Shown piece by piece: positions 1 to 64,000 of a DNA stretch of 64,000 bases. The translations under genes were made by a program, and so were the position numbers. The notes under the pieces were generated by a model. It saw only the letters and a list, made by a program, of their open reading frames with translations. It did no database searches and was not told the DNA's origin. How positions within the stretch are numbered: position 1 is the first letter of the stretch; every line of letters starts with the position of its first letter. The DNA is from Deltaproteobacteria bacterium (GTDB lineage Bacteria; Bdellovibrionota_B; Oligoflexia; Oligoflexales; Bog-1112): NCBI GenBank assembly GCA_947475005.1, contig CANJLI010000005.1, positions 5,858 through 69,857 on the forward strand, read 5' to 3'.

Positions 1-35
1 TGAAAAAACAGCATTTTTTTCCAGTTTGCCTCTCA
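1..35. repeat. 35-bp direct repeat, copy 1 (may extend left of the window)
   Basis: tgaaaaaacagcatttttttccagtttgcctctca is identical to 2912-2946. Confidence 0.9.
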
Positions 36-45
36 TACAAACTTC

Positions 46-2511
46 ATGATAAAGGACATTCTCATTATGCAAACCTACGTTGTCTTTTTATTTCTCCTCC
101 TTAGCACAAGCCTTCATGCTTTCATTCCTAAAGAAGAGCTGAAAAACCTGAATCTCACTACGGACGATGATCTTAACCCCTTAAACGGGATACCTTGGGC
201 AGAAGGAATTCTCGAAAATTACGGCGAGCTAGCGGAGTATGAGGACCCTGTTCGTCAGCTCGTCCTCCTTCTTTTTCATCGCACGGGAACTTTTGATCCA
301 TCTACGCGCAATCACTTCGCCAAGGATGCAACTCCACGTGAGATTGGCGAGCTCATGGGGCAAATGAAATCCGGGCAATTTAAAGAAAAAGGCTCTAAAG
401 GTGATATAGGGAGTGCTCTTAAAGCTTTAAAAGTCAATAACATTTATAATCCTCTAGCCTACAGAGTCCTGAGCACCTTGCTTTATTACAAGGCACCCTC
501 ACGCGAAGATTATAAATATTTCTATGAGGGCCTTCAAGAGACTTACCCAAAAGGGATAGACATACCTAAAGACTGGAGGGCCTGGCTTGAAGAAAAATTT
601 ACCGCTGAAGTAGGCAGAGCCCCAAATCCTCCTGATATAGATAAGGACTATGATGCCTATTTATTTTGGGTTTTGTCTAGAAGATCTGAAGCACCGCCCC
701 TTCAGCTTCAAGGAACTTCTAAAAGCAAGGCTGGGGCTTTTGCCGATTGCGGGGAAACCTCTTTACGTAATTTTCTAAAACTTATTTTAGATCATAATGG
801 TGAGTACAATGTGAAAGTTCTTGAAGAACTTGGCGCAGATAGTGAGCTGCTCGCCTTTTTTACAGAATTTAAAACGAGAGCCGATCAAGAGAATGTTGCC
901 GCAAGAGATGCTTGGTCTAACCTCACGGTGGGCCACCCAGAAGTTCGTTATGTAAAGGATAAATACGAATTAAACGCTGGCGCTGACAATATGCTAACTC
1001 TCTTGAAAAGACTTCTTCCTAAGCTGAACGATGCAAAGGATTGGGAAAGCACTTTTAGATTCATCGAAGAAGCTAGAAAGAAATCTGGACTTGGGGATTT
1101 TAATTTAACGGAAGTAAAATTAGCGAACCATCTTGGCGACTTGATTTTCTCTGTCGCTAACTTAGGTAGATTTGTTTGGCACTTTCAAAGTGGGCATTTT
1201 TATATCGCACCTCTTCCTGCTGAAACACTAGGAGAATACCCGTTTGCAGAGAGAGAAGATAAGCGATCTAAAGACGCGGCTATCTTCTATCCGATGAGCG
1301 CCACCCAAGAGGGAGATAGGTTCCTTTATACAACTCTGAGAAATAACGAAAATATTGAAAAGCTAATAGAAGAGGCGAAGAGGCGAAGAGGCGAAGAAGA
1401 CCTACCTCTAAGTGCAGCAGTGGGTTTATTGAACCGTCTTTCGACTGAAGATGCAAGGCGAAGGATATTTCCTACCGTTGTGGATACATTTACCTTGAAA
1501 AGACTTCTCGAAGATAAGCATTTAACTCTATATAAAGAGCATCTCTTTGGCCTTATAAAGACAGGTAGATTTGGACCAGCTCAAATTTTAGGTGCAAATA
1601 GCCGATTTATAGAAAAATTTGGTTTCTACTTGCCCGGCCACGGGCCGACCATCTGTGCACTGGCCCTAAGCCCGGACGGGGGGACACTTTATTCAACCTC
1701 TTGTGATAATACCATTCGCATCTGGGATCTTAAAACCGGGCAGGCGACGAAAGTCCTCTCCGGCCACGGGGACGGAATCTATGTACCGGTCCTAAGCCCG
1801 GACGGGGGCACACTTTATTCAGGCTCTAGTGATAATACCATTCACATCTGGGATCTTAAAACCGGGCAGGCGACGAAAGTCCTCTCCGACCACTGGGACG
1901 CCGTCATTGCACTGGCCCTAAGCCCGGACGGGGGCACACTTTATTCAGGCTCTGGTGATAAGACCATTCGCATCTGGGATCTTAAAACCGGGCAGGAGCC
2001 GAAAGTCCTCGCCGGCCACAGGGAGAGCGTCAATGCACTGGCCCTAAGCCCGCACGGGAGCACGCTTTATTCAGGCTCTATTGATGGGAGCATTCGCATC
2101 TGGGATCTTAAAAGCGGGCAGGCGCCGAAAGTCCTCTCCAGCCACTGGTCCGCCGTCTATGCACTGGCCCTAAGCCCCGACGGGAGCACGCTTTATTCAG
2201 GCTCTCGTGATAAGGCCATTCACATCTGGGATCTTAAAACCAGGCAGGCGACGAAAGTCCTCTCCGGCCACGGGGGCGATGTCTTTGCACTGGCCCTAAG
2301 CCCGGACGGGGGCACACTTTATTCAGGCTCTGATGATAGGACCATTCGCATCTGGGATCTTAAAACCGGGCAGGAGCTGAAAGTCCTCTCCGGCCACGGG
2401 GCCGCCGTCAAGGAACTGGCCCTAAGCCCGGACGGGGGCACACTTTATTCAGGCTCTTATGATAATACCATTCGCATCTGGGATCTTAAAAAAGAATTAA
2501 GGTCTCATTAA
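46..2511 (+). CDS. Secreted WD40-repeat protein: signal peptide, ~500-aa N-terminal region of unknown function, C-terminal 7-bladed WD40 propeller
   Basis: 821-aa ORF. Hydrophobic N-terminus (VVFLFLLLSTSLHA). Seven 42-aa units, each GH..(A)LALSPDGxTLYSGSxDxTIRIWDLK, the classic WD40 GH/WD signature. Confidence 0.85.
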   Translation: MIKDILIMQTYVVFLFLLLSTSLHAFIPKEELKNLNLTTDDDLNPLNGIPWAEGILENYGELAEYEDPVRQLVLLLFHRTGTFDPSTRNHFAKDATPREIGELMGQMKSGQFKEKGSKGDIGSALKALKVNNIYNPLAYRVLSTLLYYKAPSREDYKYFYEGLQETYPKGIDIPKDWRAWLEEKFTAEVGRAPNPPDIDKDYDAYLFWVLSRRSEAPPLQLQGTSKSKAGAFADCGETSLRNFLKLILDHNGEYNVKVLEELGADSELLAFFTEFKTRADQENVAARDAWSNLTVGHPEVRYVKDKYELNAGADNMLTLLKRLLPKLNDAKDWESTFRFIEEARKKSGLGDFNLTEVKLANHLGDLIFSVANLGRFVWHFQSGHFYIAPLPAETLGEYPFAEREDKRSKDAAIFYPMSATQEGDRFLYTTLRNNENIEKLIEEAKRRRGEEDLPLSAAVGLLNRLSTEDARRRIFPTVVDTFTLKRLLEDKHLTLYKEHLFGLIKTGRFGPAQILGANSRFIEKFGFYLPGHGPTICALALSPDGGTLYSTSCDNTIRIWDLKTGQATKVLSGHGDGIYVPVLSPDGGTLYSGSSDNTIHIWDLKTGQATKVLSDHWDAVIALALSPDGGTLYSGSGDKTIRIWDLKTGQEPKVLAGHRESVNALALSPHGSTLYSGSIDGSIRIWDLKSGQAPKVLSSHWSAVYALALSPDGSTLYSGSRDKAIHIWDLKTRQATKVLSGHGGDVFALALSPDGGTLYSGSDDRTIRIWDLKTGQELKVLSGHGAAVKELALSPDGGTLYSGSYDNTIRIWDLKKELRSH
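1636..2487. repeat. Seven tandem 126-bp units (one per WD40 blade) with long identical nucleotide runs
   Basis: Strings such as ctggccctaagcccggacgggggcacactttattcaggctct and accattcgcatctggga tcttaaaaccgggcagg recur every 126 bp. Units start at 1636, 1762 ... 2392. Confidence 0.9.
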
Positions 2512-2583
2512 CAAGGGCTCACTTCTGCCCACCGCTTCAGCCAGCACACCTGAGATTCCCCACAAAAAACGGACAGTTGATTT

Positions 2584-2656
2584 AGAAGCTGTCTGAAGTC
2601 TCCAGTTGGAGTCTTTGCATGCAGGGGACACCCTCTGGAGACTTCAGACAGCTTCT
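2584..2656. repeat. Perfect 22-bp inverted repeat (stem-loop) downstream of the WD40 gene
   Basis: agaagctgtctgaagtctccag (2584-2605) pairs with ctggagacttcagacagcttct (2635-2656), leaving a 29-nt loop. No U-tract follows. Confidence 0.8.
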
Positions 2657-2754
2657 TAAAGTGGAGCTTGCCGCCTGATATCGCCATCCACTAAATTTGA
2701 CAATATCTCCCAAAAAATACGCTATAATTGTCACACAAACTTCATACAAACTTC

Positions 2755-2786
2755 AGAGGCAAACTGGAAAAGAACACTGATTTTTC
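2755..2786. repeat. Imperfect inverted copy of the 35-bp repeat
   Basis: The reverse complement reads gaaaaatcagtgttcttttccagtttgcctct, against gaaaaaacagcatttttttccagtttgcctct. Confidence 0.7.
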
Positions 2787-2803
2787 GAGCAATCTATCTG
2801 TAT

Positions 2804-2894
2804 CCGTCATCCCCAGCGCCTGAAGGGCGCGTCGGGGATCCCCCTCGATCGTGGGAGATGCCCATACGGCCGAGAGGCGGCCTGGGCATGACGG
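2804..2894. repeat. Divergent copy of the REPIN-like double-hairpin element
   Basis: ccgtcATCCCCaGCGCCtgaagGGCGCgtcGGGGATc ... GCCCAtacGGCCGagagGCGGCCTGGGCatgacgg. Same ccgtcat/atgacgg ends and same fold as the other copies, but the stem sequences differ. Confidence 0.7.
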
Positions 2895-2911
2895 ATCTTA
2901 TGCAGAACGGT

Positions 2912-2946
2912 TGAAAAAACAGCATTTTTTTCCAGTTTGCCTCTCA
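2912..2946. repeat. 35-bp direct repeat, copy 2
   Basis: Identical to positions 1-35. Lies just 3' of the convergent bestrophin-like gene. Confidence 0.9.
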
Positions 2947-2959
2947 CTGCAATTCTCCT

Positions 2960-3937
2960 CTACAGCTTAGCAAGGCCCAGGACGTTATTTGAAATTGTTT
3001 TACAAATAACGTCCAATGGGAGATGGCTGAGGTTTCGCGGTGAAAATGGGTTTTGTAGTTCTGCACCTATCTCATCTAGAGAAAATAGCGGGTAAGACGC
3101 CAAAGCTACAATTAGTGGAGTTAACCATCCAGTTCTATCAACCAATGCGAATGGCAAGAGAAGTAAAAATAGTAAAATGAATCGCCTTGTTTTAATTGCC
3201 AGTACGAGTGGCATCCGCGTATTGCGGATGCGCTCACACGCACCAATTGCATCGATCAATTGAGAACGCTCTGTTTCAGCTCGTTGAAATGCATATGGGT
3301 CCATCCCACTCATTCTTAGTAAATGAAGCATCGATATGATTTTGTGGGCCACATACATTGACATATTTTCCGATTTTCTAATTTTTTCAGCTTCTTCCTC
3401 TCCTAGCAATGCACTGACTTCTTGCAACTTTAATTCGTTACGCAAAGATTCACGCATGACGTGGGGCCACGCTGCAATCCACTTGAGTAGTGTTTGCCTG
3501 ATGTCGTCGCTTTGCTCGCCATACCCATAAATCACTAAAGCCAGATTGCGACTTTGGTTTACAATTGCGCCCCAAATTTTTCGAGCCTCCCACCACCGGT
3601 CGTGCCCGGCATTCACCCGCAGGACAAGAATCAAAGCTAGAACTGCACCCGAGTATTCGAATGGAGTAATAGACAAAGAAAATCCAGGAAACAAAGGCTC
3701 AATGTAATAAATCGCAAGCGCATATAGAGCGGCAACCATAACGCGTGGCAAAACTCTCGGAGTGACAGAGCCTTGCCATGATAGGGCGCTTGCCAGAAAT
3801 GACTTTGACTCAGGCATATTAACGCGCTTGTTTTGCTCCAAATCAACGACAGGAGCCTGAAGCTTTACTTCAGCATAGTCTGATCGTTTCGAAGAAAAAT
3901 CGACGAGATTTTGGCTAAATGGCAAATCTTGAGACAT
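2960..3937 (-). CDS. Bestrophin-family (UPF0187/YneE-like) anion channel homologue
   Basis: 325-aa ORF with TM segments and the family-typical stretch NAGHDRWWEARKIWGAIVNQSRNLA. Confidence 0.75.
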   Translation of the reverse strand: MSQDLPFSQNLVDFSSKRSDYAEVKLQAPVVDLEQNKRVNMPESKSFLASALSWQGSVTPRVLPRVMVAALYALAIYYIEPLFPGFSLSITPFEYSGAVLALILVLRVNAGHDRWWEARKIWGAIVNQSRNLALVIYGYGEQSDDIRQTLLKWIAAWPHVMRESLRNELKLQEVSALLGEEEAEKIRKSENMSMYVAHKIISMLHLLRMSGMDPYAFQRAETERSQLIDAIGACERIRNTRMPLVLAIKTRRFILLFLLLLPFALVDRTGWLTPLIVALASYPLFSLDEIGAELQNPFSPRNLSHLPLDVICKTISNNVLGLAKL

Positions 3938-4565
3938 CTTTTTCGCTCTCCTCTCTTACTTCGATAGACGGAAGGTATCTTTGTAGTTTTGGGTCATAAA
4001 CAGCTATCGAACCGGTTTCAAAACTGTAGACCCAAGCAAAGATACGCGTTCGTCCTAAGCTTAATGATGCAGATACAGATGGGTGTGTTTTTAAGTTTTC
4101 AGCCTGAACAAGGACGTTTTCTTCCACCACATGATGAAGTTCAAAATCATTATATTTAGTCTCCATACGTTTCTTGGTTGATTGAGCGTGTCCTAGCCAT
4201 TTTTTTACGGAAGGAAGAGCATCGAGATTGGCTTTTCCTGTAAGCGCAGCCATTGCACCACAATGTGAATGTCCACAGATCACGATATTGCTGACCCCAA
4301 GACCCTCAATAGCAAACTCAATAGCCGCTTCTTCTCCTCCTCCTCTGGAAGCCCCGAAGGGCGGAACGATATTACCTGCATTCCTCACGACGAAAAGCTC
4401 CCCAGGATTGGTTTGCGTCACTAAGTTAGGGTCTATCCTTGAGTCCGAGCAGGTAATCAATAAGGTATGAGGCTTTTGCCCTTGAGAAAGAGATTCGAAT
4501 AGCTTCTGCTGTTGGGGGAAAACATGCTCGCTAAACTTTCTCAGTCCAGGAAGTAAATTGTTCAT
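3915..4565 (-). CDS. Beta-class carbonic anhydrase
   Basis: Zn-ligand motifs CSDSRIDP and GHSHCGAM. 216 aa. Its 3' end overlaps the start of the bestrophin-like ORF by 23 nt. Confidence 0.9.
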   Translation of the reverse strand: MNNLLPGLRKFSEHVFPQQQKLFESLSQGQKPHTLLITCSDSRIDPNLVTQTNPGELFVVRNAGNIVPPFGASRGGGEEAAIEFAIEGLGVSNIVICGHSHCGAMAALTGKANLDALPSVKKWLGHAQSTKKRMETKYNDFELHHVVEENVLVQAENLKTHPSVSASLSLGRTRIFAWVYSFETGSIAVYDPKLQRYLPSIEVREESEKDVSRFAI

Positions 4566-4641
4566 GCCTTTTTCCTTCTTCTAGGTTGGTACGCGGTCTA
4601 TGAGGCCAAAATCCCCACTAATTCTAGTATCGGGCAAGATT

Positions 4642-4658
4642 CTATTTTGTTAAAATAG
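4642..4658. promoter_or_regulatory. Candidate LysR-type operator (palindrome) in the divergent promoter region
   Basis: CTATTTTgttAAAATAG is a perfect 7-bp inverted repeat in T-N11-A style. It lies between the carbonic anhydrase start (4565) and the LysR start (4705). Confidence 0.45.
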
Positions 4659-4704
4659 ATAAATCAGAACTTTTACTTCGTTTAAAACAAAGCAAGGAGA
4701 TATT

Positions 4705-5592
4705 GTGCAGCGGCCCTGGCTCAACTATCACCATTTGCTCTACTTCAAAGTGATTGCAATGGAGGGTGGGATTGCAAATGCAGCTAAGAAACTCCGTCTC
4801 GGGCAACCGACTCTCTCCACACAAATGAAGCAATTTGAGGAGACACTGGGTCATATCCTATTTGATCGCACGAAACGACAGATGCAACTTACAGACGCTG
4901 GTCGGCTTGTCTTAGGATATGCCTCCGAGATTTTTAAGTTGGGCGACGAAATGATCGACTCTCTTTTTGATCAACACTCCACCACAAAAATTCAAGTTCA
5001 AATTGGCGCTATAGATACAGTTCCAAAGCATATGACCTTAAGGATTTTCCATAAGGCCCAAGAAGCCTATGACTGTGTTGTCTCAATCACAGAAGGGCAT
5101 GGTGACGAATTATTGCGCGAATTACGTGCTCACCGGATTGATCTTGTGGTTTCGAATTATCCACCACCCATAGGTAGTGCCTCAGGATTCTACGCAAAGA
5201 GCATCGCGAAGATGCAAATCGTCATCTGTGGTGGATCCAAATTTGCAAATTTGAAACGAGGATTTCCAGAATCTTTAAATGGGCAACCTTTTATTTTTCC
5301 TACCCTTCAAAGTAAGCTACGTCACGATCTAGAACACTACCTGAAGCTACGCGAAATCCACGTTCAGACCAAAGCTGAAGTGCAAGATATTAGCTTGCAA
5401 AAGTTGATGGGAACCCATGGCGATGGACTCATTGCCATCCCGTTACCCGCTGCTGAGGAGCTAATCGCTAGTAAGGAATTGTCGTTGATAGGTCCTTTGC
5501 AGGATATACATGAAGAACTCTGGCTGGTTGCTGCGCAGAGAAGAATTCAAAACCCTGTTGCAGCAGCAATAATGAAGGATTTCAAGCTATAG
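4705..5592 (+). CDS. LysR-family transcriptional regulator (NhaR-like subgroup)
   Basis: N-terminal wHTH LNYHHLLYFKVIAMEGGIANAAKKLRLGQPTLSTQMKQFEETLG. GTG start preceded by aaggaga. Confidence 0.85.
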   Translation: MQRPWLNYHHLLYFKVIAMEGGIANAAKKLRLGQPTLSTQMKQFEETLGHILFDRTKRQMQLTDAGRLVLGYASEIFKLGDEMIDSLFDQHSTTKIQVQIGAIDTVPKHMTLRIFHKAQEAYDCVVSITEGHGDELLRELRAHRIDLVVSNYPPPIGSASGFYAKSIAKMQIVICGGSKFANLKRGFPESLNGQPFIFPTLQSKLRHDLEHYLKLREIHVQTKAEVQDISLQKLMGTHGDGLIAIPLPAAEELIASKELSLIGPLQDIHEELWLVAAQRRIQNPVAAAIMKDFKL

Positions 5593-5861
5593 AAGGGGTC
5601 TTGTCATATCATGGCTCGGTTACGTTGGTTTCTAGTTATCTACAAAATCTACACTTTCGATTAAACGAATTAAAATATATCTTTTATTTATTTTAATAAT
5701 ATTAATTATCGACCGATACTACAAATACGAGACGAAGTTTCCTACTGATTAATTTTGAATAGGAGTGGTGAAATGATCTTCAGTCACGAGAACATTTTTC
5801 TTACCTTAACTGCGGCAGTCGGTTTAATAACTTGTAGTTATCACCTAAACTCGGTCCGTAT

Positions 5862-6938
5862 ATGCTCATACCTAGTCAGATTACCGATTCACAGAAGGAA
5901 GTAGTTATGTCAGACGTCCTCCTTTTTCCTTTTGCAGCAACTTGGTGGATTTATCTCGGGTTTACATCTTTTGTAATCATGATGCTCCTTTTAGACTTAG
6001 GGGTTTTTCATAAAAAGGCGCATGTTGTTTCAATTAAGGAATCAGCAATCTGGAGCGGGATATGGTTTACTCTAGCACTTATTTTTAACGCTGGATTTTA
6101 CTATTATGCGCTTTCAACGTTTCCAATCGATCCAAGACTCAACGCAGTACCCGGTTTTGATGCAGTTGTAGCAGCTAAGCAAGTCGGCCTGGAATTCCTG
6201 ACTGGATTTATTATCGAAAAATCACTTGCCATCGATAACATTTTTGTATTCGTAGTAGTGTTCTCCTATTTTGCAGTTCCGGCCATTTACCAACACAGAA
6301 TATTATTTTTTGGCATTATTGGAGCACTCATTTTTCGGGCTATATTTATTGCCCTAGGGGCGTCGTTACTTCAATACCACTGGGTGGTTCTACTCGCTGG
6401 AGGTTTCCTTATAATTACGGGTATTAAAATTCTTGTTGCGCCAGAGGCGGTTCCTGACCCAGGATCAAACCCATTAATCAAATTAGTAAAGAGGTTTTTT
6501 GCTGTTACGCCAGCAATTCATGGGCAGAATTTTTTTATTCGAAAAAATGGTGTTTTATATGCGACGCCTCTTTTCTTGGCATTAGTTTTCATAGAGTTTT
6601 CCGACATCATTTTTGCAATAGACTCCGTACCAGCAATTTTCGCGATCACTAAAGAGCCATTAATCGTCTTTACATCAAATATCTTTGCGATTCTTGGTTT
6701 GCGTTCGCTCTACTTTCTCCTGGCGGGAGTCGTCGATAAGTTCCGTTTTTTAAAGTATGGCTTGGGCCTCATACTGATTTTTGTTGGCCTGAAGATGACT
6801 TGGTTAAACGAAATATTCGGAGGAAAGTTTCCAGTGCTATGGTCTCTAGGAGTCATTGGTATTATTCTTCTTGGGTCTATTGTTATATCTCTCGTCGTTA
6901 AACCAAAAATAGATTTAAACCCATCCTCCAAAAAGTAA
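5862..6938 (+). CDS. TerC/Alx-family integral membrane protein (probable true start ATG 5907)
   Basis: Multi-TM ORF with the TerC hallmark EKSLAIDNIFVF. gaaggaag lies 5 nt before ATG 5907 (MSDVLLF...). Confidence 0.85.
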   Translation: MLIPSQITDSQKEVVMSDVLLFPFAATWWIYLGFTSFVIMMLLLDLGVFHKKAHVVSIKESAIWSGIWFTLALIFNAGFYYYALSTFPIDPRLNAVPGFDAVVAAKQVGLEFLTGFIIEKSLAIDNIFVFVVVFSYFAVPAIYQHRILFFGIIGALIFRAIFIALGASLLQYHWVVLLAGGFLIITGIKILVAPEAVPDPGSNPLIKLVKRFFAVTPAIHGQNFFIRKNGVLYATPLFLALVFIEFSDIIFAIDSVPAIFAITKEPLIVFTSNIFAILGLRSLYFLLAGVVDKFRFLKYGLGLILIFVGLKMTWLNEIFGGKFPVLWSLGVIGIILLGSIVISLVVKPKIDLNPSSKK

Positions 6939-6962
6939 ACATAACCACAAGGGAAACATGCA

Positions 6963-7808
6963 TTGATTAAATGGATTGAAATACTTAGCACTAGCCGGAA
7001 AGAATTAGATGCTATTGGAGAAAAATATAGTATTCATCCGCTAGCTCTTGAAGATTGTGAGCATCGCGATCAACGACCAAAGCTTGATGACTACAATACG
7101 CATCAACTTTTAGTTTGGTTTATGCTTGCTAACGCTCGCATTTACGAACTTCAGATCTTGATTTTTCCAGACGCACTGATTGTAGTCCCTCATGAGCCTC
7201 CACCAGAGATGAAAAAGTGGTGCGAATACTTAAAAGTATCCGAGCAACATAAAGACGTTTGGCACATGATTTACCAAACGTTGGACAAACTTACAGACAT
7301 AACATTTGATGAAATTAGACAGTTGATGAACGAGGTAGATCAATTTGAACAGGACCTTTTCATAAAAGAAATTAATCTTCAGTCCATACTTCTCGTAAAG
7401 AAGAAGTTGAACGAAGCTGATGCTTCAGTCGGACATCTTTCATCTGTTGCAAATCAATTGATGAATCTATGCAAACCAGTTGATGACCTAAAATGGAAAC
7501 TCCGAGATCTATATGATCATTGCGAAAGATTGAGTCGAAATATTGCACTGTACAGATCTCAAGTAGTTACTGTGATTGATTTGTACTGGGGAATGCAGGC
7601 AAATCGCACCAATCGTCAAATAAAAAATCTAACAATGCTTGCAAGCATATCAATGCCCCTCACGTTTTGGTCTTCGTTTTGGGGAATGAACTTTGACTTT
7701 ATTCCTTTCGCGAGGTCCGAACTATTTTTTGTAGCACTAGGGATTATGGGTTTATCAATTTCGATCACATCTTGGTTGTTAGTACGAAAAGGCTATTGGT
7801 CGGATTAA
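6963..7808 (+). CDS. CorA-like divalent-cation transporter (short form)
   Basis: C-terminal two TM segments with the GMNF motif (FWGMNFDFIPF). Non-ATG start as given in the ORF track. Confidence 0.75.
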   Translation: MIKWIEILSTSRKELDAIGEKYSIHPLALEDCEHRDQRPKLDDYNTHQLLVWFMLANARIYELQILIFPDALIVVPHEPPPEMKKWCEYLKVSEQHKDVWHMIYQTLDKLTDITFDEIRQLMNEVDQFEQDLFIKEINLQSILLVKKKLNEADASVGHLSSVANQLMNLCKPVDDLKWKLRDLYDHCERLSRNIALYRSQVVTVIDLYWGMQANRTNRQIKNLTMLASISMPLTFWSSFWGMNFDFIPFARSELFFVALGIMGLSISITSWLLVRKGYWSD

Positions 7809-7823
7809 CTTGATACAAATATT

Positions 7824-7955
7824 CTGGCTCGTGATTTCGAACCCGAGCCTCCCAATAAAAGCTGGGCTGGGGACATCACGTATATCTGGAATCGAGAGGG
7901 TTGGTTGTATTTAGGTGTGATTTTGGACCTGTATTCACGCAAGGTAGCGTGTTAT
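7824..7955 (+). pseudogene. IS3-family transposase (OrfB/integrase core) remnant, ~43 codons
   Basis: Translates to LARDFEPEPPNKSWAGDITYIWNREGWLYLGVILDLYSRKVAC. This matches the conserved IS3 OrfB block (..PN..W.TDITYI....GWLYLAVVLDLFSRKVVGW). No start codon and no remainder of the gene. Confidence 0.75.
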
Positions 7956-7992
7956 GTACAGCAGATTGAGTGCCAGATCAAGAAAGGCAAAT

Positions 7993-10854
7993 TCAGCCGA
8001 TACAAACCGTGCACAAATTTCGGTCTCCGTAGGCTTCGTTGATGCGTCGCACAGAGGGCCAAAATTTGTTTCGGCCTGTTGCATATCCAAGGGGAAATGC
8101 TGCTTTCTCTCGAGAGTACGGCATATCCCAATTGTCTCGCGCGATGCAAGCAGCCGTATGGGGGGCTTGTTTGATCACATTGTTTTTGCTATCTGCCCGT
8201 CCCTCTTCGATGTCGCGAATCTCTTCGCGAATGGCTAACATGGCATCGCAGAATCGATCGAGTTCCTCCTTGGATTCGCTCTCCGTGGGTTCGATCATCA
8301 ACGTATGACTCACAGGAAAAGAAACCGTGGGAGCATGGAACCCATAGTCAGCTAAGCGCTTTGCGATATCCACAGAATCGATCCCCGTTTGGGTTCGAAT
8401 TTTTCGAATGTCCACAATGCACTCGTGGGCCACAAGTCCGTCGTTTCCTTTGTAGAGGATGGAGTAGTGCGGCTCGAGACGTTTAACAATGTAGTTGGCA
8501 TTTAGCACGGCAACTTGTGCGCATCGCTTCAACCCAGCTGCGCCCATCATACGGATGTAACACCAAGAGATGGGCAAAATCCCCGCACTGCCCCACGGAG
8601 CTGCACTCACCGCACAGTTGGAAGTCGAGCTACCAAGCTGCGTTGCAGTATGCCCCGGGAGAAAGGGGATCAAATGTTGCTTCACTGCAATCGGCCCCAC
8701 ACCAGGCCCCCCTCCTCCGTGAGGGATGCAGAAGGTTTTGTGCAAGTTGATGTGACACACGTCAGCCCCAAAATCCCCAGGGCGACACAGACCCAGCTGC
8801 GCATTGAGGTTTGCTCCATCGAGATAGACTTGTCCCCCACAGCTATGAATCAACGTACAAATCTCGCGAATGGAAGATTCAAAAACCCCGTGAGTGGATG
8901 GATATGTAATCATCATGGCAGCAAGGTTCTCTGCATGAAGTTTGGCTTTTGCCGTGAGATCCTCGAGATCCACATCTCCTTGGGGATTGCACTGCACCTC
9001 CACCACTTGCAATCCAGCTAAGTGTGCACTTGCAGGATTGGTACCGTGAGCAGAAGTGGGAATGAGACAAATCTTGCGATGGCTTTGCTTACGCTGTGCA
9101 TGATACGCACGAATTGCCAAAAGCCCCGCATACTCTCCTTGCGCCCCCGAGTTGGGTTGCAGAGAAACCCCATCGAACCCCGTAATCTCTGCAAGCATGG
9201 CTTCGAGCTCGGTGAAGAGCTGTTGATAACCCAAGGTTTGAGACTTCGGCGCAAAGGGATGAATCTGGGCAAAACCAGGCCACGAAATGGGAAACATTTC
9301 GGTCGTGGCATTGAGCTTCATGGTGCACGAGCCGAGGGGAATCATGGAATCGGTAAGAGAAAAATCTCGAGCTTCCAATCGTTTGATGTAACGAAGGAGT
9401 TCTGTTTCAGAACGATATCGATGAAATACCGGTTGAGATAGAAATCCGGAGGTTCTGCATAAAGAAGCAGGAATCGAACTTTTGGCTGTGGAAAAAAGCT
9501 TATCGATAGAAGTCGATTTCCCCTGGGGAGCCAGACACGTAAGCAAGGCTTCCACATCGGGTTGGGTGGTGGTTTCATCCAAGCTGATACTTACAACGTG
9601 AGTATCCCAAACCCGGACGTTCATGCCTCGCTCTTGGGCTCGTTGCTGTACCGCTTCGCTCGTGAGCCCTTGTAGTTGGAGCTGCACCGTATCGAAGAAT
9701 CCGGTGCTGGATACTTTGTGTCCCAAGCTACGGGCACCTTCTGCAAGCACACAACTCCATCCGTGGGTACGCTCTGCAATGCGAGTTAGACCCTCAGGTC
9801 CGTGATAGACCGCATACATAGCTGCGATATTGGCAAGCAGGGCCTGTGCGGTACAGATGTTACTCGTGGCCTTCTCACGACGGATATGTTGCTCGCGAGT
9901 TTGCAAGGCCAAGCGGTATGCAGGGGCTCCATCTTGGTCCACAGAAACACCCACGATGCGACCGGGCACCATGCGCTTGTTTTCTTCTCGCGTAGCAAAG
10001 AAGGCTGCATGTGGGCCCCCAAATCCCAAAGGAACCCCAAAGCGCTGACTCGTGCCCACGGCAATATCCGCACCCCATTCTCCCGGAGGCGCGAGCAAGG
10101 TCAAGCTGAGCAAGTCACAGGCTACCGCCACGAGGGCACCCTGTGCGTGCGCTTGTTCTACAAAAGAGCGAGGGTCCCCTAGGGAACCGTCTGTTGCAGG
10201 GTATTGCAGCAGGTACCCGAAGAAAACGGGATCGACGCTCTCTTTGTGCACAGCACCTACTACCACTTCCACACCGAGAGGGGCGGCGCGACCGCGTACC
10301 ACTTCGATGGTTTGGGGATGGCAATTTTCTGCGACGAAGAATCTCTTACTCCCGTCTGTGTTTTTAAGTTGATGGCACAAAAACATGGCTTCAGCCGCAG
10401 CAGTACCTTCGTCCAAGAGAGAGGCATTGGAAATGGGCAATGCGGTGAGCTCACTCACCACAGTTTGGAAGTTGAGCAAGGACTCCAGTCTGCCTTGGGA
10501 GATCTCGGCTTGATACGGCGTGTATTGGGTGTACCACCCTGGATTTTCCAGAATGTTGCGCTGGATGACACCGGGGAGCAAGCTATTGGCATAGCCAGTG
10601 CCGATGTAGGATTTGAGGGATTGGTTTTTGGCTGCGATTTTCTTCAATGCCTCGAGAGCTTCTGTCTCGGACAAAGGCGCTGGAAGATCCAGCGCGCGAT
10701 TTAACTGAATGTCTTTGGGCACCAGCGCTTGACTCAGCGCCTCGAGGGAGGCGTAGCCGAGGGTTTGCAGTGCTGCTTCTTGTGCTGGCTCGCCAGAGCC
10801 AATATGACGGGAGACAAAAGATTCTTTGTGGGCACAGACGGTCTGAATGTTCAT
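7993..10854 (-). CDS. gcvP: Glycine dehydrogenase (decarboxylating), single-chain P-protein
   Basis: 953 aa. PLP-lysine region [16 protein letters not shown]. Full-length GcvP architecture. Confidence 0.95.
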
Positions 10855-10943
10855 TTTTTCCTCAGATACGGTCGATAGATCTCGCTACTATAGCCGTCTG
10901 CTTGAGGTTTGCAAGAAGGAGAGTGGGGGAGGGGAGGGGTCTG

Positions 10944-11213
10944 CTATGCAGCATCTTTCATCTTTTGCCGGGCTATAAAAAGGTCGTACTGAGCCTGCAT
11001 TTGTACCCACATTTCTGCCGTGGTTCCAATTACTTTTTCCAGCTCTAAAGCAAACTCCGGTGTAATGCGACGTTTGCCATTTACAATTTCATTTACTTTT
11101 CTATGGGCACAGTCAAGCTTTCTGGCAAGATCGCTTTGTGACAACCCCATTTCATCCATATAAATTTCAGCTAACACGAGACCCGGGTGCAATGGTTTTG
11201 GATTAGACAACAT
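10944..11213 (-). CDS. higA: HigA-family antitoxin (XRE HTH)
   Basis: LHPGLVLAEIYMDEMGLSQSDLARKLDCAHRKVNEIVNGKRRITPEFALEL. Lies directly downstream of a HigB-like ORF. Confidence 0.85.
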   Translation of the reverse strand: MLSNPKPLHPGLVLAEIYMDEMGLSQSDLARKLDCAHRKVNEIVNGKRRITPEFALELEKVIGTTAEMWVQMQAQYDLFIARQKMKDAA

Positions 11214-11228
11214 TATAACCTCATATTA

Positions 11229-11555
11229 TTAATGATAGTCCAAAATTTGGACATCAATAAACTCACCTTGTTGAAACTTAAAAATAATCCGCCAGGGACT
11301 TCCATTTTTCATTGTAACACTCCAGTACTCCTTTAAATTCCCTTGAAGACGATGCAGCCTTATGTTTGGAGGTTCTCCAAGAATTTTTAAGTCCGATAGT
11401 GTATCTGTTGCATTCATAATTGTTAAAATTGCCTTAGCCCGAAAATGCAGTTCTCTGGGTAATTTTTTCGATGAATTTTTCTCCCATATTTCCTCTGCTA
11501 TCTTATTGCCCAGGCTTTTTATCATGATTCCCCGCGTAAGAAATCCACATTTCAT
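11229..11555 (-). CDS. higB: HigB-like (RelE/ParE superfamily) toxin; likely start at 11525
   Basis: Small ORF ending ...RLHRLQGNLKEYWSVTMKNGSPWRIIFKFQQGEFIDVQILDYH, typical of the plasmid-maintenance killer family. 15-nt gap to higA. Confidence 0.8.
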   Translation of the reverse strand: MKCGFLTRGIMIKSLGNKIAEEIWEKNSSKKLPRELHFRAKAILTIMNATDTLSDLKILGEPPNIRLHRLQGNLKEYWSVTMKNGSPWRIIFKFQQGEFIDVQILDYH

Positions 11556-11715
11556 TTATTCCATTATACGGTATAAAGGAATAGAACTATAGCAAATTAA
11601 AACTTTGGGGTAATTTTTTTGAACTTAGATTATAGCCAAGTAAAATTAAAAGGTTAATAAGCATGGGACGGACGGTGAGATCGGGGACACCCCAACCACC
11701 ATAAATCAACGATCC

Positions 11716-12651
11716 TTAGGATCGTTGAGGAGCCCCAAGACCCAGGTGCTCGAGAGCCCAAGTAATACTGGGCCCTCTTTCTTTTCCAAAACGGGTCTCT
11801 GTCGGTCTAAACTTACCTAGCCAAGAAACATCTCCAAGCACGACTGCCCCCACTCCAACAGATTTTCTGCTGGTACCCGCATCATAAGGTTGATATTTTG
11901 CAGTCTGCCAGATCATACCCAAAAAAGTCTTAATAGATGATTCATCTTTATAAGTATCAGTTTTCCCAAATTCCGGAGGCCGATATTGAGGCCGCGATGA
12001 AGTATACACGCCAATGGTAGGACCGAAGCTAAATCCTACACCGGAACGCCCCAATATTTTATATGATTGCCGCATGAGTTCTCTTTTTCCAAATCGGTTT
12101 TTTTGCACTCCAAAACCAAATCCAGCGGTATAAAAATCTCCCCATGGCCAAAACCACCCAATCTCCAGGCCCCAAGCTCTAAATTCAGGTCCTATGTCTT
12201 CAATGTTAAAAAATGTACGCACAAACGAATTCACGAGTGGATCCTTCTGCTCTGTCGGTTTCTCAGCAGAAATAACAAAATTTTCAACTGCTTTCCACTG
12301 GGCCAATACCTCGGCTGTTTCTTGTGCAGTGTCACGATCTAACTCGAGGAGTTCCCTTGTAATATCGCCTTTTGTTTGTTCCAGAGTTTTAATTTTGGCA
12401 ACCACAGAGTGAAATAGGATAGTTGCATTTTTTTTTGCTTCGTACGAGTACCCTTCTGAAGTTTTCATCGACTCCACTGTCGACAACACCCTGGAAATAA
12501 TATCTGAATAGATGGGTTCTCGAGAGGCATACAAATCTACTTCTTGTTGATGGATCGAGGATCCTAACAAATGTTCCTCTTGCGAGGCCGAAAAACCAGC
12601 ACACCCGTACCCACACAACATAGCTGCGAGAAAAATTTTTTTCACAATCAT
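11716..12651 (-). CDS. Secreted hypothetical protein, paralogue family member A
   Basis: Signal peptide MIVKKIFLAAMLCGYGCAGFSA. Helical N-half and Gly/aromatic-rich C-half ending HLGLGAP. Alignable to the ORFs at 14134 and 15453. Confidence 0.7.
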   Translation of the reverse strand: MIVKKIFLAAMLCGYGCAGFSASQEEHLLGSSIHQQEVDLYASREPIYSDIISRVLSTVESMKTSEGYSYEAKKNATILFHSVVAKIKTLEQTKGDITRELLELDRDTAQETAEVLAQWKAVENFVISAEKPTEQKDPLVNSFVRTFFNIEDIGPEFRAWGLEIGWFWPWGDFYTAGFGFGVQKNRFGKRELMRQSYKILGRSGVGFSFGPTIGVYTSSRPQYRPPEFGKTDTYKDESSIKTFLGMIWQTAKYQPYDAGTSRKSVGVGAVVLGDVSWLGKFRPTETRFGKERGPSITWALEHLGLGAPQRS

Positions 12652-12864
12652 GTTCTCTCCTTTTTTCCACCGCGTGAGAGATAAACATAATGAAACAAAA
12701 TTATTTTTCCTACGTAGAAAGAGGAAAATAAGTAAGATACTTTAATGGATATTTCTGGGGATATAAAGAGGGGACACTCGCATCGGGCGTCTCCTTTCTC
12801 CTTGCCCTTTCTTAATTGCCATGAGAAAAAAAAACAACTCAGCCCAGTATTTTAAAGGACTTTT

Positions 12865-14070
12865 ATGCGCCATTCTATTTTATGTTTTCTTGGAGCTCTT
12901 TTTTTTACAGTGGGTTTGCAAGCTGCGCCAGTAGGAGTGGGAATAAGTTCTGACACAGAGAAAAAATTTCTTTCCTTTTCCGAGCTTTCCCGCCTTATCC
13001 AAAATCCCCACATAGTAACGCCAAAGACCTTACAAAAACTGCACACACATATTACGCAGTTGACTGCTATTTTAGTGGCAGAAAGGGTCAAAATTTTACA
13101 AGTGGAGATGAAAGGAAGAATCACAAAAAATCGCCATATTGCTTCGTATTTTACTGATATTGCAATTCATCATTCCGATGACCTTCTTCCGATTCTGTTA
13201 AATCCCATTGAGGAAAAAAAATCTTTCTCCAATGAACTTTTTTCTATTCTAGAACAAGCTGGCTCAGAGGCTAATCTTGCTTTTTCGAGAAAACCAAAAC
13301 CACAAGACGCTCAACTCAATGGATATACGCAAACAGAAAAAGAAAGCATTCTTTCAAGCTGGGATGTCTTGTCGAGGCTGCATTGGACATTGAGCAAGGA
13401 AGCAAAAGAGTTACGTACACGAACCTTCGATGCGGTTTCTTTGGCGGTGTCTCCACGTTTCACATTTGAACACTTCCACTCCCCCAAGCCGGGCACCACT
13501 GATCCGATTATTACTTCTACGGGTTCGAAAGAGCTGGATCTACTATTTTTACAGTCAGAGGAAGAATACGCAAGTCCACAGCAATATGAGTTGGAAGTAA
13601 ACCGGTACAAAGACATGTATCAAAACAAAGTACGACTGTACAAGCTCCGAAAGCCGTTGATTGAAAAAATTTTCTCCAAGATTACAGATGGTATTGAATC
13701 GATGAAGCGAATCCACGCAGGAACAGAACTTGACTTCGCCATGATACTACTATTAAAGACCGTCGAAGAATTGGAACCACTTTTGAAAAGTGAAAATGAT
13801 ATTACCGCTGACCTTCATCTCCTTGCTACTACCACAAAAGAGCGGGTCAAAAATAATATCGCTTATTGCAAAGCCGGAGTGGTCCCTTTTTTTCAACTTG
13901 ACGAATCCCCCTTGAATAATGGAATCCAAATGATCGCAAACCTTTACTTTGATGATTTTGGTTTTAGGAATAAGAGCATTTTGGAATACATAAGGCCTGC
14001 CCATGTCCGCAAAAAAATATTTTGTTTCCTGTCTTGCAGATTGGTTCACCCAGCTAAACATGTCTACTAG
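12865..14070 (+). CDS. Secreted hypothetical protein
   Basis: 401-aa ORF with signal peptide MRHSILCFLGALFFTVGLQAAP. I recognise no family motif. Confidence 0.6.
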   Translation: MRHSILCFLGALFFTVGLQAAPVGVGISSDTEKKFLSFSELSRLIQNPHIVTPKTLQKLHTHITQLTAILVAERVKILQVEMKGRITKNRHIASYFTDIAIHHSDDLLPILLNPIEEKKSFSNELFSILEQAGSEANLAFSRKPKPQDAQLNGYTQTEKESILSSWDVLSRLHWTLSKEAKELRTRTFDAVSLAVSPRFTFEHFHSPKPGTTDPIITSTGSKELDLLFLQSEEEYASPQQYELEVNRYKDMYQNKVRLYKLRKPLIEKIFSKITDGIESMKRIHAGTELDFAMILLLKTVEELEPLLKSENDITADLHLLATTTKERVKNNIAYCKAGVVPFFQLDESPLNNGIQMIANLYFDDFGFRNKSILEYIRPAHVRKKIFCFLSCRLVHPAKHVY

Positions 14071-14133
14071 GCGCCCCCTTTCTCTACGCATATTCCTCGG
14101 GAGACACTTGCATCAAGTGTCTCCTCTTACTCT

Positions 14134-15138
14134 CTATAACGTGGGCTTCACAGGTCGTTCGGGAGCACCGATGCCAAGCCGAGTGAGAATCCATGGCACA
14201 TCATACCCGATAGATCCACCGCAATGGCAGAGGCATTGACTTTCCTCTGTCATTCTATACCAGTGGTCATCAGGGGCTGAGCAGGCAAAAGCAGGACCAA
14301 TTCCATAAGATCGGTACTTCAGGCTCCCTGTATCTATGCTCCGCCTTAAACATAGAAAACCTTCGTTATAGCGCTTTGGCTTTTCTGAATTACGGCTTCC
14401 AATTTTTGCAGAAAAGACACTGAGGGATAAACCATAGCCACCCTCGCTACCATTTAGATCCTCAGGACCCACAAGACATTGTAGGATTGGATATGCCTTT
14501 CCGAAGGGTCGTCGTTCTTTACCTACACCACATCCGCAAAAAGGAGCGGGCTCCAGCACATAGCAATTTAATGAGACGCCTACCGTATGGGTGCTATTCT
14601 TTTTAAGAATATCTGCGCGTACTACATCTATGACTTTCTCGTTTATTTCTAGTTCATTTTGTCCTTTAAGCATTTGCACAAGGGCATCAAATTGGCCCTC
14701 CGACATCTGATTGTCTATAATCGGCTTGCAACCACTTCTCAAATCTTCCATCTTCTTTTCATAGTCTGCATATAAATCTGTGAGCACTGACTCTGTAACA
14801 CCCTGTTCTTTTTCATGTTTTCTAAAATCATGGATGAAACGACTTAATTCAGATAGAGCTACCTCATAAGCGAATCTTATATTTGACCTTTTCATTTTTT
14901 CAACATTTGAAATAATTACTTTAACAACACGAAATAAACCCATTTCTCGAGATTGATACAGTTTTACATTATCTTTGTACGTCTGCTTATGCCCCTCATA
15001 AGTTTCCAAATCTGTACGTGGCCTCACTGCAGCATCTCTCGCAGCATCTCTCAATAATCCGCTGTTCTCATCGGCTGCATGCAGCCGAATCGTGTACATA
15101 CACAATAGACTCCACAGCAGAAATTTTTTCACCAGCAT
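14134..15138 (-). CDS. Secreted hypothetical protein, paralogue family member B
   Basis: Signal peptide MLVKKFLLWSLLCMYTIRLHA. Shares blocks with 15453..16517: VKVI..VEKMKR, VIDVV.AD..K..THTVG, GCGVG and GYDVPWIL..LGIG.P. Confidence 0.7.
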   Translation of the reverse strand: MLVKKFLLWSLLCMYTIRLHAADENSGLLRDAARDAAVRPRTDLETYEGHKQTYKDNVKLYQSREMGLFRVVKVIISNVEKMKRSNIRFAYEVALSELSRFIHDFRKHEKEQGVTESVLTDLYADYEKKMEDLRSGCKPIIDNQMSEGQFDALVQMLKGQNELEINEKVIDVVRADILKKNSTHTVGVSLNCYVLEPAPFCGCGVGKERRPFGKAYPILQCLVGPEDLNGSEGGYGLSLSVFSAKIGSRNSEKPKRYNEGFLCLRRSIDTGSLKYRSYGIGPAFACSAPDDHWYRMTEESQCLCHCGGSIGYDVPWILTRLGIGAPERPVKPTL

Positions 15139-15288
15139 ACTACCTCCATTTTTACAAATTCAAATGGGACCATAATGAAAGAAATTTTGCATGCCTATCT
15201 AGAAATGAAACGGGAGGAAAATATTGTAATAGGATTTACTGGTGGAAAAAAGGTGGCATCCGATGCGAGTGTCCCCAAGTCCTATGTT

Positions 15289-15409
15289 CCGTCATCCCAA
15301 GGCTGCAAAGCAGCCGTATGGGATCTCAGTGTTTTTATCGAGATCCCATACGGTCCCTTCGGGACCTTGGGATGACGGACTTCTCAGATCCCATACCTTG
15401 GGATGACGG
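15289..15409. repeat. REPIN-like double-hairpin element plus a truncated extra unit
   Basis: ccgtcatcccaaggctgcaaagcagccgtatgggatc ... gatcccatacggtcccttcgggaccttgggatgacgg, then gatcccataccttgggatgacgg. Confidence 0.85.
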
Positions 15410-15452
15410 ACTCGATCCAGGGACACTCGCATCGGGCGCCCCCTACTGTTGA

Positions 15453-16517
15453 TCACAACGCTGTCTCAACCTTCTTTTTTTTCCCTGAGGGCACTCCAGT
15501 AGAGTGCCTTATCCTCTTCGGTTTCCAAGCTATTGGAGTTCCGATGCCAAGCTGATCCAGAATCCACGGTACGTCATATCCGAGGAGAGCTCCACAGCAA
15601 GAGGTGTGGCACTTAGATGTGGAGATTCCAGATTTCCAATTGAAGAACGGACTGGGTATCATCGGGTCCCTCGTTTCGTTTTTCTGAGGTACCGAATGTC
15701 TCGGGCATACACAGCCAGGGCCCACACCACAAGACAAAAGATCCAAGTCCCAATCACTTACATTCCGGTATAAAACCGCCAGACATCCCCATTCCCTGCC
15801 TTTTTGAGGTTCCTGGCGGTACCCTTTCCGCATTTCTGCAGAGAAGAGACTGAAGAACAAACCACAGTCGCAGCAATCCCTTTCACCGCCCTCTTCCTTA
15901 CCTTCATAAACTTGCACGGCAAGAGATTTCTTTCCCAAAGCCTTGCGTACGGTACCTACCCCACATCCATAAGAGCGAGAGGAAGGATAAGGCCAACATG
16001 GAAGGCAAAGCAACAGCTCAGCTGTCTCGCAAAAAAAACAATCCACAGATGCGCCTACCGTATGGGTCGTATAATTTTTTCGATAGTCTGCCGTCACGAC
16101 ATCGATTACATTTTGATTTATTTTTTCTCTGAATTGGCTTTTATAGTCTTGCATAAGTACGTCAAATGCCTCCTGCGATAGCTGATTGTCCACAGACGTA
16201 CGACAAGTCTCTGTCCAGGCGGTCATCTTTGTATATGTCTCACGCAATGTGAGAAATGTTTCCTCCGTTACGCTCTCGTTTTCTTCATTCTCGTGAAGCT
16301 CGTTAATGAATTCTGTGAACTGAGATAGAGCCGCCTTGTAGGCATGGCTTACATTCACCCTCTTCATTTTTTCTACGCTTTCTGCAATCACTTTCACGAT
16401 ACGAAACAACTCGGCCTGGCGTCGCGACGCTTGTATTTCTTCTCCTGTTGCTGCGTGCATCCCCACTGTGTAAATACAACATAGAACCCAGAATAAAAAT
16501 ATTTTCGCCATTATCAT
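15453..16517 (-). CDS. Secreted Cys-rich hypothetical protein, paralogue family member C
   Basis: Signal peptide MIMAKIFLFWVLCCIYTVGMHA. Same conserved blocks as member B, with a basic C-terminal tail. Confidence 0.7.
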   Translation of the reverse strand: MIMAKIFLFWVLCCIYTVGMHAATGEEIQASRRQAELFRIVKVIAESVEKMKRVNVSHAYKAALSQFTEFINELHENEENESVTEETFLTLRETYTKMTAWTETCRTSVDNQLSQEAFDVLMQDYKSQFREKINQNVIDVVTADYRKNYTTHTVGASVDCFFCETAELLLCLPCWPYPSSRSYGCGVGTVRKALGKKSLAVQVYEGKEEGGERDCCDCGLFFSLFSAEMRKGYRQEPQKGREWGCLAVLYRNVSDWDLDLLSCGVGPGCVCPRHSVPQKNETRDPMIPSPFFNWKSGISTSKCHTSCCGALLGYDVPWILDQLGIGTPIAWKPKRIRHSTGVPSGKKKKVETAL

Positions 16518-16666
16518 ACCTCCCTATTGGTAAATGCAGGGAGGACCATAATAAAAGAAATTTTGTACGGCTATCGAGAAATGAAGAAGAGGGGAAATAC
16601 TGTAATAGAAATGAACGGTGTGCGTACAGTGGGGACACCCGATGCGAGTGCCCCCAGTCTCAAGTT

Positions 16667-16756
16667 CCGTCATCCCAAGGTCCTGAAAGGACCGTATGGG
16701 ATCTCGATAATTTCAATGAGATCCCATACGGCTGCTGCGCAGCCTTGGGATGACGG
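16667..16756. repeat. REPIN-like double-hairpin element
   Basis: ccgtcatcccaaggtcctgaaaggaccgtatgggatc ... gatcccatacggctgctgcgcagccttgggatgacgg. Confidence 0.85.
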
Positions 16757-16815
16757 ACTCTCGGCCCAGGGACACTCAAATGAAGACGGACTCGGTCCAA
16801 ACGGAGTGTCCCCCC

Positions 16816-17691
16816 CTACCCAGAGATGCGGTCACGGTGGGAGACATCGATGTGAACATGGGGGAGTTTTTTCTCCCGCAAGCGAAAGCCAAGTTCTTCT
16901 GCGATGCAAACACTGCGATGTTGACCTCCGGTGCAGCCGATACCGATGCGCAGGAAGTGTTTACCCTCTTCGTAATACTGAGGCAAGAGCCACGTATGCA
17001 GGCGCTCCAGCTCCTCTAAAAAATGCAGTGCTTTTGGATCTGTGAGCACAAAGTCCCGTACCCCTGGATCCAGTCCACTTTGGTTACGCAAATTGAGAGT
17101 AAAAAATGGGTTTCGCAAGAAACGCACATCAAACAGCATATCCGCAGGTTTGAGCATCCCATGCTTGAATCCAAAACTCTTGATGGACACAAACAGCGTA
17201 CGCTGTAGCGAAGCAGAGAAATACCGCTTCTCCAAAATGCGCCCCAACTCCGAAGGGGAGATGTTGGTGGTTTCAATCACCAGTTTTGCCACCCGTTGGA
17301 TGGGCTGCAAAAACTCACTCTCCGCTTGGATGGAATCTGTCAGATTGGGGTTGGAATCAGAAAAAGGATGGCGACGACGATTGGCCTCAAAACGAGACAA
17401 CAAGGTTTCGACTTCTGCCGTCAAGAAAACCAAATCCACTTCAAGCTGAGGCTCGAGCTCTCGAATGAGCGCCAACAGACTGGAAATTTCTTCTCGTTCA
17501 TACAGATGCAACCCAAGAGCGATATCCTTGTCCATAAACGGAGTCGACTTCATTGCCAACAGCGGCTTCACCATACTGAGAGGCAAATGGTCGATGCAAT
17601 GCACCCCCAGATCCGAAAGACAGTTTGTAGCTGCACGAATGCCAGCGCCGGAAAGTCCAGTCAGTAATATCAGTCTTCGCTTGGTTTCCAC
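16816..17691 (-). CDS. rapZ: RNase adapter protein RapZ (YhbJ-type P-loop NTPase)
   Basis: LILLTGLSGAGIRAATNCLSDLGVHCIDHLP and the C-terminal block IGCTGGQHRSV. Lies downstream of rpoN, as in proteobacteria. Confidence 0.9.
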   Translation of the reverse strand: METKRRLILLTGLSGAGIRAATNCLSDLGVHCIDHLPLSMVKPLLAMKSTPFMDKDIALGLHLYEREEISSLLALIRELEPQLEVDLVFLTAEVETLLSRFEANRRRHPFSDSNPNLTDSIQAESEFLQPIQRVAKLVIETTNISPSELGRILEKRYFSASLQRTLFVSIKSFGFKHGMLKPADMLFDVRFLRNPFFTLNLRNQSGLDPGVRDFVLTDPKALHFLEELERLHTWLLPQYYEEGKHFLRIGIGCTGGQHRSVCIAEELGFRLREKKLPHVHIDVSHRDRISG

Positions 17692-17700
17692 AGGCTCTCC

Positions 17701-19146
17701 TTAGGGGGTTCGACGGGAAAATCCTTTTTTTCGTTTACTCGATGGCAAAATATGCATCTGCTCGCGATATTTAGCTACAGTACGTCTCGCTACTTTGATC
17801 CCCTCTTGCTCGAGGAGTACCACCAGTTTTTGATCTGAGAGAGCGCTACCAGACTCTTTGCTAACCAAGATCTTGATACGTTCCTTCACCGATTGACTGG
17901 CAACATCCCCCTCTTCTGTATGAATGGAGCTATTGAAAAAATATCGCAGCTCAAAGACCCCTCGCGGGCACTGCAAATATTTTTGATGGGTCACTCGGCT
18001 CACAGTGGACTCATGCAAACCGAGTTCATCTGCTACATCTTTTAAAATCATAGGCTTGAGCGCTTGAATACCCAGCTCAAAGAAATTGCGTTGACGCTCC
18101 ACAATTTTCTCTGTCACACGCAAAATGGTTCGTTGGCGTTGATGCAAACTTTTTAGCAGCCAATTGGCAGAGCGTAATTTTTCTTGGAAGTAGTCCTTGT
18201 TAAGCGCTGCCTCCTGACCATGCAGCATCTCTTGGTAATATTCACTAACTTGCAACCGATTCCATCCGTCCTCTTGCAGAGCAACCACCCACTCATGACC
18301 TACCTTAAATACTGCCACATCCGGCAACACGGCATCCACACGGGAAGGACCGAAATTTCTCGCAGGAATGGGATCCAAATCCGCTAAAGCGGAAAGATGT
18401 TCCACCAATTGCTCTGGAGTCAATTCCAATTTTTTGGCAAGTTGGGCATAATTTTGTTTTTGCAAATCCTCGAGATGGTGTTCTACGATGACTTCGATAA
18501 CACCATCCTTTAACTTTTTCTCCCGCAGTTGCAACAGCAGACATTCTTGCATGGTACGCGCCGCTACCCCTGGTGGATCCAATCGCTGAAGGGTATCCAA
18601 AACCCCTTCCACAAGGTCCATATCGTAAGATCCTTTTTCGGAAATCTCCTGCAAGGAAATATCTAAAAAACCCGTATCTCCGATATTGCCGATGAGAAGA
18701 ACCGCAATGTCGTGTTCTTCCTCTGTAAGCGAAACCTCTCCAATTTGATCGAGAAGATACTCCGAGAGTGTCTTCTCGTTGGAGATCAAATTTTCATAGT
18801 TGATAGAATCCGTTTGACGATTCACATACCGATTGTCGATTTCACTCGATTCTTTGCTGTGATCAAAGGTCTCGAGAGTAGCCGGCTTTTCTCCCTTTTC
18901 TGCAGGGTCTAAAAAATTCACGGTTTCATCGACCTGATCCAAGAAGGATTCTTCCCCCGATTTTTCAACCGGAGATCCCTCAGAGGATTCTTTTTCCTCC
19001 AGAAAGGGATTCTCTGCCAACTGTTGGGAAATGTACGCCTCAATCTCAACGCGAGACAATTGCAACAGCTTGATGGCTTGCTGCAACTGTGGCGTCATCA
19101 AGAGCTGTTGGGTAAGCTTGAGATTTTGTCGCAGATCAATTGCCAT
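17701..19146 (-). CDS. rpoN: RNA polymerase sigma-54 factor
   Basis: N-terminal Q/L-rich region (LKLTQQLLMTPQLQQAIKLLQL) and C-terminal RpoN box ARRTVAKYR. Confidence 0.95.
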   Translation of the reverse strand: MAIDLRQNLKLTQQLLMTPQLQQAIKLLQLSRVEIEAYISQQLAENPFLEEKESSEGSPVEKSGEESFLDQVDETVNFLDPAEKGEKPATLETFDHSKESSEIDNRYVNRQTDSINYENLISNEKTLSEYLLDQIGEVSLTEEEHDIAVLLIGNIGDTGFLDISLQEISEKGSYDMDLVEGVLDTLQRLDPPGVAARTMQECLLLQLREKKLKDGVIEVIVEHHLEDLQKQNYAQLAKKLELTPEQLVEHLSALADLDPIPARNFGPSRVDAVLPDVAVFKVGHEWVVALQEDGWNRLQVSEYYQEMLHGQEAALNKDYFQEKLRSANWLLKSLHQRQRTILRVTEKIVERQRNFFELGIQALKPMILKDVADELGLHESTVSRVTHQKYLQCPRGVFELRYFFNSSIHTEEGDVASQSVKERIKILVSKESGSALSDQKLVVLLEQEGIKVARRTVAKYREQMHILPSSKRKKGFSRRTP

Positions 19147-19158
19147 GCTTGGCCTTTT

Positions 19159-19887
19159 CTACAATTGGAAATTATCTCCCAAATAAATTTCGCGCACTTT
19201 TTGATTGTTCAATACATCATCGGGAGACCCTTCGGAAATAATCTGCCCCCCAGACAACACATACGCTCGATCGCAGATCCCCAAGGTCTCTCGCACGTTG
19301 TGATCGGTAATTAGAATCCCGATCCCTTCGTCCTTTAGCTTTCGAATAATCCCTTGAATCTCTTGTACCGTAACCGGATCCACCCCTGCAAAGGGTTCAT
19401 CCAAGAGGAGAAATTTAGGATTGATAATGAGAGATCTCGCAATTTCAACCCGACGCCTCTCCCCCCCCGATAAAGAAACCCCCAGCGACTTTGCGATGTG
19501 TCCGATTTGAAACTTTCGAAGCAACGCTTCTACCATCAAATCCTGGTTCTCCTTCGAAAGACCCATGATCTCCGTTACCGCACGCAGGTTTTCTTCTACC
19601 GTGAGTTTTTTAAAAATTGAAACGTTTTGTGGTAAGTAGCTAATCCCTTTTTGAGCGCGAATATGAATGGGCAGTTGGGTAATAGCCTCATCCCCCAACC
19701 AAATTTCCCCCTCATCTGGAGCCAAAAGACCCACCATCATATAGAAGCTAGTGGTTTTCCCCGCTCCATTGGGCCCCAGCAACCCTACGATTTCTCCGGT
19801 CTTTACCGAAATAGAAACCTCATTCACCACTTTGCGGGATTTAAAATGCTTGCTGATGTGTTTGGCCGACAGCACGATCTCTTTCAT
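19159..19887 (-). CDS. lptB: LPS export ABC transporter ATP-binding protein
   Basis: Walker A GPNGAGKTT, signature LSGGERRRVEIARSL. Located between lptA and rpoN. Confidence 0.9.
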   Translation of the reverse strand: MKEIVLSAKHISKHFKSRKVVNEVSISVKTGEIVGLLGPNGAGKTTSFYMMVGLLAPDEGEIWLGDEAITQLPIHIRAQKGISYLPQNVSIFKKLTVEENLRAVTEIMGLSKENQDLMVEALLRKFQIGHIAKSLGVSLSGGERRRVEIARSLIINPKFLLLDEPFAGVDPVTVQEIQGIIRKLKDEGIGILITDHNVRETLGICDRAYVLSGGQIISEGSPDDVLNNQKVREIYLGDNFQL

Positions 19888-20630
19888 GGGTGTTGCTTCT
19901 TCGTAGGTTGGGTAGTTTTAGACTCTTCCGGTGTCAATGTACCTTGAACTTTCCCCGCTTTGATATGACCGGTGTCGACATTATATTCGATATAAGCCCC
20001 CCTAAATTCATCCTTTCCACGACGCAACTTCGCATTTTCTTTCAAGGTAATCAAACGAGCCTGGGTTTCATAAATTGCAATATTGCCAGTAGCGGTAATC
20101 AACTCCTGGGTATCGGGGTCTTTCTTCGTTACCACCACATTCCCATAGGCCTCCACCCGCTCTACCTCTTCCCCATCGGGTTGAAAAAAAACCTTGGCCT
20201 TGTCCCCCGTGATCTTTAAACCCTCTTGGGTGATCTGCACATTTTTCTCTAACTCAATAAAGCCTTCTTTTTTAAGCCCATTAAACAGATCCCCCTCAAA
20301 GAAAACCGGAGCTTTTCCTGATGTTTTAGCAGATGCTGCTTCAGAAATTGGAGCACGAGAGGCTGGCGCAGGACTAGCAGGCGCAGAAACAGGAGGACGA
20401 GGCGCAATAGCGGCCTTCTCTTTGACGATAGGAGGAGCTACAACCGCTGCCTTTGGTGGCACCGCGGGTGACTCGCCGAGATCCACAAGGTCTCCCTTGG
20501 CAACAAGGGCCCACCAGCAGACGAATAGCAAAACTGCATCTGTATATCTAAGGCGAATGGGGAGCCTCCTCCAGTTGAGCCGCGCCTTGCACACGACCGA
20601 GTAAATGAACTTCTTCCTTCTCGAGGCCAA
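19884..20630 (-). CDS. lptA: LptA/OstA-like LPS transport protein with N-terminal hydrophobic segment and Pro/Ala-rich linker
   Basis: The C-terminal ~140 aa resemble the OstA_N fold (ITGDKAKVF..., ATGNIAIYE..., GAYIEYN). Synteny lptC-lptA-lptB. Confidence 0.7.
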   Translation of the reverse strand: MASRRKKFIYSVVCKARLNWRRLPIRLRYTDAVLLFVCWWALVAKGDLVDLGESPAVPPKAAVVAPPIVKEKAAIAPRPPVSAPASPAPASRAPISEAASAKTSGKAPVFFEGDLFNGLKKEGFIELEKNVQITQEGLKITGDKAKVFFQPDGEEVERVEAYGNVVVTKKDPDTQELITATGNIAIYETQARLITLKENAKLRRGKDEFRGAYIEYNVDTGHIKAGKVQGTLTPEESKTTQPTKKQHP

Positions 20631-21153
20631 CGGTAAAACCTTCTTGGCCTAGAATCCAGTGACCTCTTCCTCGCAATTTTACAGGCAAATGACCCATAAT
20701 ACTTTGACTTTTTGCCTGGTACTCTGCTTGCTCTGTAGTCAAAGTGTAGTCATCCCTGGCAACTACCACATCTTTCTCCACCTCCGCTCGATCCAGCTTG
20801 GCTTCGCCCGCAAAAGGGCGACCTCCTCCGGCACGCTGAGAAATCCACGCCCGCCCCTCCTGGGCATGCAATGATTCCTCACGCCCATTTTTTACACGCC
20901 AAGCATGTAGATGCCCGTGGACCTCCACCCGGTTGGATGAATAAAATTCGCCGCGATCTCCACTGATACGGCTGATGAGATGCGCCCCCCGTTCATGCCG
21001 AAAGACCACGAAGTTTTCCAAGAGGAGGATGGGGCTGTCGCTCTGCTGGTTGCTAATTTTCTGCCGCAGCGAGTCCGTAGGGCGGACGTAGAACACCCAA
21101 CCGGCAAAGCAAAAAAGACTGACAAAGCTGAACACAAGGAAATTGCGCATCAT
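20548..21153 (-). CDS. lptC: LptC-like protein (start chosen at MMRNF)
   Basis: N-terminal anchor FLVFSFVSLFCFAGWVFYV, size ~200 aa, position immediately upstream of lptA. Sequence similarity itself is weak. Confidence 0.6.
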   Translation of the reverse strand: MMRNFLVFSFVSLFCFAGWVFYVRPTDSLRQKISNQQSDSPILLLENFVVFRHERGAHLISRISGDRGEFYSSNRVEVHGHLHAWRVKNGREESLHAQEGRAWISQRAGGGRPFAGEAKLDRAEVEKDVVVARDDYTLTTEQAEYQAKSQSIMGHLPVKLRGRGHWILGQEGFTVGLEKEEVHLLGRVQGAAQLEEAPHSP

Positions 21154-21188
21154 AAAAATCCTCTCCCTAGGTCCCCCCGATATAATTT

Positions 21189-21278
21189 CTGTCATCCCAA
21201 GGCTGCGTAGCAGCCGTATGGGATCCCTGCGTTTTTATCGAGATCCCATACGGCTGCTACGCAGCCTTGGGATGACGG
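21189..21278. repeat. REPIN-like element, near-perfect palindrome
   Basis: ctgtcatcccaaggctgcgtagcagccgtatgggatccctgcgtttttatcgagatcccatacggctgctacgcagccttgggatgacgg. Confidence 0.9.
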
Positions 21279-21286
21279 GCACTACC

Positions 21287-24038
<2,752 letters not shown>

Positions 24039-24109
24039 CTACAGGATTTTCGCGTACAATAATAAGAGGCTGCTTTCATTTTTTTCTTCTCTTTATAGCA
24101 AGGGCTACC

Positions 24110-25105
24110 ATGATACGCATACCAATTGGATTCCTCTGGATCAGCGCTTTGGTTGTGGCTTCACAAGGGCTATTGGGTGCTACCATTGTCAGATTGAGCG
24201 AGGAGCAGCATGCGGTGCTACTGAATGCCGGGGAGACCGAGGGGTTTTCGACGGGCAAATCCGTTTGTTTTTTTGACAAACCCGAGCAACAGATCCTTTG
24301 CGGGAAAATTGTAAAAAGCACCAAAAACCACGCCTATGTGCGTGTGAAGCGGGAGGAAATCGTGAGCCTGCGCAAGGGATTGTCCGCCCAGCTTCAACCA
24401 GACCCCCCGCATAAATGGGAGCTCACAGGTGCGTATACCCCATGGATCGCCACCCCTTTCACCGTCACAGTACCTAACTATTTACCCCCGGCAAAAGAGG
24501 CAACACAGACCAACACCCTATGGAAAGCCAACAAAAAACTCTCCTCTAGCTTTACTTCGGGAGCCCTGGAACTCCTGCTGCCCATGATTCATGTACGCGC
24601 AGGCCTTCGCTACCTGCAATTCCCCACTGTGAGCACTGTACAATCCAACTATGATCCGGCAAATACCTCCTCCTACGTAGAACGTTCTTTTTCCGGATCT
24701 GCACTCGGCCTTTTTGGCGCCTATGACTTGATACGCAAAGGGAGGTTTTCCCTGGGAGCCGGCCTTGATGTGAACCAAAGTACCGCGACAATGAAGGCGC
24801 AAGCCAAGAACGATACGAAGACCCTCGACAAAACCATTTTCTCGATCAAATCGGTCCTTACTGTTGTTTCTTTATATATTCCAGTCCGATACAACCTCCC
24901 CTTATTTGATTCCTCCTTTACCCTAGGACTTGGGGGAGATTTCCTCTTGCCTCTATTTGCCATGGGTACCCCCCAAGTTACGGAAGCCGACAGCGTAAAT
25001 GGTAGCAAAGTGCCGGACGCCATCGCCGATGCCCAGGGTGTATTGGCTCATAAGAAGAACAGTTTTGGTTTGGCTATTGTCGTGGGGCTAACCTATTGGC
25101 GGTAG
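24110..25105 (+). CDS. Probable outer-membrane beta-barrel protein (start trimmed to MIRIPIGF)
   Basis: Signal peptide IGFLWISALVVASQG. Alternating-hydrophobicity strands and aromatic C-terminus ...GLAIVVGLTYWR. Confidence 0.55.
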   Translation: MIRIPIGFLWISALVVASQGLLGATIVRLSEEQHAVLLNAGETEGFSTGKSVCFFDKPEQQILCGKIVKSTKNHAYVRVKREEIVSLRKGLSAQLQPDPPHKWELTGAYTPWIATPFTVTVPNYLPPAKEATQTNTLWKANKKLSSSFTSGALELLLPMIHVRAGLRYLQFPTVSTVQSNYDPANTSSYVERSFSGSALGLFGAYDLIRKGRFSLGAGLDVNQSTATMKAQAKNDTKTLDKTIFSIKSVLTVVSLYIPVRYNLPLFDSSFTLGLGGDFLLPLFAMGTPQVTEADSVNGSKVPDAIADAQGVLAHKKNSFGLAIVVGLTYWR

Positions 25106-25154
25106 ATGGGGGGGTAGGGATGAGATCGTGGACACCCACCGAAATCCCCCCACT

Positions 25155-25373
25155 CCGTCATCCCAAGGTCCCGGAGGGACCGTATGGGATCTCTGCTCCG
25201 TCATCCCAAGGTCCCGGAGGGACCGTATGGGATCTCTGCTCCGTCATCCCAAGGTCCCGGAGGGACCGTATGGGATCTCTGCGTTTTTATCGAGATCCCA
25301 TACGGCTGCTACGCAGCCTTGGGATGACGGAGCAGAGATCCCATACGGCTGCTACGCAGCCTTGGGATGACGG
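25155..25373. repeat. Cluster of five hairpin units: three direct (43-bp period), a central spacer, then two inverted
   Basis: 3 x ccgtcatcccaaggtcccggagggaccgtatgggatctctgct, then gcgtttttatcga, then 2 x gatcccatacggctgctacgcagccttgggatgacgg. Confidence 0.9.
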
Positions 25374-25430
25374 ACGCTGCTCGGAGGGGGGAGGGATGGG
25401 GATGACGGAATGGAATGAGGGATGACAGTT

Positions 25431-26351
25431 TCACAAAGTCATGCGTTCTGCTAAGGAAGGAGAAGCCTCCCGATACAGCGTCACAGAGAACCCCGCGAGA
25501 AATGCCAGCAAGACGCTATACCCTGCAATGCGCAGGCAGTGCCCCACCAACCCCAAGGGAGAAAAAGGCATGCCCCAAACGGGAGCACTGAAACTAGCCG
25601 GCAACAAGCCCCCCATGCCAGCACCTTCCAAATGGAATTGAAGAAACAGAACTTCCAGCCCGATCCTCGCCATAGAAACAAAAGACATCGTCATAATGAG
25701 AATAAAGGCCATGCGAAAAGCCCCCCCGCGTTGGATATTGGTATACCGAAAAAATAAGGCATGCCCCAAGGAGCGCCACATCCCTTGCTTTTCATGCAAG
25801 CTGATGACGATGGCAAGGAGGGCAAAGGCGCTAAACACATGCAGAGAAGAGAAGAAGAGCTGCTCTACGCTCAGTATCAGGAGAAAGCCCACAAAGGGAA
25901 TGCCCTTGGGTAGCAACAGCTTCACCCCATGCCAGCAGAGCTGGGGAAGAGATCGGGGGGATTCTTCCCCACAACTTTGTAGGAAGAACAGGATCAGCAC
26001 CAGGTACCCGGTAAGCAACACCAGAGCTAGACCCAAAAATCCACCGAGGTAGGGCCCCAAAAACAGATAAAAGGACTCGAGCAGAGAGAGGTACCCCCCG
26101 ATAGTAGGGACCTGGTCTTGGACAGCCACCGCATGTTGGATGGCATCTGCAGCCACAATCCCTTGATACCCCATCCAAATCTCCAAACAAAACTGGGGGA
26201 TAAAGAAAAATCCTAGGAGGATCGGCGCCACCCAACGGGAAGTTTGGGTAAGCAAAGAGAACGTTTGACCCCAAACGGTCCATAAGGTGGGTGTATAAGT
26301 GGCATGTTGCATGGTAAAAACCCTATCTATGTCTTGGCTATCGTTTGACAA
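25431..26351 (-). CDS. Polytopic integral membrane protein, function unknown
   Basis: 306-aa ORF with multiple long hydrophobic segments. I recognise no motif. Confidence 0.55.
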   Translation of the reverse strand: MSNDSQDIDRVFTMQHATYTPTLWTVWGQTFSLLTQTSRWVAPILLGFFFIPQFCLEIWMGYQGIVAADAIQHAVAVQDQVPTIGGYLSLLESFYLFLGPYLGGFLGLALVLLTGYLVLILFFLQSCGEESPRSLPQLCWHGVKLLLPKGIPFVGFLLILSVEQLFFSSLHVFSAFALLAIVISLHEKQGMWRSLGHALFFRYTNIQRGGAFRMAFILIMTMSFVSMARIGLEVLFLQFHLEGAGMGGLLPASFSAPVWGMPFSPLGLVGHCLRIAGYSVLLAFLAGFSVTLYREASPSLAERMTL

Positions 26352-26458
26352 AAGACGCGTAAAACCCCATTATATCCGGTTTGCTTCCATTCAAAAGTGG
26401 TAACGCAGCTAGGGCCTTTATACAGCCCCCTAACATACTGTAAAGAAGAGATCAGTTC

Positions 26459-29110
26459 ATGGACTTTCCATCGGCCTACAATCCGGAAAAAAATGAGAAG
26501 AAATGGTGGGACTTTTGGATTGCAGAGGATTTCTTTTCCTCTACCCCGAATCCTGACAAAAAAAGCTTCACCGCTTTGCTTCCTCCGCCCAATGTAACCG
26601 ATCGATTGCACATGGGCCACGGACTTGTGGTGACTACCCAAGACATTCTTACCCGATGGAAACGCATGTCGGGGTTCAACTGCTGTTGGTTGCCCGGTAC
26701 CGATCATGCAGGAATCGCCACCCAGATGATGGTGGAAAAATCCCTGCAGCAAGAAGGAAAAACGCGCCAAGAATTGGGCCGAGAGGCTTTCTTCCAGCTC
26801 TGCTGTGAGTGGAAAGACAAAAACGGCGATATCATCATTGAACAATTAAAAAAACTCGGTGCCTCCTGCGATTGGAAGCGCCAAGCCTATACCATGAGCG
26901 AAGGACTCTCCACAGCGGTACGGCGGATCTTTGTCTCCTTGTATGAAGATGGCCTTGTATACCGAGGCGAGCGCCTTGTGAATTGGGACCCTGCATTGCA
27001 GACTGCGGTCTCCGATGATGAGGTTTATAACGAAGAGATCAACGGCAATATGTATCACATCGCCTACCGCGTACGCGGTGCAGAGGCGGATACACAGGTT
27101 GTCGTGGCCACCACTCGCCCGGAAACCATGTTTGGGGATGCTGCGATTGCCGTGCATCCCGAGGATGAGCGCTACCAGACCCTCATCGGCAAAGAAGCCC
27201 AAATTCCTTGTACGGATCGCTGGATCCCGATTATCGCAGATACCTACGTCAAGCCGGAGTTTGGGACCGGATGCTTAAAGATTACCCCTGCCCATGACTT
27301 CAACGATTTCGAGGTCGGCCAGCGACATCACCTACCGCGCATCAATATCCTAAATCCTGATGCCACGCTTAATGAAACATGCCCCGAATTGGTCCGTGGA
27401 CAAGACCGATTTAAAGCGAGAGAAACCCTGGTGCGAGCCCTGAAAGACTCCCATCAGTTGATCAAGATCGTATCGATCCGTCACAGTGTGCCCTTCTCCG
27501 ATCGAGGCAAATGCCTGATTGAGCCACGCTTGTCCTTGCAGTGGTATGTAAAAATGCAGCCCCTTGCAGGCCCTGCAATTGAAGCTGCAGCAACGGGGGA
27601 TCTCAAATTTCACCCCGATACATGGCAGAAAACCTATTTCCACTGGCTCGAGAATATCCAAGACTGGTGCATCTCTCGGCAACTCTGGTGGGGACATCAG
27701 ATTCCCATTTGGTACTGCCAAGGGTGCCAAGCTATCAATACGGGCATGGAGGATCCTACCTCCTGCTCCACCTGTGGAAGCACTGATTTACAGCAAGATC
27801 CTGATGTATTGGATACGTGGTTTTCCAGCTGGCTGTGGCCTCTAAGCCCTTTTGGCTGGCCGGAAAAAACAAAAGATCTCGCTTACTATTTCCCTACCGA
27901 TATGCTGGTAACCGGTGCCGATATTATCTTCCTATGGGTAGCTCGTATGACCATGGTGTCGCTCTACACCATGCAAAAGGTGCCCTTTAAAGACGTGTGC
28001 TTCAATTCCATTATTTGCGACAAGGACGGTCGTAAGTTTTCCAAAACCCTGGGCAATGGTATCGATCCCCTCGAGGTGATTAAGAGCTATGGAGCCGATG
28101 CCGTGCGGTTCACCATGATCCAGCTGGCTCCCTTGGGAGGGCGCGTCAAACTCTCCATGGAAGACTTTGAGCATGGCAATCGGTTTATCAATAAGATCTG
28201 GAATGCAGCTCGGTTTCTTCACGGCAAACTGGGGGCTCAAACCCTGGTTCCCGTGGATTTCGAGGCACTGCCTCTGCCTTACCAGTGGTTGGTGCATGAG
28301 CTACACGTAGCTGCGACTCGTATGGACCAGCAATTGTCGAGCTACCAGATGCAGGAATCTGCACTGACCTTATACCAATTGATGTGGCACGCCTTCTGCG
28401 ATTGGGGCGTTGAGATCACCAAGGAAAGCATCGAAGGCAAGGGCACAGTAGAAGACCAACAAATTGCCTCTGCTGTCTATTTTGTATTCGAGGGGATCCT
28501 GCGATTGGCTTCTCCGTTTATTCCTTTCCTTGCAGAAGAACTGTGGACCCTGATTCCTGTTCATCCCCAGTGGAAACGGGAGAAGAGTCTGGTGATCTCT
28601 GCATTCCCTACTGCAGCGTCCACACCTGCATTCCCAGAGGCGGCTCATACGTGGAACCGATTGCAAGAGGTGATCTCGGGGGTTCGTTCCCTCAAGAGCC
28701 AGATGCAGGTGGAGAAGAAGAAAGACCTCGCTCTCTTTATTCGATGTGAAGCTGAGTTTCGTTCAGTGCTTGAATCCCAATTGCCTTTGGTAAAAAAACT
28801 ATCAGGCGTTGCGGATCTGCAGTTTGTCGCTTCCTTGCAAGAAGCAGGGGCCTGTCTTGCCAATGTAGGACCTGGGTGGAGCCTCTATGTACCACTCGCT
28901 GATTTGACCCAAATTCCCAAGGAAAAGACCCGGATTGCAGGCGAAATGCAACGCATCTCCAAGATCGTAATGGGGCTCGAGAAAAAGCTACAAAACGAAG
29001 CTTTCGTCCAAAATGCTCCTGCAGATGTGTTGGTGCAGGCCAAAGCCCAATTTGCCAATATGGGCTCTCAGTTGGAGTCTCTTCGAGAGAGTTTGGATTC
29101 TTTTGGGTAG
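26459..29110 (+). CDS. valS: Valine--tRNA ligase
   Basis: HIGH-type motif (DRLHMGHG), KMSKS-type motif (KFSKTLGN), C-terminal coiled coil. 883 aa. Confidence 0.95.
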   Translation: MDFPSAYNPEKNEKKWWDFWIAEDFFSSTPNPDKKSFTALLPPPNVTDRLHMGHGLVVTTQDILTRWKRMSGFNCCWLPGTDHAGIATQMMVEKSLQQEGKTRQELGREAFFQLCCEWKDKNGDIIIEQLKKLGASCDWKRQAYTMSEGLSTAVRRIFVSLYEDGLVYRGERLVNWDPALQTAVSDDEVYNEEINGNMYHIAYRVRGAEADTQVVVATTRPETMFGDAAIAVHPEDERYQTLIGKEAQIPCTDRWIPIIADTYVKPEFGTGCLKITPAHDFNDFEVGQRHHLPRINILNPDATLNETCPELVRGQDRFKARETLVRALKDSHQLIKIVSIRHSVPFSDRGKCLIEPRLSLQWYVKMQPLAGPAIEAAATGDLKFHPDTWQKTYFHWLENIQDWCISRQLWWGHQIPIWYCQGCQAINTGMEDPTSCSTCGSTDLQQDPDVLDTWFSSWLWPLSPFGWPEKTKDLAYYFPTDMLVTGADIIFLWVARMTMVSLYTMQKVPFKDVCFNSIICDKDGRKFSKTLGNGIDPLEVIKSYGADAVRFTMIQLAPLGGRVKLSMEDFEHGNRFINKIWNAARFLHGKLGAQTLVPVDFEALPLPYQWLVHELHVAATRMDQQLSSYQMQESALTLYQLMWHAFCDWGVEITKESIEGKGTVEDQQIASAVYFVFEGILRLASPFIPFLAEELWTLIPVHPQWKREKSLVISAFPTAASTPAFPEAAHTWNRLQEVISGVRSLKSQMQVEKKKDLALFIRCEAEFRSVLESQLPLVKKLSGVADLQFVASLQEAGACLANVGPGWSLYVPLADLTQIPKEKTRIAGEMQRISKIVMGLEKKLQNEAFVQNAPADVLVQAKAQFANMGSQLESLRESLDSFG

Positions 29111-29184
29111 TTTTTCTTTTTCTTTTTCTTTTTCTTTCGTGGAAACTGCGCAGCTGGTTCCACGAAAGAAAAAAAAGAAAAAAA
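29111..29184. repeat. 74-bp palindrome filling the whole valS-tdk gap: T/C-run, 25-nt core hairpin, A/G-run
   Basis: tttttctttttctttttctttttctttc GTGGAAactgcgcagctggTTCCAC gaaagaaaaaaaagaaaaaaa. The core spans 29139-29163. Confidence 0.85.
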
Positions 29185-29790
29185 CTAAAGAGGCTTCTGC
29201 AAGTAACAGTACTTACAAACGGGCAGGTATCGCTCCTCAGCCCCCATTTCAATCTCAGGACCGTCTATGACAGGGGTTCCGTTCAGGAATTTTCCATTTT
29301 GGGTGGCTTTTCGGTTGCAGAAGTAGCAAGTGGTTTTGATTTCCTCGATGGTATCTGCAATCTCGAGCAATCGCTTTGATCCTTCAAAGAGATATCCCTT
29401 GAAGTTGGTTTTAAGCCCGTAGCAAATCACCGGGACATTGCAATGAATCGTCAGCTGCTGGAGCTCTTCGATGACAAAAGGAGAAAGAAACTGGGCCTCG
29501 TCTACTAAGATACAGTGCAGAGGCTCCAGGTTGGAAAAATCAACCCGATGCTCCCCCTGTACACTCTGTTTTCCTGGATAAATGAACACAGTATCTGGAT
29601 ACAAGAGATGGTCGGCTTCCATGGAAAGCCCCGCTCGAGAGCGAATGGTATCTGCACCAAAGCGAAGATCCAAATGGGGTTTAAGCAGGACTACCCTTTT
29701 CTTTTGCTGCTGGTAATTGTGCGCCACTGCGAGCAAATTCAGGCTCTTGGCACTGCCCATCGCTCCATATCGAAAATATAGTTTCGCCAT
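29185..29790 (-). CDS. tdk: Thymidine kinase
   Basis: P-loop GAMGSAKS and C-terminal Zn ribbon CYFCNRKA...CKYC. Confidence 0.9.
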   Translation of the reverse strand: MAKLYFRYGAMGSAKSLNLLAVAHNYQQQKKRVVLLKPHLDLRFGADTIRSRAGLSMEADHLLYPDTVFIYPGKQSVQGEHRVDFSNLEPLHCILVDEAQFLSPFVIEELQQLTIHCNVPVICYGLKTNFKGYLFEGSKRLLEIADTIEEIKTTCYFCNRKATQNGKFLNGTPVIDGPEIEMGAEERYLPVCKYCYLQKPL

Positions 29791-29882
29791 TTCAGGTCAT
29801 CCCCCTCTTTATTGAAGGGGAGATATATCACGTGGCGTGGAGGTTTTCTTTCTTTCTTTTTTGGATGAGAGAACTACAAAGC

Positions 29883-31544
29883 TTAATAAATAGGGTAGGT
29901 GCATCTTTTCTTTTCGATATCCGCATCTACGACAAAAGGAGCTTGCCAAGATTGGGCACGAGGGGTGAAACTGCACTCCATGAGCAAAGTAGACTTCGTT
30001 GCATCTGAATAAATTTCTACGATATGCTTGTCTCCAAATGAAATCCCGATCACATCCCAATAATGAGCGGAAGAAAGGGATGAACTTTCCAATCCGGAAT
30101 CCACAACGAGGTGGTAAACCTTTGGGTCGGTAGAGGTAACGCGAATACGCAATGGCGCCATGGGTTTTTGCTCCCGTAGCACGATTTCTTTTTTCAGTGT
30201 ACCTGTCTCTATATTCAATGTCTGAGGCTCTGCTACATACCCAGGTCGAGAAATTTCTACCACGTGAGGTCCTTGGTCAAGGGTGAGACGCATCGGTGTA
30301 GTTACATACTGACCTTGCTGCAATGGCTCTCCATCGATCTTGAGTGCCACGCGCTCCGGGGTGGTATGAAGCTCCAAAATCCCTTGCTGTTCCTTATGTG
30401 TGAGCAGATAAAAGACTCCTCCTGCGAGGAGTAAGATAAGGAGACCCAAGCCTGCCAATAGAAGGCCTCTACTCCCCTTTTTTCCATATATCATCTCGGT
30501 CTGACCCACTGCCGAGAGTTGGGTAGGAGAGGCAGAATCACCGGGCACGCCTGCTGTAGGGAGGGTAAGTTCGAGAGGCGCTTGGGCATCTTGCAACAGC
30601 TCGCGAATATGATCTTGCAGGGTGATTTTTCGCTCTGCCAATGTCTTTTTCATCAGGTGGCTCAGGTCTTCGGGAGTAAAGTCTGGGTAGCGTTTGTTAA
30701 TGTAATGACGCAGAGCCTTTTCAAATTCCTGGGCATTGAGATAGCGCATCTGGGGATTTTTTTGCAATCCTTTTGCCAAAATACCTGCCAGCTCCTCATC
30801 TACGAGGGGATTGAGTTGCTGCAAATCAAGGGGCATGTGGCATGTTTTTACATGTTGAATGGTCTCGATCTCATTATCACCCTGAAACAATCGCTTCATA
30901 GTGAGCATTTCCCAAAGAATAATCGAGAGGGAAAACACATCGGTGCGCACATCGAGGGACTGAGCAGAAATCTGCTCGGGGCTCATGTAGGCATATTTTC
31001 CTTTTACAATACCAGGTTGGGTTTCATTTGCTTTGTTGTTGGCATCGGCAATGCCAAAATCTGTGATTTTAACTTCAGCCTCAAAACTCACGATGATATT
31101 TTGGGGGGAGATGTCTCGGTGAATGATCCCGATGGGTTTGCCCGTAATATCATCCAGTTTGGTATGGGCATAATGAAGGCCTCGGGCTGCTTCGGCTGCA
31201 ATGTAGAGCGCACAGGGGATGGGAAGCTTGAGATCGGTTTGCTCACACTTCACCAGAAGGGTCCGCAAATCGCCACCCATCACAAATTCCATGATAATGG
31301 CATAGGAGCCCTCTACCTCTTCGAAGCCCTCCACTCGAACAATGTTGGCATGCTGCAGCCGTTTGCAAATATGGGCTTCATCGCGAAACATTTTGACAAA
31401 CTCTTCCTCAGTGGCATAACTGGGAAGTATACGTTTGATGCAGCAAATGCGCTGAAACCCATCCTCCCCGATCTGTTTGCCCAGGTAGATTTCTGCCATC
31501 CCGCCGCGTGCGATTTGTTTGAAAAGAATGTATCGATGGTCCAT
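29883..31544 (-). CDS. Ser/Thr protein kinase with TM segment and C-terminal PEGA-like domain (start trimmed to MDHRYILF)
   Basis: Hanks motifs GGMAEIY, HRDISPQN, DFG, YMSPE. TM segment LLLAGLGLLILLLAGGVFYLL. LKIDGEPL...ISRPGYV resembles a PEGA domain. Confidence 0.85.
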   Translation of the reverse strand: MDHRYILFKQIARGGMAEIYLGKQIGEDGFQRICCIKRILPSYATEEEFVKMFRDEAHICKRLQHANIVRVEGFEEVEGSYAIIMEFVMGGDLRTLLVKCEQTDLKLPIPCALYIAAEAARGLHYAHTKLDDITGKPIGIIHRDISPQNIIVSFEAEVKITDFGIADANNKANETQPGIVKGKYAYMSPEQISAQSLDVRTDVFSLSIILWEMLTMKRLFQGDNEIETIQHVKTCHMPLDLQQLNPLVDEELAGILAKGLQKNPQMRYLNAQEFEKALRHYINKRYPDFTPEDLSHLMKKTLAERKITLQDHIRELLQDAQAPLELTLPTAGVPGDSASPTQLSAVGQTEMIYGKKGSRGLLLAGLGLLILLLAGGVFYLLTHKEQQGILELHTTPERVALKIDGEPLQQGQYVTTPMRLTLDQGPHVVEISRPGYVAEPQTLNIETGTLKKEIVLREQKPMAPLRIRVTSTDPKVYHLVVDSGLESSSLSSAHYWDVIGISFGDKHIVEIYSDATKSTLLMECSFTPRAQSWQAPFVVDADIEKKRCTYPIY

Positions 31545-31663
31545 GGGTGCTTTTTTTCTCCCCCCTGGGGTGTCTCGAGCGTCCTCGGATCTCCTTTGGG
31601 TATCGGCAGTTGGCAACAGTAAGATGAGGGGGGAAAAAGGATGCAAATCCAAAGGAATGACCA

Positions 31664-32326
31664 TTGCCTACACAGACTACAGCCTCTAAAAGAAACAAGA
31701 CTCCAAAATCAAAGGGTATTTTCATTACCTTTGAAGGGGGAGAAGGGGTAGGAAAATCATCTCTGATCCAAGAGGTAGCTAAGCGCCTGACCCAGGAGAA
31801 GATCGCCCATATCGCAACCGGAGAGCCAGGGGGTACCCCCCGCGGCCAAGAACTCCGCCGCTGGCTACAAGCCTCCAAATGGCCCTCCGTCGCGGAGTTT
31901 TTGCTCTATTCCGCCGACCGAAGTCTACACGTGGAGGAAGTGATTCGTCCCGCCTTGGCCCAGGGCAAGTGGGTGCTTTGCGACCGATTTGTAGACTCCA
32001 GTCGGGTGTATCAAGGGCAAGCTGGGGGGTTAAATCGCTTGTTTATCGAGATCGTATCCACTCAGTGTACGGGGGGAATCGAGCCAGACCTTACATTCTT
32101 ATTGGACTGTGACCTCGATGTTTCCATGGGGCGGCTGGTGGGGCGAGAGGTTTTATCGCACTATGACCAGGCCAAACGAGCATTCCACGAGAAGGTCCGA
32201 TCTGGATTTTTGGCGCTTGCGGCGTTGAATTCGGACAGAATTGTGGTACTAGATAGTACCGCGCCTATAGCGGAATTGGTGACCCAAGTTTGGGATACAA
32301 TCAAGGAACGCGTGAATGGCAAGTAG
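31664..32326 (+). CDS. tmk: Thymidylate kinase (TTG start)
   Basis: P-loop FEGGEGVGKSS and DRF/DS motifs. Confidence 0.9.
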   Translation: MPTQTTASKRNKTPKSKGIFITFEGGEGVGKSSLIQEVAKRLTQEKIAHIATGEPGGTPRGQELRRWLQASKWPSVAEFLLYSADRSLHVEEVIRPALAQGKWVLCDRFVDSSRVYQGQAGGLNRLFIEIVSTQCTGGIEPDLTFLLDCDLDVSMGRLVGREVLSHYDQAKRAFHEKVRSGFLALAALNSDRIVVLDSTAPIAELVTQVWDTIKERVNGK

Positions 32327-33164
32327 CTGGAGTTCCCTCGTGGGAATGGAGTCAGTTTGTGAAAAGTGGAGGCGCCTCTTGCAAGAGGGGAGGCTTCCCA
32401 CGTGTATCTTGCTCACAGGCCAAGCTGGCATTGGAAAAAAACATCTCCTGCACCGTTTGGCTGCTCTGTTCTACTGTGACCAAGGGGGCTGTGGGACGTG
32501 TACCACCTGTCAGCACATCGATGGGGGGTTCCATACCGATGTCTTGCACATCAGCGCAGAGAGCCTCAGCTTACAAGAGGCCGTGGAACTGCAGCGACAT
32601 GTGGAGATGCACCCGTTGTTGTCTGCGAATTGCAAGCAACCCGGGGGGGCTCGCATCGTACTGGTGCCCGATATCGAGCGGTGGACACGACAGGGCGTAA
32701 ATCGTTTGCTCAAGACCCTGGAGGAACTGCCTCCCTATGCCTATGTGTTTTTTTCCACGAGCAGCCCTAAACGGCTTTTGCCTACAGTGTTGTCTCGATG
32801 CGTACGGTTTCCTGTTACAGGCGAACGCATTGCTGCCCCAGAAAGTGAAGAGGAGCGGCAGTGGAGCCAAGAGATCAATGCCTTTTGGGAACAGGTCTTT
32901 TCAGCTTCGATGCCAGCTGACATTTTGGGGCACGAGATTTGGAATCGAAAGGGGGCTGCTGTGCGGGTAGCCAATTCAGTGGAGGCTGCACTGAACCGAT
33001 GGTACCGACATCAGTTGGACTCCGGGCAAGCGATCACAGGGGTTCGAATCCGTAGAGAGGGGCTGCGAGCGTGGAAGAAACGAGCGATTCAAGAAAAAAT
33101 TATGATCAACGGTCAACTGGCAGCAGAGGTATTTGCACTGCAGGGACTCGGATCAAGAAGGTGA
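32316..33164 (+). CDS. holB: DNA polymerase III delta-prime subunit
   Basis: LLTGQAGIGKKHL plus Zn module CGTCTTCQ, then SRC-type motif LSRCVRF. tmk-holB synteny. Confidence 0.85.
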   Translation: MASSWSSLVGMESVCEKWRRLLQEGRLPTCILLTGQAGIGKKHLLHRLAALFYCDQGGCGTCTTCQHIDGGFHTDVLHISAESLSLQEAVELQRHVEMHPLLSANCKQPGGARIVLVPDIERWTRQGVNRLLKTLEELPPYAYVFFSTSSPKRLLPTVLSRCVRFPVTGERIAAPESEEERQWSQEINAFWEQVFSASMPADILGHEIWNRKGAAVRVANSVEAALNRWYRHQLDSGQAITGVRIRREGLRAWKKRAIQEKIMINGQLAAEVFALQGLGSRR

Positions 33165-33168
33165 TGAT

Positions 33169-34059
33169 ATGCAAGGTATAAATGTAGTCGGTGTGCAGTT
33201 TCGACGGGCAGGAAAGATCTATGATTTTTCTTGTGGGGATATCGAATTGCAGATCGGGGACTCGGTACTGGTGGATTCTGAACGAGGCCCTTCGATTGCA
33301 AAAGTAGCCACCGTTGGATTCCACAATCCGGTGCAAAAGACGAAGAAAAAACTGCAATCCATCGTGAGAAAATCCACGGAAAAAGAGCTGCAACGCAGCA
33401 GTCGCATCAGCCCAGAGGATGTACTTGCGTTTACCAAGGAAAAAATTTGGGACCTCAAGCTGAAGATGAAGCTTTTGAAGGCCGAGATTCAGTTTGGGGG
33501 AAGCAAGATCGTTATTTACTTCTCTGCTCCAGGGCGGGTGGACTTTCGGACCTTGGTGAAGGAACTTGCCAGTGGCCTGAAGTCTCGCGTGGAGCTTAAG
33601 CAGGTCGGCGCCCGAGATGAGACCAAACTCCTTGGGGGGCTTGGCGTTTGTGGACGAGAGTATTGCTGTTCCAGCTTTTTGCGGGAATTTGTCCCCGTCT
33701 CCATTCGGATGGCAAAGAACCAAAACCTTGCCATTAATCCAAGCAAAGTATCAGGAGGCTGTGGTCGATTGCTGTGTTGTTTGACCTATGAGAATGATGT
33801 CTATACCCACCTACGTCAGCAGCTCCCCCCTAGAGGAGCTAAAGTTCGACTCAAGAACCAAGAGACAAAGGTCCTGGTTTTAAAATCAGACTTTTTAAAT
33901 CAAAAACTCTTGGTAGAAACCATCGATGGCAAACACCTCACCTTGTCCCTCGAAGAGATTGAATATACTGCCGTACATAAAAAACCAGATCCTCAAGAAG
34001 ACTCCACCGGTGAAGACGAGGCTGAGTGGTCAGAATCCACCCAGTTAGAAGAAGATTGA
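33169..34059 (+). CDS. PSP1-domain protein (YaaT/RicT family)
   Basis: VGVQFRRAGKIYDFSCGDIELQIGDSVLVDSERG and the Cys cluster CGREYCCSSFL...GGCGRLLCCL. Lies downstream of holB. Confidence 0.85.
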   Translation: MQGINVVGVQFRRAGKIYDFSCGDIELQIGDSVLVDSERGPSIAKVATVGFHNPVQKTKKKLQSIVRKSTEKELQRSSRISPEDVLAFTKEKIWDLKLKMKLLKAEIQFGGSKIVIYFSAPGRVDFRTLVKELASGLKSRVELKQVGARDETKLLGGLGVCGREYCCSSFLREFVPVSIRMAKNQNLAINPSKVSGGCGRLLCCLTYENDVYTHLRQQLPPRGAKVRLKNQETKVLVLKSDFLNQKLLVETIDGKHLTLSLEEIEYTAVHKKPDPQEDSTGEDEAEWSESTQLEED

Positions 34060-34095
34060 TAAAGTTGCTATACGAGTTATTTCCTCACTCATGTC

Positions 34096-34250
34096 TCATT
34101 GCTGTATCCGAGTGAGCAATATATCAAACTGGCCCACTCTGTTACTTACACTTTGAACGGCATTATCAGGATTATATAGGGTAAAATTTTCAAGGCTACC
34201 TTCCGTAGTTCGTGTTTTATCCCATATGGTTGGATCAAACCGAAAATGCT
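34096..34250 (-). pseudogene. Truncated third copy (C-terminal ~50 codons) of the GH16-like gene
   Basis: The reverse strand reads ...FRFDPTIWDKTRTTEGSLENFTLYNPDNAVQSVSNRVGQFDILLTRIQQ*. This parallels the C-terminus ...DPTIWVKTKATQGGSEIYTLYNPDNAIQSVSDGVGQLDILLTRMQ* of the next gene. An in-frame stop lies upstream. Confidence 0.8.
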
Positions 34251-34335
34251 GTTTGCACTTTTTCCTACCAGAAGACTCTTGGTAAAAGTCTCATCTGTAG
34301 GGTAGAAGCTCACCCCCTTTATGGCATTGAGAGAG

Positions 34336-35298
34336 TCACTGCATCCGAGTGAGCAATATATCAAGCTGACCCACTCCGTCACTTACACTTTGAATGGCAT
34401 TATCGGGGTTATATAGGGTATAAATCTCGGAGCCACCTTGCGTAGCTTTTGTTTTAACCCATATGGTTGGATCAAGAGGGTTTTCGAAGTTGTCATACCA
34501 CTCTGCAACCGTGCTGAAATCTTCCTCGCTCTCTATATAAGGAAAATAACTGATAGAAGAATAAGAGATCTCATGTTCTTTCCATTTAGTTAGATCAACA
34601 GCTCCATCCCATTCGTTGTGAACATTACCACTTAACATGATTCGCTTGGGGGCAGAGAAATCGGTAACTTTCACTATTAGTATTTTTATATCATCCATGT
34701 ACCAAGTTATTAAGTTAGGCCTCCACTCGATGGAATAATTATGAAATTCACTAAAATAGGTAGGGGCCATATTTGTTATTGTGTATGCGCCTTCACAAGG
34801 ATGTACTACAGGAACTATGGTTTGAGCACCCCCTAAGATTTCAATATCAAACTCTTCCTGTGTTTCTGTACTATATAGAAAGAAGGCTGACACCGTTCCT
34901 CTAAAAGCCGCAGGCTTCATCCGTGCTGTGAATTTTCCATATTGAAAAGTCCTTGCTGTATAGATCTCTGCTGAATAGAAATGCTTTTCATTGCTCTTTT
35001 TGGGTTCAGAGACAAGATCTTGTGAGCTAGAATAGGAATACTGTTTAAAAAAATTGTGATTTCGGGGTTCAAGAGTGGAGGCTTGTGCTTTACCGAGAGA
35101 TCGGCCTGTATTATGGGTCTCACAATTAAAAGGCGTATAATCGGTAAGGGGGGATTTATTTTTTCCCCTTACCTGGGGGTCCTTTTGGGTATCGGAAAAA
35201 TCCATGCAACCAATTGTATATACAGAAATAAGAAGAAATACAAAAGAGTATTTAAAGTTCAAAAAAATCCTTTCAAGTTCAAAAAAATCAAACTGCAA
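34336..35298 (-). CDS. GH16-family (lichenase/laminarinase-like) glycoside hydrolase lipoprotein, copy 1 (probable TTG start at 35262)
   Basis: YGKFTARMKPAAFRGTVSAFFLY ... EEFDIEILG ... FHNYSIEWRPNLITWYMDD parallels Bacillus lichenase YGLYEVRMKPA...SSFFTY...DEIDIEFLG...YHTYAFDWQPNSIKWYVDG. Lipobox TIGC. Confidence 0.8.
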   Translation of the reverse strand: MQFDFFELERIFLNFKYSFVFLLISVYTIGCMDFSDTQKDPQVRGKNKSPLTDYTPFNCETHNTGRSLGKAQASTLEPRNHNFFKQYSYSSSQDLVSEPKKSNEKHFYSAEIYTARTFQYGKFTARMKPAAFRGTVSAFFLYSTETQEEFDIEILGGAQTIVPVVHPCEGAYTITNMAPTYFSEFHNYSIEWRPNLITWYMDDIKILIVKVTDFSAPKRIMLSGNVHNEWDGAVDLTKWKEHEISYSSISYFPYIESEEDFSTVAEWYDNFENPLDPTIWVKTKATQGGSEIYTLYNPDNAIQSVSDGVGQLDILLTRMQ

Positions 35299-35354
35299 AC
35301 TCTGTTTTTACTTCTTCCCGCTAGAAGCTCAACCCCTTTAGGGCATTGAGAAAT

Positions 35355-36284
35355 TCATTGCATCCGAGTGAGCAATATATCAAGCTGGCCTACTCCGTTA
35401 CTTACACTTTGAACGACATTCTTGGGGTTATATAGGGTATAGTTCTCAGGACTACCTCCCGCAGCTTGTGTTTTAACCCATATGGTTGGATCAAGAGGAT
35501 TTTCAAAGTTGTCGCGCCACTCTGGGACCGCGCTGAAATCTTCCTCATTCTCTATATAAGGAAAATAACTAAGAGAAGAATAAGAGATCTTATGTTCTTT
35601 CCATTTAGTTAAATCAACATCCCCATCCCACTTTTTGTGAACATTAGAACTTAACATGATTCGCTTGGCAGCAGAGTAATCGCTAACTTTCACTTCTAGT
35701 ATTTTTATATCATCCATGTACCAAGTTACTAATCTAGGCCTCCATTCAATGGAATAATTATGAAATTCATTAAAATAGGTAGCGTTCATATTTATTGTTT
35801 TGAAGGCTTTACAAGGATGTACTACAGGAACTATGGTTTTAGAACCTCCTAATATTTCAATATCAAACTCTTCCTGTGTTTCTGTACTATACAGGAAGAA
35901 GGCTGACACCGTTCCTCTAGAAGCCACGGGTTTCATCCGTGCTACGAATTTTCCATATTGAAAAGTTCTTGCTGTATAGACCTCTGCTGAATAGAAATAC
36001 TTTTCAGAAAGGTTGGAATTTTGGGCTTCGGAGACGAGATTTTGGGATTGAAAATAGGCATAGTTTTTAAACAGGTCACGATTTCGGGGTTCAGGAGCAA
36101 AATTTTGTGCATTAGCAAGAGACCGGCTTGTATTCTTGGCCTCACAATTAACGGATGTATAATCGGTAAGGGGAGGATTATCCTCCCCTCTTTTTACAGA
36201 TGAGGGCTCCCTTTTAGCTAAATTCATACAACCCACTGTATATATAGAAATAAACAGAAAGGCAGAAGAGTATTTAAATTTCAA
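35355..36284 (-). CDS. GH16-family glycoside hydrolase lipoprotein, copy 2
   Basis: Close paralogue of copy 1 with the same E-x-D-x-E motif (EEFDIEILG). Lipobox TVGC. Confidence 0.8.
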   Translation of the reverse strand: MKFKYSSAFLFISIYTVGCMNLAKREPSSVKRGEDNPPLTDYTSVNCEAKNTSRSLANAQNFAPEPRNRDLFKNYAYFQSQNLVSEAQNSNLSEKYFYSAEVYTARTFQYGKFVARMKPVASRGTVSAFFLYSTETQEEFDIEILGGSKTIVPVVHPCKAFKTINMNATYFNEFHNYSIEWRPRLVTWYMDDIKILEVKVSDYSAAKRIMLSSNVHKKWDGDVDLTKWKEHKISYSSLSYFPYIENEEDFSAVPEWRDNFENPLDPTIWVKTQAAGGSPENYTLYNPKNVVQSVSNGVGQLDILLTRMQ

Positions 36285-36322
36285 AATAATCCTTTCAAGT
36301 TCGAAAAGTTAAACCACCAATG

Positions 36323-37657
36323 CTACTTTTGATTCTTTCTGCTATAGTACTCTTGAGTTACTGTTTTATCAAATAGTTCTATGCGGTGCGTTATATTGTG
36401 ACACTTTTGAGCTAGCCTATGTCCTTGTTCTCTTATTATAGCCAAGTCTTTTCTTCGCTTGGGAGACAACCAGTAATCCACTGTTTTGTTTAAATTTTTA
36501 GGCGTTGAAGCTATATAATGCACATTCTCAATCATTCCTAATTGCCGCAAGAATGGGACATATAGCTTATCAGCCAGCAGAACTGTTCCTGTTGCAGGAA
36601 TTTCAAAATGTTTTGCAATGACATAGGGTCCAAAAGTTTTATCTGGATATGGCCCCCCCCCAACGGCGATGTCATAGTTTACAATCCATTGTGCAAAATC
36701 AGCCGCTTCTTCCAACGCATTTACTTCAGTATTATAGCCTTTGTGTATATGCTCTTTCCATAGAGGTGATTTTTTAACTTTAATTTCTTCACGTGCAACT
36801 TTGCGCAAAGGATACCAATCATCGTCGCTTTCCTTTCCCAATAAAAGGACTTTATGGGTTTTAGACGTTGCTTGTGAATCAAAAAAAGGTTGTGAAGCTG
36901 CATGAGGAAAGACATAACATGAGTTGATCTTAGAGGCGTCCACAAATTTCATCATATGCTCGGGATAGCGCGCAAACAGCACATCCATCCATGGGTAGGA
37001 GCGTTTAAGCGGTTCTATATCATCTGCCCAATTCAGATCTTCGACGATCAAAACTTTGAAAACCGGAAGAGTGGGTAAATCAGACCACTTGTCTAGAATA
37101 TTCGCTCTTAATACATAAAAAGCGACGACATCTGGTGGAGTGGCTGTTCCAATTTTATTCTGGATATTTTCAAGAAAATTAGGCCCAACTAAGTCGCTAG
37201 AATTAATTATATGCCAAGACTTTTTCCGTTGTAGCTCTTCTATAAAAATTCGGATGAATGTTGCTGTTCCTTTGTAAACTTTCGAGTCCGTATCTATAAC
37301 TATCACTTTTACTAATTTTGCCTCTTGTTGCTCTAGAGACAATGGAGATGGGTTGCTATTTTTGCAAGGGTGATTCAGAATATCGAAATTTCTTTCATGC
37401 TCTGGGCTTAATTTTAATGTAGAATCAGGCGTCACGACATGGAATGATTCAGGTATTGTTTGGTTATTACATCCTTTTTTAGATGGATCTCCAACACCTA
37501 AAGGACAATCGACGGGACACAGTTCAGCAGCCAGAAAAGCAGAAGGCGCCTGAGTTACAGAAACTGGAGAAGAATTCTTAATTGAAGCTCTACAAGCAGG
37601 CATAAACATAAGGAAAATCAAGATGTTAGGCAGAGCTTGGCAATTCATTATATGCAT
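36323..37657 (-). CDS. Lipobox-bearing protein with a C-terminal CgeB-like (GT1-fold) glycosyltransferase domain
   Basis: C-terminal HFEIPATGTVLLADK...ENVHYIAS...L.AI...G resembles the Glyco_trans_1_2/CgeB pattern. N-terminus LIFLMFMPAC. Confidence 0.5.
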   Translation of the reverse strand: MHIMNCQALPNILIFLMFMPACRASIKNSSPVSVTQAPSAFLAAELCPVDCPLGVGDPSKKGCNNQTIPESFHVVTPDSTLKLSPEHERNFDILNHPCKNSNPSPLSLEQQEAKLVKVIVIDTDSKVYKGTATFIRIFIEELQRKKSWHIINSSDLVGPNFLENIQNKIGTATPPDVVAFYVLRANILDKWSDLPTLPVFKVLIVEDLNWADDIEPLKRSYPWMDVLFARYPEHMMKFVDASKINSCYVFPHAASQPFFDSQATSKTHKVLLLGKESDDDWYPLRKVAREEIKVKKSPLWKEHIHKGYNTEVNALEEAADFAQWIVNYDIAVGGGPYPDKTFGPYVIAKHFEIPATGTVLLADKLYVPFLRQLGMIENVHYIASTPKNLNKTVDYWLSPKRRKDLAIIREQGHRLAQKCHNITHRIELFDKTVTQEYYSRKNQK

Positions 37658-37777
37658 TTCTTTAGCTTTCTAATAATTCAAATAAATCGGTTATCCTACT
37701 GATATCTATGAAAAGCTGGTCCGCTCAAAATTTTTTATATTTTTCCTCTGCACATTCTCTATGGATTTCTTATGAAA

Positions 37778-38626
37778 TCAAGGCGCAACACAGCCACTCG
37801 CTTGGTTTTTATCACGACGACCCATTTGATCGATGCCAGACTTTTCTGGATCGGTGCTAGTTTTAACAAGTTCTGGATTTATACAATATGCTTGAAATTT
37901 TGGATCTGTAAAGAAATATTCCCCAATTAATATATCAGTAGGCATATTTCTTAAAGGCATCACCTTCTCATTTATCTTGCGTGCACTTTCTGCGTTAATT
38001 AAATATGCGACATTTCCTGCTGTACAGCTCGCGCTTAAAAACGAATATCTCTGATCCCGTGTCTTTGGAGTCCGGTCCTTTGGGCAGCCCCAGTGATAAT
38101 TTGCATTGCAATATAGATAAATCAGATCCCAGTTTTTAGGCAGGTGCTTTAGAGTATCATCAAGACGATTTTTAAAATCAGGAGGAAGTTCACTATCGTC
38201 TTCTAAAACTAAAGCCACCTTATGGCCGCTCTTGATGACCATTTTTGAAACTTCATAGTGTGATAATTTATTTCCAACTTCACCTGGAGATAAAGGTTTA
38301 AAGGGTAACTTTGGATCGCATTGATAGGAATAACCCTTATCTGCATCTAGTATTTGCAATGCAGTAGAAGTACGCTCGTAATTAAAGGACATGCCGTAGA
38401 TAGCTGAAAATCGAGTGAATGGAAGTGCTAGCCCATCAAGTTGATCCTGCATGGCCCTCATCTTCTTTTTGTCACGATCTAAATTTATAACAATGGTTTC
38501 ATCAAGACTTTCTTCGGTATATGTTACCGGCCAAGTCCTCATTTGTGCTCTACGATCTGTCGTAGTTTGAAGACAACCTTGAAAAAGAAAAAAAAATGCC
38601 CCCAAATAGGAAACTGATTTTCTCAT
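37778..38626 (-). CDS. Glycosyltransferase family 25
   Basis: VINLDRDKKKMRAMQDQLDGLALPFTRFSAIYG, GEVGNKLSH and ALVLEDD match GT25 blocks. N-terminus LGAFFFLFQGC. Confidence 0.8.
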   Translation of the reverse strand: MRKSVSYLGAFFFLFQGCLQTTTDRRAQMRTWPVTYTEESLDETIVINLDRDKKKMRAMQDQLDGLALPFTRFSAIYGMSFNYERTSTALQILDADKGYSYQCDPKLPFKPLSPGEVGNKLSHYEVSKMVIKSGHKVALVLEDDSELPPDFKNRLDDTLKHLPKNWDLIYLYCNANYHWGCPKDRTPKTRDQRYSFLSASCTAGNVAYLINAESARKINEKVMPLRNMPTDILIGEYFFTDPKFQAYCINPELVKTSTDPEKSGIDQMGRRDKNQASGCVAP

Positions 38627-39124
38627 TTCTACTCCCTGATATTTTTCTACTCATTTATTGGGCAACAATTTTTTGGACATAAAAAACCTTGGGCTCTAAC
38701 CACAACTAAATGTCATTGCCAGAGCCCAAATCTGCTCTTTTTTTACAATCGTCACTCTTGTGCCATCATCTCTTTATTATGAAATATTGTCAAATTTAGA
38801 TACAATTTGGAAAATAATTTCGATGGACACTATTCTTCAAATCGCTTGTTAGATTTTAAATCCACAAAAAAAATGCAAAAAATCTCGTATAAAAAGGATG
38901 TTAATAGAAATTAAGTTTCACAAAGAGTCTATTGACCCTAGCTCAAAAAACGATGTAAAATATGAAGCAACACTTTTAAAAATCACTTCATTTGGTAAAA
39001 AAAAAGCTATTAGCTATTAATAAAGAGAAATTTATGGGGCTCTATAGTGTATCTTGAAGATTTGATTGGTTAAAAATTATCCAATTTCGAAAACAAGAGT
39101 TATTTTATATTCAAGGGGGGCCCT

Positions 39125-40039
39125 ATGAGGCTTTATTCTATTCTCTTATTTGCTCTAGGTATTTCCTCCTGTAGAATTACCTCTGAGGACAGAGGAAATG
39201 AAATGTCCTCTATTATTTCTGATGTGGGAATCCCCAAAAAAATTCATCAGGTATGGATAGGACAAGACAAAGAACCGGATTATAATCAGTATTATAAGGA
39301 GTCTATGTCTAAACATGCTCCAAATCATGAGTATAAACTTTGGACCAATAAAGATCTGACGCGAGAAAATTTTCCCATTGTGTACGACTATATACTGCAA
39401 GCAAGCGAAGCAGGTAAAAGAAAATATGGCGTAGACCCAAAAATGTGGAATGGGACACCTACAAGAAAATTAGCTCAAATTTCTGATCTGATGCGTCTTG
39501 AAATTATCTATCATCATGGAGGATTTTACTTTGATGTTAAAACAGAACTTTTAAAATCAATTGACCATTTAAGTACTCCAAATATTTCATTTGTTGTCGC
39601 CAATGAAGACCCTTGTGGACTTACATGTAAGAGTGGAAATAAACTATACCTCTCTAACTCGATCTTCGCTTCAGCTCCTAATAGTAAGATTCTTCAACGC
39701 TTGCTGAAGAAAGACCGGTTAGAACAAATTAAATTCGATCGAGACGAAGTCAATGAAGAAACTGGGCCTTTTTATTTTCGTTCTGGTATTCTTAATGCAA
39801 ATGAAGTGCATCTATTAAAAACAGATGAGGCCTTCCCATACATTTCTTGGACCTCTCCTTATCAAAAAGCAGGAGTTGATAGATGCCTTTCAAAAGAACG
39901 TGATTCACTTAAAACAAGCGATGATCACGTTAAGACAATAATTATAAAAAATGAGACTGTGTACTTAGAATACCCTTGTGAAAAATATCCTACCAGCCTC
40001 TTAGTCATGCATTGGAATTTGGGAGGAACCTGGAAGTAA
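39125..40039 (+). CDS. GT32-type (Gly_transf_sug/OCH1-like) glycosyltransferase
   Basis: IPKKIHQVWIG...EYKLWTN...ISDLMRLEIIYHHGGFYFDVK matches the family signature. Lipobox GISSC. Confidence 0.75.
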   Translation: MRLYSILLFALGISSCRITSEDRGNEMSSIISDVGIPKKIHQVWIGQDKEPDYNQYYKESMSKHAPNHEYKLWTNKDLTRENFPIVYDYILQASEAGKRKYGVDPKMWNGTPTRKLAQISDLMRLEIIYHHGGFYFDVKTELLKSIDHLSTPNISFVVANEDPCGLTCKSGNKLYLSNSIFASAPNSKILQRLLKKDRLEQIKFDRDEVNEETGPFYFRSGILNANEVHLLKTDEAFPYISWTSPYQKAGVDRCLSKERDSLKTSDDHVKTIIIKNETVYLEYPCEKYPTSLLVMHWNLGGTWK

Positions 40040-40101
40040 TCTTTTCTACCTCAATTTTTAGAAATTAAGGCTTATCTGCATCAGATTTTTTAGAGGAAAA
40101 A

Positions 40102-41322
40102 ATGAGACTTCAATTCATCTGTCCTTTTCTTTTTTGCATAATTGCTTGCGCTCAAATTAGAAATGAAAATGAGCCTTTTCAGTTTTCCCCTCTTCGTTCT
40201 TTGGCTGAATTCCCGACAATGCGAATTTTTCCAGAAGATGAAAACATAAAAAATTCGGATTCAGAAAAATTCAATACTCAGTTTAAAAAATATTTTCGAG
40301 TCATTGATCAGAGCGACTCTTCTGAAGAAATTGTAGATATTAATTTGTTTATGGGAACCGTCCATTCAAACCAATTAAAAAATGGAGTTGAAAATTGGAT
40401 TTTCCTTGACCCAACTGCACAAATAGATGCATCTTCATTAAAAGATATTGATACCGTAATCAGCAAAAATGCTGAGTTTACATTGCTTATTCCATATACA
40501 AAAAATAAGAAAAAAGAATTTTTTCATGTCGCTGAATTAGATGGTGAAAATTTCTCTACCCAAATAAGAGTGGTTTATGACAGCTATGTAGAAAGACGAC
40601 CAATATCTATTTCTAAATCATTCTATATAAATTTAGATCGATCTACCGATAGAAAAAAATTTATGGAGAAGCAGAATCAAGAATACGGACTCAACCTAAC
40701 CAGATTTCCTGCTGTAGATGGATCCGTTTTTAAAAATCAGTACATCGTCCAGCCGGAAACATCAATTTTACAAAAGCTTACCTATGGTCAAGATGAATTT
40801 TTATATAATTATAGAAAAGACCATTACGGAAAAGGGATGACTTTTGGTGAGATCGGAAATTTTTTAAGTCTTTTTTATATTATGAAAACCATAGTGGAAG
40901 ATAATTATCCAATCACATTAATTCTTGAAGATGACGCCAAAATTCCCAAAAATTTTAATGCTAAAATAGGAAATTATCTTAAGAAAGCACCGAAAAATTG
41001 GGACATCATATATCTTTATTGCAATTCTCATGAATCTTTTGGTTGTAACTATAGATTTAAAAAAACAAGAGATGGATTATTTAGCACCCTTAGCGGAGGA
41101 AGTTGCGTAGCCGGTATGGTAGCGGCTGTTCTTAGCCAAAAGGGTGCTAGAAAAATACACAGACAATTACTTTTACCGATCTCCCGCCCCGTCGATATGC
41201 TGATTGGAAACCAATTTATGCCACAAAAGTTGGATGAATTTTCCGCTTTTTGCACAACGCCAGAACTTGTGACTACCGGCGATTTAGGTTCTGAAATCAA
41301 AGGAATGGGGAGAGAGCATTAA
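40102..41322 (+). CDS. Two-domain protein: unknown N-terminal ~170 aa plus a GT25 glycosyltransferase domain
   Basis: FYINLDRSTDRKKFMEKQNQEYGLNLTRFPAVDG, GEIGNFLS, LILEDD. Lipobox IIAC. Confidence 0.75.
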   Translation: MRLQFICPFLFCIIACAQIRNENEPFQFSPLRSLAEFPTMRIFPEDENIKNSDSEKFNTQFKKYFRVIDQSDSSEEIVDINLFMGTVHSNQLKNGVENWIFLDPTAQIDASSLKDIDTVISKNAEFTLLIPYTKNKKKEFFHVAELDGENFSTQIRVVYDSYVERRPISISKSFYINLDRSTDRKKFMEKQNQEYGLNLTRFPAVDGSVFKNQYIVQPETSILQKLTYGQDEFLYNYRKDHYGKGMTFGEIGNFLSLFYIMKTIVEDNYPITLILEDDAKIPKNFNAKIGNYLKKAPKNWDIIYLYCNSHESFGCNYRFKKTRDGLFSTLSGGSCVAGMVAAVLSQKGARKIHRQLLLPISRPVDMLIGNQFMPQKLDEFSAFCTTPELVTTGDLGSEIKGMGREH

Positions 41323-41334
41323 TTTTAAATAGAA

Positions 41335-42597
41335 ATGGAGTTGACAATGGAATCTATCTTAAAATTAACACTGTTTTCTCTTGTCTTTTACTTTACCCTT
41401 CAATCTTGTTCGTCAATTAAAATTAAAAATGATGACAGTGACATGAGGAATAAAACAAAGATTAATGGAAAATTAGTTGAAGTTAATTTTGGAAACCGTC
41501 TATGCAAACACCCCGATTTTAAGGATTCACGAATCCCTGAGTTACAGGCAACTCACACTATAGAAAGGTTGAATGATCCAATCTTCAAAGCTGCCATACA
41601 ATATGAAATCCCTCTTATAAAATTTCAATATAACTCATCCATTGTTCGCATTGATGATTCTGGTTATTTGATGACAGTAAGATTTGATTGCACAAACCGG
41701 TCTAATCAAAATACGCAAAGCTACACCCTGGTCCATGAACTCAATAATGAGCTCACACCTGTGTCCGACTTGCAGTTTTTAAAAATACCTTCATTTCTAG
41801 ATGCAAAAATAGAAAATGGTATCGCCGAAGATATGAGACTGTTTAAAATTAAAGATCAAATATATGGAACAATAGGTGATAATCTAGACGGAAGAAATTA
41901 TTATTTTCCTGATAGACGAATACACCTTCTTAAAATTTCTACAGAAATGGGGGAATGGAAAGCAAAATCAATTGAATTTTTTTCTTCCCCGAAAGACTCC
42001 CCTATAAAAGGACCCGAGAAAAATTGGGCCCCTATCCCTATTTTTACCAGCTCCGACTCAGAATCACCACTTCTCGTCTATGCGCTAGATCCCCAATATA
42101 TGCTTGCTAAAGCCACTCCGAATAAAACAATACAGGGAGAAAGAGAGATTGAAATAGTCAAACCCTGTAACAGGACACTCCCCTGGGATCGCGCTCAATA
42201 CGGAAAACTTCGGGGCGGTACCCCATTGATTTGGTTAAATGAGCTGCAAGGATATTTAGGTTTTTTTCATACGGCAAAGCATCTGGAAAATGAAAGAGGC
42301 AATATATACTACATGGGAGCCTATGTAGTGAATGGTACAACTAAGTGTGTATCTCATATTTCTCCCGCTCCTTTACAGTACACTGGCATGTATGATGCAA
42401 AAGAAGAAGAAAAAGGGTTTTGGATTCATAATGCGGGGCCAGATACTGAAGTGATATTTCCAACTGGGGTCGAAATTTCTGTTTGGGAGGGGCAGCAGGT
42501 AATTATTGTATCAGCAGGAATCAATGATTACAGAGTAAAAAATTTTATCCTAGACAGACAAGCTCTAACTGAAAGTTTGTCGAAAATAACGCCATAG
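41335..42597 (+). CDS. Lipobox-bearing hypothetical protein; possibly a GH130/GT108-like beta-propeller (weak)
   Basis: 420-aa ORF with N-terminus FYFTLQSC. The short motifs AEDMRLF and PEKNWAPIP recall DUF377/GH130-type enzymes, but nothing more supports this. Confidence 0.5.
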   Translation: MELTMESILKLTLFSLVFYFTLQSCSSIKIKNDDSDMRNKTKINGKLVEVNFGNRLCKHPDFKDSRIPELQATHTIERLNDPIFKAAIQYEIPLIKFQYNSSIVRIDDSGYLMTVRFDCTNRSNQNTQSYTLVHELNNELTPVSDLQFLKIPSFLDAKIENGIAEDMRLFKIKDQIYGTIGDNLDGRNYYFPDRRIHLLKISTEMGEWKAKSIEFFSSPKDSPIKGPEKNWAPIPIFTSSDSESPLLVYALDPQYMLAKATPNKTIQGEREIEIVKPCNRTLPWDRAQYGKLRGGTPLIWLNELQGYLGFFHTAKHLENERGNIYYMGAYVVNGTTKCVSHISPAPLQYTGMYDAKEEEKGFWIHNAGPDTEVIFPTGVEISVWEGQQVIIVSAGINDYRVKNFILDRQALTESLSKITP

Positions 42598-42623
42598 AAA
42601 ATCGTTGAAAACAGTTACAACTG

Positions 42624-43826
42624 TCAGCCTACACTCCAGCTGAAGGCTCTATGCAACCTCTCTCTACTCTCCTCCCCAGACTCAGGTTTGACCCCGATCT
42701 GAATCACCCCGTGTTGAATCTCTAGCAACAACAAAGCTTCTCCCAACAATATAGTAATTGTCTCCAAGAGGGTATGACTTTGAGAAAATCCGGTTCCTAC
42801 AATAGAGAAAAGGTGAATGGACAACTTTCTCTTGCACTCCACCTTTTTACACTGAATGGTAAGAAATTCCATATATGCACTAGCATGTGCCAGCTCTAAA
42901 CTCAGTTGAAGCTCAATCTGATCATCTATGCGTCGTAAGCTCCACAACTGTGGTATATCCCCTCGACTGCAGAGCCACTCATAGATCGGTTGAATTGCTC
43001 CACAACCTGTGAGCATAAGATCGAGATACACCAAGTCTTTCTTGTCCGTAAGCGCAACAAAGTGGGGCGTTTCCATGGGGCGGGTATGTCCTTCAATAAC
43101 AGTACCAGGTTGGCTGGGAGCCAAGCTGGAATGGATGTGAATGGGGATCTCGTATTTACAAGCTAAATTTGCAGCACGATCATGGAGCACCTGAGCTCCG
43201 GATCCACTGAGTATACAAGCAGACTCCCAGCTCAAGTGAGGCAGGCGCCGGGCGCTGGAGATTGCACGAGGGTCTGCGGTATAGATACCTTCTACATCTT
43301 TATAAATTTCACATCGATCTGCCCGTAGGGTAGCAGCCAAGGCGACGGCAGTAAGATCAGACCCACCTCGACCCAAGGTTGTCACCTCTTTCGTCTGGGG
43401 ATCTACCCCTTGAAAACCCGCGATGACCACAATTTGATACGCCTCCAAACTCTTGCGCAACCGATCCCCTAAAATTCGATGAATTTTGGCATTGCCATGA
43501 GTGGAGTCGGTAAGGATTCCAATTTGGGAGCCTGTGAAAGAGATCGCATGAAGCCCTTCTTTTTCCAACGCCATGGCCAAGAGGGCTGCAGTCATCCGCT
43601 CCCCTGCGGTCAGCAGCATATCCATCTCTCGTTGAGGGGGATTCGGATGCACATCGGCAGCCAATGCGACCCATTCATCGGTAAAACTACCCATGGCACT
43701 CACCACCACAACCGCTTGGGTGGGGGGGCGTATAGTAGAACGAATATAATGAGCGACCTGTTGGATACGCTCTACAGTGGCAAGGGAAGTACCGCCGTAT
43801 TTTTGGATCACAAGAGCGGGGGGCAC
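42624..43826 (-). CDS. lysC: Aspartate kinase
   Basis: VIQKYGGTSL, VVVVSAMG..TD, GRGGSD and C-terminal ACT-like region. Confidence 0.9.
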   Translation of the reverse strand: MPPALVIQKYGGTSLATVERIQQVAHYIRSTIRPPTQAVVVVSAMGSFTDEWVALAADVHPNPPQREMDMLLTAGERMTAALLAMALEKEGLHAISFTGSQIGILTDSTHGNAKIHRILGDRLRKSLEAYQIVVIAGFQGVDPQTKEVTTLGRGGSDLTAVALAATLRADRCEIYKDVEGIYTADPRAISSARRLPHLSWESACILSGSGAQVLHDRAANLACKYEIPIHIHSSLAPSQPGTVIEGHTRPMETPHFVALTDKKDLVYLDLMLTGCGAIQPIYEWLCSRGDIPQLWSLRRIDDQIELQLSLELAHASAYMEFLTIQCKKVECKRKLSIHLFSIVGTGFSQSHTLLETITILLGEALLLLEIQHGVIQIGVKPESGEESRERLHRAFSWSVG

Positions 43827-43951
43827 GATGTGATTCTCCTGAATGGGGGTGTACCTCGCAAAGGCCTATCCTACAAAATACAGGATGGGTATGATGAAGG
43901 CGATAAGAGAGTTCAGTATGAGGGAATTTTTAGAAAAAAGAAAGGGCGCCT

Positions 43952-44734
43952 GTGAGTTTTTCCTTGCGAGTTCGGGTGTTGGGATGTGGAACCTCTACGG
44001 GGGTGCCGATTATTGGGTGCAGCTGCCGGGTATGCCAAAGCGCAGACTCCAAAAATCATCGATTGCGCTCTTCCATTTTAATTGAAATCTCAAATCCTTC
44101 GCTCCAGCTCGTCGTGGATACCACTCCAGAATTTCGAGTACAGATGTTACGAGAACGAGTGACACATCTAGATGGCGTATTAATGACCCACACTCATGCG
44201 GACCATTGCCATGGGTTTGATGACTTGCGAGCGTTTTACTTTTGGAACCATCGTGCCATTCCCGTCTGGATGGCCCATGCCCATGTGCAAGATTTTCAAA
44301 AGCGGTTTCCCTACCTCTTCCAAAAAACCGGCTATTTGGGTACCGTAGCTTTGATCTCTCTTCACACCCTATCTCAAGGGGCATTTCAGATAGAAGGCGT
44401 GCCCATTGAACATACCGAACTGCCTCATGGGTCGACCGTATCGACCGCTTACCGAATCGGTTCTTTCGCCTATGCCACGGATTTTCAATTTTTTCCAGAT
44501 GCTGTAATCGAAGCTTGGAAAGGCAAGATTCACACCATGGTGGCCAGTGGCCTGCGATTCCAGCCTCACCCCACCCACTCGAGCATCCCCGAAACCATCG
44601 AGCTCTTTCGACGATTAGGGGTTAAGCGAGGGATCCTCACCCATTTGACCCACGATGTAGAATATGTCAGAGATTCTATCGGGTTGCCCGCTGGCGTCGA
44701 ATTGGCCTACGATGGGATGACAATAGACCTCTAA
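43952..44734 (+). CDS. MBL-fold metallo-hydrolase (PhnP-like)
   Basis: THTHADHCHG motif and N-terminal Cys cluster CSCRVC. Confidence 0.8.
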   Translation: MSFSLRVRVLGCGTSTGVPIIGCSCRVCQSADSKNHRLRSSILIEISNPSLQLVVDTTPEFRVQMLRERVTHLDGVLMTHTHADHCHGFDDLRAFYFWNHRAIPVWMAHAHVQDFQKRFPYLFQKTGYLGTVALISLHTLSQGAFQIEGVPIEHTELPHGSTVSTAYRIGSFAYATDFQFFPDAVIEAWKGKIHTMVASGLRFQPHPTHSSIPETIELFRRLGVKRGILTHLTHDVEYVRDSIGLPAGVELAYDGMTIDL

Positions 44735-44778
44735 GAACACGACACATCTATGTCACATCGACCAACGCGGGGGAATTT

Positions 44779-45885
44779 ATGATCATCGGAGTGCCGAAAG
44801 AAATTAAGGTACGAGAAAATCGAGTAGGCATCGTACCAGGAGGCGTCAAAGTGCTGACCTCTCAAGGACATCGGGTTCTCATTGAAAAAAATGCAGGCGT
44901 AGGCGCTGGCATTTCAGATGGGATGTATCAAGAGGCAGGGGGCACCATCCTGAATGATGTAGAAGAGCTCTGGGGCAGCGCAGAGATGATCATGAAGGTG
45001 AAGGAGCCCATCGAGGCTGAATACGCGCGTATGCAGCCCAATCAAATTTTATACGCATATCTCCACCTCGCAGCAGGACCCCAGTTGACAGAGGCATTGC
45101 TGCAGCGCCGCGTGCGAGCCATCTCCTACGACACCGTACAACTAGCGGATGGTTCCCTTCCTTTACTGAGACCGATGAGTGAAGTGGCAGGTCGTATGGC
45201 TGTACAGGTCGGGGCTCATTGCTTACAAAAAAACCACGGAGGAAAAGGAATCTTGCTAGGAGGCGTTCCCGGGGTGAAGCGGGGCCGCGTAGGAATCTTG
45301 GGTGGTGGTGCGGCTGGAGCCAATGCTGCCAAGATGGCCATTGGTTTGGGGGCAGAAGTTACGATCATTGATGTTAACCAATCCCGCCTTTTGTACCTCG
45401 ATGAGATTTTTGGCAACCAAGTTACAACGCTCATGTCACGCCCAGACAACATTGCCCACGTGGTACAACAGTCAGATCTCGTAATCGGTGCCGTATTGGT
45501 GCCAGGTGCAAAGGCGCCACGCTTGGTAACACGAGACATGGTAGCAAGCATGGAGCCTGGCTCTGTGATTGTGGATGTGGCCATTGATCAAGGTGGCTGT
45601 GTGGAAACCATCCATCCCACGACCCACGATGATCCCACTTACTTATGTGAAGGGGTGAATCATTACGGCGTTACTAACATGCCTGGGGATGTGCCTCGCA
45701 CCAGTGCATACGCACTCACCAATGTGACGCTCTCCTACGCCTGTGAGTTGGCGAACAAAGGGTTTGACCGCGCACTCCGAGAATCCGCACCTTTGCGCCT
45801 GGGGCTCAACACGTGGGAAGGGAAAATGACCCATGAGGTGGTGGCACAAGCCTTGGGGCTGCGCTATGTGGCGTACGCTACCTAG
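44779..45885 (+). CDS. ald: Alanine dehydrogenase
   Basis: MIIGVPKEIKVRENRVGIVPGG and NAD fold GILGGGAAGANAA. Confidence 0.9.
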   Translation: MIIGVPKEIKVRENRVGIVPGGVKVLTSQGHRVLIEKNAGVGAGISDGMYQEAGGTILNDVEELWGSAEMIMKVKEPIEAEYARMQPNQILYAYLHLAAGPQLTEALLQRRVRAISYDTVQLADGSLPLLRPMSEVAGRMAVQVGAHCLQKNHGGKGILLGGVPGVKRGRVGILGGGAAGANAAKMAIGLGAEVTIIDVNQSRLLYLDEIFGNQVTTLMSRPDNIAHVVQQSDLVIGAVLVPGAKAPRLVTRDMVASMEPGSVIVDVAIDQGGCVETIHPTTHDDPTYLCEGVNHYGVTNMPGDVPRTSAYALTNVTLSYACELANKGFDRALRESAPLRLGLNTWEGKMTHEVVAQALGLRYVAYAT

Positions 45886-45916
45886 TTTTTTGGTAAGCAA
45901 GTGGATACCAATTCTG

Positions 45917-45982
45917 TGGGGACATCCGTTGGAGTGTCTCCGTTACCGCACCGCATCGGGGACACTCCAACGGGGTGCCCCC
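45917..45982. repeat. Two copies of the short GGGGACA...GTGTC/GCCCC palindrome
   Basis: ggggacatccgttggagtgtctcc (45917-45941) and ggggacactccaacggggtgccccc (45957-45982). Confidence 0.7.
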
Positions 45983-46068
45983 AAAAACACATTGCTGCCA
46001 CAAGTTTTTGAGTTATAATAAGTTATAACTTGTTAAATAATAACCCCCTGGGGGGGAGGGATGTGCAA

Positions 46069-46308
46069 ATGCTTGCTCAGAAATTGAAAATTCGCAAAAT
46101 TGGAAACAGCCAAGGTGTTATTCTTCCTAGTTATTTGGTGGAAGCCTTAAAACTTGATACTGGCAGTGAGATCGAAGCTTGGATTTATGATGGGGTTCTC
46201 ATTCTTTGTCCGCCAGCACCAACTCTTCAACAACTCGTTAATTCGGTTCCAAAAGGAGAATCTTTTATTGAAAGCAAAACCGGTAAAGCCGAAGGAAATG
46301 AAGTATGA
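46069..46308 (+). CDS. mazE: MazE/AbrB-fold antitoxin (start trimmed to ATG 46069)
   Basis: KIRKIGNSQGVILPSYLVEALKL is the SpoVT/AbrB swapped-hairpin signature. Overlaps mazF by 4 nt. Confidence 0.8.
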   Translation: MLAQKLKIRKIGNSQGVILPSYLVEALKLDTGSEIEAWIYDGVLILCPPAPTLQQLVNSVPKGESFIESKTGKAEGNEV

Positions 46309-46631
46309 AGATCATACCGAAAAGGGGTGACATCATCATGATGAATTTTGATCCACAAGCAGGCTCAGAACATCTGAAACGACGACCGGCACTCGTTATT
46401 TCAGATGTTTTATTTAATGATCTTGGTCTTGCCGTCGTCTGTCCCATCACTTCAAGCGCTCCAAGGCATGGTTTTCATATTCCTTTAGAAAAAAATATGG
46501 AAACCAAAGGCTGTGTGATGACTGAGCAAATTAAGAGCCTTGATTTTCTTGCAAGAAAAGCTCAGTACATTGAGACAGCACCTCTCGTGTTACTTCACCG
46601 AGTTCGAAGTGTTATTAGTCAATTTCTTTAA
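46305..46631 (+). CDS. mazF: MazF/PemK-family endoribonuclease toxin
   Basis: PKRGDIIMMNFDPQAGSEHLKRRPALVIS ... VVCPITS ... QIKSLDF. Confidence 0.85.
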   Translation: MKIIPKRGDIIMMNFDPQAGSEHLKRRPALVISDVLFNDLGLAVVCPITSSAPRHGFHIPLEKNMETKGCVMTEQIKSLDFLARKAQYIETAPLVLLHRVRSVISQFL

Positions 46632-47571
46632 TAGCCTGGCAAGCAGCCCTAAACTCCTGTCGAATGCGAAGCACCAAATCAGCAGTGAAAGGCAAATCAC
46701 GCACCAGCGCTGCCACCTGCCCAATCTCGAGCTCACCCTCCTCCCAGTTCCCCTCCAGCATCCCCTCTTTTGCTCGCCCTTTGCCCAGCAGAGCCGTGAG
46801 CTCTTCTGCACTACCCCCTCGCTCTTCGATCGCATGCACCTTCTCGTAAAATGGATTGCACAACAACCGCACAGGAACCAGCTTCTTCATGCACAGCTTC
46901 GTGCCATAGCGAGAGGCCTCCAGCACAGCCGCCTTGAAATTGGGATGCGCACTGGACTCTTGCGTCGCCACAAACCGGGTCCCCATCTGCACCCCTTCGG
47001 CCCCCAGGGCAAAGGCAGCCGCCATACTGGCCCCCGTGGAAAATCCCCCCGCTGCCAGCACGGGAATCTGCACAGCCTCGCGTACCTGGGGGATCAACAC
47101 GAGGCTTGTGAGCTCCTCCCTCCCATTGTGCCCCCCAGCTTCAAACCCTTCTGCAATGACAGCATCCACACCCGCATCCTCGCATTTCTTTGCAAGAAGA
47201 GGCGATGACACCACATGCAGCACCGTACAGCCCTCCTTCTTTAGAAAGGTCGTGTAGGTACGGGGACTGCCTGCGGAGGTGATGAAGATCCGAATCCCCA
47301 AGCGCAAAGCCAGCTGGATCTGCTCTTCCGTATGGCGATAGAGAAGTGGCACGTTTACAGCAAGAGGACGGGAGGTCTGAGCCAAGGCCTTTTGGATATG
47401 AGCCTCCAGCAACTCCAGCCTCATGGAACCTGCCCCAATCACACCCAAAATCCCACTGTTGGCCGCTGCAACTGCAAGCTTATGGCCCGAAACCCACACC
47501 ATACCCGCTTGGATCAGGGGAAACTCAATTTGAAGCAGGGCGCATACTCGATTGGAAGTGGCAAGGGTCAT
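46615..47571 (-). CDS. Nitronate monooxygenase / FabK-like FMN oxidoreductase
   Basis: TIM-barrel NMO pattern IQAGMVWVS, AEGFEAGGHNG, AAGGF..G. Confidence 0.8.
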   Translation of the reverse strand: MTLATSNRVCALLQIEFPLIQAGMVWVSGHKLAVAAANSGILGVIGAGSMRLELLEAHIQKALAQTSRPLAVNVPLLYRHTEEQIQLALRLGIRIFITSAGSPRTYTTFLKKEGCTVLHVVSSPLLAKKCEDAGVDAVIAEGFEAGGHNGREELTSLVLIPQVREAVQIPVLAAGGFSTGASMAAAFALGAEGVQMGTRFVATQESSAHPNFKAAVLEASRYGTKLCMKKLVPVRLLCNPFYEKVHAIEERGGSAEELTALLGKGRAKEGMLEGNWEEGELEIGQVAALVRDLPFTADLVLRIRQEFRAACQAIKEID

Positions 47572-47731
47572 AGCAGAAAGCTTTCTTTTTAAGGGTTCAA
47601 TGGCCTAGATAATACCCATTGATTTTAGCTGAATGGCCGTTTGTCTTTGTTCACAACTGCACTTTATGGTACAGCTCGGCACTTTCTATTTTCCGTATAT
47701 TTATCCAGGCTGACAAGAACAAGGGGATGTC

Positions 47732-48574
47732 GTGAGCAACAGCTATGAATTATTGGACGCCGGGGATTTTCGCAAGCTGGAGCAAGTGGGCCCCTACCGC
47801 GTCATCCGTCCCTGTCCCCAAGCGGTCTGGCGCCCCCATTTACCTGCCTCCGAGTGGCAACGGGCGGAAGGGGAGTTTTGCCGCAGCACCAATGGGAATG
47901 GCACCTGGAAAATGCGCACTAAATTACCAGCCTCCTGGAAAATCCAACTGCAAGGGCACACGATTCTCGTACGTCTCACGGACTTTGGGCATCTCGGATT
48001 TTTCCCCGAGCACCATTTGCACGGGGTCATCCCCTGGGCCCACCAACATCCAGGCAAGAAAAAAGTCCTGCATCTCTTTGCCTACACAGGTACCGGAAGC
48101 GTGAGCTTGGCAGCCTGTGGCATGGAGGTAGTCCATGTGGATGCCTCCAAAACCAGCTTGGCCTGGGGCAAAGAAAACGTAGAGCTTACGCCTGTAAGTG
48201 GCGCCATCCGCTGGATCCTTGATGACGCACACAAGTTTGTGCTTCGAGAGGCACGACGGGGCCAACTCTATGATGGAATTTTGCTAGATCCTCCGAGTTT
48301 TGGCCGAGACCCTACCGGGAAAGTCTGGAAGATCGAGGATCATTTGCTACCCCTCTTAGAAGATCTAAAAGCATTGCGGAGTCCGAATTTTTCCTTCTTT
48401 CAGCTCACGTCTCATTCGCCTTTTTACACCCCTGTGGTGCTCGAAAATTTGGTTCAGGATTGGTGGGGATCATCCACAGGTATCGCCAGTTCTTTTGAAA
48501 TGACCGTACCGGAAAGCAGCTCTGGAAGACAGTTACCCTGTGGCGCTGGGGCTTGGATTCGGAGAGAACAGTGA
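47732..48574 (+). CDS. Class I SAM-dependent methyltransferase (RlmI/RlmK-like)
   Basis: VLHLFAYTGTGSV..A..G..VVHVDAS and LDPPSFGR motifs. Confidence 0.7.
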   Translation: MSNSYELLDAGDFRKLEQVGPYRVIRPCPQAVWRPHLPASEWQRAEGEFCRSTNGNGTWKMRTKLPASWKIQLQGHTILVRLTDFGHLGFFPEHHLHGVIPWAHQHPGKKKVLHLFAYTGTGSVSLAACGMEVVHVDASKTSLAWGKENVELTPVSGAIRWILDDAHKFVLREARRGQLYDGILLDPPSFGRDPTGKVWKIEDHLLPLLEDLKALRSPNFSFFQLTSHSPFYTPVVLENLVQDWWGSSTGIASSFEMTVPESSSGRQLPCGAGAWIRREQ

Positions 48575-49371
48575 AAGACAAGACAATCACCAGTTTGCAG
48601 AATCCGACCTTGAAGTGGGCCTTGCGGTTGCGAGACTCTCGATTTCGCAAGCAGGAGAAGCGAGTGCTCGTGGAAGGCGCCCGAGAAATCCAAAGAGCCC
48701 TTGCTACAGGATGGAACCTCGAGACTCTCTTCTATTGCGAGGACTCTCTTTCTTCCCTGGCCCATCAGGTCCTGCAAAGCTCGGCTCAGGGGCAACAACG
48801 CTTGTCCCTGTCTGCTCCGCTCTACAGCAAGCTATGTATGCGAGAGTCGAGCGATGGAGTCTGTGGGATTTTTCACGAGAAGACCCTTGAGCTCGCTCAG
48901 CTTGCACCTTCAGAAACCAGCTTGATCCTCGCAGTAGAGGGGATTGAAAAACCAGGTAACCTAGGCGCCCTCTTGCGCACCTGTGATGCTGTCGGCGCAC
49001 AAGCCTTGGTGTTGCTTGGCAATTGTCTTGATTCTCTGGGAACGAATGTTATTCGGAGCAGTTTGGGAGCTCGTTTTACCGTACCTGTGATCGCAACAAC
49101 TCCAGAACTCTTCTACGCCTTTACCCAGTCCCATGGGTTTACGCAGTTTGCTGCCGTATTGAGCGAAAATACGCGTTTTTACCATGAGATTGCATATCCC
49201 AAACGCACGGTGTTGCTCCTCGGTAGCGAGGCCCACGGCCTACAGCCCTGGTGGAAGGACAAAGGGGTACAAGGGATCCAAATCCCCATGTGTGGTCAGG
49301 TGGATTCCCTCAACGTTTCCGTTGCTGCTGGTATTCTTCTCTACGAGGTGCATCGGCAGAGCCTTCTTTGA
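48553..49371 (+). CDS. TrmH/SpoU-family RNA 2'-O-methyltransferase
   Basis: GNLGALLRTCDAVG, LLLGSEAHGL, IPMCGQVDSLNVSVAAGILLYE. Confidence 0.85.
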   Translation: MDSERTVKDKTITSLQNPTLKWALRLRDSRFRKQEKRVLVEGAREIQRALATGWNLETLFYCEDSLSSLAHQVLQSSAQGQQRLSLSAPLYSKLCMRESSDGVCGIFHEKTLELAQLAPSETSLILAVEGIEKPGNLGALLRTCDAVGAQALVLLGNCLDSLGTNVIRSSLGARFTVPVIATTPELFYAFTQSHGFTQFAAVLSENTRFYHEIAYPKRTVLLLGSEAHGLQPWWKDKGVQGIQIPMCGQVDSLNVSVAAGILLYEVHRQSLL

Positions 49372-49381
49372 TTTGTAACGA

Positions 49382-49502
49382 CCGTCATCCAAAGGCTGCA
49401 AAGTACCGAACGACCGTCATCCCAAGGTCCCGAAGGGACCGTATGGGATCCCTACGTTTTTATTGAGATCCCATACGGCTGCTTTGCAGCCTTGGGATGA
49501 CG
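49382..49502. repeat. Partial hairpin unit plus a full REPIN-like pair
   Basis: ccgtcatccaaaggctgcaaagtaccg, then ccgtcatcccaaggtcccgaagggaccgtatgggatc ... gatcccatacggctgctttgcagccttgggatgacg. Confidence 0.85.
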
Positions 49503-49573
49503 ATACAAAAGCTCACATCCCTCTAAAATAAAAAAGTAGTTATCTACCCCCATCTATAGTAGATGAGAACTCA

Positions 49574-50716
49574 ATGAGAACCGGATGGGGGTCTGCCATG
49601 CAAGCGACAAAATCGCCTTCTTCCTTGGTGCTGGGTCTTTCTTTATTTTCCTTATTTTTCGGTGCGGGGAATATGATCTATCCCCTCCATGTAGGCGCCC
49701 TGTTTGGTGAAGCCTGGGGGGCGAGTGCAATGGGATTTCTCATGTCTGCTGTGATCTTCCCTTTTTTTGCCATCTGCACCCTCTACTCTTTTCGCGGAAA
49801 TTTATCCCTAATCCTTGCCAACATGGGCACTCGGTTTCGCGCACCCTTTTTATTTTTAATCCTTACCGTTTGGATTCCCCTAGTTGCAGCGCCTCGCTGT
49901 ATCACCATGGTCATGGGGAGCCTGGAAATGCTGGGATGGGTCGTCCCCCGAGGCACTCTCTCCGCCTGTTATAGCTTGCTGGTTATAGCCATTGCATGGA
50001 AACGATTCCCAAGACTTAACGGACTGGGCCTGATCCTCATGCCCCTGCTTTTGCTATCTTTATTAGTCCTCGTACTGCGAGGCATGTGGCTCATGGGTCC
50101 CTTGCCAGAAGGGGCATTTCGCGGAGATTTGGGAGGTGCTTTTTATACCGGGCTATTAGCAGGCTGCCACACCATGGATCTCTTCGCAGCCCTCTTTTGT
50201 TCCACAGCGGCTCTGCCTTTTTTTCAACAGGCCTCGATTTCCTTCATTTCTTTTCCCCAATTTATGCGAGGAGGCCTTGGAGCCTTGGGCGTATTAGGAA
50301 GCCTCTACCTTGGATTGGTGATTTTGGCAGCCAACTATGGAGGGCAATTGCAGCTAGTCCCCCAAGAGAAAGCCCTCGCATTTTTGGCAACAGCCTTTCT
50401 CCAAAAACCCTGGAGCAATCTCGCTGTGGGAGCCGTGTTGCTGGCCTGTTTAACCATGTCGGTGGCCCTCGCCTTCCTTTATGCGAAGTATTTGCAGACC
50501 CATGTACTGGCTTCTTTTTCTTGGGGATCCTACAAAGTAGCTTTGTGCATTACAGTTATAATCAGTTGGATGGTATCCTTTCTCGGATTTGAGGGTATAA
50601 CCAGTATGAGTGCCCCACTGTTGAAAGGCCTGTACCCATTGGTGTTGGGTCTCTTGGTTCTTGCCATTTTGCGAAGAGGGGGGACATCCTTACCCCTGCG
50701 AAAGGAAAGGCTATGA
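49574..50716 (+). CDS. brnQ: Branched-chain amino acid transport carrier (LIVCS family)
   Basis: FFGAGNMIYPLHVG signature and ~12 TM segments. Confidence 0.8.
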   Translation: MRTGWGSAMQATKSPSSLVLGLSLFSLFFGAGNMIYPLHVGALFGEAWGASAMGFLMSAVIFPFFAICTLYSFRGNLSLILANMGTRFRAPFLFLILTVWIPLVAAPRCITMVMGSLEMLGWVVPRGTLSACYSLLVIAIAWKRFPRLNGLGLILMPLLLLSLLVLVLRGMWLMGPLPEGAFRGDLGGAFYTGLLAGCHTMDLFAALFCSTAALPFFQQASISFISFPQFMRGGLGALGVLGSLYLGLVILAANYGGQLQLVPQEKALAFLATAFLQKPWSNLAVGAVLLACLTMSVALAFLYAKYLQTHVLASFSWGSYKVALCITVIISWMVSFLGFEGITSMSAPLLKGLYPLVLGLLVLAILRRGGTSLPLRKERL

Positions 50717-51498
50717 GTCTACAAAGAAGATTGTTTTGGGGTGGGCTCCTAATTTTCGGGGCTACCGCCTATCAAGTCTGGAAGTTGACACCCCCTGTCT
50801 CCCTCCTGCAAGGCCCCTTTGTCGAGGTCGTGCGGTGGGAACCTCCCCTCGGCCGTCAGGTGGTCCAAGTAGGACCCGGCTCTGCCCAGTGGGTTAAGAG
50901 CGAAGAAATCTCCAAGCATACCCTTTATGCCATCTTGGTAGCAGAAGATGCACGCTTCTATGAGCATGGGGCATTGGATTGGCATGAGCTTTTCCTCAGT
51001 TTCCGTAAGAACTGGCAAGAAGGCAAGATCGTACGCGGAGGTTCTACCATCACTCAACAGGTGGTACGCATAGTCTTCCTCTCCCAAGAAAAGAGCTACT
51101 TCCGTAAATTTCGAGAGGCCCTCGGGGCCTTTGCCCTCGAGCGAATTCTCACCAAAGACGAAATTTTGGGCTGGTATCTCAATCTGGTAGAGTTTGGAAA
51201 AGGCACCTACGGAATTGCAGAGGCTGCCAAACGCCATTTCCATACCACCCCGGATTTATTGACTGTTTCGGAATCTATCCACCTGGCACTGGTACTCCCG
51301 AGCCCCCATCTGTGGTCAAAAGGCTTGCGCAAAAAAGACCTGACTGAGTTTGGACAGCGACGTTTCCAGCTCATTCTCGATCGCATGAAAGAAAACAACT
51401 ACATCACCATGGAGCAATGGCGGAATGTACGGGCGACGGGGAATTTTGGCTCTCCTCTGGAGGGCGTAGAACCCGCTTCTGAGTCTGTTTTTGAGTAG
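50713..51498 (+). CDS. mtgA: Monofunctional peptidoglycan glycosyltransferase (GT51)
   Basis: EDARFYEHGALDW and RGGSTITQQ motifs. N-terminal anchor. Confidence 0.9.
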   Translation: MSLQRRLFWGGLLIFGATAYQVWKLTPPVSLLQGPFVEVVRWEPPLGRQVVQVGPGSAQWVKSEEISKHTLYAILVAEDARFYEHGALDWHELFLSFRKNWQEGKIVRGGSTITQQVVRIVFLSQEKSYFRKFREALGAFALERILTKDEILGWYLNLVEFGKGTYGIAEAAKRHFHTTPDLLTVSESIHLALVLPSPHLWSKGLRKKDLTEFGQRRFQLILDRMKENNYITMEQWRNVRATGNFGSPLEGVEPASESVFE

Positions 51499-51505
51499 CC
51501 CCCCT

Positions 51506-51595
51506 CCGTCATCCCAAGGCTGCGTAGCAGCCGTATGGGATCTCGATAAAAACGCAGGGATCCCATACGGCCCCTTCGGGACCTTGGGATGACGG
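51506..51595. repeat. REPIN-like double-hairpin element
   Basis: ccgtcatcccaaggctgcgtagcagccgtatgggatc ... gatcccatacggccccttcgggaccttgggatgacgg. Begins 8 nt after the mtgA stop. Confidence 0.85.
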
Positions 51596-51697
51596 CAGCA
51601 GCACGCAGAAAAAAAGTTTCTGCTCCGCGGATACCATGATAGAGTGCCCCCCTAAGAAACTGTCTTAAAAAGACCCCCATCCCCTCAAGAGCTACGC

Positions 51698-53467
51698 ATG
51701 GAACCTTTTTTCGCCGATGAAGCCAAAGCCGATATCAGTCGACTGGTGGTGCAATTTTTTGCCACCCAAGGTCTGACCTACTCCCATACCACCGTATATA
51801 GCTGGATGGAACGCCCTCCCGAAGCCCAGTTGGGCGACTACGCCTTGCCCTGCTTTCGGTTTGCCAAAGAATACCGAAAAAAACCTGCAGAAATCGCTCA
51901 AGACTTGCAGGTTTTTCTCACCGAGCAGACGTCCCCGTGGATCCAACGCGTGGAGACGGCGGGGGCTTTCCTCAACCTGTTTTTAGTCCCAGCACAATTG
52001 ACCGAGCGAGTCTTTTCCCAGATTCCTTCGGGACAATTCTTTACCCACATGCAAGACAATCCAGCACACCGTGCCCAACGGGTCATGGTGGAGTTTTCAC
52101 AGCCCAATACCCACAAAGAGTTTCACATTGGACACGCTCGAAATGTGAGTCTGGGGGATGGGTTGGCTCGTATCCTTGCATACAATGGGTACACGGTGCT
52201 GCCAGTGAACTATATCGGAGATGAAGGCACCCATGTTGCCAAGTGTTTGTGGGAGGTCCAACACGAAGGATCCTCGCTTCCCACCACCGACTTTGCCCAC
52301 TGGTATGGACAACGATATGCAGCAGCCAATGCACGTCTCACGGCTGCCACTCCTGAAGTTCGCAAGCAGTATGACCAAGAGATTTCCACGGTATTGAAAG
52401 CCCTCGAATCTAAAGAGGGAGAGGCGTATACTTTGTGGCAGAAAAGCAAAGCCCAATGCATGGAAGACTTCTCCCGCATATATACCTGGTTGGGCGTGCA
52501 TTTCGATCATATTTTCTATGAATCCGATGTATCCGAAGAATCCCAGACCATCGTGGAAGAATATATCCAAAAAGGGCTCTTCCAAGAGTCCCAAGGCGCC
52601 ATTGGGGTCTCGTTAGAAGACGAGAAACTCGGTTTTTTCCTCGCACGAAAATCCGACGGCACGACCCTCTACATCACCAAGGATCTCGCATTGGCGAGAC
52701 GCAAGTTCCAAGATTTTGCCATCGACCGCTCCATTTATGTGGTGGGCAATGAGCAGAACTTCCACTTTCGGCAGCTGTTTGCCGTTTTAAAGAAGATGAA
52801 CTTTCCCCAAGCCGAGCAGTGCCACCACTTGAGCTTTGCCCATGTGAAACTGCAGCAAGGGGAAAAAATGTCCTCTCGAACGGGCAATGTGGTTTCCTTT
52901 ATGGAATTAGCTGGCTCAATTGAGGAAGAGATTAAGAAGCACCTTGCCAAATATGAGTCCCAATGGACCCCCGAGCAATTGGCCGACACGTTACACAAGC
53001 TGGCTGTGGGTACCATTCGCTATGGGATGCTCGATACGGATCCCCATACGGAGATCATCTTTGATCCCGAGGCATGGACCAGCTTTGAGGGCAATACCGG
53101 TCCTTACCTGATGTACAGCTATGCACGGTCTCGCTCCATTCTGCGCAAGGGAGAGGCAGAGGGGGCACACCCTACCTTTGATGCCTATAACGAGCTGGTG
53201 CACCCTGCAGAGCTTGAGTTGTTGCGAGAGCTCTTTGACTTCAATACCGTGGTGGAGATTGCATGTGGGTGCTACCGACTGTCCCTTCTCACAGGGTATT
53301 TGTACCGCTTGTGTAAACTGTACAACCGATTCTATGCCCAAGCTTCTGTGCTGCGAGCGGAGACTCCCGCATTGCGAGGAGCTCGCTTGGCCCTGGTTTC
53401 TTGTTTTGGTACCGTGTTGGTAAAAGGACTGGACCTTCTCGGTATTACCCCACCTGAATCTATGTAG
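51698..53467 (+). CDS. argS: Arginine--tRNA ligase
   Basis: NTHKEFHIGHARN (HIGH motif). 589 aa with a DALR-type C-terminus. Confidence 0.95.
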   Translation: MEPFFADEAKADISRLVVQFFATQGLTYSHTTVYSWMERPPEAQLGDYALPCFRFAKEYRKKPAEIAQDLQVFLTEQTSPWIQRVETAGAFLNLFLVPAQLTERVFSQIPSGQFFTHMQDNPAHRAQRVMVEFSQPNTHKEFHIGHARNVSLGDGLARILAYNGYTVLPVNYIGDEGTHVAKCLWEVQHEGSSLPTTDFAHWYGQRYAAANARLTAATPEVRKQYDQEISTVLKALESKEGEAYTLWQKSKAQCMEDFSRIYTWLGVHFDHIFYESDVSEESQTIVEEYIQKGLFQESQGAIGVSLEDEKLGFFLARKSDGTTLYITKDLALARRKFQDFAIDRSIYVVGNEQNFHFRQLFAVLKKMNFPQAEQCHHLSFAHVKLQQGEKMSSRTGNVVSFMELAGSIEEEIKKHLAKYESQWTPEQLADTLHKLAVGTIRYGMLDTDPHTEIIFDPEAWTSFEGNTGPYLMYSYARSRSILRKGEAEGAHPTFDAYNELVHPAELELLRELFDFNTVVEIACGCYRLSLLTGYLYRLCKLYNRFYAQASVLRAETPALRGARLALVSCFGTVLVKGLDLLGITPPESM

Positions 53468-53480
53468 AGAGGGACCTCGC

Positions 53481-54434
53481 GTGCAAAAGAAGAAAAAACG
53501 AAGCAGCAAGCTTAAATGGGTCGTACTGCTGCTCGGTGTAGCGACTATTGGTGCCTGGATCCGGCGCATGTATTGGATACCGAGTTTGCACGTAGGGGAT
53601 CTTTCCCACCAAGTTGCCGAAAAGCCCAACTATCGGTTCTTTGTCTTGGGTGATACCGGCAGCGGGGATGCCAACCAGTATGCCGTGGCAGCTGCCATGG
53701 AAGCCCGTTGTGTACAAAGCGGTGGCATAGACGGCATCTGGCTCTTGGGCGATCTCTTTTATACCGCTGGCGTGACAGGGCTTGATGACCCCCAGTGGCA
53801 GCAAAAAGTTGAGATCCCTTACGGCAGCCCCTGCCTCAAAAAAGCTACGTTATATCCGATCTTTGGCAACCATGACTACCGAGGCAATACGAATGCCATG
53901 ATCGCCTACTCCCAGCACAATCCCCGGTGGCATTTCCCCGGACGATTCTACACCGTGGACTTTGGGCGCGTGATTCGAATGGTGGCTTTTGACTCCGCCT
54001 TCCCTGATTTTTGTTTCTCTGCCAACCATTGCTCCATCGACTATGCCATGCAGCAAGTGAAGGCCCCCCCTACTGCATGGACCGTCGTGACCGCACATAA
54101 CCCACTCTCCAGCGCCAGCACCTTGGGCTACTCCCATTCAGGGGGGGTATTGGGATTCTTCTTGCGCCACTTGTTTTGCGGTAAGGCAGACGCTTGGTTT
54201 TCAGGGCACGCTCATCACATGGAGCATCGCCAAGTAGCTGGATGCGATACCTCTCTCTTTGTTTCGGGGGGAGGAGGCGGAGATCTATATAACACCGTTG
54301 CAGGGGCAGAAAGCGAATTTTTACGCTCCGAACACGGTTTTTTAGAAGTAGACGCCTCATTGACCGACATGGCCGTGGGTTTTTATGATATACACACAAA
54401 GCGAGTATATGAGGTGAAGAAGACACGTCATTGA
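53481..54434 (+). CDS. Membrane-anchored calcineurin-like metallophosphoesterase
   Basis: GDTGSG, GDLFY, GNHDY and GHAHH motifs. N-terminal anchor. GTG start. Confidence 0.8.
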   Translation: MQKKKKRSSKLKWVVLLLGVATIGAWIRRMYWIPSLHVGDLSHQVAEKPNYRFFVLGDTGSGDANQYAVAAAMEARCVQSGGIDGIWLLGDLFYTAGVTGLDDPQWQQKVEIPYGSPCLKKATLYPIFGNHDYRGNTNAMIAYSQHNPRWHFPGRFYTVDFGRVIRMVAFDSAFPDFCFSANHCSIDYAMQQVKAPPTAWTVVTAHNPLSSASTLGYSHSGGVLGFFLRHLFCGKADAWFSGHAHHMEHRQVAGCDTSLFVSGGGGGDLYNTVAGAESEFLRSEHGFLEVDASLTDMAVGFYDIHTKRVYEVKKTRH

Positions 54435-54450
54435 GTGCAAAAAGGACCTT

Positions 54451-55332
54451 ATGCAAGTAAAGAAACTCAGCTCCACCGATATCGCTGTAGCGATTCTTTC
54501 GGTTACCTTATGGGGCTTGTGCTTTCCGCTTATGAAAATTGCGGCACAAGAAATTACCCCGCTTTTGTCCGTTGGCATCCGTTTGGCATGCATGAGTGTC
54601 CTGAGTATCCCTTTCCTCACCCTTCCTAAAGGCAAAGCGGAGTGGGCGAAACTGGTTTGGTTGTCCCTCACCCTATTTGCCATTCCCTTCGGACTCACCA
54701 CCATCGCCATCCTCTATGTAGATGCAGCCATTGCAGCCCTGCTTACCGAATTAGAGGTAATTTTCGGAGTTTTACTCAGCTATATTTTCTTCCGAGAAAC
54801 CATTGTATTTCGTCAATTTGTCGGGATGGGATTGGCATTTATCGGTATTTATCTCATCATTGACTCCCCAGAGGTACGCATCGACAACTTCTGGGCCATT
54901 ATTCTGCTGTTGATCGTGGCTTTTTGCTATGCCTCCGCAGCCTTGCAAGTCAAAGGCATCAATCGCAGACTTTCTTCCTTTTCTGTCACCGCATGGTCTT
55001 GTATTCTCTCTTTTCCTTGGCTCTTTCTCTTTTCCTACTTATGGGAGCGCGAGGAGTGGGTACCCTTGGGCCAGGTAAGCTACCGCGCCTGGGGTTGCAT
55101 CGGAATCATGACCGTTGCCAGCTTGATTGGGCTTTTTATTTGGAATGCACTCTTAAAACGCCTGCCTGTGAACGTGGTTTTACCGTTTGGCATGTTGATT
55201 CCCGTATCTGCACTGGTGTTTTCTTACTTCCTCTTGGGAGAAACCCTAGAAACGATTGCCATGTGCGGAGGCGTGCTCACCATTGTTGGCGTGAAGGTTC
55301 AAATCCAACGCAATAAAGGAGTAGATAAATGA
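54451..55332 (+). CDS. EamA/DMT-family transporter
   Basis: Ten hydrophobic segments in two EamA-like halves. Confidence 0.8.
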
Positions 55333-55820
55333 CCAGCTCTGCTTTTTCTTCTAGTGCGATGCTAGATCAGTTTTTTTATACCACTCGATTGAGTGATCTT
55401 GTGGGTTGGGCCCGCAAGAATTCTATGTGGCCCTACATTTTTGGCACCGCATGCTGTGGAGTCGAATACATGTCGGTGCTGGGACCCAAGCATGACATCG
55501 CCCGATTTGGGGCAGAGGTCGTGCGGTTCTCCCCAAGGCAAGCGGATTTGCTCATTGTAGCTGGCACCATCACAGAGAAAATGGCGCCCGTAATCAAGAA
55601 GGTCTATGACCAGATGACAGAACCTAAATGGGTCATGGCCATGGGAGCTTGTGCCTCAAGCGGAGGATTTTACCGCGCCTACCATGTGGTACAAGGTGTG
55701 GACGAATTGATCCCCGTGGACATTTATGTGGCAGGATGTCCCCCAACTCCAGAGGCTTGCATTGCAGGACTCATGAAGTTGCAGGAAAAAGTAGAAGCTC
55801 AGCATAAGCAAGGGGGCTAG
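55329..55820 (+). CDS. nuoB: NADH-quinone oxidoreductase subunit B-family protein (isolated copy)
   Basis: [23 protein letters not shown] and AGCPP. All four N2-cluster cysteines are present. ATG overlaps the EamA stop (ATGA). Confidence 0.85.
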
Positions 55821-55915
55821 CAAAGGGGATACTCACCAGTCCAGCGGGGACACCCGATGCGAATGTCCCGAATGGCGCTTCCTTAAGCGTACGATTTGCC
55901 TAACTCCTTGGAAAT

Positions 55916-56005
55916 CCGTCATCCCAAGGTCCCGAAGGGACCGTATGGGATCCCTGCGTTTTTATCGAGATCCCATACGGCTGCTGCGCAGCCTTGGGAT
56001 GACGG
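55916..56005. repeat. REPIN-like double-hairpin element
   Basis: ccgtcatcccaaggtcccgaagggaccgtatgggatccctgcgtttttatcgagatcccatacggctgctgcgcagccttgggatgacgg. Confidence 0.9.
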
Positions 56006-56108
56006 ATGGGTTGCCATCTTGAATGTAAGCAAAAGATGACAATTCCTTTCTTAAGGAAGCGGCATTCTCGGGTGTCCCCTCCTTTATCCGAGGAGGATGC
56101 CACCTCTC

Positions 56109-56744
56109 TTATCCTACGACTGTGCGCCACATCAGGCTAATCGCAAACAAACTGAGAACCCCTCCCGTCGCAAAATTCAATGCACGCTTGTAATGCAATA
56201 GCTTGTGTTGCAACCGAGGCGCACTAAATAACAAGACCACTGCAGAAAACCATAGTCCACTTGAAACGATCATTGCACTGCAAAAAATCCACAGCGTTGC
56301 AGCAGAGGCTTCAAGTTGCAAAAGGGAGGTTAAGACTCCCGTGATAAACAAAAAAGCTTTTGGGTTTAAAAAACTCGTCAAAAAACCAATTTGAAAAAAT
56401 GTTTTTTTGTTTTTCTTTCCTACGGTGAATTCTTGCTTATCTAGCTGTGGTCCCCAAGCCCCTCGAATGCTTTGTATACCCAAATAAAATAAATAGACGG
56501 CACCTAAAAACTCAATTAGCTGTTTCATTTCAGGAAATAATTCGAAAACAATTTCGATACCCAATAAAGAGCACACAATAAAAATGAAATTACTCACCAA
56601 AATGCCGGCTACTACTTGAAGACCGGCTTTTGTAGAGTGAATTAAACTGGTATTTGTAACCATTATAAAATCTGGGCCTGGGGTAATTAAGCCGAGAACA
56701 CTAATGCCAAACAGGACCATATAACTATAAAAAGTTGGGCTCAT
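56109..56744 (-). CDS. LysE/RhtB-family amino-acid exporter
   Basis: N-terminal ITPGPDF motif, six TM segments, 211 aa. Confidence 0.8.
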   Translation of the reverse strand: MSPTFYSYMVLFGISVLGLITPGPDFIMVTNTSLIHSTKAGLQVVAGILVSNFIFIVCSLLGIEIVFELFPEMKQLIEFLGAVYLFYLGIQSIRGAWGPQLDKQEFTVGKKNKKTFFQIGFLTSFLNPKAFLFITGVLTSLLQLEASAATLWIFCSAMIVSSGLWFSAVVLLFSAPRLQHKLLHYKRALNFATGGVLSLFAISLMWRTVVG

Positions 56745-57037
56745 TGCAGTCTTTCATAAATAGCTTTCTTAAAATCCTTGGTTTCTCTACATTAAACATA
56801 AAGGAAGGTGCAAGAAATAAAGCGAGCAAAAATTCACACCGCTGAGAAGCAGCCGCGTAATACACTGTTTTAATTTCTTAAAACAGCCTAAATCAAAATC
56901 GACCACAAAGCATATCCTCCCAGATAAAATACATATCCTTGTCAGATTTTTTGGCCATTGCTACAATGACCCTAATCACTCTCGTTTTAAAAAAATGAGT
57001 TCCTATTTTCAACCGAGTTGAAAAAATTGGGGCCATC

Positions 57038-58201
57038 ATGAAATCAAAAATCAAAAATTTCTCGCTGCAACAAAAGCAGAAGATTCAATCTGTTGTGCCC
57101 GCTATCAACAGCAGTTTTGTATCGATCTACAAACTGGTTGGGTTTCTTCTTTTGGCTTGCATCGTATCTGCTATGTTCTTCTACTTAGGATGTGGTGGCT
57201 TTTATATTTTTAACCACCATTGGCTGGTACCTACAATCCTAACGCCACAAAATGAACGCGTGATACAAGCCCACACCATGTATTTGGATCGAGTTTATCA
57301 GCTCGAAGTCATGAAAGCTGAAATAGCCCAAATGGAACAAGAAGAGATCCATTTGAATTTTGTGATGCACCTGCAAGATTTATTTCAAACCAGCTTTACC
57401 CAGGGTCTTCAAAACGAAAAACTCCGTTATGACCAAGACATCGCCAACTACAATACCGTTTTTAACGCCATTAAAAGTGAGACGACTTCTGCCCCCGCAA
57501 ATCCAAAACTAACCAAAACTGACACCCTTATGGCATTGGAAAATCAGCTTCAGGCCGGCCTTATTACCAAAGAGGACTTTACCCGGTTCCAGCAACAACT
57601 CCAACAAACCCTGATTGCATCCATTGAAAGAGAAGGGAAATGGATCGAGTTGCAAAAACAACAAAAAAGCTTATCCGCAAGCTTAGATGCATTCCATCGA
57701 AACCCAGATCGAAAAAAGGAAAATGCCCTTCTTGCTCTTTCGCCTGAAAAAAGTGTAGTGGATGTTAACATCCTTTTGCGACAAAAACCCTTGTTTGATT
57801 CCATCGTCACTTCCTCAGAACTGCAAGTACGCAGAAGCCCTCTGTCCAAAAAGAAAAATGCGCTGGAAAAAATAATCGAATCCTATACAAAATTAGTGGA
57901 ATCTTCCGGGAAAAGCCCACTCGTTCGCGCAGCTAGTGGGCCAGTAATGGTTGCCTTTGTGCCTTATGAAAACCTTGAAAATATGAAAGATCAATCCGAA
58001 ATTTACGGGTGCTACCTGGAATTTTTTCTTTGCAAAAAAGTGGGGCGCATCCAGCAAATTTTACCCGGAGAAGTCGTAGCCAAGCACCCTCTTAGCGGCA
58101 GAGAGCTACGCGGACAATGGGTAGAGTTACAATTAGATACCTTGAGCTCCTGGGCACAGGATCACTCGCTAATCGCCAATCATCCACCTCTATTTCTATG
58201 A
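57038..58201 (+). CDS. Membrane-anchored coiled-coil protein, HlyD/membrane-fusion-like
   Basis: One N-terminal TM segment (LVGFLLLACIVSAMFFYLGCGGFYIF), a long Q/E/L-rich helical middle, and a C-terminal beta region (LVRAASGPVMVAFVPYENL...GRIQQILPGEVV) like MFP barrel segments. Confidence 0.5.
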   Translation: MKSKIKNFSLQQKQKIQSVVPAINSSFVSIYKLVGFLLLACIVSAMFFYLGCGGFYIFNHHWLVPTILTPQNERVIQAHTMYLDRVYQLEVMKAEIAQMEQEEIHLNFVMHLQDLFQTSFTQGLQNEKLRYDQDIANYNTVFNAIKSETTSAPANPKLTKTDTLMALENQLQAGLITKEDFTRFQQQLQQTLIASIEREGKWIELQKQQKSLSASLDAFHRNPDRKKENALLALSPEKSVVDVNILLRQKPLFDSIVTSSELQVRRSPLSKKKNALEKIIESYTKLVESSGKSPLVRAASGPVMVAFVPYENLENMKDQSEIYGCYLEFFLCKKVGRIQQILPGEVVAKHPLSGRELRGQWVELQLDTLSSWAQDHSLIANHPPLFL

Positions 58202-58208
58202 AACAGAT

Positions 58209-59921
58209 ATGAAAAAATTACTATTTCCCCTATTTTTACTCAGCTTCCACTCGAGTTTGTTTGGAAATATACCTGCCCATTGCAAATTGATTCGCAAACA
58301 ACTCGAGGTTCATCAACAACCGATTTTCTCCCCTAAAGTTTTCTCAAAGCTCACACAAGGACCGAATTGGGCCACAGACCCAAGCGAATCGGCCGATCAA
58401 AATACCTATCAAGTGGGTATTGCGCTCGATTTGTTGCAATGGATCAATCGAAGCACTGAGGAAGCCTATGCATCAAATGAATGTGAACGCATTACCCAAC
58501 AACTCGAGTTCGAAGAGACCCTGCTCCATATCCCCTTGGTTTTAGAGAAAGAGGCTCTTCTTGCACAAGAGGCTTGGCTGGAAAAAAAACGGGCCAATTT
58601 CCAAGTAGAAACAACTCGATTTAAAGAAAAATGGAAGGCCCACGTGGTGTCTCTACAAGACCTGTGGCAGAGAAAAAAATGGTTGGTACTGATAGATTTA
58701 AAACAGCATGAGATCAGACGAAATCTGAAAAAATTTCCAGAAACATTACGTTGGATGACAGCATCCGAGTTGGGAAAACTTGAAAGAAATCTTACCCATC
58801 GATCCGTACAAACAGCTATGGCACAAGAAAAACGTCAAATACCCAATCCATGGAATTTGTCTCTGCAAACTGGATGGACGAGGAGAACCCTGACTACCGA
58901 GGGAGGTCATGTCGAAGCCCCTTCCCAGCCACGCCCTTATTTTGCCAGTCTGGAATTAAGTTATCTTTTTTTCGCTCCCACCTCCAGCACCTCCAAAATG
59001 TCTGACTTGGAAGCTGCTCATCGAGAAGACTTGGAAACAGGGCTGCACACTCCACATACTCAATTACTAGCTTTGCAAGAAAATTTTCACCAAGAACGTG
59101 AAACCAAAAAGGGTCGCTTATCCATCCTCCAAACCTACCTACAAGATCTTGACAAAACGGTAACAGCGATGGGCTCTCGCACCCATAACAATGATGGCCT
59201 TCGCGTATTTGCCTTTCAGCTCCAACAAGAAAAATTTGGATATGAATTAGAAAAAATTTACCTGGCAAGCCAAATTGAAAAAACAAACTTATTCCTGAAT
59301 GAAATAACAAAAGAAAATTCTACACCTACAGCGATTCCCTCGATACCTTCCGATGCACAGATCATTTCAACTCTGGGGACTCTGGAACGAACAAGATCCG
59401 GTGCATATACAACTTCGAGTAACAAACTACGAACGAAACTGAAAGACCTTCCTGGAACAGGTCTTTCAGTTAGCTTTCTGTATCAGGGGGCCACAGAGGA
59501 AAAATCCAAGCTGTCGAGCGGAAGAATACGTACCCAACTGGGCTTCTTCCTTCGGGCCCTAAACCAATGCAATGGTCTCTATATGATGCTACGCATAGGG
59601 GAAAAAACCGAACTGGTGGTACAGAGTAAACTTAACCCTGGAAAAAGCACCCATATGGAGTGCGAGGCAAATGGATATAAAACCATTGCCCCTCAAGGTG
59701 GCACACCGATTCTGCAGACCTCGATTCAACCAGGTGATCGATTTATTTTGAAAGCCAAGGTGAGCCGCGGCCAACTGCAAGTGTTTTTCAATCAGGCTCT
59801 ACTCTGGCAAGGACCTATTCCCGAAAATGAACTTGCAAATCCAGGATATGCAGCCATACGGAGTGACAACGCAAAAATTGAATTTGAAATTCTAAAGGAT
59901 GAGCCGATCAATGGGACTTGA
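58209..59921 (+). CDS. Secreted protein: helical/coiled-coil N-terminal part plus a C-terminal jelly-roll (LamG/DUF1080-like) region
   Basis: Signal peptide LLFPLFLLSFHSSLFG. The C-terminal ...GQLQVFFNQALLWQGPIP...PGYAAIRSDNAKIEFEILK resembles the DUF1080/LamG ending. Confidence 0.5.
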   Translation: MKKLLFPLFLLSFHSSLFGNIPAHCKLIRKQLEVHQQPIFSPKVFSKLTQGPNWATDPSESADQNTYQVGIALDLLQWINRSTEEAYASNECERITQQLEFEETLLHIPLVLEKEALLAQEAWLEKKRANFQVETTRFKEKWKAHVVSLQDLWQRKKWLVLIDLKQHEIRRNLKKFPETLRWMTASELGKLERNLTHRSVQTAMAQEKRQIPNPWNLSLQTGWTRRTLTTEGGHVEAPSQPRPYFASLELSYLFFAPTSSTSKMSDLEAAHREDLETGLHTPHTQLLALQENFHQERETKKGRLSILQTYLQDLDKTVTAMGSRTHNNDGLRVFAFQLQQEKFGYELEKIYLASQIEKTNLFLNEITKENSTPTAIPSIPSDAQIISTLGTLERTRSGAYTTSSNKLRTKLKDLPGTGLSVSFLYQGATEEKSKLSSGRIRTQLGFFLRALNQCNGLYMMLRIGEKTELVVQSKLNPGKSTHMECEANGYKTIAPQGGTPILQTSIQPGDRFILKAKVSRGQLQVFFNQALLWQGPIPENELANPGYAAIRSDNAKIEFEILKDEPINGT

Positions 59922-61134
59922 CTTCATCACCATGTTCCCTTGGTTTTTTATTTCCATTGTTTTTTTGAATCGCTATTTCTTTGGAATTTTTCTTCTACTC
60001 CTCCATCGATACAAACCTAAATTTTTTCCTCCAGCCACCCCTACTAGCTGGCCCTCTGTAACGGTTATCATTCCCATGTATAATGAAAGCCAGCAGATTT
60101 ATAAGACACTCCACTCTCTTGCGATTCAAGAATACCCAGCAGATAAATTTAAAATTATTGTGGTAGATGATGCCTCAAAAGATGACAGCCTCTTTTGGGC
60201 TCAAAAAGCAGCTGCCGAACATCCGATCATTCAAGTGCTAATCAATCCAACAAATATCGGAAAACGACTGGGGATCAGTCGCGCTCTCCAACTGGCAACC
60301 TCTGAATTTATTGTCTCTGTAGATTCGGATGTGATTGCAGATACCCATGCCATTTGTGAATTGATGAAAGGATTTACAGATGAGAAAATCGCAGCTGTGG
60401 GTGGTCGTGTATATGTGTTGAATTGTCATGAAAATTGGCTTACCAAAATGCAAGCCATCAAATACTTCTTTGGCTACCAGTACCTCAAAAACCTTGAAAA
60501 TGCCTACTCTACAGTACTGTGTTTATCTGGATGTCTGACTGCGTATCGACGCCGTGTGTTGATCGAGCTGGAGCCTATCGTACAAAATCGACATATGTTC
60601 GGTGTACCGATTAAGTATGGAGAAGATCGTTTTTTAACCCGACAAATCATAAAAGCAGGCTATGCAACCCGTCTATGCCCAAAAGCAATCTGTTTTACCA
60701 ACGCTCCAACCACGCTTTCTGGTTATTTTTCACAGCAGCTACGGTGGCGCCGCTCCAACTTGGTAGATTTTTTGGGCAGTCTTTCTCATATCTGGCGATT
60801 GCCTTTGCCCGTTCTCCTTCATTACTTATCTTTACATAGTATTTTATGGGCCTATCCCTTTTTTCTCTGGAGCTCACTTTTAACTGGGCATTTTTTTCAA
60901 GGGACTGTGCTTCATTTTGGTGTTCTTGGTATTTATGGCATGGTTTATCAATTGCAAAAAAAAGAATCCCCCGAACATCTACAGGTAGCAGGCATCCACT
61001 TTCTCTGGATGGCATTCCTGATGCCCGTTACCTATATGGTGTTGTCCGCATTGGCATTGTTTACTTTGGATTCAGGGAGTTGGGAAACGAGAGGCAAGCA
61101 TCAAGAAATACAAAAACCAACCGAAACAGTATGA
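59899..61134 (+). CDS. Processive family-2 glycosyltransferase, NodC/hyaluronan-synthase-like
   Basis: VIIPMYNE, VDDASKDDS, VDSDV, GEDRFLT and QQLRWRRS (Q-x-x-RW), flanked by TM segments. Confidence 0.85.
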   Translation: MSRSMGLDFITMFPWFFISIVFLNRYFFGIFLLLLHRYKPKFFPPATPTSWPSVTVIIPMYNESQQIYKTLHSLAIQEYPADKFKIIVVDDASKDDSLFWAQKAAAEHPIIQVLINPTNIGKRLGISRALQLATSEFIVSVDSDVIADTHAICELMKGFTDEKIAAVGGRVYVLNCHENWLTKMQAIKYFFGYQYLKNLENAYSTVLCLSGCLTAYRRRVLIELEPIVQNRHMFGVPIKYGEDRFLTRQIIKAGYATRLCPKAICFTNAPTTLSGYFSQQLRWRRSNLVDFLGSLSHIWRLPLPVLLHYLSLHSILWAYPFFLWSSLLTGHFFQGTVLHFGVLGIYGMVYQLQKKESPEHLQVAGIHFLWMAFLMPVTYMVLSALALFTLDSGSWETRGKHQEIQKPTETV

Positions 61135-61160
61135 AACTCTATATTCAAAGGAGAATGGAA

Positions 61161-61676
61161 ATGAAAAAACTTGTCTGTATGTTTCTATTAAGTTCAGCAG
61201 CCCCAGCCTTGGCTCGCTCCTTGAAGGCGGAAACACCATGGGTACAACCGTCTCTCACCTACGTAGGATCTGGCAATTGGCGGTCCGATGAAGCCAAAGT
61301 CAAAGGAGGCAAATATACAGCCTCTATGGCCATTACCCAGATCAGTGCGACTGAAAACCAAGTCGACCAAACGTATACGGATAGCTCCGGCATGTTTACT
61401 AGCTGGAGCTACAATGCCGTCCAACGCCCCTCAAAGCCCAGTTATTATGATTTGTACGTAAATGGAGCTGTTGCAGGATGGGGGTACTGCTTTGCAGTAC
61501 AGAAGGGTAAGAAATGCCACTATAACGTGTCTGTAGATGGCATCGATCACGACCTATGGTTTACAGTAAATGGATTTAATCTATTGCGATATGGTTCTCA
61601 TACTGATAGCAACGGCAACCACATTATTTTCCGCGAAAATTTGATTGTTCAAAATCCTCCAAGTCCAAAAGAATAA
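61161..61676 (+). CDS. Small secreted protein (start set at the ATG 7 nt after aaggag)
   Basis: Signal peptide MKKLVCMFLLSSAAPALA. The upstream part of the tracked ORF 60846.. overlaps the GT2 gene and is unlikely to be translated. Confidence 0.6.
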   Translation: MKKLVCMFLLSSAAPALARSLKAETPWVQPSLTYVGSGNWRSDEAKVKGGKYTASMAITQISATENQVDQTYTDSSGMFTSWSYNAVQRPSKPSYYDLYVNGAVAGWGYCFAVQKGKKCHYNVSVDGIDHDLWFTVNGFNLLRYGSHTDSNGNHIIFRENLIVQNPPSPKE

Positions 61677-61796
61677 AAATGCTCAAGTAGTGATGCGCCA
61701 ACCTCCATCCAGATGAACATTTGACAGAACACCTCAACTTGCGTTACTGAAACGAGACTGGCTATAGAGTCTGGTTTAAAAGGATGGAGGTATCCG

Positions 61797-62192
61797 ATGA
61801 GTCGATGGATGTTTGTCTTCCGTGTGGCCTCTTTCAGTGTCCTTGTTTCCTCTGGTGTTTCTTATTGGGCGGTACGCGAAGCCCACGCCATGCAGCAACG
61901 CTCTCACCCGAACCTCACCGCTCATCCCCTTACACCCGAACGATTACAACGCGTCAACTTCTATCTCGATCAGATGATTGCAGAATTTCCAAACGATTTA
62001 TTCCATTCAGAAACACGGGCTTTTTTGCAATCCCTTCGCCATAATGTGGCCCCTAAAGAACGCTATTACAGCTTTCTTCGATTCTCCGAAGGATTCCCTG
62101 CATATGGCTCTCGTTCTTTGGAGTTTGCACCCCACTTTGTGGAGTTGGCTTTTCAAGCCAATCAGGAGATTCACTCCGTTCATGGATTGTGA
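61797..62192 (+). CDS. Hypothetical protein with N-terminal hydrophobic segment
   Basis: 131-aa ORF, FVFRVASFSVLVSSGVSYWAV. No recognised motif. Confidence 0.45.
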   Translation: MSRWMFVFRVASFSVLVSSGVSYWAVREAHAMQQRSHPNLTAHPLTPERLQRVNFYLDQMIAEFPNDLFHSETRAFLQSLRHNVAPKERYYSFLRFSEGFPAYGSRSLEFAPHFVELAFQANQEIHSVHGL

Positions 62193-62750
62193 TTTTTTCT
62201 TTTTTGTTGTTTTTTTGGGAAACCAGCTGCGCAGTTTTCCCAAACCCTTCCTTGCCTCGCAATGGGAGAACGAGGATCCATTTCCAGAATAGCACGTCAA
62301 GGCCGGCGCTCGCTCGGGGCCTCCCACCCTCTCAAAATCGCAGACAGTATTTTAGTCATGGAAGTAATCTCTCGGCTGCGATTTGTGACCCGGGTAGGTC
62401 CCCCCAAGCGGCTGCCCTTGACGCGCCATTCTGGAAATGGATCTCCGTTCTCTCGCTGCTACCAGATCTTTGCAGCTACGGGAGAGAGCGGTAGAATTCC
62501 TTTTGGTTATCATTTGAGGGGCCAAGGGCAGCCAGGTAGAGGGATCCCGGCGGGTCGAAATCGCAGCGGACGTTCTGGGTTCCATGACTGGGGCTTACTC
62601 TGCGATTGAGAGAGTCGGGAAGAATCTGCCTGAGCGCCGGCCTTGGCATCTAACATGATAACCGAAAGGAATCCCACCGCCTTCCCTTGCGAAGCAAGGA
62701 GGTGTGGAAACTGCGCAGCTGGTTCCACGAAAAAAAGAAAAAAGAAAAAA
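62193..62750. repeat. ORF-free ~560-bp nested palindrome: four ~90-bp modules in alternating orientation, capped by inverted copies of the 25-nt core hairpin and by T/C- versus A/G-runs
   Basis: Left cap is t/c-run + gggaaaCCAGCTGCGCAGTtttccc (62217-62241). Right cap is gtggaaACTGCGCAGCTGGttccac (62704-62728) + a/g-run. Internal arms are ccatttccagaat/attctggaaatgg, aaatcgcag/ctgcgattt (twice), caaggccggcgctc/gagcgccggccttg and ccaagggcagcc/ggctgcccttg. Confidence 0.8.
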
Positions 62751-62767
62751 CAACTACCTGGGTAGTT
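62729..62767 (-). terminator. Intrinsic terminator of smpB
   Basis: On the minus strand, hairpin AACTACC-ca-GGTAGTT (62752-62767) sits 14 nt after the smpB stop and is followed by ttttttcttttttcttttttt. Confidence 0.7.
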
Positions 62768-62780
62768 ACAAAGAAAAAAA

Positions 62781-63242
62781 TTACACTCTAACTTTAATTT
62801 TATGATCCCGTTCAATCTCCCGTTGAGTCTCTCGCTTCTTGGTAGTTTGGCGCTTATCGTACTGCTTCTTACCTCGTGCAATAGCAATTTCGACTTTGAC
62901 ATACGCCTTCTTGAGATAGATCTTCAACGGAATAATGGTATTGCCACGAGTGGAAACATGCTCCTCGAGCTGTAGCAATTCCTTTCGATGAAGCAACAGC
63001 TTTCTCGGGCGAGCTTCTGCATGGTTGTGGATATTGCCTTGGGAGTAAGGCGCAATCTTCACCTGCATCAAAAAGGCCTCCCCATCGGGAGTAATATTGA
63101 TCCACCCATCCGTCAGGTGCACATGCCCCTCTCGAATGGATTTGACCTCGGTACCTTGCAGCATAAGACCCGCTTCGAAGGTCTCGATAATTTCATATTC
63201 GTGGAATGCCTTCCGGTTTTGCATCAGAATTTTGAGGGTCAT
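62781..63242 (-). CDS. smpB: SsrA-binding protein
   Basis: NRKAFHEYEIIETFEAGLMLQGTEVKSIR ... IARGKKQYDKR. 153 aa. Confidence 0.95.
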   Translation of the reverse strand: MTLKILMQNRKAFHEYEIIETFEAGLMLQGTEVKSIREGHVHLTDGWINITPDGEAFLMQVKIAPYSQGNIHNHAEARPRKLLLHRKELLQLEEHVSTRGNTIIPLKIYLKKAYVKVEIAIARGKKQYDKRQTTKKRETQREIERDHKIKVRV

Positions 63243-63393
63243 GGAACTTCGTCCCTTATATAATGTAATCTCAAGCTCCTACCAGACTTGGAGACAAAGA
63301 GATACTTTTTCCCGCTTTGTAAACACGATACAAACCTCTGTCTTGTCAAAAAACAAGAAGACCGTATAAAGTCCTCCCCAGAAGGAGGGCGTT

Positions 63394-63786
63394 ATGCTCA
63401 TGATTTCTAAGACAAAAACAGCGACTCTACTCTCTTTCCTTTTCACAGCCTCCTTGTGGGGGGCAGATGAATCAAGACCCTACCTGGAGCACCCACGTAC
63501 AGCAGGAACGGCATATTTTTTCGAGAAAGATTGTTCAAAGGCACGGGAATCGAAAAAGAGACGAGAAGATACTCGAAAAACGACCGTACCCTCTCAGAAA
63601 GAAAAAGAAAAAGAAAAAGATCCAGACATAGCGACTGCTCTATTTGAGCTTTTCTTCGGATACAACCCACCCCTTCAACGCAGCCTAAAAACTCCAAAAC
63701 CTTCCACAGTTTACTTTAAAAATTCTGCTTATGACCCCTCCTCCGCCCCTAAAGACAATCCCAACTTTGACAGAAGAAGGCAGTAG
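63394..63786 (+). CDS. Small secreted protein with a basic KEKEKEK low-complexity stretch
   Basis: Signal peptide MISKTKTATLLSFLFTASLWGAD. Paralogous N-terminus to the next ORF. Confidence 0.5.
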   Translation: MLMISKTKTATLLSFLFTASLWGADESRPYLEHPRTAGTAYFFEKDCSKARESKKRREDTRKTTVPSQKEKEKEKDPDIATALFELFFGYNPPLQRSLKTPKPSTVYFKNSAYDPSSAPKDNPNFDRRRQ

Positions 63787-63790
63787 TCAC

Positions 63791-64000
63791 ATGATTTCTA
63801 AGATAAAAACAGCGGCTCTACTTTCTTTCTTTCTCACTACCCCATTATGGGGGGCTGATAAATTCCACTTTTTGGGCTGGGCGACCTATTATTCATTACT
63901 TCACCCCGATAAAACTTTTTGCCCGATCCCGATTCAGCCCCCACAAAAAGAAAAAGAACCGAGACGAAAATATATCCGAGCAGCTTATCCCACAAGAGAG
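63791..64000 (+). CDS. Partial paralogue of the preceding small secreted protein (runs off the window)
   Basis: ATG at 63791. Translates MISKIKTAALLSFFLTTPLWGADKFHF...PPQKEKEPRRK with no stop to position 64000. Confidence 0.45.
   Translation, partial: MISKIKTAALLSFFLTTPLWGADKFHFLGWATYYSLLHPDKTFCPIPIQPPQKEKEPRRKYIRAAYPTRE

Follow-up and report, generated by a model that had tools for sequence, protein, structure and literature searches.

What kind of sequence occupies the gene-free interval of ∼560 bp that separates smpB from the convergently oriented gene of an orphan protein (hyp131) in this bacterium? An original prediction, made from the letters of the DNA, had described a nested palindrome and had considered a large non-coding RNA, a pair of 6S-like rods, a foldback element or a cruciform site. 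In the window (the whole 64-kb stretch of DNA that was analyzed), the interval proved to be a real T-shaped palindrome of DNA, constructed around a short hairpin repeat native to the genome and designated hp. The best explanation, to which we give about an even chance of being correct, is that it represents a compound extragenic palindrome of the REP/BIME/REPIN kind, which would act through its folded hairpins.

Organization of the element

The features of the locus are listed in Table 1. All of the motifs named in the original prediction were located at their positions or at most 2 nt away, and the proposed anatomy of modules, stems, loops, caps and runs was correct and exceeds chance by far. 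The interval had also been said to contain no credible ORF; when its interior was translated in six frames and compared with known proteins, to catch spurious ORFs in other copies, no homologue was returned at E≤10.

Table 1. Coordinates of the element, its flanking genes and the solo copy of the hairpin repeat in the window.
Feature	Position	Strand	Description
Solo hp member		29111-29184		Between convergent valS and tdk; T/C-run, CGTGGAAACTGCGCAGCTGGTTCCACG, A/G-run
hyp131, left flanking gene	61797-62192	+	ORF, 131 aa; lineage-restricted orphan protein, convergent with smpB
T/C-run	62193-62216		Outermost left arm; pairs with A/G-run at right end
hpL, left 25-nt hairpin repeat	62217-62241		GGGAAACCAGCTGCGCAGTTTTCCC; inverted copy of hpR
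Left outer stem, inner part	62242-62261		CCTTCCTTGCC (62246-62256), partner GCAAGGAGG on right; L022 counterpart CCTCCTTGC
Module r1, hairpin 1 5' arm	62262-62345	+	Homologous to r2, r3 and r4 (module alignment); base GGGAGAACG; variable lower stem CCATTTCCAGAAT; conserved block B1 CAAGGCCGGCGCTC (62298-62311); AAATCGCAG (62335-62343)
Hairpin 1 loop	62346-62371		GTCATGGAA (62355-62363), reverse complement of loop 2 motif
Module r2, hairpin 1 3' arm	62372-62455	-	CTGCGATT; block B2' GGCTGCCCTTG (62410-62420); ATTCTGGAAATGG; TCCGTTCTCTCG
Symmetry centre	62455-62476		Small 5-bp hairpin GCTGC...GCAGC
Module r3, hairpin 2 5' arm	62490-62572	+	TTCCTTTTGGTTATCAT; block B3 CAAGGGCAGCC (62523-62533); AAATCGCAG (62558-62566)
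Hairpin 2 loop	62573-62596		TTCCATGAC (62580-62588); replaced in strain variant L019
Module r4, hairpin 2 3' arm	62597-62685	-	CTGCGATT; block B4' GAGCGCCGGCCTTG (62632-62645); ATGATAACCGAAAGGAA; lower-stem part replaced and unpaired in L019
Right outer stem, inner part	62686-62703		GCAAGGAGG (62694-62702), conserved in L022
hpR, right hairpin repeat	62704-62728		GTGGAAACTGCGCAGCTGGTTCCAC; identical to solo copy at 29139-29163
A/G-run	62729-62750		Outermost right arm; on - strand, U-tract after small smpB hairpin
Small perfect hairpin	62752-62767	-	AACTACC-TG-GGTAGTT; U-run follows on smpB mRNA
smpB, right flanking gene	62781-63242	-	153 aa; PF01668

The four modules are mutually homologous by alignment, and the two terminal repeats match at 21 of 25 positions as inverted copies, versus 14 of 25 as direct copies. 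Local stems are formed by 62278-62290 with 62428-62440 and by 62497-62513 with 62655-62671 (the latter including one T.G), and the pairing of AAATCGCAG with CTGCGATT is present in both hairpins. Perfect long-range matches connect 62298-62311 with 62632-62645 and 62410-62420 with 62523-62533. Hairpin 2 is an inverted copy of hairpin 1, with loops that match as reverse complements, and the two types of block, CAAGGCCGGC and CAAGGGCAGC, have kept their sequences; for these reasons r1 and r4, as well as r2 and r3, are automatically complementary. The consensus CAAGGSCRGC occurs five times in the window (0.79 expected), and four of these occurrences lie inside the element. The interval as a whole is 66% self-complementary over 592 aligned columns, and its outer arms of 59 nt are 76% complementary.

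The hp repeat and the flanking genes

The hp unit consists of 25 nt with a 6-8-bp stem. Three copies at two loci were found in the 64 kb, including the solo copy of hpR situated 33 kb away, and further copies occur at other loci in relatives, such as that upstream of ruvB in L005. In the relative L008 only a 45-bp solo hairpin lies between hyp131 and smpB, and this short hairpin, standing alone at the orthologous site, bears out the kinship originally drawn between the element and the valS-tdk palindrome. Copies of hp are alike within one genome and differ between genomes, indicating concerted evolution. The units begin with CGTGGAA, GGGAAA or GCGGAA, and the GTAG or CGTC tag that was sought on them was not found. 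On both transcripts the U-run comes before the hairpin and the A-run after it, and the hp units were therefore rejected as intrinsic terminators, the U-run being on the wrong side for either transcript.

A second palindromic repeat family, which carries CGTC and includes a BIME-like cluster, is present in the window, and the genome thus appears prone to accumulate such repeats. Kinship of the interior of the element to this family was rejected, as local alignment scores were no better than those of shuffles. The ∼110-nt interior modules are also unrelated to hp and were seen at one locus only.

Both flanking genes belong to a poorly known lineage. The protein hyp131 has only seven homologues among 5.8 billion proteins (its orthologues being 85% and 82% identical), and beyond a small circle of relatives no sequence exceeds 61% identity to SmpB, the closest named proteins being those of Oligoflexales MAGs (57-60% identity). 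To judge from its layout, the hairpin at 62752-62767, together with its U-run, is the likely intrinsic terminator of smpB, and the earlier suggestion that the A/G-run doubles as its U-tract is plausible. A consensus terminator scan did not report this hairpin, whose loop is too short for the scan rule, and found no terminator inside the element. A similar sequence is present in L024, and the hairpin is absent from the strain variants L003 and L004. No tmRNA gene was detected beside smpB by ARAGORN in the window or in nine related loci.

Distribution among relatives

A homologous element of ∼510 bp lies downstream of smpB in a second species (L022). It shares with the window element its ends, the four CAAGGSCRGC blocks and the architecture of an outer stem plus two hairpins, and in both species the element is positioned immediately 3' of smpB. 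The L022 outer stem is perfect over ∼36-40 bp, and the perfect stems of this copy measure ∼27-40 bp. Because the element is palindromic, alignment of the two copies gave equal scores in either orientation, and the best matches of individual hairpins were inconsistent. A different palindromic repeat occupies the hyp131/smpB spacer of L024 and of L026/L027, and the element is missing from close relatives that retain both flanking genes. In a rough tree, L008 and L005, which are without the element, fall within the clade containing the window and L022; the distribution is thus patchy.

The two hairpins of a genome resemble each other no more closely than they resemble those of the other genome. 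It follows that the architecture is old and has been retained by vertical descent, a pattern suggestive of a host function rather than of a selfish repeat.

The patchy distribution, the hp-only "empty" site of L008, the perfect ∼36-40-bp terminal inverted repeats of L022 and the G+C content of the element (57%, versus ∼44% in the flanks) would all suit a non-autonomous, MITE-like foldback transposon, in which hp would serve as terminal inverted repeats, sites with a solo hp would be empty or would have lost the element by excision, several diverged copies would exist elsewhere in these genomes and the transposase would be encoded outside the window. We consider such a transposon distinctly unlikely. 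Outside the T/A-runs, neither the window element nor that of L022 is flanked by direct repeats, and thus no target-site duplication is seen in either species, and an nhmmer profile of the eight modules recovered only the known elements from the window and all of the loci. Interior copies were sought by two structured DNA patterns in GTDB genomes, JGI metagenomes and viral contigs, and a single match was obtained per cellular collection, both of them chance matches inside coding genes (gyrA-like and ketoacyl-synthase-like); the source organism is not among the scanned GTDB representatives, and its genome is evidently missing from the scanned collections. The terminal repeat pattern was not found in viral contigs, and blastn against plasmids and phages gave no match. 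The spurious-ORF query described above produced no homologue either. The window was found to encode neither a RAYT nor any transposase or integrase (∼40 ORFs examined by Pfam, together with precomputed Pfam annotation of neighbouring genes). Moreover, the same neighbouring gene in two species and the anciently diverged hairpins fit vertical descent better than recent transposition. A plain multi-copy MITE is not supported by these results, given that neither a target-site duplication nor a further copy was seen in the window, the fetched loci or the scanned collections.

Maintained pairing and the mismatched core

Neutral sites are saturated between the window and L022, with only 38% identity at 4-fold sites (20 of 53 and 20 of 52). 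The lower stems of the two elements are entirely different, yet still paired, and 25 of the 44 consensus pairs have changed on both sides. Across the four hairpins of the two species, pairing extends to 91.5% of cells; the observed values were not attained in any of 500 shuffles, and slid controls were 36-56% paired. All four hairpins also retain a mismatched core, in which CAAGG-C-CGGC stands opposite GCTG-C-CCTTG with a C.C and a G.T mismatch, accompanied by a 3-nt bulge and a pyrimidine/purine-asymmetric loop. The two block types follow the order 1-2-2-1 in both species, while the neighbouring stems have turned over completely. Since pairing and core have been kept despite saturated neutral sites, the structure is maintained and not decaying. 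The original prediction of a maintained fold, as opposed to a decaying duplication, is thus upheld by a second species that has kept the architecture, the compensated stems and the conserved blocks. Mismatches conserved in all four hairpins would not be expected from arm homogenisation alone, and they suggest that selection acts on one particular form of the molecule, folded or bound, and this form could just as well be RNA.

A 10-bp motif that is present four times in two fixed types, conserved in order amid changing stems, and a symmetric design on both strands could also reflect a chromosomal DNA site to which a host protein binds. Such a site, perhaps extruded as a cruciform, would be used in recombination, replication or nucleoid organisation; the four CAAGGSCRGC sites, in alternating orientation with ∼113/225-bp spacing, would be its recognition sites. 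Little credence can be given to this proposal, as sister lineages do not have the element, no candidate binding protein was found and the locus coincides with no skew switch or other landmark. On inspection, hp resembles a DnaA box weakly, and in L022 not at all. A replication landmark at the locus was likewise rejected for want of a skew switch.

Folding of the two strands

RNA folding energies of -299 kcal/mol for the + strand and -293 kcal/mol for the - strand were calculated, compared with shuffle means of -191 and -185 kcal/mol, respectively (z of -16.3 and -14.5; 0 of 100 shuffles as good). Either strand folds into a T/Y-shaped three-way structure, composed of the outer stem and two hairpins, and both strands fold equally well in both species. 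The minimum-free-energy folds use the local pairs and the outer stem only, such that the proposed switch between two mutually exclusive pairings is not needed. Over the whole palindrome, G.U and A.C counts are 13 and 15. One strand of each hairpin has purine-rich internal loops (R.R 32 versus 3) and folds 12-20 kcal/mol better in 4 of 4 hairpins, whereas the G.U counts of the consensus helices (14 versus 5) favour the opposite strand; there is consequently no coherent strand signal.

The better folding of the purine-rich-loop strand, the location directly 3' of smpB in both species, and stems that covary around sequence-conserved mismatched loops in four hairpins at saturated neutral divergence would be accommodated by a structured RNA. 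This could be a long 3'-UTR structure that the mRNAs of the convergent genes smpB and hyp131 have in common, or else a single rod-like ncRNA of ∼200 nt or a pair of them, with the conserved internal loops as functional sites and the variable stems as scaffold. A promoter scan revealed a single sigma-70-like site, which is weak, lies in the middle of the window's element and is directed into hairpin 2. We nevertheless view a structured RNA as unlikely. The promoter-like site is not conserved in L022, the probable smpB terminator lies upstream of the element, and perfect duplexes of ∼27-40 bp, which are uncommon in functional RNAs, would be substrates of RNase III. The opposing strand preferences of G.U counts and energies, the absence of the element from close relatives with both flanking genes and a strain variant without the lower stem of hairpin 2 (L019, see below) also argue against it.

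With Rfam 15, the whole window gave no match at gathering thresholds, and the elements of both species gave only chance-level matches at E≤10; the 6S-like or other known RNA suggested earlier thus has no counterpart even at this permissive level. A THF-II match on the central hairpin (E 0.077) was dismissed, as it has no counterpart in L022, and matches of the plant miRNA model MIR408 to both L022 strands were dismissed as generic long-hairpin matches.

Strain variants and authenticity of the assembly

In L019, a co-occurring strain, one hairpin arm is replaced and unpaired, and the lower stem of hairpin 2 is lost; the replacement covers ∼220 bp inside DNA that is otherwise at least 99.7% identical. 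Such a strain-level replacement could stem from recombination with another copy, a point in favour of a MITE-like transposon, as is the frequent termination of short-read contigs at hp. Against this, MEGAHIT k141 contigs cross the 460-bp interior uninterrupted in several samples, which argues against other near-identical copies in those genomes.

The contigs of any one species all show a single orientation of the element. An invertible promoter (inverton) was rejected, given this single orientation per species, the absence of a recombinase from the window and flanking genes that point inward. One odd contig, L023, has part of smpB and the element inverted relative to hyp131.

Palindromes provoke chimeric contigs, of which L023 may be an example, and the element itself might accordingly be a fold-back join introduced during metagenome assembly. 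An artefact of this kind is effectively refuted, with next to no probability left to it. The same sequence was independently assembled in at least two samples, where the MEGAHIT contigs L001 and L017 show the identical element or the same 588-bp intergenic gap; 12 further contigs are listed as places with mostly the same neighbouring genes, and the homologous element of the second species was assembled in two samples.

A proposed compound extragenic palindrome

The preferred reading, a REP-type palindrome, treats the element as a DNA-level repeat architecture and not as a stand-alone RNA gene, in a convergent-gene spacer that has repeatedly hosted palindromic repeats in this lineage. The terminal inverted repeat (T/C-run, 25-nt hp and CCTCCTTGC) encloses the two ∼200-nt imperfect hairpins, which are inverted copies of each other. 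The element may have arisen by two rounds of inverted duplication beside an hp unit, and the reverse step may be a collapse between short direct repeats common to both hp copies, which would leave only T-run-hp-A-run, the solo form that a relative has at this site and that the present genome has at valS-tdk. The hairpins would presumably fold in single-stranded DNA during replication or in read-through RNA, the complementarity of the arms being kept by intrastrand template switching and/or selection, and the mismatched core may be read by a protein, either transposase-like or nucleoid. For the host, the element could act between the converging transcripts of smpB and hyp131 as a 3'-end barrier or stabiliser, as other REP-type elements do.

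This reading is favoured by ends that belong to a dispersed hairpin family, with solo copies at valS-tdk, at the smpB/hyp131 site of L008 and at ruvB in L005, and by the absence of an Rfam match, a conserved promoter and coding potential. The equal folding of both strands and the ∼27-40-bp perfect stems of L022 are, in addition, typical of DNA inverted repeats and atypical of functional RNAs. The different palindromic repeats in the spacer of L024 and L026/L027, the second repeat family of the window, the maintained pairing and the patchy distribution count in its favour as well. On the other side, only one locus per genome was observed, a single-copy element being unlike classical REP/REPIN populations; hp is without a GTAG/CGTC tag, and the window is without a RAYT, transposase or integrase. 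The mismatches conserved in all four hairpins and the age of the vertically inherited architecture also weigh against this reading.

Alternatively, though with a low probability, the element belongs to an undescribed class of large (∼0.5 kb), T-shaped structured nucleic-acid elements kept downstream of smpB in this uncultured freshwater lineage. Its two ∼200-nt hairpins, with a conserved mismatched core amid freely covarying stems, would then constitute a functional RNA or an ssDNA recognition structure; the core comprises the C.C mismatch, a G.U/T wobble, the 3-nt bulge and the purine-rich internal loop on one strand. The logic would be comparable to that of attC sites or IS200/IS605 ends, but the element is unrelated to them.

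Comparison with known systems

REPs are found downstream of ORFs and in the spacers of convergent genes, where inverted dimers of them fold into larger structures (PMC3733652; PMC3116915), and REP units carry a GTAG or CGTC tag at one end (PMC3733652). Like REP/BIME/REPIN sequences, hp is a short, imperfect 25-nt hairpin seen in extragenic DNA, downstream of genes and between convergent genes, and units in alternating orientation fold into larger hairpins in ssDNA or mRNA. Concerted evolution within a genome and the presence of different palindromic repeats in the same spacer of different lineages are further points of resemblance. Unlike these sequences, the interior modules of ∼110 nt exceed the unit size of 20-40 nt, the whole element measures 510-560 bp with a three-way fold, and it is conserved at one locus across species whose neutral divergence is saturated.

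Correia/NEMIS and ERIC, which are bacterial MITEs or foldback elements, are non-coding, a few hundred bp in length and bounded by terminal inverted repeats; they form long hairpins when transcribed and vary in presence or absence among relatives. The element shares all of these properties, its presence being patchy, but it differs in that target-site duplications, multiple copies and a related insertion sequence were not found, and in an interior that is itself a double hairpin with a conserved mismatched core.

Integron attC sites and the ends of IS200/IS605 are folded single-strand recombination substrates, and the T-shaped ITRs of parvoviruses are an architectural analogue. As in this group, the structure is conserved but the sequence of the stems can vary, one strand is distinguished by conserved mismatches and bulges, and an outer stem is combined with two internal hairpins. 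In contrast to these systems, the element is much larger and shows no sequence similarity to them, no integrase, HUH or tyrosine transposase gene is found nearby, and there is no evidence of recombination at the site.

The ∼200-nt rod units with internal loops and the intergenic position recall 6S RNA, OLE, ROOL, GOLLD and raiA, which are set apart by the lack of a covariance-model match to the element, its equal strand folding, its long near-perfect duplexes and its patchy distribution. Bidirectional intrinsic terminators similarly lie between convergent 3' ends, with a hairpin flanked by T- and A-runs; in the element, however, the runs are reversed, and only the hairpin at 62752-62767 has the layout of a hairpin followed by a U-tract, for smpB.

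Even as an elaborate extragenic palindrome and nothing else, the element documents a short REP-like hairpin that can grow into a half-kilobase three-way palindrome and collapse back, a single convergent-gene spacer that holds different palindromic repeats in sister lineages, and a structure that persists with compensated stems well past the saturation of neutral sites. Of most interest are the strand-asymmetric conserved mismatches, for which homogenisation of the arms is not by itself a sufficient explanation. Should they denote a hairpin recognised by a protein, or a motif of an RNA, this poorly known and uncultured lineage would possess a structured non-coding element that is new.

Anatomy and predicted fold of the element

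The element between hyp131 and smpB consists of four modules (r1–r4), shown by alignment to be homologous, ~110 nt each and alternating in orientation, and is enclosed by two copies of a 25-nt hairpin repeat (hp), which match at 21 of 25 positions as inverted copies versus 14 of 25 as direct copies. The features listed in the original prediction were located at most 2 nt from where it had placed them, and its local stems, loop motifs and perfect long-range matches are all present as claimed.

The element is 66% self-complementary. Folding energies are -299 (+ strand) and -293 kcal/mol (- strand), versus -191 and -185 for the shuffled element (z -16.3 and -14.5, respectively). The predicted fold comprises an outer stem formed by both ends, two ~200-nt hairpins (hairpin 1, r1:r2; hairpin 2, r3:r4) and a small central hairpin. 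The G+C content is 57%, versus ~44% in the flanks, and the block motif CAAGGSCRGC occurs four times in the element and once elsewhere in the 64 kb (0.79 expected). Since the element was assembled identically in independent samples, it is almost certainly not an artefact. Adjoining each hp, in the window as in the related contig L022, is a conserved 9-mer whose two strands read CCTCCTTGC and GCAAGGAGG. The former resembles an anti-Shine-Dalgarno sequence and the latter a perfect Shine-Dalgarno sequence; neither a suitably spaced start codon nor a conserved ORF follows.

Features of the window and of related contigs (window positions unless a contig is named)
Feature	Position	Remarks
Element	62193-62750	between stop codon of 131-aa orphan gene hyp131 (+) and 3' end of smpB (-)
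T/C-run	62193-62216	opposite A/G-run 62729-62750
hp copies	62217-62241, 62704-62728	left and right
hp-adjacent 9-mer	62246-62256, 62694-62702; L022:2269-2277, 2702-2710	
Small hairpin	62752-62767	U-run next on smpB strand; terminator layout, separate from hp
Solo palindrome (T/C-run, hp, A/G-run)	29111-29184	between convergent valS and tdk
Diverged right third of element	L019:957-1184, L003:2092-2123, L004:1560-1591	corresponds to window ~62550-62770
Rearranged contig	L023:1-2155	second sample of L022 organism
Second-family units	15288-15383, 16666-16757, 21188-21278, 25150-25374, 49414-49502, 51501-51595, 55910-56078	
Second-family units outside window	L001:1-290, 12791-12886	
Tandem small-protein genes	63394-63786, 63791 onward; L001:4720-5407	upstream of smpB
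Low-G+C island	34000-42000	
WD40 protein gene	46-2511	821 aa
Ser/Thr kinase gene	29883-31664	593 aa

Occurrence in related lineages

The source organism belongs to an uncultured lineage, whose SmpB has five relatives at 68-90% identity; beyond these the best matches reach at most 61%, the closest named ones (57-60%) being Oligoflexales MAGs. For hyp131, seven homologues were found in total. In L022 (SmpB 87%, hyp131 83% identity), a homologue of the element occupies a gene-free stretch of ~510 bp adjoining the smpB stop codon. One end carries a T-run, hp and CCTCCTTGC, with the exact inverse opposite, giving about 36-40 perfect base pairs, and the blocks CAAGGCCGGCGCTC, GGCTGCCCTTG, CAAGGGCAGC and GCCGGCCTTG follow in the same order as in the window. 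Either strand is predicted to adopt the same three-way fold (-307 and -315 kcal/mol; z -19 and -21). On the side opposite smpB, the L022 element borders another gene, g145, which is oriented away from it. In a second sample of this organism (L023), the 3' part of g145 is joined to the middle of smpB, inverted, followed by the element; either the palindrome provoked a chimeric assembly here or the inversion is real.

In the relative L008 (SmpB 87%, hyp131 85% identity), the two genes lie 45 bp apart and the spacer holds the solo hairpin form only, TTTTTCTT-GGAAACCAGCTGCACCGTTTTCC-AAGAAAGAAAAAAA. The spacers of L024 and L026/L027 (104 and 49 bp) contain palindromes of another family, resembling the second repeat family of the window, and in L005 an unrelated gene begins 8 bp after smpB. 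Because L008 and L005 are placed, in a rough tree, within the clade holding the window and L022, at least two losses of the element are implied, or else two gains at one and the same site. The solo form of L008 is exactly what would result from a collapse between the short direct repeats common to both hp copies.

Maintenance of the fold between species

At fourfold degenerate sites, only 20 of 53 (smpB) and 20 of 52 (hyp131) are identical between the window and L022, i.e., neutral divergence is saturated. The two elements share ~58% identity, with blocks of 12-31 nt identical or nearly so. The lower stems of the hairpins differ entirely in sequence, both between the species and between the two hairpins of each, yet they remain complementary (16/16 and 19/20 in the window; ~27/27 and ~36/38 in L022). 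When the four hairpins were aligned, the resulting 44-pair consensus had 91.5% of its cells paired, with changes on both sides in 25 pairs; none of 500 shuffles reached these values, and sliding the partner by 1-3 columns lowered pairing to 36-56%. The conserved-block helix never covaries, its sequence itself being conserved. Hairpins within a genome (52-60% identity) are no more alike than those between genomes (53-59%), and the four-module architecture is thus older than the lineage split. Judged from these comparisons, the structure is maintained and not decaying. The original prediction is confirmed in its observation and in part in its interpretation: a functional fold was favored over a decaying duplication, and stems that differ yet pair at saturated divergence bear out that the fold is maintained.

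The proposed switch between two exclusive pairing schemes is not needed. Hairpins 1 and 2 are inverted copies of each other, their loops matching as reverse complements and r1 corresponding to r4, and r2 to r3, over the blocks. The blocks are of two fixed types, kept in both the window and L022. Complementarity at the blocks between r1 and r4, and between r2 and r3, is thus automatic, and the difference between the types makes block pairing inside each hairpin imperfect. The minimum-free-energy folds leave the long-range pairs unused.

Strand asymmetry of the hairpin core

In all four hairpins, read on the strand that has the CAAGGCCGGC arm 5', the block helix contains one C.C mismatch and one G.T wobble, and this arm carries a 3-4-nt bulge directly after the block. 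The internal loop that comes next is pyrimidine.pyrimidine on the same strand, hence purine.purine on the opposite one; its bases vary among hairpins, with constant purine/pyrimidine character. In the upper halves, Y.Y oppositions number 32 versus 3 R.R. Owing to this asymmetry, the favored strand is - for hairpin 1 and + for hairpin 2, with a folding advantage of 12-20 kcal/mol in both species.

Such mismatches would not survive homogenisation of the arms through template switching, and their retention at saturated divergence suggests selection, acting either on a folded form specific to one strand (RNA or single-stranded DNA) or on a pair of distinct duplex sites. A structured RNA has the covariation and the conserved asymmetric loops in its favor, and is on balance rather unlikely; a host DNA-binding or cruciform site is quite improbable. 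Other strand tests disagree: G.U versus A.C pairs number 13 and 15 over the whole palindrome, and 14 and 5 in the consensus helices, favoring the energetically worse strand. The core asymmetry is possibly important.

The hp family and the probable smpB terminator

The right hp and its flanks are identical to the solo palindrome between valS and tdk, 33 kb away. The run order there is opposite to that of a bidirectional terminator, and the whole 74 bp can therefore form one long A/U-rich hairpin. Among the relatives, L005 has a related copy upstream of ruvB and L008 has one in the smpB-hyp131 spacer. Copies are near-identical inside one genome and differ in parallel between genomes (CAGCTGCGCAG in the window, CATCTGCGAAG in L022, CAGCTGCACCG in L008), an instance of concerted evolution in a repeat family. 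In both transcripts a U-run precedes hp and an A-run follows it, so hp is not a canonical terminator. A sequence similar to the small hairpin beside the smpB end was detected in L024.

Within-species variation

In samples ERZ27280140 and ERZ27263731, both flanks of three contigs (L019, L003 and L004) are at least 99.7% identical to the window, as is L019 through r1-r3, and the right third of the element is heavily diverged. In this co-occurring strain variant the loop and lower 3' arm of hairpin 2 are replaced, and the small, probable smpB terminator hairpin is absent (L003 and L004). The boundary is a sharp recombination or replacement edge inside r3. With the lower stem left unpaired, pairing is evidently not obligatory, and change is concentrated in the element, a hotspot.

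Short-read contigs (k=31, Logan) from three runs (L018, L020 and L021) all end at 62236, inside the left hp, and L002 ends at 62743; MEGAHIT contigs read through the repeat. L030 ends within the valS-tdk hairpin region on a base that agrees with the smpB-side element and not with the local sequence. Coexisting haplotypes, or graph junctions at the repeat, may underlie these contig ends.

Other features of the window

A second, unrelated dispersed family consists of ~92-bp nested-palindrome units, whose halves start with CCGTCATCCCAAGG (a CGTC-type tag) and whose internal small hairpin is GGCTGC-GTA-GCAGCC or GGTCCC-GGA-GGGACC. The stretch 25150-25374 comprises three direct half-units and then two inverted ones, a BIME-like cluster. 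Upstream of smpB, tandem paralogous genes encode small secreted-looking proteins (N-termini MISKTKTATLLSFLF... and MISKIKTAALLSFFL...) with common ~94-nt stretches 80% identical; their number and length vary among relatives. The low-G+C island (35-39% versus about 45-52% elsewhere) codes for several glycosyltransferases (family-25 and DXD) alongside two GH16 glycoside hydrolases; it may be a cluster for surface polysaccharide obtained by horizontal transfer. A protein ending in a WD40 beta-propeller and a eukaryote-type Ser/Thr protein kinase are noteworthy in an uncultured lineage of uncertain placement.

Identity of the element

No Rfam family matched anywhere in the window at gathering thresholds, and nothing credible was found at E<=10 for the elements of either species; a known RNA was accordingly rejected. 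ARAGORN detected neither tmRNA nor tRNA, and six-frame translation of the interior gave no homologue at E<=10 among 5.8 billion proteins. The ~40 ORFs of the window are ordinary chromosomal genes (e.g., rpoN, lptABC, pyrG, valS, tdk, tmk and gcvP), with no transposase, integrase or Y1/RAYT gene among them. A plain MITE was rejected, as neither target-site duplications nor, in the sequences and collections searched, other copies were found, and on the same grounds a multi-copy MITE is unlikely.

In the best-supported reading, which we consider about evenly probable, the element is an extragenic palindrome of compound make-up, of the REP/BIME/REPIN type. Such repeats characteristically occur downstream of genes and in the spacers of convergent ones, and their inverted units form larger folds (PMC3733652; PMC3116915); the element resembles them in its site and its larger-folding inverted units, and its genome also carries a second palindromic family with a BIME-like cluster. 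It differs in being seen at one locus only, in the lack of a GTAG or CGTC tag in hp and of any RAYT in view, in its large interior unrelated to hp, and in its long-term conservation of architecture. The conserved mismatched core and the compensated stems across saturated divergence leave room for a functional RNA or single-stranded DNA element as a minority reading. As a compound palindrome, the element would have a dispersed hairpin repeat as its base and would most likely work by way of folded hairpins that a protein recognises, serving incidentally as a barrier or stabiliser at 3' ends.
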